From Eledone cirrhosa (taxonomy: Eukaryota), in assembly GCA_964016885.1 (NCBI GenBank), contig OZ024746.1:56296001-56360000 (forward strand): DNA of 64,000 nucleotides, read 5' to 3'. The notes beneath the pieces are model-generated. The model was not told where the DNA came from, did not search any database, and worked only from the letters and a program-made list of their open reading frames with translations. Position numbers and translations under genes: made by a program. Of this stretch, positions 1-64,000 are shown piece by piece. Each line of letters begins with the position of its first letter. Position 1 is the stretch's first letter.

Positions 1-790
1 TAAAATCAGTCGGCCGGAATTTGCGGACAACATGGTGCTACTTAACACAATATAAGATGATATTCAATATGCACTTGATAGATTTGAGGCCGAGTGCGGC
101 ATGGGTTGAATAAAAAAAAGTGCTGCGAAAAGTGATGCATTCGTCCTTTCAAGAAATCTTGCGCAGTGTACTCTACATGTGAATCAAGTTCCACTGTAGC
201 AGGTAGAGAATTTCAGGTATCTCGGGGCCGTGTTCCGGAGAATTTAGGTATCTTGGGGCCGTGTTCCAAAGAAATGCAAAAGCTATTGCAATAATGTGCA
301 AGTTTCAACATTCAATAATAAAAAGAAGGGAGGAAGATGTAAACGCTTAACTCGTTATTCTTTAATTCGCTATTCGTGCCAACCCTTACCTATGGTCATG
401 TATCTTGGGTAATGACCGAAAGAATACGATCGCAATTGGGATTCCTCTGGAGGGTCTTAGGAATAGCGTTACGCGATAAAGTGGGTAACACGAAGATCTG
501 GTTGATACTCCTAGCAGAGCCGCTACTTCTCTGAATTGATAGATCTCAGCACTGCTACTATCAGTATGTGCTAGAATGTCTCAGAAAAGAATTGTTGGTC
601 AGATTTTACGGGCCAAACGACAGGCAAGAGTCCAAGGGTTACACCCCGAGCCAGATGGTTGGATAAGATCGAAAAGCTTCGCTAGTCACGCTTGTGGATC
701 CATTCGGATTAGCTGGAGACGGTTGCGTCTGAGAGGACCCTATAATAGGAGTGTCTGAGGACTCTTTCACTACGACCCTCCAAGGAATAA
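1..790 (+). mobile_element. Decayed RTE-type non-LTR retrotransposon, 3' part of RT
   Basis: Interrupted frames give EFADNMVLL (FADD-like), QVENFRYLG, PTLTYGH-SW and a C-terminal R-rich segment typical of RTE-clade LINEs. Many stops and frameshifts. Confidence 0.7.
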
Positions 791-1135
791 GTAAGCGATG
801 AATAAGAAGAGCATGTATGGAATATGCATTCAGGGCGCAGAATTTTCACTATAAATATGAAACACCCTAATGTGCAAATATATATATATATGTATATATA
901 TATATATGCATATGTGTGTGTCTGTGTGGGTAAGTGTGTATGAGTGTATGTATATATGTGTGTGCTTGTGTGGATAATTGTGTGTATGTGTTTTGTGTAT
1001 GAATGTTTCCAATATTCTATGATATAAAATACGCAACTTTGGAAAAAGGTAAAAACTGCGATATTTAAAAATGGAAAATAGGAGTCTTTTGCATATAATG
1101 ATCAAAGTTTGTCTGAAGCGAGGAATTTTAAGTAA

Positions 1136-2276
<1,141 letters not shown>

Positions 2277-2641
2277 CATATATAAAAATATAAATCATAA
2301 TTTATTCTTCACACGGTTTTCTTATATCATTAATTCACAAGATGAAATTCACTTTCATTATATTTATGGCGGAAATTCTCCTCAATATCATAGGAGAAAA
2401 AATGTCAACTATAAAATCCAGTTTAATCTGTTTATTGAGGAGCCATTTCAAATAGGAAATATATCATGAAGGCCACCAGCACATTCCGATCTATTTTAGA
2501 AATGCTCCCATCAATTCTGTCGTATCATTGTAACGAAGATTCTAGCTAATACAAACACATATTCTAGAAAAAGTAAATACACCGACAGATAATATATATA
2601 CCCACACACACACTTACACTTACACCCACACACACACATCC

Positions 2642-2685
<44 letters not shown>

Positions 2686-2692
2686 ATGTGTG

Positions 2693-2728
<36 letters not shown>

Positions 2729-2817
2729 CGCGTGTGTGTGTGTGAGTACACAGAAGCACCCCATTATATATATATATATATATATATATATGGGGTGTTT
2801 CTGTCTACATACCCACG

Positions 2818-2864
<47 letters not shown>

Positions 2865-3384
2865 ACAAAAACACCCCATATATATATATTAATATATATA
2901 TATATATGTTGTCTGTGCGTGCGTGTTCGTAAGTGTGTATGTGTGAATGTGCAAGTCTGAGTGTGTGTGCACGCGTGTATGTGTACGTTCCTGTAACATG
3001 GTTAACATCTGCATTGTGGTACAAAGTTGTTATTGGGAGAATTATGTTCGTTCTTTAGAAATAATAGCATTCAACAAGGAAAGAGTGTTACTTACTGGAA
3101 TATTTCAAAATCCCGTAATGCTTAAAAATACTAGCTCATCCACAACTTCAGAAATGCTGAAATATGAAGTAAATATGTAATATTTACTGTTTGCCTTGTT
3201 TAGGAACATATACGACACAATGATAAAGATATCCTAACATTTCAAATTCACACGCTGTTCATAAAAGCACACTTCACAACTTATATATGACAAATATACG
3301 CAGTGCGCTAACAACTACTAGCCGTAAAAGGTAAGGATCCCTAAATAAACGCAGAGTTTAACAATATACCACATAGGAACTCGC

Positions 3385-4345
3385 CAAAATGTTCGGCGAC
3401 ATTTTGGTGAAGGTTTACAGCAACTGGCAACAGAAGGGGTGAATTACCAGATCTGTAAGCCGAGGAGCGGTTGTGCTGCTGAGAAAGGACCCGAACAAGA
3501 AGGACAACATAGATAAGTTCAGACCTATAATTCTGCTAAACGCAGAGTTCAAGCTTTTTAGCCAAGATGCTGGCAAAGGGTTGACGTTTGTTGTCGGTGC
3601 TCTGTCGTCGGTGTCCCAGACAGATCCATTCACGACAACCTCCACCTCATGTGATATACCGTGAAGAAAATAGCTAATGAACCTAGCACGGAAGTAGCCT
3701 TGATAAATTTAGATCAGTCGAAAGCTTTCGATAGGGTCGATCATCGCTATCTGGTGGTGGTCGTTGGGTCGGCCAGCATTTGGCCTGTCTTCAAAGGCTG
3801 GATCGCTTCCATGCACAGCACATCTGCTCTGTGGTGAGAGTGAACGTTTACCATTCGGAACCGTTCAACATAATGCGCACGGTCCGGCAAGGATGTCCTC
3901 TCTCGCCCTGTTGTACGTATTGACTCTCGAACTATAACTACACAAGCTGGAGACGTCCAGGACCGTCCCGCCCGAACTTAGATGCAGGAGAACCGTGTCA
4001 TCATATGCCGTCGACTTCACCGTAGTGGTGTCAAGTGCCAAACGCATTGAGGCGATCGGCACTACACTAAAAGAATATCAGGTGGTGACAAGAGCAATGA
4101 TTAACCATGAAAGGTCGGTGGACCTGCGGCTCGGCACCTTAAGAGGCAGGTCCATGCCGTGCAACAGCATCGTCGTGCGCTGGACGGACGGACCGGTTAT
4201 ATTGCTAGGGATCTGGTTCAGTCCGGACCTCCAGATGGACAAAAACTGGGAAGAGGTGACGAGCAGGATGGCCTCTCGCACCCTGATGTGGGCCGAGAGG
4301 GAGCTATCCTCGAAAGGTTGAGCGGAGGTGACAATAGCGTACATA
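3385..4345 (+). mobile_element. L1/Tx1-clade LINE RT fragment (pseudogene)
   Basis: FRPIILLNAEFK, LDQSKAFDRVDH, VRQGCPLSP, SSYAVD (YADD-like) and LLGIWF motifs; homologous to 47500-48460. Confidence 0.85.
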
Positions 4346-4398
4346 TATATAGAGAGAGGTGGTTAAATATGTCTGTGTGTATCTGCGTAAAAGATTGC

Positions 4399-4447
<49 letters not shown>

Positions 4448-4450
<3 letters not shown>

Positions 4451-4560
4451 CAAAGAATTTGTGGTAAGGAACCAGATGGACCATAACGCACCAGAGTACT
4501 CTGAATTTAGTCCAGAAATAGCCGTCGAAAATAGCTCTGCCGTAGGGGTCATTTCTTTTT

Positions 4561-4562
<2 letters not shown>
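4448..4562. repeat. Short TA-flanked repeat, related to 30645-30703 and 32484-32712
   Basis: Shares gtggtaaggaaccagatgg...gcaccagagtactc with the 32.5 kb copy and ccagaaata-ccgtcgaaa...ggggt with both other copies. Confidence 0.75.
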
Positions 4563-4597
<35 letters not shown>

Positions 4598-4720
4598 GGA
4601 TATATGAGAGGGATGAACACATATATAAGTATACATGTGTTCTAATTGCACGGCTCGGAAAGATTCGTTTCCTTGAACTACTTAATTGTAAAAGACTATT
4701 TGAGTTTATAACTCAATCTA

Positions 4721-4766
<46 letters not shown>

Positions 4767-4902
4767 CCAAATGTTAAACAAGGTTCATTGATTAATGGTT
4801 ATAGTTTTACAATAGATTAGAAGCACTCAACAGTTCGTTTTCTGGAGTTATTAATATTCATTCAAAATATTAATAAATCTAGACATTCACGTAATCAAAA
4901 TA

Positions 4903-4968
4903 TATTTTATTATATATATTTCGGAGGTACTGTGCTGTTTTTTCAGTACGTCCTCATCAGATAAAATA
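4903..4968 (-). ncRNA. Type I hammerhead ribozyme (family B relative)
   Basis: Minus strand: tattttat CTGATGA gga-c-gtactg...cagtac-c-tcc GAAA tatata TA ataaaata. 8-bp stem I, intact core, palindromic stem III. Confidence 0.85.
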
Positions 4969-4996
4969 CATAAATTGATGTATGACATACCTCAAC

Positions 4997-6710
4997 TGTT
5001 GCCAATCTTTTTATGGTATGGTGGGAAAGGAGACTGAAAGATCTCCTTGATGAGAGCGCCATACGCCTCATCATGTACTCTTGTTACGTAGACGACATCA
5101 ATATAGTAATAAGGACATCCCCACAAGAGAGCACTAACAAGTTTGATTTAGAACGTAGCACAATGAAAAGCATCCAGCAGATAGCTAATTCCATACACCA
5201 GAGTATGACTGTAACTATCGACTACCCTTCCAAACACCCTAACAATAGACTACCTGTATTATACACAGAACTCTGGATTAACACTATAGACGAGATAGCC
5301 CAAATTCTCCACTCAGACTATGCTAAACCTATGGCCTCCAAATACCTGATACTCAAAAGCTCAGCAATGTCTAGTAGTACTAAGTTTAATATTCTGATCG
5401 CGGACTTGGTACGAGTGATGAAGAACGTATCCCGCATGTGCGACCCAATAGAAATGGAAAGACACATCCAACACTTCATCAACCACATGCAGTTCTCTGG
5501 CTACAACCAAAGAGACAGAATCAGAGTATACGAAGGAGCCACGGAGAAGTATAAGACCTCATAGAACTGGACATTAAAGGAATTTGCCCATTATACAGGA
5601 GCAAATCATGGAATAGCTTAGATTGGACCAGACATAAGATAGGGAAAGCCACCTCATGGTACGACAACCAGAGATACCAGAGAGGGAAATTAGCTAACCA
5701 GTGTTGAAAGGCTCTGAGAAAGACCCACTTAAAGATTAAGGTGGTAGAAAAGCCAGGAACGACCATAAATTCCCTGATCAGCGAAACCTACCCTTTTAAG
5801 AAAACCAACTGTACTAATAGGAAATGTATCATATGTAAAGTAAAACCCCGGATAAACTGTAAAACTAGAAACGTAGTCTATAGCATAAGATGTACAGAGG
5901 GTACTTGCAGAAACACGACAACAACATACATAGGCGAGACAGCTCGTAGCATAGGTGAAAGGATAGACCAACACTCTGGGGTGGAACTAAAAGGACGAAA
6001 AAACGGTTCAGTACTATACGTACATGTCAGACAACAACATGACGGTAACATAGACAACATATAAATTAGAATAATATCTAAACATAGAAATGACCCAGCA
6101 GATAGGCAAATCAGAGAGGCCAGCGAAATAGAACTTAGAAGGCCAAGGCTAAGCAGAAAAAAATGAATGGAATAACAACAACACCCAAACAAACAACACT
6201 GACCTAAGAGAAGTATAAATTAATAAATAAATAGATCAATAAATAAATACATACACAAGCACAATAACAACAAACACATATAAGCACACACTAGTAAACT
6301 AAGATAGAATACAATAACAAATACACAGTCATCCAAACACGAACACATATCAAACAAAACAATATACACACACGCAAACGCATGCGCAGAGAAGACAAAA
6401 AAAAAAAAATAAATAAATAAATAAATAAAGACGGCGTAGGCATACAATGCAACGGGAGGAAACATAATAGCACCACTGACGATATTGCAGATGTGTAACG
6501 AAAGAACTTTGTTAGACTATATATATGTGTTTGTGTCTATATTGTACCTGTATTTTTGACCGTTGGTCAGTCAATGGTAACATTGAGGACCGAATAAATT
6601 AAATCAACCGATATAAAGGACACAGAAGCGAAAACCAACCAAACAGTGAGTGTGTTCTGTTATTAATTCTGGCAATATTATTACACAAATATGACTCTCC
6701 CCAAGTCTAA
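4997..6710 (+). mobile_element. Penelope-like element, 5'-truncated (RT C-terminus, GIY-YIG endonuclease, 3' UTR)
   Basis: CYVDD RT motif, Cys-rich linker CTNRKCIIC and NVVYSIRC...YIGETARSIGERIDQH GIY-YIG. Closely homologous to 61899-63610; has stops and a deletion. Confidence 0.92.
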
Positions 6711-6791
<81 letters not shown>

Positions 6792-6923
6792 TATGAGTGA
6801 ATGTATGTATGCATGTATGTATGTATGCATGTAAGCATGTATGTATATATGCATGTATGCATGCATGTATGTTTGCAGGTATGTATGTACGCATGTGTGT
6901 ATGTGTACATGTATGTATGTATG

Positions 6924-7243
6924 TCATTGACTCTTAAGAGCTCCTTTGCCCTTTGACAGGTTTCCTTTTTAGTCCTGCAGGATCTCCAAGGTCACCCTCC
7001 TCACCAAGATACTTTGGTGGGGTTGCCAGTTTAGTCGCCAACGACCCGACCATAAAACAGGCTGTACTGTGATACCATGGGCCCAGCACTATGTGTCAAT
7101 AATTGTCACAATTGTAGTGTTTGTACCAGAGTTTTCAAGTCGCTGGCTGGACTAAAAATCACACTCGTTCAGCACATCGGTAGGGGTTCTCCTACAAGGA
7201 TATAAAGTAGTGGCCGTACTCGAAAACGAGTTGGCAGCCACCA
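6924..7243 (+). mobile_element. Short internally deleted RTE-like retroposon
   Basis: 3' part encodes a C2H2-like remnant (HNCSVCTRVFKSLAGLK) and is followed by an (ATGT)n tail. No RT present. Confidence 0.5.
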
Positions 7244-7795
7244 TGTATGTATTTATGCATGTATGTAAGTATGTAAGACATATAACCTGCGGCTCAGTAG
7301 CTACCGATGATGTTGATATTTTCTTCTTTTCGGTTTATAGCTACTGTCGCTCAGAGCACACTATTTCCTCAGTTTGAAAAACAATCTTCACGCACAGGCA
7401 TTGAACGATAGCTTAATTAATAATTATTGATAATGGTATATCGTGCTATGACCATACTCGATAACGTGTGTATTTATGCATTATGTGTGCATATATGTAT
7501 GTACGCATATATGTGTGTATGTATGCATATCTATGTGTAAATGTATGCACGTATGTATGTATATATGCAGGCATGTATGTATATAGGCAAAAGTATATGA
7601 CAGCTATTCCCAGTGAATGTTTTGGTTGCCAACTCTATGCAAATCATTTTAGATCAGTGGCTGGGCTAAAAAGTACATTCGATCGCGGCACTGTTAATTG
7701 TTATCCTATGTGTCTGTGTGAGTGTGTGAGTATATGTATATATATATATGTATATGTACGTGAGTGTGTGTGTTTCATTTTTATTATTGTAGCAC

Positions 7796-7985
7796 GGTGG
7801 ATTGGCAGTATCGGTAGAGAGTCGGACACCATGCTTTGAAGCATAGATTTACGTCCCTTTATGATCTGAGTTCAAATCCCGCCGAGGTTAACTTTGCCTT
7901 TCATCCTTACGGGGTCGATAAAATAAAGTACCAGTAATGTACTGGGTTATTGCTGGCCTTTTGTCTAAAAATAGAAAAAAATATT
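7796..7985 (+). mobile_element. tRNA-derived SINE
   Basis: B box gagttcaaatccc, conserved core gcctttcatccttacggggtcgataaaataaagtaccag and (ATT)n tail; eight copies in the window. Confidence 0.9.
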
Positions 7986-8344
7986 ATTATTGTTGTTGTT
8001 ATTATTATTGTCGTTATGTTTTGGGTTCTTTTTTTCGTGCAATGGCTATACCTGATTACAAGAGGGTAGCCATCATGTATGTCTGTATTTGTTATATATT
8101 TAAAATATTTAAATGACAGTTTAATAGAGAATTATTTGTAACATCTAGTTATTGTTTTGAACAATACGGTTTATTTGTATTTCTCCCTACGTAATATTTA
8201 TTTGAAGCTCCCTCATACAACGTTTATCATATATACATATTTCGTCCAGGTTTCAGTATTTTGTTTCAGTCATTACCGTTATTTTTATCCTTGCTTATTC
8301 CATTGTTGCTTTTCGTTGAATGTCTACGTTTTTATTTATTCACT

Positions 8345-8346
8345 AA

Positions 8347-8406
<60 letters not shown>

Positions 8407-8430
8407 CAGCAGCAGCGGTAGTAGTAATAG
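8345..8430. repeat. (GTA)n microsatellite
   Basis: Direct sequence. Confidence 0.95.
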
Positions 8431-9001
8431 TTGCAGTCGTATTTGTTATTGATGTTGTTGTTGTGGTGGTTTTTCTCCGTTCGTCTTTGGTGTACAGTAT
8501 ATTTTCTGTATTCATCTGTATTCTAAATATCTAAATATATCTGTATTGAAAATGCTTCGAGATAAACATCTGCTTTGCTAGAGGTATGGAGTAGAAATAG
8601 AAAGAAACAGTGCTGTGAGATTAAGAAAAGGATTTAATGTTGAAGAATTCGAACATCTGCATGTAATATTCCAACAGTTTTACAATTGTCTCACTCTCTT
8701 CACTCACTCACTGCCTTTCACTCTCATGTAACCCACTCTAATTCTCTCTTACTTTTCAGTTATTTCTTTTCTATTTTTGATTCTTCTATTTCTGTTTTGT
8801 ATTTGACTTAATTTTTTTTAGATATTTGTTCATTCGAAATCTCGATATTGATTCACAATGTCCAGCTGGTGAGGAACAATGATTAAACTTGAGATTTAGA
8901 TATTCACAGAAATATGTATTATTTTTTTCTCCATAGATATATTTTATTTCCTGTTTAATATGAATGATTTTTTCTTTTTCTGTTACAAGTTGTATATATC
9001 A

Positions 9002-9078
<77 letters not shown>

Positions 9079-9407
9079 TATATGTGAGTGTGTGTATATG
9101 TGTGTGTTTGTCTAAATGTGCAGTATGATTTAGAGGTACAGTGAAAAGGAAAGGCAGAAATACAGACTCTAAGGAGAGCGTGAGCTATGTCATATTCACT
9201 TATGTATAGAAGTGATTATGTGTGCTCTCATTTAAAACATACATATTATTAAATATATCTGGTAAAGTATGACTATATGTATTTCACACTCCTGTGCTGA
9301 AACACACATATACACAACTTACTCTTGCACACACACAGTCACGTAGATTCACAGTCATACACTCACACACACATGGATATATGTGTGTGCACACACACAC
9401 ACACTCT

Positions 9408-9461
<54 letters not shown>

Positions 9462-9466
<5 letters not shown>

Positions 9467-9640
9467 GTTTCTATGTTTGGCACAAGGCCAGCAATTACTC
9501 AATACATTACTGGTACTTTATTTTATCGACCCAGAAAGAATGGAAGGCAAAGTTATCCTCGACGTGATTTGAACTCAGTCCGTAAAGGGACGTAACTATG
9601 CTGGAAAGCATAGCGTCCGACTATCTACCTATACTGCCAA
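9462..9640 (-). mobile_element. tRNA-derived SINE
   Basis: Reverse-complement homolog of 7796-7985. Confidence 0.85.
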
Positions 9641-9801
9641 ATGAATGCAAGAAAGGAGAGGAAGTCACAAATCAATTTGGCAATGTCTCTCTCTCTCTAT
9701 ATATATATACATATGTATGTATATACATATGTATATATATACATATACATATCCCTCTCGCTCTCTCATTCTCTCTCTAGCTCTTTCTCTCTCTCTCTCT
9801 A

Positions 9802-9847
<46 letters not shown>

Positions 9848-9885
9848 GAGAGAGAGAGAGAATGAGAGAGCAACAGAGACATGCA

Positions 9886-9943
<58 letters not shown>

Positions 9944-10751
9944 CATATGATGAATCCAAGAGGAGGAGAGGAAGTCACAAATCAATTCGGCAGTGTCTCT
10001 ATGAAATATGAGGCGCTCACTTTAATAGTCTCTGACGAATTGTATACCCTTACAGTGCGCCGTGAAGTATATGACAATAATATATTATATATCTTATTAT
10101 GATGCTTCTAGCAAATAACATCTATAACAAGTAACTAGAGAATATTACGTCGGAATTTACCAAATATGTTACTCGGATAACTTAGTCTATACATGCAATA
10201 AATCGATAGTATACAGCGTTTTTTCTCTGTCTATAGTGACACCAATATTTTCTACTATTGGTTAGGACGTCAGATGACATCGGAGGCATTGATTGATATA
10301 AATGCCCGTATGTTATTGACTATAACTAGAAACATTCTCGTCAATACTGAATATTGATCAGATTTATCGAAACGAAAACAAAAAATACAGAGACAGAATA
10401 ACGATGACGACGTCATATCTAATGTCATTTAACATGTTCTTGTTGCTACTGATGCTGTTGTTGTCATCTGTGGTGTTGTTGCTGTTGTTGCTGTTTTCCT
10501 GGTTGTTCATATTGTTATTTCACACTTGATCGAAATCAATGATCAAAGACGTTCTAGCTGTGACCATTCAACCCTATTCATCTTCGCATATATATGCCAA
10601 TTGTGAAAATGACGGAATTTGATAGAGAAATACTATAAATAGTGGTTTTTCAAGGCGTCACAGTCAGATTTTATTCAAGCATAATGCATTTAGAAGTACG
10701 CTATCCAACATGTTTGTGGGATGCTGCCTCAGAGATGTTTGACTAATATGT

Positions 10752-10936
10752 GATTCTACGTTTGGCACAAGGCCAGCAATGATCCCAGTGTATTACTGGT
10801 ACTTTATTTTATCGACCCCGTAAGGATGAAAGGCAAAGTTAACCTCGGCGGAATTTGAACTCATATCATAAAGGCTGTAACTCTTTGCTGCAAAGCATGG
10901 CGTCCGACCCTCTACCGATACGGCCAATTTACCGCC
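10752..10936 (-). mobile_element. tRNA-derived SINE
   Basis: Reverse-complement homolog of 7796-7985. Confidence 0.88.
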
Positions 10937-11639
10937 CTTGACTAATGTTTGACTAATATTGAACAGTAGGTTGATTAACCGTGTATAGTGACATGAACCA
11001 CTCATGGTTGCAAGTCCTTCCTTTGAAAAAAAAAAACACAAACAACAACAATTAAATGTATAACAATGATTTTAAACGTTGATATATGTTTACTCTGTTA
11101 TACATTTGCTAATTTGTCTCATTCAACGGTCGTCATGATAGAGAAAGATATTTATGTATTGTATCATATCGAGTGAAATACTTATTTTTCATGTGAATCA
11201 CTTATTTTGTCGACCACTGTCTCTCGTCTTTTAGTCTACTGTAGAGCGTTTGGCTCATATCAGAAGCTGTGATCTCGGCTGCACTAGCAGGACGGTTGGT
11301 AGGGGTCAAAACTGGAAAATTCCAATTTAAAGGCCGACGACCATGGAGTTCTGTCCTTGGTTCGTGGTTTTATTTTAAAAAATAATTCTTTAGGGTTTCC
11401 CCTTAAACAAATGTTTTTCGTTTTTTTTTTGTTTTTTCTCAATACGTTGTTAATATATTTACTTAAGTTTATATATATGTATATATATAGAGAGAGAGAG
11501 AGTGAGAGAGAGAAAAAAAGGGAGAGGAGGAGAAAGAAAAATAGAAAAACTGACAGACATGCTGACCAAGGGCTTCGATAAATTCCGTCAACCAAATCCC
11601 ATTGGTTAGAGAAGATGTCAATTGTTGGAAGATACTTAC

Positions 11640-11720
11640 ATTTGAAGGGAACTCAAAAGAGATTGGTCCCCAAGCAAACACTTTAATCACAGAGCCATGG
11701 GTATTGTCACATGGAATTAT
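11640..11720 (-). CDS. Candidate host exon (IIPCDNTHGSVIKVFAWGPISFEFPSN)
   Basis: catcttag acceptor, gtaagt donor, 81 nt, open phase 0-0. No homology recognised. Confidence 0.35.
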
Positions 11721-11979
11721 CTAAGATGGACGCCATAATCAAATCAATCATCGATGTTCGTTATATACCAATATATATTTTAGATTTCCTATTGTACCAC
11801 AACTAAAATTCTTGTATTGAAGGAATACATAAATGGAAGTGACTAAACCAACTAATGTGTTTCATGTGGTGCTATAACTTGCTTACATTTACCTTCATCT
11901 CTCACTGACTCACTCTCTATCTCTTTCTCTTTCTCTCTCTCTCTTTCTCTCTCCCTCTCACACACTCTCTCCCTCTCTC

Positions 11980-12030
<51 letters not shown>

Positions 12031-12337
12031 AATGTGAGAAATACCACAGACCCTCCATTTTAATTCTACTTTTGAAAAGCACAAGAACTGCCGAACCGGT
12101 AAGGGAAGGAAATAAATATATTTAAAAAAAGACTCCAGTTGCATTTTCGATTTCATCTGTTTTCCTTATACTTCCACTCGTGTAGGTCACGTCGGTTCTT
12201 TTTTATTTTGTAAAAAAAACCTCACTATCTAATATATATAGTGGTGGAACACTGGAAGGTAATATCGTTAGTTGTAGAGCACTCAGTCCAAGGGACGAGT
12301 TAGGTAGAAGTGGTTACACAACAGTTAGTTCACCATA

Positions 12338-12377
12338 CCGAGAACAATTGTTTCACCTTCGCGGATCTTCAACTCGG
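12338..12377 (-). ncRNA. Minimal hammerhead, C3U variant (family C)
   Basis: ccgag TTGAAGA t cc gcgaa gg t GAAA caattg TT ctcgg. Confidence 0.65.
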
Positions 12378-12767
12378 GATGTGTATGGTTATAGGAACAG
12401 GAAGGACAACCGTACGAACGCGCATGCGCAGAAACTCGGTCAATTCACACATGCAATACTAGACTGCATGCGGGGGTTTAAGGGAGATAACTGCGAAAGT
12501 CCGGAAAGTTTTTGGGTTGAAAATAAAATAAAAAAATTAAAAATAAAATTACAAAGAATCAGTCCGGAGCCTTGTAGATATGCAATAGATGTTTGGTGAC
12601 GTGTGGACAACGTGTGAAAAATTCACCTCTCGTGTTTACGCAATCACTATTGCGTAATCTTTTTACGCCTCCCGCACGCAGTCTAGTATTGCCTGTGTGA
12701 AGTGACCGAGTTTCTGCGCATGCGCTTTCGTACGGTTGTCCTTGCTGTTCCTATAAACGTACACATC

Positions 12768-12807
12768 CCGAGCTGAAGATCCGCGAAGGTGAAACAATTG
12801 TTCTCAG
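12768..12807 (+). ncRNA. Minimal type I hammerhead (family C)
   Basis: ccgag CTGAAGA t cc gcgaa gg t GAAA caattg TT ctcag; palindromic stem III ACAATTGT. Confidence 0.75.
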
Positions 12808-12838
12808 TATGGTCAACTAACTTTTGTGTAACCAATTC

Positions 12839-13437
<599 letters not shown>

Positions 13438-16400
13438 AAATTGAAACAAAATGAAAACGAAATTTCATTTCTCACTCTTAGTATGGCACTTACTTAAATG
13501 TAAGTATGCATGTATACGTACATACATATATGTATACAGACGTACAGTAGCATGCACATATATATACATATATACATACATATGCATACAGGTACACATA
13601 CATATATGCACGTATCAGTTTAGCGGCGCTTATTATAACGTTCCTGTGTCAGTGTTGAACAAAAAGGTGACGTGGTTGCCTTAACACCGTATGGCATAAA
13701 TTCAGGCTGTTCAGTTTGTTTACAAACGAACAAAGCGACGTTATAATAAGCGCCGCTAAACTGATACGTGCATATATGTATGTGTACCTGTATGCATATG
13801 TATGTATATATGTATATATATGTGCATGCTACTGTACGTCTGTATACATATATGTATGTACGTATACATGCATACTTACATTTAAGTAAGTGCCATACTA
13901 AGAGTGAGAAATGAAATTTCGTTTTCATTTTGTTTCAATTTATCGTTTTCGGTATGCCTGACCGATTTAACTCACTCAATATGCAAATTAGGCTGCTCAG
14001 CCTTAATTTTCATAAGGGAAGTATATACTTTCGAACGTTCAACTATCTGGCAGATGGGTAAACGGTGCTGATGATAGCTAACAAGCTTGAAACTAGTACA
14101 TCGTTCCTGTGTCAGTGTTGAACAAAAAGGTGACGTGGTTGCCTTAACACCGTATGGCATAAATTCAGGCTGTTCAGTTTGTTTACAAACGAACAAAGCG
14201 ACGTTATAATAAGCGCCGCTAAACTGATACGTGCATATATGTATGTGTACCTGTATGCATATGTATGTATATATGTATATATATGTGCATGCTACTGTAC
14301 GTCTGTATACATATATGTATGTACGTATACATGCATACTTACATTTAAGTAAGTGCCATACTAAGAGTGAGAAATGAAATTTCGTTTTCATTTTGTTTCA
14401 ATTTATCGTTTTCGGTATGCCTGACCGATTTAACTCACTCAATATGCAAATTAGGCTGCTCAGCCTTAATTTTCATAAGGGAAGTATATACTTTCGAACG
14501 TTCAACTATCTGGCAGATGGGTAAACGGTGCTGATGATAGCTAACAAGCTTGAAACTAGTACATCGTTCCTGTGTCAGTGTTGAACAAAAAGGTGACGTG
14601 GTTGCCTTAACACCGTATGGCATAAATTCAGGCTGTTCAGTTTGTTTACAAACGAACAAAGCGACGTTATAATAAGCGCCGCTAAACTGATACGTGCATA
14701 TATGTATGTGTACCTGTATGCATATGTATGTATATATGTATATATATGTGCATGCTACTGTACGTCTGTATACATATATGTATGTACGTATACATGCATA
14801 CTTACATTTAAGTAAGTGCCATACTAAGAGTGAGAAATGAAATTTCGTTTTCATTTTGTTTCAATTTATCGTTTTCGGTATGCCTGACCGATTTAACTCA
14901 CTCAATATGCAAATTAGGCTGCTCAGCCTTAATTTTCATAAGGGAAGTATATACTTTCGAACGTTCAACTATCTGGCAGATGGGTAAACGGTGCTGATGA
15001 TAGCTAACAAGCTTGAAACTAGTACATCGTTCCTGTGTCAGTGTTGAACAAAAAGGTGACGTGGTTGCCTTAACACCGTATGGCATAAATTCAGGCTGTT
15101 CAGTTTGTTTACAAACGAACAAAGCGACGTTATAATAAGCGCCGCTAAACTGATACGTGCATATATGTATGTGTACCTGTATGCATATGTATGTATATAT
15201 GTATATATATGTGCATGCTACTGTACGTCTGTATACATATATGTATGTACGTATACATGCATACTTACATTTAAGTAAGTGCCATACTAAGAGTGAGAAA
15301 TGAAATTTCGTTTTCATTTTGTTTCAATTTATCGTTTTCGGTATGCCTGACCGATTTAACTCACTCAATATGCAAATTAGGCTGCTCAGCCTTAATTTTC
15401 ATAAGGGAAGTATATACTTTCGAACGTTCAACTATCTGGCAGATGGGTAAACGGTGCTGATGATAGCTAACAAGCTTGAAACTAGTACATCGTTCCTGTG
15501 TCAGTGTTGAACAAAAAGGTGACGTGGTTGCCTTAACACCGTATGGCATAAATTCAGGCTGTTCAGTTTGTTTACAAACGAACAAAGCGACGTTATAATA
15601 AGCGCCGCTAAACTGATACGTGCATATATGTATGTGTACCTGTATGCATATGTATGTATATATGTATATATATGTGCATGCTACTGTACGTCTGTATACA
15701 TATATGTATGTACGTATACATGCATACTTACATTTAAGTAAGTGCCATACTAAGAGTGAGAAATGAAATTTCGTTTTCATTTTGTTTCAATTTATCGTTT
15801 TCGGTATGCCTGACCGATTTAACTCACTCAATATGCAAATTAGGCTGCTCAGCCTTAATTTTCATAAGGGAAGTATATACTTTCGAACGTTCAACTATCT
15901 GGCAGATGGGTAAACGGTGCTGATGATAGCTAACAAGCTTGAAACTAGTACATCGTTCCTGTGTCAGTGTTGAACAAAAAGGTGACGTGGTTGCCTTAAC
16001 ACCGTATGGCATAAATTCAGGCTGTTCAGTTTGTTTACAAACGAACAAAGCGACGTTATAATAAGCGCCGCTAAACTGATACGTGCATATATGTATGTGT
16101 ACCTGTATGCATATGTATGTATATATGTATATATATGTGCATGCTACTGTACGTCTGTATACATATATGTATGTACGTATACATGCATACTTACATTTAA
16201 GTAAGTGCCATACTAAGAGTGAGAAATGAAATTTCGTTTTCATTTTGTTTCAATTTATCGTTTTCGGTATGCCTGACCGATTTAACTCACTCAATATGCA
16301 AATTAGGCTGCTCAGCCTTAATTTTCATAAGGGAAGTATATACTTTCGAACGTTCAACTATCTGGCAGATGGGTAAACGGTGCTGATGATAGCTAACAAG

Positions 16401-16657
16401 CTTGAAACTAGTACATCGTTCCTGTGTCAGTGTTGAACAAAAAGGTGACGTGGTTGCCTTAACACCGTATGGCATAAATTCAGGCTGTTCAGTTTGTTTA
16501 CAAACGAACAAAGCGACGTTATAATAAGCGCCGCTAAACTGATACGTGCATATATGTATGTGTACCTGTATGCATATGTATGTATATATGTATATATATG
16601 TGCATGCTACTGTACGTCTGTATACATATATGTATGTACGTATACATGCATACTTAC

Positions 16658-16660
<3 letters not shown>
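13438..16660 (+). repeat. 463-bp tandem array (about 6.5 units) with a 5' inverted arm; retrozyme-like family A1
   Basis: Exact 463 spacing of repeated ORFs (13972, 14435, ... 16287). 13438-13640 is an inverted partial unit. (TA)n on both sides; one HHR per unit. Confidence 0.95.
14061..14105 (+). ncRNA. Minimal type I hammerhead (copies also start at 14524, 14987, 15450, 15913, 16376)
   Basis: aacggtg CTGATGA t agct aaca agct t GAAA cta GTA catcgtt. 7-bp stem I, 4-bp stem II, palindromic stem III ACTAGT; predicted cleavage after 14098. Confidence 0.92.
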
Positions 16661-16715
<55 letters not shown>

Positions 16716-16759
16716 GTGTATTCATATATATATATATATATATCGATAGTCGATCGACA

Positions 16760-16960
16760 AGATCCCAGGCCACATTCATTTAACGAGTTGGATGTAGCTC
16801 GTCAAATCGGACCGAGGAGATAGTGTTTCCATTAGTCTTTCTAATTGCTAGTATTAAATATCGGCCGCAACTTCAGGTCCTTGCTCAAGGCCCCAAACCA
16901 TCACCCGATCTAGGTATCGAAACCACAAACCTACGATTGCGAATCCACTTAGCCATGTAC
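16760..16960 (-). mobile_element. Second, degenerate tRNA-derived SINE
   Basis: Minus strand has an A-box-like tggctaagtgg, a B-box-like ggtttcgatacc, then ccttgagcaagg. Confidence 0.55.
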
Positions 16961-17540
16961 CGAAGAGGCCGGCGTCTGCCGGACTTATTAACCGAGCATT
17001 TGAGGGACGTACGACATGACTGGGGTAATCACGAAATACTTAACTTCCGATCCCTAGGCACTTTCTCTCTATATATATAAGTTTGCGGGATCCCATTTCA
17101 TCACGGATCACCAGAATCGCCAACAGGACGAAGTCGAATTTGATTTTCTGCCTAGGCTTTAGTTTCTCAAATAGTCTTAATTCCTCAACACATTTTCTAT
17201 AATATATATTTATCCTTGCACACATGCGCCCATTCTTACCTCGTTTGATGTAATACTTGCTCACACATTCACCCATCGAGTTATGTATGGCTTCGTTACG
17301 TAAGAAATACACACACACATAGCTTTATAAAGACCAAAAACAAACACGTACACAACTCTACGCTTACAATCACAGCTCAGAACTATATGTAGGTATATGT
17401 GTGTGTGTATGTCACACATGTAAATGTATATGCATATTTAATCTGGGTATAACAAAAATACAGTCTTTTTTTTCTATTGGGTGTGTGTTTGAATATAAGT
17501 TATATATATATATATATATATATGGATTTCGTTCAACATG

Positions 17541-17632
<92 letters not shown>

Positions 17633-18077
17633 CGTGTGTGTGTGGGCGTGTGTGCGTGTGTATGTACGTGTATCTGGTTGTACGTATTTGTGGGTCGGGG
17701 TGTGTGGGTGTGCACATGTAAGATTGATCTATGCCTACTAGATTAAATAGAATATTGAACACAGAAGACCGTTCTAGGTGAGTCACAGTGAATATAGTCA
17801 ATTAGGTAGTAAAATAGCGGATAAAAACGCCCAGGAATAAATATGTTCCATCGTCAGTAATTCTATCCAGGGGTTGATTTCTTCATCGATCTTCATAACG
17901 CAAAATTAACCACCAATCGCAGTTGCTGTTTGCCAAGATTTAATGGTATATTTGACTTCCAATATGTAAGTACGAACCAAGTGTGGTGGATTGCCAGAAT
18001 AAGTAGCGCATATTTTTTTTATATATATATACATATATGTAGCGCATATTTTTTTAATTATATATATACAAATATGT

Positions 18078-18129
<52 letters not shown>

Positions 18130-18362
18130 TGTCTTAAACGTATATACATATGTGTGCGTGTGTGTGCGTGTGTGTGTGTGAGTATGTATAGGAATGTATG
18201 TATATGTGTGTTTGTGTGTGTATATATATAGTTATGTTTATATATATTTGTATATATGCGTCTACATACAGAGACATACATATACATGAAGTAGTAACAA
18301 AGTCAAAAACATATATATTTGTATATATTTGTATATATTTGTATATATTTGTAAATATTTAA

Positions 18363-18397
<35 letters not shown>

Positions 18398-18665
18398 AAC
18401 GGAAAAAATGAAACGATATTTCATTTCCCACTCTTAGTACGGCTGTTACTTAAATATAAGTATGTACACGTACATACATATATGTATACCGACGTACAGT
18501 AGTATGTATATATATATATATACATACATGCACACATATATATATGCACGTATGGATTCACCGAACATTTATTATAATGCTCGGTGTGTTTGTAAACAAA
18601 CATCCCGTATTAAGCCGTAGTGTCTAGCAACCACCGTTGCTCGTTTGTTCAACACTGACAAAGGA

Positions 18666-18708
18666 ACGCTGTACTAGTTTCAAGCTTGTTAGCTATCGTC
18701 AGCAACGT
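18666..18708 (-). ncRNA. Minimal type I hammerhead (10 minus-strand copies, every 424 bp up to 22482-22524)
   Basis: acgttg CTGACGA t agct aaca agct t GAAA cta GTA cagcgt. Confidence 0.92.
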
Positions 18709-21700
18709 ATACCTTCCTGCCAGATTGTTGAACGTATATACTTACCTTATGCATATTAACGGCTGAGTAGCCCAATATGCATATCGAGTGGGTTAATCGG
18801 CCGGGTGCACCGAAAACGATAAACGGAAAAAATGAAACGATATTTCATTTCCCACTCTTAGTACGGCTGTTACTTAAATATAAGTATGTACACGTACATA
18901 CATATATGTATACCGACGTACAGTAGTATGTATATATATATATATACATACATGCACACATATATATATGCACGTATGGATTCACCGAACATTTATTATA
19001 ATGCTCGGTGTGTTTGTAAACAAACATCCCGTATTAAGCCGTAGTGTCTAGCAACCACCGTTGCTCGTTTGTTCAACACTGACAAAGGAACGCTGTACTA
19101 GTTTCAAGCTTGTTAGCTATCGTCAGCAACGTATACCTTCCTGCCAGATTGTTGAACGTATATACTTACCTTATGCATATTAACGGCTGAGTAGCCCAAT
19201 ATGCATATCGAGTGGGTTAATCGGCCGGGTGCACCGAAAACGATAAACGGAAAAAATGAAACGATATTTCATTTCCCACTCTTAGTACGGCTGTTACTTA
19301 AATATAAGTATGTACACGTACATACATATATGTATACCGACGTACAGTAGTATGTATATATATATATATACATACATGCACACATATATATATGCACGTA
19401 TGGATTCACCGAACATTTATTATAATGCTCGGTGTGTTTGTAAACAAACATCCCGTATTAAGCCGTAGTGTCTAGCAACCACCGTTGCTCGTTTGTTCAA
19501 CACTGACAAAGGAACGCTGTACTAGTTTCAAGCTTGTTAGCTATCGTCAGCAACGTATACCTTCCTGCCAGATTGTTGAACGTATATACTTACCTTATGC
19601 ATATTAACGGCTGAGTAGCCCAATATGCATATCGAGTGGGTTAATCGGCCGGGTGCACCGAAAACGATAAACGGAAAAAATGAAACGATATTTCATTTCC
19701 CACTCTTAGTACGGCTGTTACTTAAATATAAGTATGTACACGTACATACATATATGTATACCGACGTACAGTAGTATGTATATATATATATATACATACA
19801 TGCACACATATATATATGCACGTATGGATTCACCGAACATTTATTATAATGCTCGGTGTGTTTGTAAACAAACATCCCGTATTAAGCCGTAGTGTCTAGC
19901 AACCACCGTTGCTCGTTTGTTCAACACTGACAAAGGAACGCTGTACTAGTTTCAAGCTTGTTAGCTATCGTCAGCAACGTATACCTTCCTGCCAGATTGT
20001 TGAACGTATATACTTACCTTATGCATATTAACGGCTGAGTAGCCCAATATGCATATCGAGTGGGTTAATCGGCCGGGTGCACCGAAAACGATAAACGGAA
20101 AAAATGAAACGATATTTCATTTCCCACTCTTAGTACGGCTGTTACTTAAATATAAGTATGTACACGTACATACATATATGTATACCGACGTACAGTAGTA
20201 TGTATATATATATATATACATACATGCACACATATATATATGCACGTATGGATTCACCGAACATTTATTATAATGCTCGGTGTGTTTGTAAACAAACATC
20301 CCGTATTAAGCCGTAGTGTCTAGCAACCACCGTTGCTCGTTTGTTCAACACTGACAAAGGAACGCTGTACTAGTTTCAAGCTTGTTAGCTATCGTCAGCA
20401 ACGTATACCTTCCTGCCAGATTGTTGAACGTATATACTTACCTTATGCATATTAACGGCTGAGTAGCCCAATATGCATATCGAGTGGGTTAATCGGCCGG
20501 GTGCACCGAAAACGATAAACGGAAAAAATGAAACGATATTTCATTTCCCACTCTTAGTACGGCTGTTACTTAAATATAAGTATGTACACGTACATACATA
20601 TATGTATACCGACGTACAGTAGTATGTATATATATATATATACATACATGCACACATATATATATGCACGTATGGATTCACCGAACATTTATTATAATGC
20701 TCGGTGTGTTTGTAAACAAACATCCCGTATTAAGCCGTAGTGTCTAGCAACCACCGTTGCTCGTTTGTTCAACACTGACAAAGGAACGCTGTACTAGTTT
20801 CAAGCTTGTTAGCTATCGTCAGCAACGTATACCTTCCTGCCAGATTGTTGAACGTATATACTTACCTTATGCATATTAACGGCTGAGTAGCCCAATATGC
20901 ATATCGAGTGGGTTAATCGGCCGGGTGCACCGAAAACGATAAACGGAAAAAATGAAACGATATTTCATTTCCCACTCTTAGTACGGCTGTTACTTAAATA
21001 TAAGTATGTACACGTACATACATATATGTATACCGACGTACAGTAGTATGTATATATATATATATACATACATGCACACATATATATATGCACGTATGGA
21101 TTCACCGAACATTTATTATAATGCTCGGTGTGTTTGTAAACAAACATCCCGTATTAAGCCGTAGTGTCTAGCAACCACCGTTGCTCGTTTGTTCAACACT
21201 GACAAAGGAACGCTGTACTAGTTTCAAGCTTGTTAGCTATCGTCAGCAACGTATACCTTCCTGCCAGATTGTTGAACGTATATACTTACCTTATGCATAT
21301 TAACGGCTGAGTAGCCCAATATGCATATCGAGTGGGTTAATCGGCCGGGTGCACCGAAAACGATAAACGGAAAAAATGAAACGATATTTCATTTCCCACT
21401 CTTAGTACGGCTGTTACTTAAATATAAGTATGTACACGTACATACATATATGTATACCGACGTACAGTAGTATGTATATATATATATATACATACATGCA
21501 CACATATATATATGCACGTATGGATTCACCGAACATTTATTATAATGCTCGGTGTGTTTGTAAACAAACATCCCGTATTAAGCCGTAGTGTCTAGCAACC
21601 ACCGTTGCTCGTTTGTTCAACACTGACAAAGGAACGCTGTACTAGTTTCAAGCTTGTTAGCTATCGTCAGCAACGTATACCTTCCTGCCAGATTGTTGAA

Positions 21701-22961
21701 CGTATATACTTACCTTATGCATATTAACGGCTGAGTAGCCCAATATGCATATCGAGTGGGTTAATCGGCCGGGTGCACCGAAAACGATAAACGGAAAAAA
21801 TGAAACGATATTTCATTTCCCACTCTTAGTACGGCTGTTACTTAAATATAAGTATGTACACGTACATACATATATGTATACCGACGTACAGTAGTATGTA
21901 TATATATATATATACATACATGCACACATATATATATGCACGTATGGATTCACCGAACATTTATTATAATGCTCGGTGTGTTTGTAAACAAACATCCCGT
22001 ATTAAGCCGTAGTGTCTAGCAACCACCGTTGCTCGTTTGTTCAACACTGACAAAGGAACGCTGTACTAGTTTCAAGCTTGTTAGCTATCGTCAGCAACGT
22101 ATACCTTCCTGCCAGATTGTTGAACGTATATACTTACCTTATGCATATTAACGGCTGAGTAGCCCAATATGCATATCGAGTGGGTTAATCGGCCGGGTGC
22201 ACCGAAAACGATAAACGGAAAAAATGAAACGATATTTCATTTCCCACTCTTAGTACGGCTGTTACTTAAATATAAGTATGTACACGTACATACATATATG
22301 TATACCGACGTACAGTAGTATGTATATATATATATATACATACATGCACACATATATATATGCACGTATGGATTCACCGAACATTTATTATAATGCTCGG
22401 TGTGTTTGTAAACAAACATCCCGTATTAAGCCGTAGTGTCTAGCAACCACCGTTGCTCGTTTGTTCAACACTGACAAAGGAACGCTGTACTAGTTTCAAG
22501 CTTGTTAGCTATCGTCAGCAACGTATACCTTCCTGCCAGATTGTTGAACGTATATACTTACCTTATGCATATTAACGGCTGAGTAGCCCAATATGCATAT
22601 CGAGTGGGTTAATCGGCCGGGTGCACCGAAAACGATAAACGGAAAAAATGAAACGATATTTCATTTCCCACTCTTAGTACGGCTGTTACTTAAATATAAG
22701 TATGTACACGTACATACATATATGTATACCGACGTACAGTAGTATGTATATATATATATATACATACATGCACACATATATATATGCACGTATGGATTCA
22801 CCGAACATTTATTATAATGCTCGGTGTGTTTGTAAACAAACATCCCGTATTAAGCCGTAGTGTCTAGCAACCACCGTTGCTCGTTTGTTCAACACTGGGC
22901 TACTCAGCCGTTAATATGCATAAGGTAAGTATATACGTTCAACAATCTGGCAGGAAGGTAT

Positions 22962-23004
22962 ACGTTGCTGACGATAGCTAACAAGCTTGAAACTAGTACA
23001 GCGT
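22962..23004 (+). ncRNA. Minimal type I hammerhead (copies also start at 23386, 23810, 24234)
   Basis: Same motif as 18666-18708, on the plus strand. Confidence 0.92.
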
Positions 23005-24481
23005 TCCTTTGTCAGTGTTGAACAAACGAGCAACGGTGGTTGCTAGACACTACGGCTTAATACGGGATGTTTGTTTACAAACACACCGAGCATTATAATA
23101 AATGTTCGGTGAATCCATACGTGCATATATATATGTGTGCATGTATGTATATATATATATATACATACTACTGTACGTCGGTATACATATATGTATGTAC
23201 GTGTACATACTTATATTTAAGTAACAGCCGTACTAAGAGTGGGAAATGAAATATCGTTTCATTTTTTCCGTTTATCGTTTTCGGTGCACCCGGCCGATTA
23301 ACCCACTCGATATGCATATTGGGCTACTCAGCCGTTAATATGCATAAGGTAAGTATATACGTTCAACAATCTGGCAGGAAGGTATACGTTGCTGACGATA
23401 GCTAACAAGCTTGAAACTAGTACAGCGTTCCTTTGTCAGTGTTGAACAAACGAGCAACGGTGGTTGCTAGACACTACGGCTTAATACGGGATGTTTGTTT
23501 ACAAACACACCGAGCATTATAATAAATGTTCGGTGAATCCATACGTGCATATATATATGTGTGCATGTATGTATATATATATATATACATACTACTGTAC
23601 GTCGGTATACATATATGTATGTACGTGTACATACTTATATTTAAGTAACAGCCGTACTAAGAGTGGGAAATGAAATATCGTTTCATTTTTTCCGTTTATC
23701 GTTTTCGGTGCACCCGGCCGATTAACCCACTCGATATGCATATTGGGCTACTCAGCCGTTAATATGCATAAGGTAAGTATATACGTTCAACAATCTGGCA
23801 GGAAGGTATACGTTGCTGACGATAGCTAACAAGCTTGAAACTAGTACAGCGTTCCTTTGTCAGTGTTGAACAAACGAGCAACGGTGGTTGCTAGACACTA
23901 CGGCTTAATACGGGATGTTTGTTTACAAACACACCGAGCATTATAATAAATGTTCGGTGAATCCATACGTGCATATATATATGTGTGCATGTATGTATAT
24001 ATATATATATACATACTACTGTACGTCGGTATACATATATGTATGTACGTGTACATACTTATATTTAAGTAACAGCCGTACTAAGAGTGGGAAATGAAAT
24101 ATCGTTTCATTTTTTCCGTTTATCGTTTTCGGTGCACCCGGCCGATTAACCCACTCGATATGCATATTGGGCTACTCAGCCGTTAATATGCATAAGGTAA
24201 GTATATACGTTCAACAATCTGGCAGGAAGGTATACGTTGCTGACGATAGCTAACAAGCTTGAAACTAGTACAGCGTTCCTTTGTCAGTGTTGAACAAACG
24301 AGCAACGGTGGTTGCTAGACACTACGGCTTAATACGGGATGTTTGTTTACAAACACACCGAGCATTATAATAAATGTTCGGTGAATCCATACGTGCATAT
24401 ATATATGTGTGCATGTATGTATATATATATATATACATACTACTGTACGTCGGTATACATATATGTATGTACGTGTACATA

Positions 24482-24518
<37 letters not shown>

Positions 24519-25244
24519 TTCTTCACCTACTTACACCTGAGATGGGGGCATACATTACGATATTGGTAAATGGTCAGATATACCCAGCGTCTACATTGAT
24601 ATAATTCCCTGCAGCATTTACACAACACGACAATAATTCTTCGTGAGCAGTGTTGAGCATTGCACGACAAAGCGAATATAGCAGTCAAATGCTCCAATTA
24701 AAGCTAATTGAAATGAAACAAAATATGATGTTTATGGTGTGTATCTAGCCCCAAGTACTAATATATTTCCCACGTAAAACGTACAATTACAGAAACGTTA
24801 ATTCCCGCATCCCAATACAAAAATAGAGCGTATTTATTATAAATCGAACGCAAAACGTTTTCCGCTGATTTGTCAAACACCATATCGCATGTTCTACAAC
24901 TTTGGAGACGATTCCATTTGTTATATGGTGTTCACATATAGACATTCTTAGGAGAATAATTCATAATGTTAATAAGCCCCAAAACGTAGGATATTTATAC
25001 ATAAACAATAGAAACAACAGCATTCAGAGGAATGAGCAATAGAACTTTAACCATTATCAACTCAAAGGGTAGAACCGCCTATATCATAGCAGATATTATT
25101 GAGGTAATTTCGCACATTTTTCCTGCCACGCCATTCGTTGATGCGATCCTGAATTACAAGATAACTGCTTAATGTGTTCCAACAAGAAACAACGTGAATC
25201 AAGGCGGAATTATCATATATATATGTGTGTGTGATCTCTCTCTC

Positions 25245-25337
<93 letters not shown>

Positions 25338-26196
25338 TGATATATATATATATATATGTATATTGATATATATATATATATATATATGTATATTGATATA
25401 TATATATAGATATATATGTCAGAGAGAAGGAAACTGATTTCTATATCTAAACTACTTCGCCATTTAGTGAACAAAAGACAATTTCAATTCGTATATTACT
25501 CGCTTGTACACACACACAATTTTCCTGCTTATATACAAGGAGAACAAAATTTGTCTCCTCCACAGGCTTTCTGATAGACTAAATGGATCGACACAAGCAA
25601 TCTTCACCGCCATATTTTCGATGAATACATCTCGTTCGTCTGATCGACTGATTATGATAATGGCTATTCAGCGACTAATGCAATTGATTGGCCACATTGT
25701 CAGACACTTTAACCTCATTTCAAACCAAATTTGGTTCATTTGGAAGACAGATATAGCGCCGCCCATGTCTTAACAGAATTTCTATAGCATATATAGGTTT
25801 TTTTTTCAATTCTACTATTTTAGATAAATGCATTATATGGCAGTAAAGGAATTTGATTTAAATCACATAAATGGATTAACAAAGAAGCAAAATGTCCAAT
25901 GTTTAACCCAGGCCATTCTAGCTAATATGATAGCTACACTGCACAAATGTATTTAAGTTAAAATAGAATTCATCTATGCAGTCTTGGATGTATTTGCATG
26001 AGGCTCTTCGTGTGTTCGTTCCGCCAGGGAAGAGATGAAATGAAAATCAAACACATACACACATATGCACGCCCACAAACAAGCTCTCATACACGCACAC
26101 ACAAGCAAAAAATCTCGCACACACATATATATAGGAAAATGGAATTGAAAATACTATTGGGGTCTTTAAGAATTTCGAGTTACAGTAATTTATTAC

Positions 26197-26295
26197 ATTA
26201 CCGGTTTCATAAGTTTCCTGATTTTCTAAAGAAATGGTGAACTTTGTATATCTCTTACCTTTTGAAAATGATGAAACTTGTGAAACCGGTAGTTA
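26197..26295. repeat. Small imperfect palindrome with degenerate HHR-like arms
   Basis: taccggtttcataagtttc...gaaacttgtgaaaccggta. The right arm reads TTGAAAA...GAAA ccgg TA. Confidence 0.5.
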
Positions 26296-27105
26296 TATAT
26301 TATTGTGAATAAACCATAATGATATTTTAAACTTATTTTACCCTGTCTTGTATACCGTGCGGGCTATATTTAAGAAACCTTACGTTTGAATTATACATGT
26401 ATATATAATGTTTAATAGATTAATATATATATATAGATAAATAATGGGTGGAAACATAGACATATAATAGGCAACCAGACAGGCATAAAAATATATAGAA
26501 AATAGTTGGATAGATATATAGAATTGGATTATGTAGCCTGATCCAGTGAAGGCTTATATCAATTTAGCTTGACTTGAATGAATATAATGGAGTTATGACG
26601 TGAGTTTGGAAAGCTCCAAATTTGCAAGTGGGAATTGAAATAAAACATAGAAGAAATGCTAATTTACATGTATTTTATCAAAGGAAAATCCTGATTTAGT
26701 TTACTCGACATGGTAGATATTTCCGAATGGTAAAGGATAGCACGTGAGGATTGAAAGCAATATTTAAACCTATATATATATAAATACACGGGAGGTCGTA
26801 TCCTCGATATTAATTATATTGGCAAACAAATCCACAGGTGGAAATATTAGAATAAACGGTAATTTTAAAATATATAATTCCAAAAGATATAATTGGACAA
26901 TAGTCATGGGAGCACCAATATATATTATCATTCAGATTGGAAAAAAGTTTGTAAAACTGTCTGTGACAATATTTCATATTTTAATGAAGGCAGAAGACTA
27001 TACTTAGAAAATGGAGACAGCTTTTGTATATCACCATATTCCACTTCCCCAAGTATCAAGTACTCTGCTAAGTAATGGTCTAACCAGTTTCTAACTGAAT
27101 CAATC

Positions 27106-27231
<126 letters not shown>

Positions 27232-27358
27232 AAAGTTCTATTTAAAATGTTGGGATACAACAAGTAAATATTTTTATAACTGATATAAAACACTCGATAA
27301 GTATTTGGAGTAGATATACGATATTAACAAATGGAAACTATATTTATAAAACCATATT

Positions 27359-27423
27359 TATTTCATTATACATATTTCAAGGATACCAAGTTAAATTATG
27401 GTATGCCTTCATCAGACAAAATA
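27359..27423 (-). ncRNA. Type I hammerhead (family B), left arm of an inverted pair
   Basis: Reverse complement of 28046-28110; arms about 27316-27452 and 28017-28152. Confidence 0.85.
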
Positions 27424-28045
27424 CAATATATACCAGTTTTATAAATAGACATCGTGTGTATTTTCTGAGTGTGTGTGTATATATATATTTATGTATCTTT
27501 GCCTATGTGTACGCGCTATACGATAGGTAATTTCTCTAGCAATATATATAGTTTGTGATGTTTAAATTCCAATTTTTAATATATTGATCTCAATTTTTAA
27601 ACTAAATATCTAATCATAATTAAACAAAGATAAATTTCTCATATTATATACGTATATTCCATTCATGAATATTAATATTTCTAATTTTATTTATTTATTT
27701 CATCTCAATTGTTAACTAAACTTAATATGACATGACTTAAGGTTTTCGTTCTCTCCCCCTCTCTCTATCTCTGTATTTTCTCTCTCTTGAGTTCTTTCTC
27801 TCTGTCTGGTGGTTTGATATATCTCTGTTGTTTTCCTCTATTTTCTTTTTTTCTTTTTTCTTTCCTTTTTTCTTTATTTATCTCTCCCTTTCTTTTCTCC
27901 ACGTTTCTCTCTCTCCGTCTTTTTACTTATCCTTAACACTACGATTTACTAAAGTAAACAAACCACTATCCTTATGTCTTCCAAAAGTAACGGTCGCATT
28001 TTGAAAGGGTAAGTCAATGTCTATTTATAAAACTGGTATATATTG

Positions 28046-28110
28046 TATTTTATCTGATGAAGGCATACCATAATTTAACTTGGTATCCTTGAAATATGTA
28101 TAATGAAATA
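28046..28110 (+). ncRNA. Type I hammerhead (family B)
   Basis: tattttat CTGATGA agg-c-atacca taatttaact tggtat-cct t GAAA tatgta TA atgaaata. Confidence 0.88.
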
Positions 28111-28149
28111 AATATGGTTTTATAAATATAGTTTCCATTTGTTAATATC

Positions 28150-28221
<72 letters not shown>

Positions 28222-28224
<3 letters not shown>

Positions 28225-28968
28225 CGTTCAACAATCTGGCAGGAAGGTATACGTTGCTGACGATAGCTAATACGCTTGAAACTAGTACAGCGTTCCTTTG
28301 TCGGTGTTGAACAAACGAGCAACGATGGTTGCTAGACACTACGGCTTAATACGGGATGTTTGTTTATAAACACACCGAGCATTATAATAACTGTTCGGTG
28401 AATCCATACGTACATATATATATGTGTGCATGTATGTATATATATATATACATACTACTGTACGTCTGTATACATATATGTATGTACGGGTACATAATTA
28501 TATTTAAGTAACAGCCGTAATAAGAGTGGGAAATGAAATTTGGTTTAATTGTTTCCGTTTATCGTTTTCGGTGCACCCGATAGGCAAATTGGGCTACTCA
28601 GCCGTTAATATGCATAAGGTAAGTATATACTGTCAACAATCTGGCAGGAATGTATACGTTGCTGACGATAGATGGCTAATAAGCTTGAAACTAGTACAGC
28701 GTTCCTTTATCAGTGTTGAACAAACGAGCAACCTTGGTTGCTAGACACTACGGCTTAATACGGGATGTTTGCTTACAGACACACCGAGCATTATAATAAA
28801 TGTTCGGTGAATCCATACGTACATATATATATATGTGTGCATGTATGTATATATACATACTACTGTACGTCTGTATACATATATGTATGTACGGGTACAT
28901 ACTTATATTTAAGTAACTGCCGTACTAAGAGTGGGAAATGAAATTTCGTTTCATTTTTTTCCGTTTAT
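28222..28968 (+). repeat. Family A2 dimer, slightly diverged, with HHRs at 28251-28293 and 28656-28702
   Basis: Homologous to the 424-bp unit; TA-flanked. Confidence 0.9.
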
Positions 28969-29020
28969 ATAAATATATAAATATATATATTTATATATAT
29001 ATATATATTATATATATGTT

Positions 29021-29092
<72 letters not shown>

Positions 29093-29095
29093 GTT

Positions 29096-29141
<46 letters not shown>

Positions 29142-29146
29142 GTTTG

Positions 29147-29177
<31 letters not shown>

Positions 29178-29595
29178 TTATTAAAATAACAGATTAAAGT
29201 TTAAGCAAATAATCGCTGCTTTCACCCTTAACGGGATCTTCTGAAACAAAAAAAGTCAATCTGTGAACGAAGAAGTAAATATTTCAAAAAACGTTGCAAC
29301 CGAAGAAAGATAAGAAGACGATACTTTGGCTCGTGGAAACGTTCCATGGCAAAGAACGAAAAAAAAAAAAACGAAGATAATTCGTCATTATTTGGGGCGA
29401 TGAAAAAAATTACACGCAAAGACAAAACCACGTTTATGGTATAATTGAAGTCGTAGGCTAATTTTATAGGTTTATGGACACGTTATCTGGCAATGTACGG
29501 AAATAATACGTCATTATGTGAAGCAGTGAGAACAATTACACGCAAATATAAAACCACGTAAACGATATGACTGAAGTCGAAGAGTAAAATTCTAT
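29178..29595 (-). mobile_element. Solo 3' terminal repeat of the second PLE family (family D)
   Basis: Homologous to 51070-51485 and 57436-57825; HHR-like motif at 29198-29248. Confidence 0.8.
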
Positions 29596-29636
29596 TTCGC
29601 AAATCGAATAATTCTCGGCTACATATATCTATCTAG

Positions 29637-29891
29637 CTAGGGCGGGTAAAATTCCCGAGATCCCTGAACGAGTTCTCTCCAGCTGTCTCTGTACCTCATT
29701 ATCGCTGCCATGTCCTGCGTCACCACAGAACAGTTTCCTCTCTTTAGGGCGTCAACATATGTTAACCTTGGTCTTCCTCTTCCAGTGTGTCCATGTAGGG
29801 GCTCCCACAGGCGCACTGAGTGCAATGTCAACTCTGGATGTCGGTGAGCATGTCCAGCTAACCTCAGTTTCTTCTGTGTCACTTTTGAGCT

Positions 29892-29897
<6 letters not shown>
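29637..29897 (-). mobile_element. 3' end of an RTE-clade LINE
   Basis: KLRLAGHAHRHPE...WEPLHGHTGRGRPRLTYVD...WRELV followed by a stop and a short tandem tail. Confidence 0.85.
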
Positions 29898-29978
<81 letters not shown>

Positions 29979-29979
29979 T

Positions 29980-30482
29980 ATAATCAAGATTTAGCAAATA
30001 GAGAAAAAGTTTTTAAATAAATTTTTAAAGTTCGCTGTGCTTACTATATGGGTCTTTTACCGCGCGGTTTCACATCCCAAAATAAATGGATAATCCATGC
30101 GGACATCGATTGAGAAGGGGATTCTCGTCAGAAGGTTCTTCTCGTACGGAGAATATAAAATTCCAGAGTTCAAATCACAAACTGGCGCCATACAAAACTG
30201 TCTTTACAAACGGCACTAGACAAAATTGGTTCCTTCCTCATTCAATGTCATCAGGGAACAGTTTTGTATGGCGCCAGTTTGTGATTTCAACTCGGGAATT
30301 GTATATTCTCCAAGCGAGAAGAACCTTCTAACGAGAATCCCCTTCACAATGTATGTCCGCCTGGATTATCCACTTATTTTGGGATTTGAAACCTCGCGGT
30401 AAAGGTACATATAGTAACTACAGCGAACTTTTTAAAATTTATTTTAAAACTTTTACTCTATTTGCTAAACCTTGATTTTATA
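29980..30482. mobile_element. About 500-bp palindrome with divergent hammerheads (family E)
   Basis: 29980-30202 is the reverse complement of 30257-30482. HHR at 30053-30136 (-) has core CTGACGA; HHR at 30323-30406 (+) has mutated CTAACGA. Stem II aatccc/gggatt with a long loop; stem III ccgcgcgg. Confidence 0.85.
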
Positions 30483-30590
30483 TGTTCTAGCTCTTTAATT
30501 TATTAACCTACCATAGAACCACATTGGCATACGGTTGGATAATACTTGTATCCCTACGTGTATTTTTTACACATAGGAACACATACTTTA

Positions 30591-30647
<57 letters not shown>

Positions 30648-30705
30648 AAAAAGTATCACCCCGACGACAAAGCTCAAGCCGTTTCGACGGTTATTTCTGG
30701 ACTAT

Positions 30706-30789
<84 letters not shown>

Positions 30790-31189
30790 ATAATTATTAT
30801 TATAAACGTAAGATGAATGAAATAGCTTAAGATTCACACGCTCACATATATTTTATACATGTATGTGTATGTATTTACTTGACTGTGTGTAGGTTAGATA
30901 ATATAATTGGCAACATCATGTTTAATACAATTTGAAATCCTTATTGAAATTTAACAAAGTAGTTTAGAAGTATTCCGTTGTATATTCCATATGCGTGACT
31001 CATCTTCTGTCTATAGGATACAGGTAAAAGCTAATTTGAAGAAATATAACAACGGCTGAACCCAGTGAGAGATATGATTCAGGTTTTATAATATTCAGTA
31101 TTGAAAAATAGACATGACCACATTGCTATTAGAAAACAAAAGCATTGACAATGAAATTGAACTACTCGCTCATATATAAGTATATAAAC

Positions 31190-31307
<118 letters not shown>

Positions 31308-31424
31308 GGTAAACAGAAATAACAGCAAAATCGGAACAGTATATGGAAGGGTGTTCCAGCAGTTATGTTGCCACTTCCAGCTCGCCAGTGTATATCAATC
31401 CAGTTCATGTACATGATTGGTTCC

Positions 31425-31604
31425 ACCTTTTAGCACAAGACCAGTAATTAAACCAGTATATTACTGGTACATTATGTTATCGAATCCGTGAGGATGAAAG
31501 GCAAAGTTAACCTCGGCACAATTTGAACTTAGACGGCAAAGGAATATAACTCTATGCTCCAAAGTATGACGTCCGACCGTCTACCGATACTGCGAGTCCA
31601 CCGC
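31425..31604 (-). mobile_element. tRNA-derived SINE
   Basis: Reverse-complement homolog of 7796-7985. Confidence 0.85.
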
Positions 31605-31634
31605 GTAAATAATGAACAATAGAGGTGAGTGTAC

Positions 31635-32290
31635 TTACCCTTGGCGAAGGCCGATTCCCACATTGAATGGTTTTGATTTATCCGAACACAAACTTCGGGA
31701 CAGCAAGATGCTATCCATCGATCCTATACTCCTATATAACCTCCAACCGGAAATCCCAAGGAACGTAGTCATGTGGTTTGTCAAAGTTGAATAAAGAAGA
31801 ATATAAACGTTGGCTATACTACCACGATTTCTCGAAGCCCTGTCGCAGTGTGAATATCTAGTTGACTTTACTGCGTCCGAGGCGAAAATCACTTTTCATG
31901 AGCCAGCTTGGATTCGACAATATATCTGCATCTCTTTGCCAGTCACTTCACGTAGACTTTACCGGAGAAACTTAAGAAGGAGATACTTCTGTAAATTGAA
32001 CAATCTCTATTGTCTCCTTTTGGGGAAATTGTGATTATCATTGCCGATTGTCATTGCTTAGGTGCCTTGCCAGACATTCACGCCAAACACGAGTCAGCCA
32101 GAGAATACCTTCTTTATTTTCTGCTTTAACATATTGGGCTAGTTATCCTTTCCCCAGCGGCCCTGCAAAATTTGAGCTCTTTAAATGCTCCTGAGACGTC
32201 AGCCACTGAGAGATTAGTCCCGAATTTGGAGGCAACAGTATCTGCATAACTGATTCTGACCCCTTTTTTCCACCAGGGCTTCCCACATTT
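31635..32290 (-). mobile_element. RTE-type LINE RT fragment
   Basis: SKPFNVGIGLRQG motif and upstream RT-like sequence ([12 protein letters not shown]); frameshifted. Confidence 0.75.
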
Positions 32291-32397
32291 TATTGTAGGT
32301 CTATATATATATATATATAAACATGTTTCAGAGATGAACGTGTATATATATATATATATATATACATATATATATACACATATATATATATATATAT

Positions 32398-32483
<86 letters not shown>

Positions 32484-32485
<2 letters not shown>

Positions 32486-32710
32486 CGAAGGATGTGTGGT
32501 AAGGAACCAGATGGTCGCACCAGAGTACTCAGTACTTAGGGTAGTAGAGTGGGTAATAGGAAATGTTCAAGACCCTGACGGCAGAACTCAGGCCGTTTTT
32601 ACGGCTATTTCTAGACTCCAGAAACAGCCGTCTAGGCCAGAAATAACCGCCGAGTTCATAAAAAGCTGTCGAAACGGCTTGAGCTCTGCCGTCGGGGTCT
32701 TCAACATTTT

Positions 32711-32712
<2 letters not shown>
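32484..32712. repeat. TA-flanked inverted element with the 3' half of a hammerhead
   Basis: Arms about 32558-32617 and 32636-32712. Right arm reads GAAA cggc ttgagctct gccg TC ggggtc; no CUGANGA found. Confidence 0.6.
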
Positions 32713-32770
<58 letters not shown>

Positions 32771-33506
32771 TATACACGCTCATCTCTGAAACATGTTTTT
32801 CGTTGAGCTAAAAGATATAAAGTCCATATATGTGTTCTTAGAAGTGCAGCATGAACATTTGTATCTGCGCGTTGAGTGTGTTTGCAAGTGATGAGGGGGT
32901 CACCTTCTTCTGATGTTATTCTAAGCTAATATACGATTACCTTTACCTTAAAATAATAATAAATTAATTCGATAACATTATATTATTTTATTGTCTGAAT
33001 AAATATATAAATATTGGAAATGTTGGGGTTTTGACACACATTTTAATAAGCGCAAATAAATTCGCTTCGTGCTTGTAGAATGAAGTAAATTATTTTTTTA
33101 TACTTACTCGATACAGATATTGATGTTACCTGCCTAAAGATGAAAGACTATCAATTCTTCTCTCTTTGCTGGAGCATTTCTATACTTATGATTCGCGAAA
33201 GCCACTTACTGTTTCTTTACTCTGAAATAACCATTATGTGGGAAGACTGTAAACTAATAAATTGTAAAGAACTTAATGAAATGTTTTCTAGAACCCACAA
33301 GAACCATCTTGAAGTAAACTCAGCTGACACGGTAGATGATATAAATTGATTATATGCGTTCGATAATGTCGACAATGAACCATCAACACGCTCACAATGA
33401 ACTTAGGCATAGAATATTTCCTTACAATTCTTACAGCATGCATAGAGCCTCAGTATATATATATATAGATAGATGTGTGTGTGTGTTTCTTTCTCTCTCG
33501 TGATAT

Positions 33507-33567
<61 letters not shown>

Positions 33568-33905
33568 CTGTCTATTAAAGCAAGAGCTAAAACATCCCAG
33601 TCTTTGATCGATTAAATAAATGCGAGAGGAACGTAATTTATACAATAGCATCAAAGGATTGCTTGAAGTAGGTTGCATTGAATGGGGAAACAGAGTTACG
33701 TGAGTTGCATTACTTAAGAAGTTCATTGACATCTTAGGGTACAAGGTTCAAATTGTTGCCGTTCATTATTTCAGCAATTCCGCAAATGCCAACATGGCTT
33801 CCTTACCATATATATATATGCATATATATAAATGGATATGTACACAGAAAAATACACATAGACACACACACAGGCACACACACATTCACACACAGACACA
33901 CACAC

Positions 33906-33980
<75 letters not shown>

Positions 33981-34356
33981 CATATATATATATATATATA
34001 TTTGTTTTGTTTTTTTGCATCCATTTATTTGAACACTATATCACGAGAAACGTCTTCGTGGCTTCATGAATAAAGCATTATAGTTGAAATGAAATGGTAA
34101 CTGACTGTCAACAAGCGTGTGTGATATTAGGCCATAATGATATGGATACTAGCTTTCGCATTGTTCGGTATATAAATGATGAGATAACTCTATGGCAATA
34201 TCTTAAAGAATAACCTGTCTGAATGAAACCTATATAACATTTATTGCGTTGAAAAGAAAAAAAACTATTTCAAACTATAAACGTTTATCATCTTCCATAG
34301 AGAGAACATAAAGTGCCGCAGGTAAAATATAGGACTTAATGTGATATATCGGAATT

Positions 34357-34468
<112 letters not shown>

Positions 34469-34487
34469 CTCTCACTATCTCTCTCTT

Positions 34488-34630
<143 letters not shown>

Positions 34631-34656
34631 AATTACATATATACATATATATATAT

Positions 34657-34696
<40 letters not shown>

Positions 34697-36104
34697 TTAA
34701 TACCTGAGTATGTGTATATATATATACACACACACACACACATATATATGTGCGTGTGTGTGTGTGTGTGTATACGTATGTATGTATAAATATAAATAAA
34801 TATGTATATATATTATAATAATTACATATATGCATCCTATTAATGTATGTCGTCTTATGCTTGAAATTTAATTTGGGATTGCAAATATTGACGATATACG
34901 TTTTCTAAACCGATAATCACTTGCAATATGAAATAAAATGTATGTATATCTATAAATATAAATATATATACATATATAATAAATGAATAAAAATAAAATA
35001 AGTCATAATACTACATTTATATTAATGAATCAAAGGTTGAAAATTAAACAAAAATAGATAGGAGAATATTTATAAGATAAACATTATTACGTGCTTCCTT
35101 CTAACTTTAATACTGCCGAGAAATTTAGAAATGTATAGTGTTGTCTTATATAAATATATATTATATATAAAATCTGAAAGAAGGCCAATATTAGCGAGAG
35201 CTTCAATGTAGTTTCCTGATAATTGAGAAGTTAAAGAGAAAAAGTAAAATAACGTAATTAACTTCATCGTGGTGTAGTTTGATCCTTAGAATTCCCAAAA
35301 GCCTGCTGCTCTGCAGATAAGATTTAAATTTATTTTAATACAAGCTTAAGTGTAATTCCACTGTGCATTGTTAATATAGTTTTATCTTTATCGAATCCAT
35401 GTATCGAAAATTGGATTTAAAATAATTGGAATAGGAGCATTAAAGAAAGCCCTGAAAAGAGGTGAAGAATTCGCGGTTTTATTACTTAAATTATACTTTG
35501 GTTATGTTGATTGCTTTAAAATTATTTTTTTGATTCTTCCTTTTTGGGTTCTTTTTTTTTTTTTTGAAGCTTCAACTCTGATTCGGATGTAAATTTCTGA
35601 TAAATGTTGAATGTAATTTTTGTCATATAATATGGGTGAACAATTAGATTGGATATAAATGTTATTTATTCTTTTGCTGACTTTGATATGGAAATATGGA
35701 AACTTGGCAGAGTCACTAAAGCCCCGGATAAATGGGTTGCGGAAATTTAGTTTGCAATTTACGTTCAGATTAGAAAAGCTACCGATGTAAATTTTATCAT
35801 TCTTTTCACCTAGGTTGATTCAATAAACATAAGATCAATTACTATTGGCGATGTAATCGAATTGTAAACAACAGAAAAACTGGTCTGGCCTTAATGTAGT
35901 GCAGGCTGAGTCGGGCATTTATTTTCATACTGTGGTCAATTGACAACAACCTAACGTCAAACAATCTATCTAACTTGCTTATTGTAATGTGCATAGTTTA
36001 GTTGACGATAATGTTATTCAAAGATCAGTGAGAAGGAAAGCATTGTTTATTTGTGAAATGAAAAGATAGTCATCAGACAGTAAAGCTCTCTTTCTAAAAC
36101 TCAC

Positions 36105-36233
36105 AAATACAGGGATGGTCATCTCAAAGAAAGTGGATGTTGTCTCAGTTTCGTTTGGAAAGGTGTAGCGGGGGCTCAAAGTAGCTGTCTTGGCTTTAAG
36201 ATACTCTCTAATTTCTTCATTGTTCGTCTGCAC
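36105..36233 (-). CDS. Candidate host exon (VQTNNEEIREYLKAKTATLSPRYTFPNETETTSTFFEMTIPVF)
   Basis: Strong polypyrimidine acceptor ctctctttctttttttag, gtgagt donor, 129 nt; only frame 0 is open. Confidence 0.55.
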
Positions 36234-37084
36234 CTAAAAAAAGAAAGAGAGATGCATTACAGCAATACGTGTTTACGCTCTCACAATGTCACACACATAT
36301 GTATTACAGTTCTACAACAAACATGGAGTATCAGTGAACAATATGCCAGCTTCTGTTAAACTAATTGGATCTGATTTCATGATAGTTTCTGCTTTGTGTA
36401 AATATGTTTGTAGGAATATGTATCCGAAATGGTGTTTAAACCCTGACCGAGCTCTAAGCATTGTCATCTCACTAAATGATTACATTTTAATTTTAAAATG
36501 TGATGCAAAAGCTGTACGTAGTGTGCGCACTATGTGGTAGGTAGAGTGAACTCATCATCGGTTAGACATTGCTAAAGTCAACATAATGATAATACCAAAA
36601 GCTAAATTATCATGAAATAAACATAACGTGACAAATTTGAAGACTTTCGATACTATACACAATGTTCGGGTCAAGTGTGATATTATCTAAGGCATTAGAT
36701 AATATCACACTTGGCTCGAGGGGGATTTAGGAATATTTTATGTTAAAGGGTTTCTAGGAAGCGTCTGCTTCAGTGGGTTATAGATAGCTATTCTGAAATG
36801 AGACTGTCTTAAGGACAAACAGAATGTAGATCGAAATGCCCTGTCTCCATTACTCAATCCTAATTCTTAGGGTTCTCATAAGTAACTAAAAACAGCGGTG
36901 GAAAATCTTTTGAGAATCCTTAAGTAGCAATGGTGTTATGACAAATGAGGTTGCCGTTAGCAGGGATAGTAAGATATTCCTTCTGTTACATTAAAACATG
37001 TATGGTGTAGATTCCTCTTCAATACCTCCTATAAAGATTGTAGTCTGTCCGTCCTTCTTGACTGATATTATTTTGATTCTGAAG

Positions 37085-37278
37085 GCGGGGAATTGGCATA
37101 ATCTGTGGAGGGTTGGACACCATGCTTTGCAGCAAAGTGTTACGGCCTTTTACGAGGTAACTTTGGTTTTCGTTATCGAGGGTAACTTTGCTTTTCATCC
37201 TTACGGGGTAGATAACATGAAGCACCAGTAATGCTCTGGGATAATTGGTGGCCTGGTGCCAAAAGTAGAAACAATTAT
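37085..37278 (+). mobile_element. tRNA-derived SINE
   Basis: Homolog of 7796-7985. Confidence 0.85.
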
Positions 37279-38132
37279 TTTGATTCTGAATCGTTGAGTA
37301 GAACATTTCTCTGTGCTACATTTTAAACCCATTAAGTGTCAACATAAATATTATTGAATCAATTGAAAGCTACATAATTATTGATGAAATGGCTTGAACC
37401 ATATAAACATGATATTACTCCTGCTGTACAAAACCCCAATGACAATAAATCTCCTCACACGAAAGATATTAATGCTGAGGTTTTCAAGAATGAAGGTGAA
37501 AAAACGGTAGAAAATTAACATATATCCTATTAGAGAAAGTAGTAAGTACCAGAAGACAGGATTATTATCTTGGTTTCCCTTTTCAAATTCGGTGCAAAAA
37601 CAATAATGTGGCAAATTTTAGAGACATTTCTCTATAGTCTGCTTTCGGTATGGTTCCAGTTTTTGTCCTTTCTGAAAAGCTTCATAAGTTTATAATGTCA
37701 AAAGTCATATCATAATCTCAATGCGAGTTTCGTGTGAAATGAAGCACAGATGATCTGATCTTCACAATTAGCAATTGCAGTCAAAGATGTATCGATCACA
37801 ACCCCCCTCTCTTCTCTCTCTCTCTCTCACTGCCATAGCTTTGTTTAGTTCAGTAAGGCAGTCAGTACTGTTAATAAGGAAGACCATATGGCTGGTGTCG
37901 TCTAAATGTAGTTGCATTCAAATAATATTTATTTATTTCCTTTACCGATTTCACAGTTCTCATGGTTTTCAGAAGTAAAATTGAGATGGAGGGTTTGTGT
38001 TTCAAAACAAAAGAGAAACACAGACCCTGCATTTCAATTTTACTTTTTAATAGCATAAAAACTGTGAAACAGGTAAACTAAATAAATACATTTTCTTAAA
38101 AGTCTCCATTTGCATTTTCAATTTCTTTTCCT

Positions 38133-38254
<122 letters not shown>

Positions 38255-39126
38255 TATGTGTGTGTGAGAGTGTATATATGTATGCGTGTGTGTGTGTGTT
38301 TGTGTGTGCCAGTGTGTTTGTGTATTCCAAACTAAACATGTTTATATGCAAAAATAAAAGTCAAGTACATTTATTATATTCTGTTATTATTCTTAGATAC
38401 AAAGAGACTGCTTTTATGGGTATAAGAGAATAGAATTTCGTACGAATCACTCTATGCATTATATGCTATATATTCTATCTAACCAAAATGGTGAACCTTT
38501 AGAAGCAGCAATAAAAACGTCGAGATTGCGGGTGAGTCAATATATTCCAGATTTCTCTGGGAATAATTCCATTATAGAGAAACATTATATTTTCTTGCAA
38601 TGACGTTGGTATAAGTTTGGGAGCAGTAAGTAGCAAATGCTTATTTAATAACAATCCGACCAAGATCAATTATGATTCTATGAAACTAAATCATACATTT
38701 TAAATGGATCCTATATGAATTAACATCTCCCACATAATGCTATACGGAAATCATATGCTATGTTACGAAATATGTAATGAAACAATTAATAATTTAGTAA
38801 ATCAATCAAAATGTCCGAACAATTAATAGAAATGATGCATGATTATTAAGAATGGATTAAAGTGTCAGGGCCATCTTTCGAGCATATCTAGGGACGATTT
38901 GTTGTGGTTTTAGTTAACATGAGATTTTATCAAATGAAACCGATTTTCAGAAGAAGATTCCACAAATGCTTAATTACATAAAGAAAAGATTTACAGTATC
39001 CCTGGTGTTGGAATATGTCTATCATGAAATGGAAGTGAATGTCATTCCAAGATTACATTTGAATTAATAATACTAATACTATTACTACTACTACTACTAC
39101 TAATAATAATACTAATAATAAAAATA

Positions 39127-39159
<33 letters not shown>

Positions 39160-39543
39160 ATATAATAACAACAATATATTAACAACAATATAACAACAAC
39201 AACAAAAATGATAATAATAATACAATCCATAACAATAACAAAAAAGAGAAAAAATGAAGAAGAGGAAAAATGTATTTTCTATTCAGCTTCTATCATTAGC
39301 GTTAACAAATGCAGTGAGTAAGGCAGGAAAAGCCCCCAGCAACAATAGAGGAACGATTAAAAGATTTTCATCGCCTGGGGCCTGAAAATATTATATTGTA
39401 AAATGTAAAATTACAATTTATATCTACAGAGAATACATCAGAAAAATTATTAAACATTTCCAATGGCAATACGGAAAAGTAAAATTTCAGGAAATATTTT
39501 TTTGACAAAACAGTATTCTACACATTGGCATACACACACAGAG

Positions 39544-39617
<74 letters not shown>

Positions 39618-40047
39618 GTGTGTGTGTGTGTGTGTGTGTGTGTCTATGTGTGTGTGTGTGTATGGGTTTTGTGTATGTGTTTGTGTGCATGTGTGTGTGA
39701 GTGAGTATTTGTGTGTATGAGATCATGATATATATATTTAGACACAAATCGACGTGTGGGTGTCGGTGTACGTGTTTTCATATATATATATATTTCTAAG
39801 GAAATATATATATATATGTACGTATATATATATATATGTGTGTGTGTGTATATATGCGCATATATGTATACTTATATTCATGCATATATATATATATATA
39901 TGTACACACAAATACGTTTCATAAATATTATAGAATATATTGCTATAGATATGTTTCAAATCCAATTTAACGTGTAGCGTATGTATGTGCAGATACGTGT
40001 ATTCTGTAGTGACCATCTATGTAGATGATACGATATTCATTTATATA

Positions 40048-40096
<49 letters not shown>

Positions 40097-40151
40097 TTTC
40101 TGAATTTGTTTAGCAATATTCTTATATACATATAAAATATACACATACAAT

Positions 40152-40226
<75 letters not shown>

Positions 40227-40258
40227 TTATATGTATATATTTATATACACACACATAT

Positions 40259-40304
<46 letters not shown>

Positions 40305-40400
40305 GTATATTACAATTGTAGAAGCTATTTTGCGTGGAACATGAGAATCGGGCTATATTGTTTCATATGTTTATATGCTTTAGATTAATTTCTAACTTAC

Positions 40401-40511
40401 CCTTGAGGATTTCACTCCTACGCATACATTACTGACTTGTTTATATCCCATATCCTCTCTTACATTCATTGCTTTTTCATTTCCTTGTTCGTCTTCTCTC
40501 CCGCCGATACC
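40401..40511 (-). CDS. Candidate host exon (GIGGREDEQGNEKAMNVREDMGYKQVSNVCVGVKSSR)
   Basis: Strong gtaagt donor, weak tgtag acceptor, 111 nt open in phase 0-0. Confidence 0.3.
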
Positions 40512-40581
40512 CTACATACATCAATATTCATATATATTTAATTCTATGTATGTATTTACCTGTTTCTCTCTCTCTGTATAA

Positions 40582-40612
<31 letters not shown>

Positions 40613-40619
40613 CATAAAC

Positions 40620-40701
<82 letters not shown>

Positions 40702-40776
40702 TTAGATATATATACATAAATATATATATATACATAGACATATATATATATACATAAACATATATATACATATATA

Positions 40777-40814
<38 letters not shown>

Positions 40815-41184
40815 CATGCATACATACATACATACATATATATATATTTATACGAAAAAATATATGTACAAATGCCAAATCACATTCGTGTACATACACA
40901 TATGTAAACAACATATAGTTATTTATTTAATCCAGTGAGGCCTTTGAATTAATGGCTTTAGCATCTTTTAAGATGAAAACTGGAGTTTAATAGAACACGT
41001 AATTATGTTCTAATAATAGTTGAAATACTTAAAACCAATTTAGAATTCAATTTGGAATAAACAATCTCAAATTGGTCTAAGATGTCTACCGTAGAAAATT
41101 TCCAATGGAGGTTTCCTTCAGCTTCAGTAAATTATATTTTTTTGTGTCTGCATTGTTTATATTATTATGGTTTTCATATGCATA

Positions 41185-41255
41185 TATTATTACTATTGTT
41201 AGTGTTGTTATTGCCATTATTATTATCATTATTGTTATTATTATTATTATCATTA

Positions 41256-41329
<74 letters not shown>

Positions 41330-41345
41330 ATTATTATTATTATAT
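41185..41345. repeat. (ATT)n microsatellite
   Basis: Direct sequence. Confidence 0.95.
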
Positions 41346-41663
41346 ATGGTAATAGATTTAATGCATTTTTTTTTATTTTGATTTTGATTTTCAGAAATTT
41401 CGAATATATTTTATCTTGTTTTCACTGACAATATTTTATTCTATTCAATATTCAGCATCATTACTGAATCTTGTTTAGTTTTCCTTAAATCTAAATATAT
41501 ATTCTGGCTATGTTATAAAGCATCTTGGGAAATATATATATATAAACACATAATGCATATACATAGTTTCTAGTATGGATTTATAAATATACGCGGGCAA
41601 GACAAAATTTATCTGCATTTTCACCAAGCCTGTCGTGGATTATTTGATAGGCAAATCGATGAA

Positions 41664-41822
41664 TAATTGTTTCTACATTTGGCACAAGGCCAGCAATGAT
41701 CGCAGTGAATTACTGGTAATTTATTTATCGACCTCGTAAGGATAATGGCAACAGTTAACCTCGGTGGGATTTTAACTCAAACCATAAAGCATGGCGTCCG
41801 ACACTCTACAGATATGCCGTTC
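41664..41822 (-). mobile_element. tRNA-derived SINE
   Basis: Reverse-complement homolog of 7796-7985. Confidence 0.8.
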
Positions 41823-42299
41823 GATGTATAATATGCTGAGAACATGCTACTACACCGATGATACCTCGCGGGTTCGCCATTACCATCATTCGAGTTGGTT
41901 AAATGTTCTCGTCATTGGTAAGATTGACGGACGTCCAGCGTCATATTCGTACACCACAATTATACAGCCAATTTTAGAATTCCCGATACACTCATACACA
42001 GTTCTACGCCGCATTGTAATGACTCAGTATTGTGTTAAAGGCCAAGGATGAATTTCAACACCTAACATATCTTCCGACCAGAAAATCAGATCATTGGTTT
42101 TAGTTCTTCCTTGGTGTCCATTTCTAACCGAGTGGCCATGCATACACTGTAAGGGCAGCAGGAAATCAGGCATGATGAAGCTCAAACATCGAACACGTGG
42201 ATACAATAGTACAATGTATATGCGCACACTAGCGGGGGTAGAGTGAGGAACCTAAATATATGTTATGTCGAAAGCGCAGTTAAATTTAGACTTACTCCC

Positions 42300-42365
<66 letters not shown>

Positions 42366-42370
<5 letters not shown>

Positions 42371-42500
42371 ATATTAACAAATGGAAACAATATTTATAAA
42401 ACCATAATTATTTTATTATATATATTTTAAGGGCAACCAAGGTAGATTATGGTGCGCTTTCATCAGATAACATACAGATTTGTTTTATAAATAAATATTG
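42366..42500 (-). repeat. Degenerate family B copy with decayed hammerhead
   Basis: Homologous to 27316-27452; CTGATGA retained, GAAA mutated to TAAA. Confidence 0.7.
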
Positions 42501-42774
42501 ACATACCCGGAAAAAAGACAACCTCAACGGTTGAAATTCGCTGGATAGTGGAGATAATTGAGGGTGATATATATGTAATATATTTTATATTTACTCCACT
42601 AACTAGTTGGGTGCTTTATATCAGTTATAACATGTTTAAGCTTGTGGAATCCCAACAAATTAAATATAACCTCTGCATATATATATATATATATACATAT
42701 ACTCACATTCTCACTCAAACAGGCGCACTGTCACACAAACACGTCTATCTATTTACCTATCTATCTATCTATCT

Positions 42775-44060
42775 CCACGGGCGGAGGTGGCGAACATTTA
42801 CATAACGTCCGTCACTTACTACTGCCTGACTGTCGTGCCTTGCCCTAAGGAAACACTCACCACCATGGAACGCATGCCCTTCCAATTTCTTTGGAAGAAG
42901 CGTCCTCCTATGGTGAGAAGATCCATCTGCTGCCAACAACCTTCGAAAGGAGGGCTGGGGATGCCGTGGTTGATGATGCGTAGGCACGCATTAAGGCTAC
43001 GGCACCTACAGGTATTCCTCACTGGTCAACCGGTGTGGGTTCCGTTCGTGAAACGAGCCTTTCCGAGACTCGTCTCACTCACCGAGCTACAATCCTGGGT
43101 CAAGCAAAGATCCGGAAAACTGGGAGACTGGCACACTGAGTGTGCTCAGGCGCTCAGGGCTCTCTGGCAAGCGGGCCAGGCCATCGGTGGAGAATCCACC
43201 TCATCATTCTATAGAGGGCTGGTGGCTAGCAGGGGCGATGACACCCTTGGAGAGTCGCTGGACATGGAAGAAGACGAACTGGCCAGCCTGTTCGGTAGGA
43301 CTTTCGGCCCAGGACCAATGGACAACTTCCAGAAGTCACTGGCCTGGCAGTGCTACCGAGGGGCTCTACCCGTTCGAGAGAGGCTCTACAGACACGGGCG
43401 CCCGGGCAGGGATCCCTAAAAAAAGATTTGCCCTAGATGCGTGCGTCACGAAGAAACCGTAGCGCACGCATTGGTGCAATGTCCGGGCGTGGCTGATCTG
43501 TGGGGCTACGCCGAACAACTGCTGTCGCGGGTGGCGCCGATTAAATTGACCGCCGAGTCCGTGATGACAATCAAACCGCCTCCCCTCTTCACAAAGGAAG
43601 CAAAGGCGGTTTTTCTGTGCGTAATAGCCATGTTGAAAGAGGTTGTTTGGTGGACACGATTGAAAGGTCTGAGGTCAGGCAACTTCCTCTCTGGCCATAG
43701 TCTGGTCTACTTCTTCCGATATCACTTCGGAAGAAGGATAAGAATGGAGAGAGAGGTGCTTGGCCACAGGCAGTTTTATGAAAGGTGGGTGATAGTGGCG
43801 AGAATGGCTCGTGTAAATGGGCCTTCTCTGTATACCATCCTGTAGGTAAAGAAGTAAAGGAGAGGGGAGCACCTTCTCCATGTGCTCCCCGGGCAAAGGA
43901 TTGCACACTTTTTCGGGGGTGTGTGCAACCCCCATCACGTCCCCTCCCTTTTGAGGTTAGTTTCGATTATTTTCATGTTACACCCTTTTTACTCGATTAT
44001 ATGTAAACTCCCCCTTTGTATTTGTCCCTTCTTTTTATGCCTTTATGGTAAATAAAGAAA
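42775..44060 (+). mobile_element. 5'-truncated L1/Tx1 LINE (ORF2 C-terminus and 3' UTR) inserted in (TCTA)n
   Basis: KGGLGMP, LAWQCYRGALPV and C..C..EETVAHALVQCP motifs; homologous to 48436-49712; ctat repeats on both sides. Confidence 0.92.
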
Positions 44061-44399
44061 TCTATCTATCTATCTCCGGATAGTATAGATGTGATTCACA
44101 TCGGCTCCTCGATTATTTGGATATATTACATGTTAACAGTAAGTGTTTGTGTGTATTCTTACGTTATTGTGTTAATTAACCCTCTTGCTTGGGTCTTCGG
44201 AGATTAGGGTTAATTTATTTCACCCCTTTTGGGGTGAACCTTTTTATCCTAAAAATCTTGTTGTTATCTCTACGCTAGTAGTAATGGAAGCCATTACCAC
44301 AGGTAACGATGACACGCCTACTAAACAAACTTAAAGTGAGCTGGTAGCGGAGGCAACAATCCTCCCTACTGAAAGAATAATGATTATTAGAAACATTGA

Positions 44400-52870
<8,471 letters not shown>

Positions 52871-53043
52871 GGTAGAATATTTGGGACGCAGCAAAGGATG
52901 TTCAGAATTAAAATATAAATATAAGATTTAGGCGTAATATTTTTGAAAATAATATAGTCAAATAATCAAATAATGAGGTATATAAACCAAATGAACGTAA
53001 ACAATTTGGTATCCATGTGTGTTGATATTGTTGCTTTCCGTTC

Positions 53044-53238
53044 GGTGGTTTTATAGACTGTATCATTCGGTAGAGGGTCGGACGCATGGTTTCCAGCATA
53101 GTTACGTCCCTTTACGATCTGAGTAGAAATCCCGCCGAGGTTGACTTTGCCTTTCATCCTTACGTGGTCGATAAAATAAAGTACCAGTAATGCACTGGGT
53201 AATTGTTGGCCTTGTGCCTAAAGTAGAAACAATTATTA
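53044..53238 (+). mobile_element. tRNA-derived SINE
   Basis: Homolog of 7796-7985. Confidence 0.88.
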
Positions 53239-53247
53239 CGGCGAAAG

Positions 53248-53323
<76 letters not shown>

Positions 53324-53336
53324 CATACATACATAC

Positions 53337-53368
<32 letters not shown>

Positions 53369-53418
53369 GGCCTCAGTCGGATGGCTGGAACAGGTAAAAG
53401 AATAAAAGAGTATAATAA

Positions 53419-53462
<44 letters not shown>

Positions 53463-55321
53463 GTATGCATACGTTAAATATGCATATATGTATATAATCA
53501 CATGATTTCTGCATGTTGCATGTTGCTAGTTTTGTTTGGATGAGAGAAATGAAAGACAACTCTCAGCCCTCGTTTATTTGATTCGACATTATCTGCCAAT
53601 TACTAGGATTCTTGACGTCAAACCAATATTGTTACTCCCAGAGGATGTTATAACTTAATATTAATGAAAGGTCAGATATTGCTAAACAATGCAGCTTGCA
53701 ATAACGTAACACTATTACAACTGTTACTCGCAATCGAGTATGATTTCATAGTATTTAAAATACTTTTACTTAGGCTTTGAGGTACCAATGCTGTCAAGTG
53801 CCGACTCAGATATTTGTCTTACATTTCTCTTGATCTAGTGAATCATCAAGAATGGGACAAGTGTATGGAGAAAGTGCTGCTTAACAACGAGAATATACCT
53901 TCTTTATTCATCGCAATATCAATGTGTTGTGAGCTGAGAAAGCTTAGACTAAGAACAAAACGCTGTAACGACATTCCCAAATCAAACGACGTGATGTAAC
54001 GTTTGCATACTGATATTTTTGATGTATCTAGAGTGTATACCTTTGTATATATATCATGCTATTACATAATATGTCACTTTCTACGGTGAATATTTAGTCG
54101 TTCCGTCAACCGAACGTCTGTGACCGTGAAGTCGCTAAGTATTCACCAGACACCAAACAACACTTGAGGGTACTTAGTTAATAATTCATGCACATAAACT
54201 CTCTTTGTCTCTCTCTCTCTGCCATATATTGTACCTAAGTCTCATTTGAATCGTATCATTTCGTCATTTATAAAGCGTACGATTCATACACGATGCATAG
54301 ACATTATAACTGGAATGTCACTAAGAGGATAATAGTTGTAAGTTGAGGATTTACAGTGTTTTATAGTATGGAAAATATCAACGGCAACAAAAGTAACACC
54401 AACAAAAGCAGCAACAGATTTAGCAACATAGGTGACTGATGCATACATGTAATAGAACGAAATCATGAAACACCTATATACACACACATATATATATGTG
54501 TGTATATAAATATAAAGATGAAGAGAAAGGATCCATCTAGGTCATATGAAGCAAACATTACACATCCTTTTTTTTAAGAACATTATTCTCCTTACATCGG
54601 TAAGGGTAAACTGAGGAACACAATATTGTATGGATAAACATTTTAATTTAGAACATCCTATTCATCTGATTTTGTATTAATTGAATTCAAATGTATCCGT
54701 GGTAAAATATGCCTTTCAAATGTTTTTTTGGCAGATGCTAAAGTGCCAGCCCAGCCACATACAAGCTTTTCTTATTTCACCCTCATTCCACTTTCTCTCC
54801 TTTTACTTTTGGAAAGGAGTTCATATCCCTCCCTACGCTAGATCATCCTACATATATGTGTAACATGAACAGTAATCTTCCTGAAATTGTAGCAGAAAAG
54901 TGTACACGGTTTTACTCCATTGTCTCTTTAGAATACCATTAAGACCATGTTCCCTAATCTGAGAAAAATAAAAAGGATCCTTTGAACAAATACGTCTTTA
55001 ATCGAAATATTAATTAATACAACTACTTCTTATATAACATTGTAATTTCGATTTTTAAAACGAAGAGGTTACATACAATGTGATATCCCCCCTACGTTAG
55101 ATCATCCTACATACATGTTGACCATGAAAAACAATCTTAGTGTAAATGTAGCACAACATTTTAATCCGTTTTATTCTATTATGTATTTATCCGAGTGCTA
55201 AAAACTAATACAAATGGGAATTATATGTGCCTGAATTAATATGGTAACCTGACGCTGTTTGGAGTATAAGGAATACTTAAGTTCCTTCAAAATTTCCGTA
55301 ACGAGATGGGCACTAACTTAC

Positions 55322-55449
55322 AGTCAGATTAATACAACTAGGTACCTTGAACTGGAAACTCGTAGAACTTATCTTACAATCTGCTCGAAAGTGGTTAATG
55401 AAATTTAAGTGATGGATTCTGAGGCGCCAGCATCCTTGTATACCAAATC
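55322..55449 (-). CDS. Candidate host exon (FGIQGCWRLRIHHLNFINHFRADCKISSTSFQFKVPSCINLT)
   Basis: tctttgttatag acceptor, gtaagt donor, 128 nt; only one frame is open (phase 1 to 0). Confidence 0.45.
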
Positions 55450-55528
55450 CTATAACAAAGATCACAGCCAAACCAGAAAACACTGCAATTAACGGCAATA
55501 TCAGTATATTAAGATGGTTTAATGACAT

Positions 55529-55715
55529 CGGTGAATTGGCAGTATCGGTAGAGGGTTGGACGCTATGCTTTCTAGTATAGTTACGTTTCTTTACGGTCTG
55601 AGTTCAAATCCCGTCGATGTTAACTTTGCCTTTCATCCTTACGGGGTCGATAAAATAAAGTACCACTAATGTACTGGGTTATTGCTGGCCTTGTGCCAAA
55701 ATTAGAAACAATTAT
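55529..55715 (+). mobile_element. tRNA-derived SINE
   Basis: Homolog of 7796-7985. Confidence 0.9.
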
Positions 55716-55951
55716 TGGTTCTTATCTATATATTAATATATACTACTTTGTTTTATTGTTTAGAAAAATGCCGAGATAAAGCACGACATATATTAAAGAC
55801 ACTGTTGCAGCCCACTAAGTAATTGTTTATGTATTTAATATGTACGATATTTTCTTTGTAATTATATATCGTCATTCATTTAGAGCTAATATGTTTAATT
55901 CATTCTTTATATACATGTATTTACGTATGTATATATATATATATATATATA

Positions 55952-57435
55952 GAATAGAATTAAACGAAATTTCATTTCTCACTCTTAGTACGGCAGTTAC
56001 TTATATGTAAGTATGTATGTATGTATACGTACATACATATATGTATACATATGTACAGTAGTATGTATATATACACATACATGCACACATATATATATAT
56101 ATATATATGCATGTATCGGTTTACCGAACATTTATTATAATGCTCAGTTTGTTTGCAAACAAACAAACAGCCCGAATTACGCCGTACAGTGTTTAGGCAA
56201 CCACGTCACCTTTTTGTTCAACACTGACACAGGAACGATGTACTAGTTTCAACCTTATTAGATAACGTCAGCATCGTACACCTTCCTGCCAGATGGTTGA
56301 ACGTCTGGAAGTATATATTTTCCTTATGCATATTAACGGCTGAGCAGCCTAATTTGCATATCAAGTGAGTTTAGTCGGCCGGGCGCACTGAAAACGAAAA
56401 ATTGAATAGAATGAAACGAAATTTCATTTCTCACTCTTAGTACGGCAGTTACTTAAATGTGAGTATGTATGTATGTATGTATACGTACATACATATATGT
56501 ATACAGATGTACAGTAGTATGTATATATACACATACATGCACATATATATACATGCACGTATCGGTTTACCGAACATTTATTATAATACTCGGTTTGTTT
56601 GTAAACAAACAAACAGACCGAATTACGCCGTACAGTGTTTAGGCAACCGCGTCACCTTTTTGTCCAACACTGACAGAGGAACGATGTACTAGTTTCCAGC
56701 TTATTAGCTATCGTCAGCATCGTACACCTTCCTGCCAGATGGTTGAACGTCTGAAAGTATATACTTTCATTATGCATATTAACGGCTGAGAAGCCTAATT
56801 TGCATATCGAGTGAGTTTAGTCGGCCGGGCGCACCGAAAACGATAAATGGAATAGAATGAAACGAAATTTCATTTCTCACTCTTAGTACGGCACTTACTT
56901 AAATGTAAGTATGTATGTATACGTACTTACATATATGTATACAAACGTACAGTAGCATGTCTATATATACATAAATGCACACATATATATATGCACGTAT
57001 CGGTTTACCGAACATTTATTATAATGCTCGGATTATTTGTAAACAAACAAACAGCCCGAATTACGGCGTACACTATTTAGGCAAACACGTCACCTTTTTG
57101 TTCAACACACCATTTTTCGTTTTCGGTACGCCTAGCCAACTAAACTCACTCGATATGCAAATTAGGCTGCCTAGACGTTAATATGCATAGGGAAAGTATA
57201 TACTTTCAGGCGTTCAAACATCTGGCAGGAAAGTATACGATGCTGAGGATAGCTAATAAGCTTGAAACTAATACATCGTTCCTGTGTCAGTGTTGAACAA
57301 AAAGGTGACGTGATTGCCTAAACACTGTACGGCTTAATTCGGGGTGTTTGTTTGTTTACAAACAAACCGAGCATTATAATAAATGTTCGGTAAACCGATA
57401 CGGGCATATATATATATATGTGTGCATGTATGTAT
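55952..57435. repeat. Older family A array: about 2.6 units on minus, then a partial unit on plus
   Basis: HHRs at 56235-56277 (-, decayed), 56681-56723 (-) and 57237-57279 (+, CTGAGGA); inversion at about 57108-57115. Confidence 0.9.
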
Positions 57436-57825
57436 TTATTAAAATAACAGATTAAAGTTTAAGCAAAGAATCGCTGCTTTCACCCTTAACGGGATCTTCT
57501 GAAACTAACAAAGTCAATCTGTAAACGCAGAACTGGATATTTCAAAAAACGTTGCAACCGGAGGAAGACAGGAAGACGATACTCTGGTTCGTGGAAACGT
57601 TCGCTGGCAAAGAACGGGAAAAAAACTAATATAATACGTCATTAATAGGAGCTGTGAAAAGCAATTACGCGCAAAGACAGAACCACGTTTATGGTATAAA
57701 AAAGGTCGTAGACTAATGTTCCTTAGGTGGTGCATAGAGACGTTCTCTGGCAATGAACGAAAAAACGAAGATAATACGTCATATGTGGAGCGTGGAGAAC
57801 AATAGCACGCAAAGACACAACCACA
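57436..57825 (-). mobile_element. Solo family D terminal repeat
   Basis: Homologous to 51070-51485; HHR-like motif at 57456-57506. Confidence 0.82.
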
Positions 57826-57852
57826 TATAAATATATATATATATATATATAT

Positions 57853-57967
57853 AAGTTGAAATAAAATGAAAACGAAATTTCATTTCTCACTCCTAGTACG
57901 GCACTTACTTAAATGTAAGTATGTGTGTATACGTACATACATATATGTATACAGACGCACAGTAGCA

Positions 57968-58017
<50 letters not shown>

Positions 58018-58556
58018 CAGGTACACATACATATATGCACGTATCAGTCTAGCGGACGCTTACTATAACGCCGCTTTGTTCGTTTGTAAACAAACTGAAC
58101 AGCCTGAATTTTTATGCCGTACGGTGTTAAGGCAACCACGTCACCCTTTTGTCCAACACTGACACAGGAACGATGTACTAGTTTCAAGCTTGTTAGCTAT
58201 CATCAGCACCGTATACCCATCTGTCAGATAGTTGAACGTTTTCGGTATGCCTGCCCGACTTAGCTCACTCGATATGCAAATTAGGCTGCTCTGCCGTTAA
58301 TTTTCATAAGGAAAGTATATACTTTCGAACGTTCAACTAACTGGCAGATGGATATACGGTGCTGATGATAGCTAACAAGCTTGAAACTAGTACATCGTTC
58401 CTGTGTCAGTGTTAAACAAAAGGGTGACGTGGTTGCCTTAACACCTTACGGCATAAAAATTCAGGCTGTTCAGTTTGTTTACAAACGAACAAAGCGGCGT
58501 TATAGTAAGCGTCCGCTAGACTGATACGTGCATATATGTATGTGTACCTGTATGTA

Positions 58557-58604
<48 letters not shown>

Positions 58605-58654
58605 TGCTACTGTGCGTCTGTATACATATATGTATGTACGTATACACACATACT

Positions 58655-58658
<4 letters not shown>
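57853..58658. repeat. Family A1 head-to-head pair
   Basis: HHRs at 58170-58212 (-) and 58356-58398 (+); inversion at about 58237; TA-flanked. Confidence 0.9.
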
Positions 58659-58737
<79 letters not shown>

Positions 58738-58739
<2 letters not shown>

Positions 58740-58972
58740 AATGAATAGTAACAGGTAGACATCAAAAAAGGTAATTTATTCCGTGTGCTTACAAATGTTT
58801 CCACGGTGGTACTACCGTGGTACAACAGTGGTCACAGCATTGGATATTTGAGTTCTGCAAATGCTTGTAAATTTGCACATAGCATAACTAGGCTGTAGTA
58901 CCACCGTGGAAACATTTGTAAGCACACGGAATAAATTACCTTTTTTTGATGTCTACCTGTTATTATTCATTA
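58738..58972. repeat. TA-flanked inverted repeat (arms about 78 bp)
   Basis: 58738-58815 is the reverse complement of 58896-58972. Confidence 0.85.
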
Positions 58973-59091
58973 TTTATATACACTCCGGAATACAGAAGGA
59001 TCAGGAACTAAGTTTCTTCAACAATTCTTCCATAACTCGTACAGTAACCTCTCACCGTACGTCAACCATATCCAGTGTAGTAATCCTATAC

Positions 59092-59169
<78 letters not shown>

Positions 59170-59265
59170 TTTATTTATATATATATATACATATATTTAT
59201 TTATATATATATATATATTTATATATATGTATATATATATATTTATATATATGTATATATATATG

Positions 59266-59293
<28 letters not shown>

Positions 59294-59296
<3 letters not shown>

Positions 59297-59899
59297 TAAG
59301 ACAGGGGGGAAGAAAAAATGGCTTCACTTGTGCTTTCAACAAATTTATTTTCTTCACAAAATCCAAAAATAATTTTTTTCCGGATTAGAAACAAATTTTT
59401 TTTTTTTTTTTTTTTTCTTAAAAAAAAATTATTTTATAAATTAAGTTGTTGGTTGTTGGTTAGGTCTTAGGAGTTCTTGGTTAACGTAGGAGGTAGTTTT
59501 TCGTTTTTAGAAAGACCTTTCACGCTGAGGTGCGCTTGTCAAACTGATGTGTATGTGGTGTGTTGTTCTATATATAGGGATTTAACATATATATATAAAG
59601 AATTTATTAGTTAACAATCGTTTCTATAGTGTATGGGTTACCTATACCTCGCTATTTGAATAATATAAAAATATTGTCATAAACCGAAGGTACACTGCAA
59701 GCAAACACACCATGTCGTCATACCTTTGTATTGGAATGACCAACAACTTAATTTATAAAATAATTTTTTTTAAGGAAAAAAAAAATAAAAAAAATTGTTT
59801 CTAATCGGGAAAAAAATTATTTTTTCGATTTTGTGAAGAAAATAAATTTGTTGAAAGCACAAGTGAAGCCATTTTTTCTTCCCCCCCTGTCTTAATATA
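59294..59899. repeat. Inverted-repeat element (arms about 135 bp)
   Basis: 59294-59432 is the reverse complement of 59761-59899; weak HHR-like motif at 59509-59545 (-). Confidence 0.8.
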
Positions 59900-59928
59900 C
59901 CTAACTGTACCAAGGATTACACACATTT

Positions 59929-59969
<41 letters not shown>

Positions 59970-59971
<2 letters not shown>

Positions 59972-62900
59972 TGAATAAGAAAAAAACTACAAGAAAGGAA
60001 AATCGAATATTCTCAAAAATACCCAGATAACATCGACAATATCCGTATGACTGATGTAAAACTACCGGAAGAATTTACCAATGACCACACAGTAAATATC
60101 TATGGGAACACTTTAATCAGTGAACAAGAACAATAAATCCGGCGGCTACCACCAAAATTTGCCATCTACAAAAAGATTAACCCTATGGAGTGCAAAACGG
60201 AGCTGGAAAAGTGTTTCACAAAAATACGTTGGAATGCAAAGGTAAACAACAACAACAATGATAACGGTAGTAGTAATATAAACAATAATTCTGAGTATAG
60301 AAATAACAACCATAACTATAACAATAGCAGGAAAGTGATAAATAGTGATAATGGTAATAATACTAGCGATAGACAGAAGAACAACAACCACAATAATAAT
60401 AATAATAGAAACATTAACCACAGATACAGCAACAGCGACCACAGTAGTAATAACGGTAACAATACGAACAACAACAACAATAACCACAGTGGTAATAATG
60501 GAAATAGTACATGTAGCAACATCAATGATAGACACAACAAAAACAAGAAACATAATAAAAGTAACAACCACAATGGTAGAAATAACAGTAACAACAACAA
60601 CAATAACGGTGAAGTAAACAACAATACATCTAGCATTCATAACAATAATAATAATGCTAATGATAGAAACAACAACAACCACCCTGATAACAGTAATAGC
60701 AACACACACAACTATGACGATAGATATAATGACGACCCCTTAGAGAAACTATTTTTCAACCCAGCTGACAAAACATATAAGATGGTTAATATCTATCCTA
60801 CGAGGTTACCCTTTAATAAGAGTTTGCATACCACAACAAATAGATGACGAGACAGAGGCACAGTTCACCATAGCTAGAAATAAGATTAGACAAATAGTAG
60901 ACAGGTATACTAAGAGACACAGCAGACCAGAGGCCCAACAACTTGGGAGGAAACCTGTAGAAGGCTTGGTTAGACTCAAGCAGCGCACAAGGATGGTGAG
61001 GTAGTGTGTCTACCCACGGATAAGTCTGGTAGGATGTCAATAGATAGCATGCCGAACTACATCGAGGCTATGCAACCCCACATCACCAACACGAGCGAAA
61101 TTGCACAACAAACACACGATGGGAGAGAAAAAATCATCAGCGCTCACATGATGATGTGGACTGACATCCTAAAGCCAAGCAGACGCACTGCCAACAACGT
61201 CCAGGCGTCTAACAATGGCATACCACCCTTGTATGTGCTCCGCAAAGACCACAAGACAGTCGACGACCCGACAACAGGACCACCAACAAGACCCGTATGC
61301 GGAGCTAATATAGCTAGCAACTACAGGATCTCCTACTTCCTCTCAATGGTTATACGCCCCATAATCAAGATGTCCCCAGATGTATGTGACAGTACAGAGG
61401 ACCTCCTCAGCAGAATCAGTGAGTGCAACAAAATCAGGAGCCTATCCAACTGCATAATAGGCAGCATGGATGTGGTGTCACTGTACCCATCCATTAACAT
61501 TGATTTTGCTGTGAAAAGATGTGTGGAGATGATCATTGAGAGTGAGGTGGAGTTCTGCGACGTCGACACAGACGAACTGGGCCTCCTACTTAGACTTACC
61601 TACGACACTGACTACCAAGACAGCCATGACCTTAGATGTTTCTGCCCTAGTAGACCTATAAGAGGTAGACCCCCCCCCCCACCATAACCTCAATGGCAAA
61701 AAGACTCCCATGAGAAGGTGGATTGGGTGGACCAAAGCTATACGGACCCCCCAAAACAATGATCAGGTAAGAAAAATGGTCGCACATGCAATAGGGCCTA
61801 GTATCAAAACTACCCTAAAGGGCCACATATTTAAGTTCAACGAGAAAATCTACACCCAAAATGAGGGAGCAGCCATCGGCGTCAGCATAGCTGGTGATGT
61901 TGCCAACCTTTTCATGGTATGGTGGGAAAGGAGACTTAAAGATCTCCTTAATGAAAGCTCCATAGACCTCATCATGAACTCTCGTTATGTAGACGATATC
62001 AATATAGTTATAAGAACAACCCCACTAGAGAGCACTAACAAGTTTGATTTAGAGCGTAGCACGATGGAAAGCATCCAGCAGATAGCTAATTCCATACACC
62101 AGAGTATAACTGTAACTATCGACTTCCCTTCCAAACACCCTAACAATAGACTACCTGTATTAGACACATAACTCTGGATTAACACTATAGGCCAGAGAGC
62201 CCAAATTCTCCACTCACACTATGCTAAACCTATGACCTCCAAATACCTGATACTCAAAAACTCAGCAATGTCCGGTAGTGCTAAGTTTAATATTCTGATC
62301 GCAGATTTGATACGAGTGATGAAGAATGTGTCCCGCATGTGCGACCAAACAGAAATGGAAAGACACATCCAACACTTCATCAACCGCATGCAGTTCTCTG
62401 GCTACAACCAAAGAGACAGAGTCAGAATATACGAACGAGCCATGGAAAAGTATAAGACCCTCATAGAATTGGACATGAAAAAAATTTGCCCATTATAAAG
62501 GAGCAAATCATGGAATAGCTTAGATAGGGCTAGACATAAGATAGGGAAAGCCAGCTCATGGTACGACAACCAGAGATACCAGAGTGTCATGTTTGTGGAC
62601 GCCACCCCTGGAGGGAAATAAGCTAACCAGTTTAGAAAGGCCCTGTGAAAGACCCACTTAAAAATAAAGGTGGTTGAAAAGCCAGGAACAACCATAAAAT
62701 CCCTGATCAGCAAAACCTACCCTTTTAAGAAAACCCACTGTACCAATAGGAAATGTATCATATGTAAGGTGAACCCCCGGATAAACTGTAAAACTAGAAA
62801 CGTAGTCTATAGCATAAGATGTACAGAGGGTACTTGCAGAAACATGACAACAACATACATAGGTGAGACAGCTCGTAGCATAGGTGAAATGATAGACCAA

Positions 62901-63610
62901 CACTGGGGGGAACTAAAAGGACGAAAAAACGGGTCAGTACTATACGAACACGCTAGACAACAACATGACGGTAACATAGACAACATAGAAAATAGAATAA
63001 TATCTAAACATAGAAATGACCCAGCAGATAGGCAAATCAGAGAGACCGGTGAAATAGAAATTAGAAGACCGAAGCTAAACAGAAAGAATGAATGGAATAA
63101 CAACAACAACCAAACAAACAACACTAACCTCAGAGAAGTATAAATAAGTAAATAAAATAAGATAAATAAATAAATACATACACAAGCACAATAACAACAA
63201 GCACATAAACACACTCTAGTCACCCATCACACAGCAAACATAACACTATACACACACGCAAACGCATGCGCAAAGAAGACGAAATAAAACAAACAAACAA
63301 GCAAATAAATAAATAAATATATAGACATACTGAATAACAATACAACACAACAGGAGGAAAATATAACACCACTGACGATGTTGCAGATGAGCAACGAAAG
63401 ATTTATGATAAACTATATATATGTGTTTGTGTCTATATAGTATCTGTATTATTTTTCACCGGCGGTCAGTCAATGGCAACTTTGAAGACCGAGTAAGTTA
63501 GATTACCGATATAAAAGACAGCGAGAAGCGAAAACCAACCAAAACAGTGAGTGTGTTCTGCTATTAATTCTGGCAATATTACACAAATATGACCCTCCCC
63601 AAGTATAACA
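59970..63610 (+). mobile_element. Near full-length decayed Penelope-like element (RT and C-terminal GIY-YIG)
   Basis: LPTDKSG, PTRPVCG, SMDVVSLYPSI, QNEGAAIG..IAGDVANLFM, RYVDD, NVVYSIRC...YIGETARS. Several stops and frameshifts; begins at (TA)n. Confidence 0.95.
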
Positions 63611-63694
63611 ATATTTGTTTCGACACACGATTTCATATAAAAAACCTCGCAAAACTAATTCATCGCCGCTATAAATATATATATAATAAATAAA

Positions 63695-63735
<41 letters not shown>

Positions 63736-63758
63736 ATATATATATATATATGTGTGTG

Positions 63759-63794
<36 letters not shown>

Positions 63795-63862
63795 TATATA
63801 TATATATATGTGTGTGTATAAATATATATATATATATATATATATAAATTTATCAGAAGAGT

Positions 63863-63958
<96 letters not shown>

Positions 63959-63960
<2 letters not shown>

Positions 63961-64000
63961 CATAAGGAAAGTATATACTTTCAGACGTTCAAACATCTGG
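63959..64000 (+). repeat. Start of another family A unit, running off the window
   Basis: gcataaggaaagtatatactttcagacgttcaaacatctgg matches the sequence just upstream of the family A HHR (compare 57185-57225). Confidence 0.8.

Follow-up and report, generated by a model that had tools for sequence, protein, structure and literature searches.

Hammerhead-bearing tandem repeats of Eledone cirrhosa as a family of non-LTR retrozymes probably moved by PLEs

Non-LTR retrozymes are known in metazoans, with units of 220–245 nt in coral, 350–390 nt in mussel and 331/353 nt in axolotl, and their rolling reverse transcription by a Penelope-like element (PLE) has been proposed, according to those sections of PMC7229834 that are used here. 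For vertebrate retrozymes, reliance on PLE machinery was proposed by Li, Clavereau and Pollet (2026, bioRxiv 10.64898/2026.07.22.740005), who regard the mechanism of retrozyme mobility as still to be elucidated. The PLEs are recognized by an inverted 5' copy, a tail at one end and a bias to TA targets, and the origin of the inverted arm is treated as unsettled in the relevant parts of PMC8557442 and PMC3846280. In vitro, two RT start sites define the PLE tail, both strands are nicked and extended, and a dimer is predicted (PMC11167929).

This kind of element is thus already described, and the family from E. cirrhosa considered here is a new one beside those presented in the cited sections of PMC7229834. 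Like them, it consists of non-coding tandem units of low GC with one type I hammerhead each, its monomer is highly paired, its copies number in the tens of thousands, and PLEs co-exist with it. Its short palindromic helix III resembles that of axolotl Amex1 and newt, and the U.U at its helix II base is known, in the same sections, from the active axolotl Amex2. Units of 424–500 bp slightly exceed the 150–450 bp range given there, and the GUA cut site of subfamilies A and B sets them apart from the retrozymes of these sections, where insertion strictly into (TA)n, a head-to-head arrangement of arms and a pair of fixed 3' ends are not noted. Similarity to EN+ PLEs, as portrayed in the portions of PMC8557442 and PMC3846280 drawn upon and in PMC11167929, includes an inverted 5'-truncated copy, a one-end tail, a bias to TA microsatellites and an internal RT start at two sites. 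Unlike these PLEs, the family has no ORF, its hammerhead is canonical and not of PLE type, the tail is 56–59 nt long versus 30–40, and the arms reach 17 units. Non-autonomous Chlamys elements, such as MRC1, are also non-coding PLE passengers with multicopy head-to-tail insertions, but most of them, in the relevant part of PMC8557442, have no canonical hammerhead; their targets are (CA)n or (C)n, and as a rule they have the 3' end in common with the autonomous family.

The window, i.e., the whole stretch of DNA analysed, comprises 64,000 nucleotides of contig OZ024746.1 (positions 56,296,001 to 56,360,000). The tandem-repeat scan revealed a 463-bp period with 6.5 copies at 13639–16662 and a 424-bp period at 18395–22897 and 22896–24488, all with 100% matches, and 17 whole units compared with the reference unit had 0 mismatches. 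Of the hammerheads located by the core search, 6 belong to the first array and 14 to the second, in agreement with the initial annotation, which had also correctly predicted the 5' ends at 14099 and 22999. Seven further copies were claimed there; six have intact cores (28257, 28662, 56717, 57243, 58206 and 58362), and the seventh, near 56270, is degenerate. In the second array 10 of the 14 cores lie on the minus strand. In fact, both arrays are head-to-head inversions of two arms each within (TA)n (Table 1), and each array is proposed to be a single, very recent insertion event. The inverted arms, the (TA)n target and the two fixed ends had not been recorded in the initial annotation and are the informative part of these loci.

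Table 1. Retrozyme features in the window (S1 and S2, the two fixed 3' ends of arms)
Feature	Position	Strand	Remarks
(TA)n target flanking insertion 1 on the left	12839..13437		
Insertion 1, inverted arm	13436..13641	-	unit positions ~103–308 (from cut); 3' end at S2; arms overlap by 3 nt at 13639–13641
Insertion 1, main arm, subfamily A	13639..16662	+	6.5 identical 463-bp units with 6 hammerheads; from unit position 4 to 3' end at S1, followed by (TA)n
First hammerhead of array A	14059..14104	+	helix I 14062–14067/14099–14104, prolonged ~25 nt on both sides; core from 14068; UAA bulge; helix II with AACA loop and U.U base; palindromic ACUAGU helix III; predicted cut 14098/14099
Insertion 2, inverted arm, subfamily B	18395..22897	-	10.6 identical 424-bp units with 10 hammerheads; from unit position 15 to 3' end at S2, which faces a TA run
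Insertion 2, forward arm	22896..24491	+	3.8 units identical to other arm, 4 hammerheads; first predicted cut 22998/22999; 3' end at S1, facing (TA)n; 2-nt arm overlap where strands invert
Older single-armed B-type copy	28219..28968	+	1.8 units, 2 hammerheads; ends at S2 within (TA)n
Old two-armed copy	55952..57439	minus arm 55952–57108, plus arm 57112–57439	~81–83% identity to A/B; plus arm abuts end of PLE-2 copy
Older two-armed A-type copy	57851..58662	minus arm ends at S2, plus arm at S1	TA on both sides

The genome contains at least 27,149 hammerhead cores of the family. A 35-nt pattern gave 23,052 exact genome matches versus 0 for the reversed control, so the occurrence of the hammerhead is not due to chance. 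Eight loci, spread over 6 contigs, carry exact 463-bp units, and among the matches listed exact 424-bp units are present at 14 loci; the family has been active recently. About 85 retrozyme loci were examined individually, the young ones being selected by identity to the query. Of the 419 positions aligned between subfamilies A and B, 55 differ. The longest ATG frames of the two (45/140 residues in A, 61/53 in B) are of low complexity and not common to both, which indicates that the units are non-coding, and the RT and GIY-YIG ORF of autonomous PLEs is absent from the element. Tandem units of a few hundred bp with one hammerhead each and no LTR structure correspond to non-LTR retrozymes. An L1/Tx1-like element is also present in the window, in whose retroelement frames Pfam recognized nothing but RVT_1 pieces.

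The core CUGANGA/GAAA/NUH with three helices, helix I being open, is that of a type I hammerhead. In a survey of 71 loci, partly chosen by the core pattern, the core was invariant except for N7 and one G8 change, and the UAH bulge and AAYA loop were retained; standard hammerhead spacing was found at 246 of 254 unit junctions. The statement that intact copies vary at position 7 only holds for the main cores but not for the outlying ones at 57243 (helix III), 56717 (11.1) and 28662 (4-nt insertion). Pairing in stem I is kept across the subfamilies, as had been noticed earlier, with position 3 of helix I being G-U at 40 loci, U-G at 25, A-U at 3, C-G at 1 and unpaired at 2. The initial annotation called the motif minimal. 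The 'minimal' hammerhead of PLE type has a helix II of 7–8 bp, a short helix I, an extra base after A9 and a G-C closing pair (PMC4209133), and this type was rejected for A/B, in which a 6-bp helix I with a bulge, a 4-bp helix II and a short palindromic helix III correspond to the 'canonical' class of the same paper. Instead of the expected G10.1-C11.1 pair, the closing position of helix II (10.1-11.1) is U.U in 71/71 A/B loci; in the sister family D, helix II is closed by G-C.

The anticipated covariation was observed in the A/B/D alignment (7 rows, few independent lineages), where 97% of cells pair, both sides have changed in 6 of 15 pairs, and the score is 0.444, whereas slid controls do not exceed 0.114. 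Within A/B only, 2 of 28 pairs covary. In alignment A1 the first row spans an inversion point and the first ~50 columns are non-homologous; the counted pairs are unaffected. The Rfam search suggested earlier as a check did not recognize the A/B hammerhead: no match reached the gathering score in the whole window, and no hammerhead family was among the 40 matches at E<=10 in 22900–23500. The miRNA matches sit on a TA hairpin and were rejected as chance. Family D matched Hammerhead_HH9 (E 2.9e-7) and Hammerhead_1 (E 4.6e-4), both below the gathering scores.

The monomers fold much better than shuffles (z -7.7 and -7.35), and the circular fold is a highly paired monomer with the hammerhead exposed. 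RNAalifold (27 rows) favoured an alternative CUG/UAG pairing over helix III, and core-open folds were dearer by 1.4–2.1 kcal/mol. Cleavage is predicted to be weak, given that helix II is closed by U.U and helix III has 2 bp; among 9 dimers of Xenopus retrozymes, only 1 was cleaved in vitro (bioRxiv 10.64898/2026.07.22.740005). Contigs of three sequencing runs guessed to be RNA aligned with the TA-rich hairpin only, and those of a fourth run, of unknown kind, contained fragments; contigs of this sort do not bear on expression.

Of 111 arm 3' ends, 83 fall at two fixed sites, S1 and S2, 56–59 nt apart (unit positions ~249 and ~308 in subfamily A), and 75 of these 83, by hand count, border TA-rich DNA. 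Adjacent arm pairs are head-to-head in 36 of 41 cases, and wherever both ends were resolved, one arm ended at S1 and the other at S2 (35/35 and 8/8, i.e., 43/43 two-armed insertions). The same rule of one arm per site, which autonomous PLEs of this genome obey, was found in PLE-1 (7/7 pairs; main ends 55–60 nt apart), PLE-2 (6/6) and family C (6/6). An inverted 5'-truncated arm, a tail at one end and a TA target are the marks of PLE-mobilised elements, and the family has all of them. The longer arm ends at S1 in 19 pairs and at S2 in 16, and the longest arms contain 16–17 units.

Movement by another system, namely a LINE, rolling-circle DNA replication or fold-back self-priming with one arm copied from the other, appears extremely improbable to us. 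Some inversion points are palindromic (L042, L048 and L061), as cited for self-priming in the relevant part of PMC3846280, and the L1/Tx1-like element could be counted in its favour; however, there is neither poly(A) nor a single fixed 3' end in the insertions, the family has its two-end rule in common with PLEs only, and 11 of 35 pairs consist of arms neither of which is contained in the other or could be its copy. In our opinion, the repeats are likely non-autonomous, non-LTR retrozymes that PLEs mobilise in trans, and insertion occurred most likely by a PLE, presumed as a partner, priming both strands of the TA target. The identity as retrozyme, not plain satellite, claimed in the initial annotation, is well supported by the hammerhead anatomy, covariation, dispersed identical units and insertion structure.

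In 23 of 29 unselected pairs the partner arm ranked among the closest 10% of arms, in line with a single source for both. At loci L157 (6/6), L158 (17/17) and L113 (2/2), single variants are fixed throughout the units of the two arms, which points to a one-monomer, probably circular, template. The fixed variants recur at two loci each (398T in L157/L163, 328T in L158/L162) and therefore may be inherited from a uniform source array. Inhomogeneous arrays also occur, with periods of 2, 2, 5 and 6 units in L073, L109, L106 and L107, a mixed arm in L104 and one-arm-only variants in L103. Higher-order periods were rejected as proof of multimeric circles, since block duplication also fits.

It is rather unlikely, in our estimation, that PLEs copy an uncut linear multimer, the hammerhead being slow or regulatory, uniform arrays copying uniform sources, and the one-monomer bottleneck coming from rare excised DNA circles or template jumping. 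The variants common to two loci, the higher-order periods and mixed arms, the weak helix II base of A/B and the anole PLE, whose dominant substrate is unprocessed RNA (PMC11167929), are consistent with such copying, but the periods would also result from multimeric circles. Arms of 16–17 units are found, whereas 5'-truncated copying of linear arrays is expected to make them shorter with every generation. There are numerous one-step variants, each of them fixed throughout an insertion, the core is constant despite the divergence of A and B, and helices I and II have been rebuilt by compensation in D.

Another scenario, raised in the discussion of Li et al. (bioRxiv 10.64898/2026.07.22.740005), is that a PLE terminal repeat gave rise to satellite DNA, which unequal crossing-over then multiplied in situ, with the ribozyme as a relic. 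The arrays with periods of 5 and 6 units, and the variants limited to one arm in L103 and L107, could result from block duplication. For the present family this is nevertheless very improbable: identical multimers lie at many unlinked loci, the fixed ends are intact on both sides, locus-wide variants are common to both inverted arms, and no parent PLE terminal repeat homologous to the unit was found in PLE-1, PLE-2, family C and PLE fragments of ~0.9 Mb of sampled loci. Comparison with PLE terminal repeats gave one 22-nt match (p=0.01 among 24 tests), and the 5' flanks of unpaired arms had no common extension. This search covered the sampled loci of a genome holding many more PLE families. The evidence of Li et al. 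consists of co-occurrence and terminal-repeat homology, mostly in vertebrates, whereas that for PLE mobilisation in E. cirrhosa is the insertion footprint.

Under PLE mobilisation, an array would be transcribed into multimer RNA, in which neighbouring hammerheads may pair via the ACUAGU palindrome and cut after GUA to give 463- and 424-nt monomers, as suggested by their structure and by axolotl and mussel data. A host ligase would circularise the monomers, and folding of the monomer CUG core onto the helix III UAG would, on the same grounds, spare the circle; we infer self-cleavage, unit-length RNA and circles from these considerations. A PLE RT-endonuclease, probably a dimer, would nick both strands of a (TA)n tract, and two cDNAs would start on the RNA at S1 and S2, the sites seen as arm ends, each possibly making several turns round the template. 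The cDNA ends would then be joined at variable points via short microhomology or palindromes, resulting in the observed structure TA-[arm reversed][arm]-TA.

It is tentatively suggested, as a reading that may or may not hold, that the arrays record the retrozyme life cycle directly in the genome: a dimeric PLE enzyme would prime the two strands of a nicked (TA)n tract at two obligatory, non-equivalent sites of one circular ribozyme RNA and go round it twice. Asymmetric double priming of this kind, rather than antisense self-priming, would then account for the tail and the inverted arm of PLE insertions generally. The family is young and abundant enough for the insertion event to be read from DNA, and exact predictions follow, with cDNA starting at two sites, one for either strand of a TA target, on one template. 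The PLE signature in the insertions makes retrozyme movement directly testable. A probable cephalopod lineage is added, whose two related families together have >36,000 canonical hammerheads (27,149 + 9,434) that Rfam misses and that would pass as satellite in repeat annotation.

As for the arm starts, examined for run-off at the cut site, 9 of 83 lie at +1..+20 from the cut versus 5.4 expected (P=0.09, in a test biased by the choice of loci) and none at -20..-1. Three starts are at unit position 309, with no clear peak, where an S1 cDNA colliding with S2 after one turn was tested for. The hammerheads present on PLE fragments of the sampled loci are different ones, and the hammerhead is dispensable for PLE insertion in vitro (PMC11167929).

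The arrays of the two retrozyme subfamilies, A with 463-bp and B with 424-bp units, were delimited by Tandem Repeats Finder (see the table), and a scan for CUGANGA...GAAA located 6 hammerhead cores in the 463-bp array and 14 in the 424-bp arrays, 10 of the latter on the minus strand. The initial annotation had counted the same 6 and 14; of its seven additional hammerheads, six at 28 and 56-58 kb are intact, but the seventh, near 56270, is degenerate. The RNA 5' ends that it expected, 14099 and 22999, are also predicted here. Of 419 aligned positions, 55 differ between the A and B units; the 31 core positions include only one such difference, at the free N7. A long internal hairpin of TA/TG repeats (about 120-245 in unit A and 108-215 in unit B) varies in length between copies and attracts chance miRNA matches.

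In 71 loci, one sequence each and partly selected by the core pattern, the A/B motif runs from a UAH bulge through a helix I of 6 bp, CUGANGA, U.U, a helix II of 4 bp capped by an AAYA loop and GAAA to the ACUAGU palindrome of helix III with its GUA site. Although it was at first called a minimal type I motif, this anatomy is that of the canonical metazoan type, unlike the minimal PLE (Penelope-like element) type, as both are described in PMC4209133. The Rfam search proposed with that description gave no match at gathering score in the window, and 40 weak matches of one B stretch included no hammerhead. Position 3 of helix I is G-U in 40 of the 71 loci, U-G in 25, A-U in 3, C-G in 1 and unpaired in 2. 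Helix I is extended as a long interrupted stem with 97.6% of cells paired and both sides changed in 2 of 28 pairs (27 diverse rows); across A, B and the sister family D, both sides changed in 6 of 15 pairs, slid controls being far lower (seven rows, few independent lineages).

In the predicted monomer fold, the core CUG pairs with the helix III UAG, 1.4-2.1 kcal/mol below the open-core fold, which fits a motif that would work only as a dimer and be inactive by itself. Axolotl retrozymes have been shown to behave in this way, and one of them likewise has U.U under helix II (PMC7229834). Cleavage of just 1 of 9 Xenopus retrozyme dimers is reported in a preprint (bioRxiv 10.64898/2026.07.22.740005).

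The family is abundant and dispersed: an exact 35-nt pattern has 23,052 matches in the 3.0-Gb genome and a looser one 27,149 (reversed controls, 0 each). The matches listed place the exact A unit at no fewer than 8 loci, spread over 6 contigs, and the exact B unit at no fewer than 14. Family D was uncovered by a pattern search for a hammerhead with a G-C-closed helix II; it has units of 466-472 bp, 9,434 cores in the genome, 74-76% identity to A/B over aligned positions, GUC or GUU cleavage-site triplets and sub-threshold matches to Rfam Hammerhead_HH9 and Hammerhead_1. Its hammerhead is fully canonical, with a 5-bp helix II; its two-arm insertions lie in TA, as for A/B, their ends being about 70 nt from each other, and on contig C1 it includes arrays of more than 30 units.

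The most informative feature is the anatomy of the insertions. In 4 of the 5 copies in the window, two arms (runs of tandem units) meet head to head, so that their 3' ends point away from each other, in most cases into a TA run. Two recurring end positions, first seen in the window alone, were afterwards tested on 55 stretches that together take in the first 100 matches on contig C1. Among 111 arm 3' ends, the window included, 39 fall at site S1 (A 243-256), and 44 at S2 (A 296-312), the two sites being 56-59 nt apart; the other 28 often coincide with a later insertion, a deletion or the limit of a stretch. The 5' ends are scattered across the unit. TA-rich DNA follows 75 of the 83 canonical ends (hand count). 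Adjacent arms are head to head in 36 of 41 pairs, tail to tail in 1 and in the same direction in 4. With 19 young A loci added, there are 48 head-to-head pairs, 13 with at least one other end and 35 with both ends canonical; all 35 combine S1 and S2, one per arm. Ten young B loci gave 9 more pairs, 8 resolved (all S1+S2) and 1 unresolved. Thus, 43 of 43 resolved pairs have one of each end (42 without a segmental duplicate in locus L077), about half being expected under independent choice; both resolved family D pairs obey the same rule. The inversion points are variable, with 1-4 nt overlap in 20 of 46 and some palindromes.

Locations of repeats and related elements (plain coordinates, window; L-numbers, sampled loci of the same genome)
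Feature	Location	Strand	Remarks	Method
Array A	13639-16662		463-bp period, 100% matches	Tandem Repeats Finder
Array B, first part	18395-22897		424-bp period, 100% matches; abuts second part	Tandem Repeats Finder
Array B, second part	22896-24488		424-bp period, 100% matches	Tandem Repeats Finder
Short retrozyme piece	63961-64000; L117:1-21		broken off within hammerhead core	
Insertions tandemly duplicated whole	L077:1993-5767; L101		together with flanks	
Family D copies	L165-L167, L169-L171 (e.g. L165:133-1829)		9,434 genome matches	
Degenerate PLE-1 copies	60137-63672; 4986-6713	+	RT, Cys linker, GIY-YIG, Asn-rich insert	
PLE-1 hammerhead-like motifs	63372; 6476			
PLE-2	51070-52901	-	further ends at 29180 and 57440	
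Family C	27229-27480 (-), 28017-28158 (+), 42359-42676			
Other hammerhead-like motifs	12773 (+), 4960 (-)		relative of 12773 motif downstream of PLE ORF in L032	

Two autonomous PLE families of this genome have pieces in the window. PLE-1, which we take to be Neptune-like from its motifs, has frames of 1,055-1,304 residues with RT, Cys linker and GIY-YIG and bears its own hammerhead, different from that of the retrozyme; its tail overlies the first codons of the ORF, and long open frames lie elsewhere in the genome. PLE-2, presumably Hydra-like by its motifs, has 713-residue frames, no hammerhead core being found in it, and is very abundant, a first look giving 72,853 candidates when relatives are counted in. 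The closest named relatives of a PLE protein of this genome are from Octopus vulgaris (67-73% identity), in line with, though no proof of, the cephalopod host supposed in the initial annotation. Family C, a further hammerhead repeat with a long helix II and palindromic helix III, also forms head-to-head pairs in TA; some other PLE probably has it as its terminal repeat.

Ends facing TA lie at two sites 55-60 nt apart in PLE-1, with a third in between, about 95 nt apart in PLE-2 and about 82 nt apart in family C, and head-to-head pairs are mixed-end in 7 of 7, 6 of 6 (two resolved by eye) and 6 of 6 cases, respectively. Since the retrozyme shares this end structure, mixed-pair rule and TA target, it bears a PLE footprint. 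Known PLE traits, as given in PMC8557442 and PMC3846280, are a truncated copy in inverted orientation, a bias for TA and a tail of 30-40 bp that is often confined to one end. The purified anole PLE protein, modelled as a dimer, nicks and extends both strands, and its cDNA begins at two internal sites delimiting the tail (PMC11167929). No PLE end homologous to the retrozyme unit was found among the PLE-1, PLE-2 and family C ends, arm flanks and PLE fragments of sampled loci; tail length is the sole match of PLE-1-like families.

Both arms appear to have been primed on RNA, rather than one having served as template for its partner: in 11 of 35 pairs each arm extends beyond its partner, and the longer arm can be that of S1 (19 pairs) or that of S2 (16). 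For 23 of the 29 unselected pairs whose overlap sufficed, the partner ranks in the closest 10% of the whole set of arms, and both arms are of the same class in 34 of 36 pairs, the two exceptions being old intermediates. Single variants are fixed in all units of both arms in L157, L158 and L113 (both arms with whole units) and of one arm in L108, L111 and L161-L163. This uniformity suggests a bottleneck of one monomer, for which a circular template is the simplest reading. Several features count, however, against a pure monomer model: variants have higher-order periods within single arms (2 units in L073 and L109, 5 in L106, 6 in L107), L104 has a mixed arm, and repeats in L103 are confined to one arm. 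Circles of several units, linear multimers or block duplication at a later stage would each account for these. Fixed variants also recur at pairs of loci, and arm starts show no pile-up at the predicted cut site. We consider it rather unlikely that the same PLE enzyme copied uncut linear multimers instead.

The sequences themselves show the hammerhead motif with its covariation, the dispersed copies, the TA target, the two ends with one of each per pair, and the uniform arms. In our opinion, the scheme with circles is probable as a whole: the array would be transcribed, the transcript cleaved by hammerhead dimers and the monomers ligated to circles, after which a PLE dimer would prime twice on retrozyme RNA and the two arms would be joined through microhomology.

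Retrozymes of this kind are already known, a mollusc (mussel) included, and a PLE partner has been proposed for them. Neither cephalopod retrozymes nor a two-end TA footprint on a retrozyme came to light in full-text searches, which covered few subscription papers. For the giant squid genome, 235 matches to Rfam Hammerhead_1 have been listed but not analysed (PMC6962438), and octopus is not mentioned in the consulted sections of a 2020 review (PMC7761336). The present family gives unusually clear evidence on its way of moving. The window also contains a GC-rich broken L1/Tx1-like non-LTR element at 42670-49310, with endonuclease and RT pieces (RVT_1 E 5.7e-10).

Follow-up and report, generated by a model that had tools for sequence, protein, structure and literature searches.

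A head-to-head retrozyme insertion in Eledone cirrhosa, probably produced by twin priming with borrowed Penelope-like machinery

Analysis of a 64,000-nucleotide stretch of the Eledone cirrhosa genome (assembly GCA_964016885.1, contig OZ024746.1, positions 56,296,001 to 56,360,000 of the forward strand; hereafter the window) demonstrated that a 424-bp repeat forms two inverted, multi-unit arms joined head-to-head between (TA)n tracts. Judged by its sequence features, the repeat is a non-coding, non-LTR retrozyme with putative self-cleavage. The element is non-autonomous, and no ORF with reverse transcriptase (RT) and GIY-YIG domains was found inside it. We consider it probable that the structure is one retrozyme insertion, made with the borrowed RT and GIY-YIG functions of a Penelope-like element (PLE) and twin-primed on one and the same, probably circular, RNA. 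The inversion, left unexplained by an earlier note on this DNA, is a Penelope-type insertion signature. The retrozyme family is already known; the mechanistic footprint is new.

The features of the focal insertion and of related insertions in the window are listed in Table 1. Phase 1 of the unit is the base directly 3' of the hammerhead cut. The T arm has its RNA-sense 3' end at phase 277 (18395) and its 5' truncation at phase 15, while the S arm begins at phase 322 and runs into TA at approximately phase 221. The tail is present at the end of the focal T arm only and contains a short hairpin in the predicted fold. The 424-bp periodicity was exact, with 0 mismatches in 18395-22897 and 0 in 22896-24488, and TRF concurred; the second block was an exact reverse complement of the unit of the first (0 mismatches over 1591 nt). 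The count of about 10.6 minus-strand and 3.75 plus-strand identical units given in the earlier note was thus confirmed. Its giant palindrome does have fold-back arms of about 1.6 kb, but it is not centred, since pairing of 22898 with 22588 leaves a 309-nt loop. The outer ends read ttccgtttat then TA and catacttata then TA; as had been observed, they are T/A-rich and lie away from the hammerhead cut site (predicted cut after 22998, plus strand). Both flanks are (TA)n, in which a target-site duplication (>4 bp in non-LTR retrozymes) is unreadable.

Table 1. Focal insertion and related features in the window
Feature	Position	Strand	Basis
Left TA-rich target tract, (TA)n	18311..18396		TRF row 18311-18397 and sequence
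T (tailed) arm, 10.62 identical 424-bp units	18395..22897	-	exact periodicity
56-nt tail (phases 222-277), between the two fixed end sites	18395..18450	-	survey of ends, predicted fold
Head-to-head (5'-5') junction, TG overlap (2-nt microhomology)	22896..22897		sequence
S (tail-less) arm, 3.76 identical units	22896..24488	+	exact periodicity
Type I hammerhead motif, one copy shown	22960..23006	+	motif and covariation
Right target tract, (TA)n	24489..24516		sequence, TRF
Sister insertion, 463-bp subfamily, head-to-head	13436..16662		sequence comparison
Older lone T arm, 1.8 units, TA on both sides	28219..28968	+	sequence comparison
Older diverged head-to-head insertion, 2.6 units minus, 0.7 plus	55952..57439		sequence comparison
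Older head-to-head insertion, left end T-type, right end S-type	57853..58657		sequence comparison

The sister insertion consists of a short T arm on the minus strand (13436-13640) and an S arm of 6.5 units on the plus strand (13639-16662), which are identical over their shared part. Another repeat adjoins the right end of the older diverged insertion. The 463-bp motif of the window was considered as a locus-private marker and rejected, having 5,549 matches.

One type I hammerhead motif is found per 424-bp unit in both focal arms. In the copy listed in Table 1, the core lies at 22968-22974 and 22989-22992, stem III comprises 2 bp within a palindromic hexamer, and a U-U occupies the base of stem II. 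The core has 23,085 matches genome-wide. When the core and the three stems were aligned for 10 hand-picked sequences from four families, 93.8% of cells were paired compared with 25-44% in slid controls, and two-sided changes occurred at 8 of 13 pairs. An Rfam scan of the window gave 0 hits at the gathering score, so the motif and its covariation are the basis of the hammerhead call. The unit size of 424 bp and the GC content of 0.37-0.39 fit the range of retrozymes (approximately 150-450 bp, GC <50%), and no stop-free frame of at least 170 aa was present in the array among the listed frames after filtering of low-complexity ones. The array ends are TA tracts rather than LTRs. The predicted fold of the unit RNA had a minimum free energy of -151.8 kcal/mol (z -9.5), and none of 100 shuffles was equally stable. 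These features resemble the animal non-LTR retrozymes described by Cervera and de la Pena (2020, PMC7229834) and Li et al. (bioRxiv 10.64898/2026.07.22.740005), in which a tandemly repeated, non-coding unit of 150-450 bp carries a single type I hammerhead and has GC <50%; highly self-paired predicted RNA, thousands of copies and co-occurrence with PLEs are further likenesses.

Retrozyme arms have their outer ends at one or the other of two fixed sites, S (phase 221) and T (phase 277), which are separated by 56 nt, with one site per arm. In 129 regions, with the sampled loci nearly all on contig C1, 60 head-to-head pairs were counted in a census that left out arms below 86% identity or shorter than 28 nt. 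All 42 classifiable pairs combined one S with one T end, with no S/S or T/T pair, and the remaining 18 were unclassifiable. For the 23 S+T pairs from regions picked by internal sequence, chance would be 2^-23 if ends are independent and equally likely; in the T-selected regions, the filter missed the selected arm in 6 of 40. The S+T design was also found in 12 of 12 two-arm loci of the 463-bp subfamily (14 regions) and in 3 of 3 of an unrelated 310-bp hammerhead family. Possible exceptions are L202, which pairs phase 228 with S, both TA-flanked, and L059, L099 and L188, which have TA-flanked short or compound arms; many sampled insertions have one arm only. The S-end pattern matched 1,171 times and the T-end pattern 428 times, counts that cannot be compared, since the subfamilies covered differ between the two patterns.

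Among arms of at least 150 nt, all 64 TA-flanked ends lay at S or T. Conversely, of the 74 long-arm ends at S or T, 64 had a TA flank, and a preference for (TA)n is a feature of Hydra and Naiad PLEs. None of the 64 lay at the longest internal TA runs, and priming at such runs was rejected on this ground. The earlier note had placed the block 3' ends at varying internal points and derived the non-integer lengths from arbitrary T/A-rich priming. The survey contradicts this: 3' phases compared across loci are fixed, the outcome that the note itself had set against its reading. Arm length is non-integer because 5' truncation is scattered. Junction microhomology is frequent.

Pairs were compared in a set of 40, from which the nested pair L032 and the segmental duplicate L096 had been dropped. 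The lengths of 16 pairs were impossible as a fold-back copy of either arm; in L179, for example, the T arm covers phases 213-277 only and the S arm phases 409-221. Because these 16 pairs cannot be fold-back copies, both target strands were likely primed separately, and we hold two-strand priming at fixed sites to be very probable. Junction overlaps of at least 4 nt were observed in 10 of 40 pairs versus 3% in simulation. Arms within one locus disagreed at 23 of 333 diagnostic sites, compared with 4025 of 12323 between loci, and sample-private variants were common to both arms in 10 of 40 pairs. These results suggest that the arms of one locus share a template.

The ribozyme cut site was crossed by 64 of 80 arms, with 3 stops in 127 passages. 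No indels or scars were found at 130 crossings, and the template was therefore continuous. Template jumping between cleaved linear monomers was rejected, as there were no scars and 5' ends did not accumulate at the cut (2 of 80 versus 2.1 expected). Internal priming followed by several laps on a continuous template, as inferred in the earlier note, is supported. At L085, one variant was present in 8 of 8 covering laps of both arms and had only 5 matches elsewhere in the genome, all single units on other backgrounds; at L217, one length and one private variant were found in 6 of 6 full laps of both arms. The two loci suggest a monomer-length template. Unit homogeneity, which had been read as evidence of a circle, is weak evidence at the focal locus, since the 424-nt unit recurs in three further arrays with few substitutions or none; as evidence of a circle it was rejected because the unit is common to other loci of a young subfamily. 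Other arrays are heterogeneous. J69 is a mosaic in which unit length varies and one variant turns up in 3 of 17 laps, scattered along the array, L212 (14 units) is likewise mosaic, L209 has an AABB-like pattern, and L158 mixes two subfamilies within one arm. In the ABAB array L193, the end laps differ by 5-6 changes from identical inner laps, a pattern as would be expected of stepwise DNA-level expansion. The period-2 arrays L093 and L193 were accordingly downgraded as proof of a dimer circle. A longer array of the 424-nt unit exists, with a 20.6-unit arm, and could be a linear template source. In a search of sequencing runs, no RNA run was listed as containing the repeat, a result that weighs neither for nor against a circle. 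Overall, an RNA circle is favoured but unproven as the template, some arrays being mosaic; given two-strand priming at fixed sites, we regard it as fairly probable that a circle is the usual template.

A single priming event, with the inverted arm added by self-priming or fold-back of cDNA or antisense RNA, has been proposed for PLE head-to-head repeats in passages of PMC3846280. Near-perfect palindrome junctions occur in a minority of loci (L036, L042, L054, L204 and, in the 310-bp family, L037), and the focal S arm sequence is entirely contained within the T arm. However, the pairs underivable from either arm, such as L179, speak against this origin, which also leaves without reason the stopping of the second arm at the other fixed site. 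Fold-back is very improbable here and largely refuted as a general route, and it may hold for single loci. An assembly or read artefact, by collapsed consensus or fold-back chimeric reads, was a caveat of the earlier note. The 14 units with zero differences would suit it, as would one large locus (J253) with a gap and indel-rich laps, and among contigs of public runs compared with 22500-24900 no piece bridged the focal junction. Nevertheless, dozens of loci have their own junctions, non-palindromic loops and fixed outer ends, and old diverged copies are built alike. In the public-run contigs, 54 joints (15 printed) link minus-arm to plus-arm positions, several of them recurring in each of the three runs of a single sample, and loose TA ends occur at the T and S positions. 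As a class, the inverted arrays are not an artefact, and we give that explanation hardly any credence; the exact unit number at the focal locus could still be off.

Two-strand PLE priming at fixed sites could also have used an uncut, long linear array transcript, making a circle unnecessary. This is the less likely course, yet a serious one. The ribozyme looks weak, with its 2-bp stem III and the U-U in stem II, and resembles axolotl motifs that cleave poorly as monomers (in passages of PMC7229834); uncleaved RNA predominates as the substrate of a PLE in vitro (PMC11167929); and both mosaic arrays and the 20.6-unit arm are at hand. On the other side, the L085 variant has no other multi-unit carrier in the assembly, and the same holds for L217 within the sample, although a parent array may be absent from the assembly. 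Linear copying alone could presumably only shorten arrays. Improbable is a short start of about one unit per arm, lengthened later by unequal exchange or slippage of DNA and by gene conversion between the inverted arms. The divergent end laps of L193 and L093, the AABB-like L209 and the mosaic L212 point to such expansion, but the youngest subfamily (99-100% identity between loci) is multi-lap in both arms at most loci, and arm lengths within a locus correlate (rho 0.55, n = 40, confounded by subfamily and selection).

In the mechanism proposed for twin priming on a circle, the ribozyme would cut transcripts and ligation would give a 424-nt circle; cutting and ligation to circles are shown for other animal retrozymes in passages of PMC7229834. 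Both strands of a (TA)n tract would be nicked by the PLE enzyme, and the PLE protein, probably a dimer, would bind the region of the hairpin, at about phases 221-277. One subunit would begin cDNA at T on one nicked strand and the other at S on the other strand. Each RT would circle backwards along the template, making a variable number of laps and displacing the cDNA of the other, and the cDNA 3' ends would be united by end joining and then fill-in into a giant inverted repeat. A broader proposal, about evenly balanced with a slight lean to doubt, is that PLE integration is an obligatory asymmetric twin priming by a dimer (T and S starts on one RNA), which on a ribozyme-made circle would run for up to 20 laps, one RT chasing the other, and yield multi-kilobase palindromic satellites in one step.

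A candidate helper is present in the genome. An intact 713-aa Hydra-like PLE showed the S+T design in 8 of 9 copies, with an S+S exception at L137. Its ORF contains the motifs RWR, DKT, YRDD, CxCX5C and VY..YIG and appears to fit the Hydra-clade description (RWK-like, DKT, CxCX5C linker, C-terminal GIY-YIG-like, TA targets). Atlas neighbours of the ORF carried HTH_animal (24-38%), GIY-YIG and RVT_1; Pfam gave nothing significant, PDB gave no match, and BLASTP gave a weak match to a Pfam-positive ORF (E value, 0.001). Of 9 neighbouring ORF fragments, 2 had RVT_1 and/or GIY-YIG by Pfam. No clear pLTR homology of the unit was seen with the one PLE family of several that was compared (a 22-nt match, E value 0.014, and low-complexity similarity).

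In LINE-1 twin priming, reportedly described by Ostertag and Kazazian in 2001, two target-primed cDNAs are joined head-to-head by microhomology, as in the arms described here. It uses the poly(A) end and a variable internal site, gives non-overlapping arms and accounts for a minority of insertions, whereas the arms described here start from two sites that are fixed and internal and overlap over many laps, and the form is common. A LINE-1 product was rejected, as there is no poly(A) and the arms overlap by several laps. By its arrangement, the insertion design is the known "inverted copy plus one tail" of PLEs. EN-bearing PLEs, those of the Hydra clade especially, have an adjacent inverted 5'-truncated copy, a tail at one end, partial tandems, (TA)n targets and a hammerhead in the repeat (passages of Craig et al., 2021, PMC8557442; Arkhipova et al., 2013, PMC3846280). 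In contrast to the PLEs of these passages, the retrozyme has no ORF, both arms are multi-lap, the tail measures 56 nt rather than 30-40 nt, and the one-tail rule, worded for those PLEs as "often" or "optional", is nearly strict.

AT-rich DNA is nicked and extended on both strands by the purified PLE PAc (Poseidon of Anolis); its reverse transcription starts at two fixed positions within the RNA, which delimit the tail, and the enzyme is predicted to be dimeric (Frangieh et al., 2024, PMC11167929). In vitro, start-site use showed no strand difference and uncleaved RNA was the main substrate, while the genomic pairs described above imply that each event had one S start and one T start; that paper draws no link from the two sites to inverted arms. 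Mobilisation of animal retrozymes by PLEs and copying of circles have been proposed (passages of PMC7229834; Li et al., bioRxiv 10.64898/2026.07.22.740005); mobilisation is still a hypothesis there, with co-occurrence and pLTR phylogeny as the link so far. By word counts, head-to-head arms, tails and fixed priming sites are absent from the main texts of both papers, whereas the PLE-type insertion footprint itself is visible here. No description of such a one-S-plus-one-T footprint was found in the literature searched, with subscription papers and supplements outside its scope.

The origin of the tandem and inverted structures of PLEs is named as an open task in passages of PMC8557442. A young, high-copy, non-coding family offers thousands of readable insertion events. 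The S+T rule, together with the pairs that cannot be fold-back copies, connects the two inverted arms with the two start sites seen in vitro in PMC11167929, a connection that is directly testable in the assay of that study. A one-step origin is thereby offered for tandem satellites and large palindromes. If the proposal is true, these arrays would provide the first trace in a genome of retrozyme circles being copied by rolling-circle reverse transcription, and asymmetric twin priming would explain the inverted-repeat-plus-tail structure of PLEs.

The focal array comprises two blocks of a 424-bp hammerhead-motif repeat, with 10.62 units in one arm and 3.76 inverted units in the other, on contig C6 of the 3.0-Gb assembly. 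No mismatches were found inside either block or between the blocks, the arms overlap by 2 nt at the junction, and (TA)n adjoins both outer ends. This confirmed the anatomy described in the earlier note. Its view that the ends fall at differing internal points was not upheld, since outer ends repeat at phase 221 or 277 (phase 1 being the base directly after the hammerhead cut). Both arms point outward in the ribozyme sense, and the focal junction is thus 5′-to-5′. As the nearest fold-back, position 22588 pairs with 22898, which leaves a loop of 309 nt.

An artefact of fold-back reads or consensus polishing had also been considered. Contigs of four public runs from a single study, three of them made on one sample that may also be the source of the assembly, were compared with positions 22500-24900. 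Fifty-four joints connect minus-arm with plus-arm positions, several of them, among the joints listed, in all three same-sample runs, and TA loose ends occur at 22635 (T, the tailed arm end at phase 277) and 22694 (S, the tail-less end at phase 221). These joints and loose ends indicate that the two-arm design exists in the read data; the focal junction and exact unit number rest on the assembly.

A type I hammerhead motif is present in every unit. Its core consists of CUGANGA and GAAA; stem II has 4 bp over a U-U pair, stem I spans the cut, and stem III, 2 bp long, lies within a palindromic hexamer. An Rfam scan of the window gave no hit. Among 10 hammerhead copies, picked by hand from the sampled loci and covering four families, 93.8% of cells were paired (slid controls, 25-44%), with two-sided changes at 8 of 13 pairs. 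The monomer was predicted to fold far more stably than shuffled sequences (z -9.5). The exact 34-nt core pattern matched the genome 23,085 times (reversed control, 0), and a 48-nt focal-subfamily pattern matched 599 times. In form, the unit fits the non-LTR retrozymes described in PMC7229834; self-cleavage and circular RNA are putative. The sampled loci hold at least 10 distinct hammerhead types.

Coordinates of the focal array and other features (L, sampled loci; PLE, Penelope-like element)
Feature	Position	Remarks
Focal array, first arm	window 18395-22897	
Focal array, second arm	window 22896-24488	oriented opposite to first arm
Small insertion	L032:5827-5976	second insertion, nested in internal TA run of an arm
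Unrelated 310-bp hammerhead retrozyme family	L037:5504-8052; L055:6134-8502; L099:491-2940	head-to-head, one tail; palindromic stem III hexamer differs from focal one; loop variant specific to each locus, fixed across its laps
460-bp distant relative of focal unit	L031:1-1190	head-to-head, TA at ends; hairpin layout in common; compensatory changes in hammerhead
Further hammerhead families, head-to-head pairs	window 27423 (-)/28046 (+); L095:703/1298; L079:4788/4812; L054:723/1073; L048:484/516	
Period-2 higher-order arrays	G000:C1:49584014-49588765 (L205+L193); L093:2837-4773	units alternate between 420 and 422 bp; 10-16 differences between adjacent units, 0-6 between next-but-one units; A and B units array-specific
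Largest focal-unit locus	G000:C1:253171796-253187487 (L031, L083, L084)	20.6-unit T arm, inverted 7.4-unit arm, assembly gap, 8.5 indel-rich units; possibly source array or misassembly
22-nt match to PLE	window 22917-22938 (+); L138 3′ region	splice-donor-like AG/GTAAGT; may be chance
Hydra-like PLE fragments, abundant	window 52062-52901 (-); 51221-51476; 57437-57830	713-aa ORF in intact copies; 3′ region with 139-bp repeats; hammerhead-like core, A replacing conserved U
GC-richer segment	window 42670-49307	disrupted LINE-type ORFs that look endonuclease- and RT-like on visual inspection

In the first 12 loci, chosen on internal sequence, each insertion had one S and one T outer end, which lie 56 nt apart. 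The count was extended to 129 regions, nearly all on contig C1 (69 picked by internal sequence, including the window, 40 by T end and 20 by S end), for arms of at least 86% identity to the focal unit. Sixty head-to-head pairs were found, and all 42 with both ends classed were S+T (internal 23, T-picked 12, S-picked 7). The remaining 18 had one or both ends elsewhere; they mostly lack TA flanks and were thus probably interrupted later. Four of them (L059, L099, L188, and L202) have TA on both sides, with L202 as a possible real S/S-like exception. The internally picked set holds 84 long arms; 64 of these terminate in TA, without exception at S or T. The rule also held in 12/12 two-arm loci of a 463-bp subfamily (14 regions; one gap-cut, one single-arm) and, with two sites of its own, in 3/3 pairs of the 310-bp family. 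Single-arm insertions are numerous, frequently with TA on the 5′ side. At L145 and L156, the second arm is only ~10 nt, suggesting that twin events whose second arm has shrunk to almost nothing may account for some single arms.

Head-to-head PLE repeats have been attributed to self-priming on an antisense template (PMC3846280). However, a fold-back copy is confined within the first arm, and 16 of 40 pairs analyzed after exclusion of a nested and a duplicated one have lengths that neither arm could supply. The two arms likely arise by two primings rather than by fold-back. Junction overlaps, perhaps somewhat inflated by the local alignments used, were at least 2 nt in 17/40 pairs (simulated, 18%) and at least 4 nt in 10/40 (simulated, 3%); extra bases occurred in 12/40. 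A small number of junctions lie at unit hairpins and form near-perfect palindromes, compatible with both models. Arms of one locus were discordant at 23/333 diagnostic sites, compared with 4025/12323 between loci, and in 10/40 pairs both arms carry private variants in common. This common haplotype accords with one RNA or one source locus, with subfamily bursts contributing.

The cut site is crossed by 64/80 arms, with 5′ ends near it in 2/80 (2.1 expected), stops in 3/127 passages, and indels within 5 nt in 0/130 crossings (51 young arms). Template jumps between cleaved linear monomers are therefore unlikely, and the template was continuous, probably a circle. Consistent with a circle, one L085 variant occurs in all 8 laps covering its position, in both arms (its 5 further genomic matches are all lone units on other backgrounds), and L217 has a single unit length and one sample-private variant in 6/6 full laps. 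The rolling-circle inference of the earlier note thus stands in part, but the identity of focal units proves nothing on the template, because the same unit recurs in three further arrays, including one whose arm reaches 20.6 units. The J69 mosaic, the heterogeneous L209 and L212, and the subfamily mix of L158 also speak against a circle or for rival origins. The ABAB arrays L093 and L193 could be dimer circles, but the end laps of L193 are 5-6 changes from its identical inner laps, which suggests DNA-level expansion. Both circle copying and DNA-level expansion probably operate.

The two-armed design is a Penelope footprint. In PMC8557442, PLEs are described as lying next to an inverted, 5′-truncated copy, with a tail of 30-40 bp that is often confined to one end; the Hydra and Naiad PLEs target (TA)n. 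A purified PLE, predicted to dimerize, nicked and extended both strands of AT-rich DNA from two internal RNA start sites that bound the tail, without strand difference, and its main substrate was uncleaved RNA (PMC11167929). One PLE family in the genome is a candidate enzyme source; a first look gave 11,922 candidates for it, of which 150 were scored. A 713-aa frame is intact in 12 copies, chosen for that frame, and the one copy scanned contains RWR, DKT, YRDD, CxCX5C, and VY..YIG motifs, in agreement with the Hydra description in PMC8557442. Its atlas neighbours bear HTH_animal, GIY-YIG, and RVT_1; Pfam and PDB searches with the protein itself gave no hit. Nine of the 12 copies have an inverted left arm (8 S+T, one S+S). 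The 3′ region resembles the retrozyme unit only in a 22-nt match (E 0.014), and this PLE thus remains a candidate helper.

A literature search over main texts found no account of such a footprint; the model figure in the supplement of PMC7229834, the supplement of PMC11167929, and the family lists in that of PMC8557442 could be relevant to its novelty. For their retrozymes, the main text of PMC7229834 lacks 'inverted' and 'head-to-head', and that of bioRxiv 10.64898/2026.07.22.740005 lacks 'inverted', 'tail', and 'head-to-head'. The PLE architecture is already known, so this is not a new kind of element, but the retrozyme family is new. New in its footprint appear to be the multi-lap arms on both sides, the near-strict one-tail rule, and the pairs that exclude fold-back.
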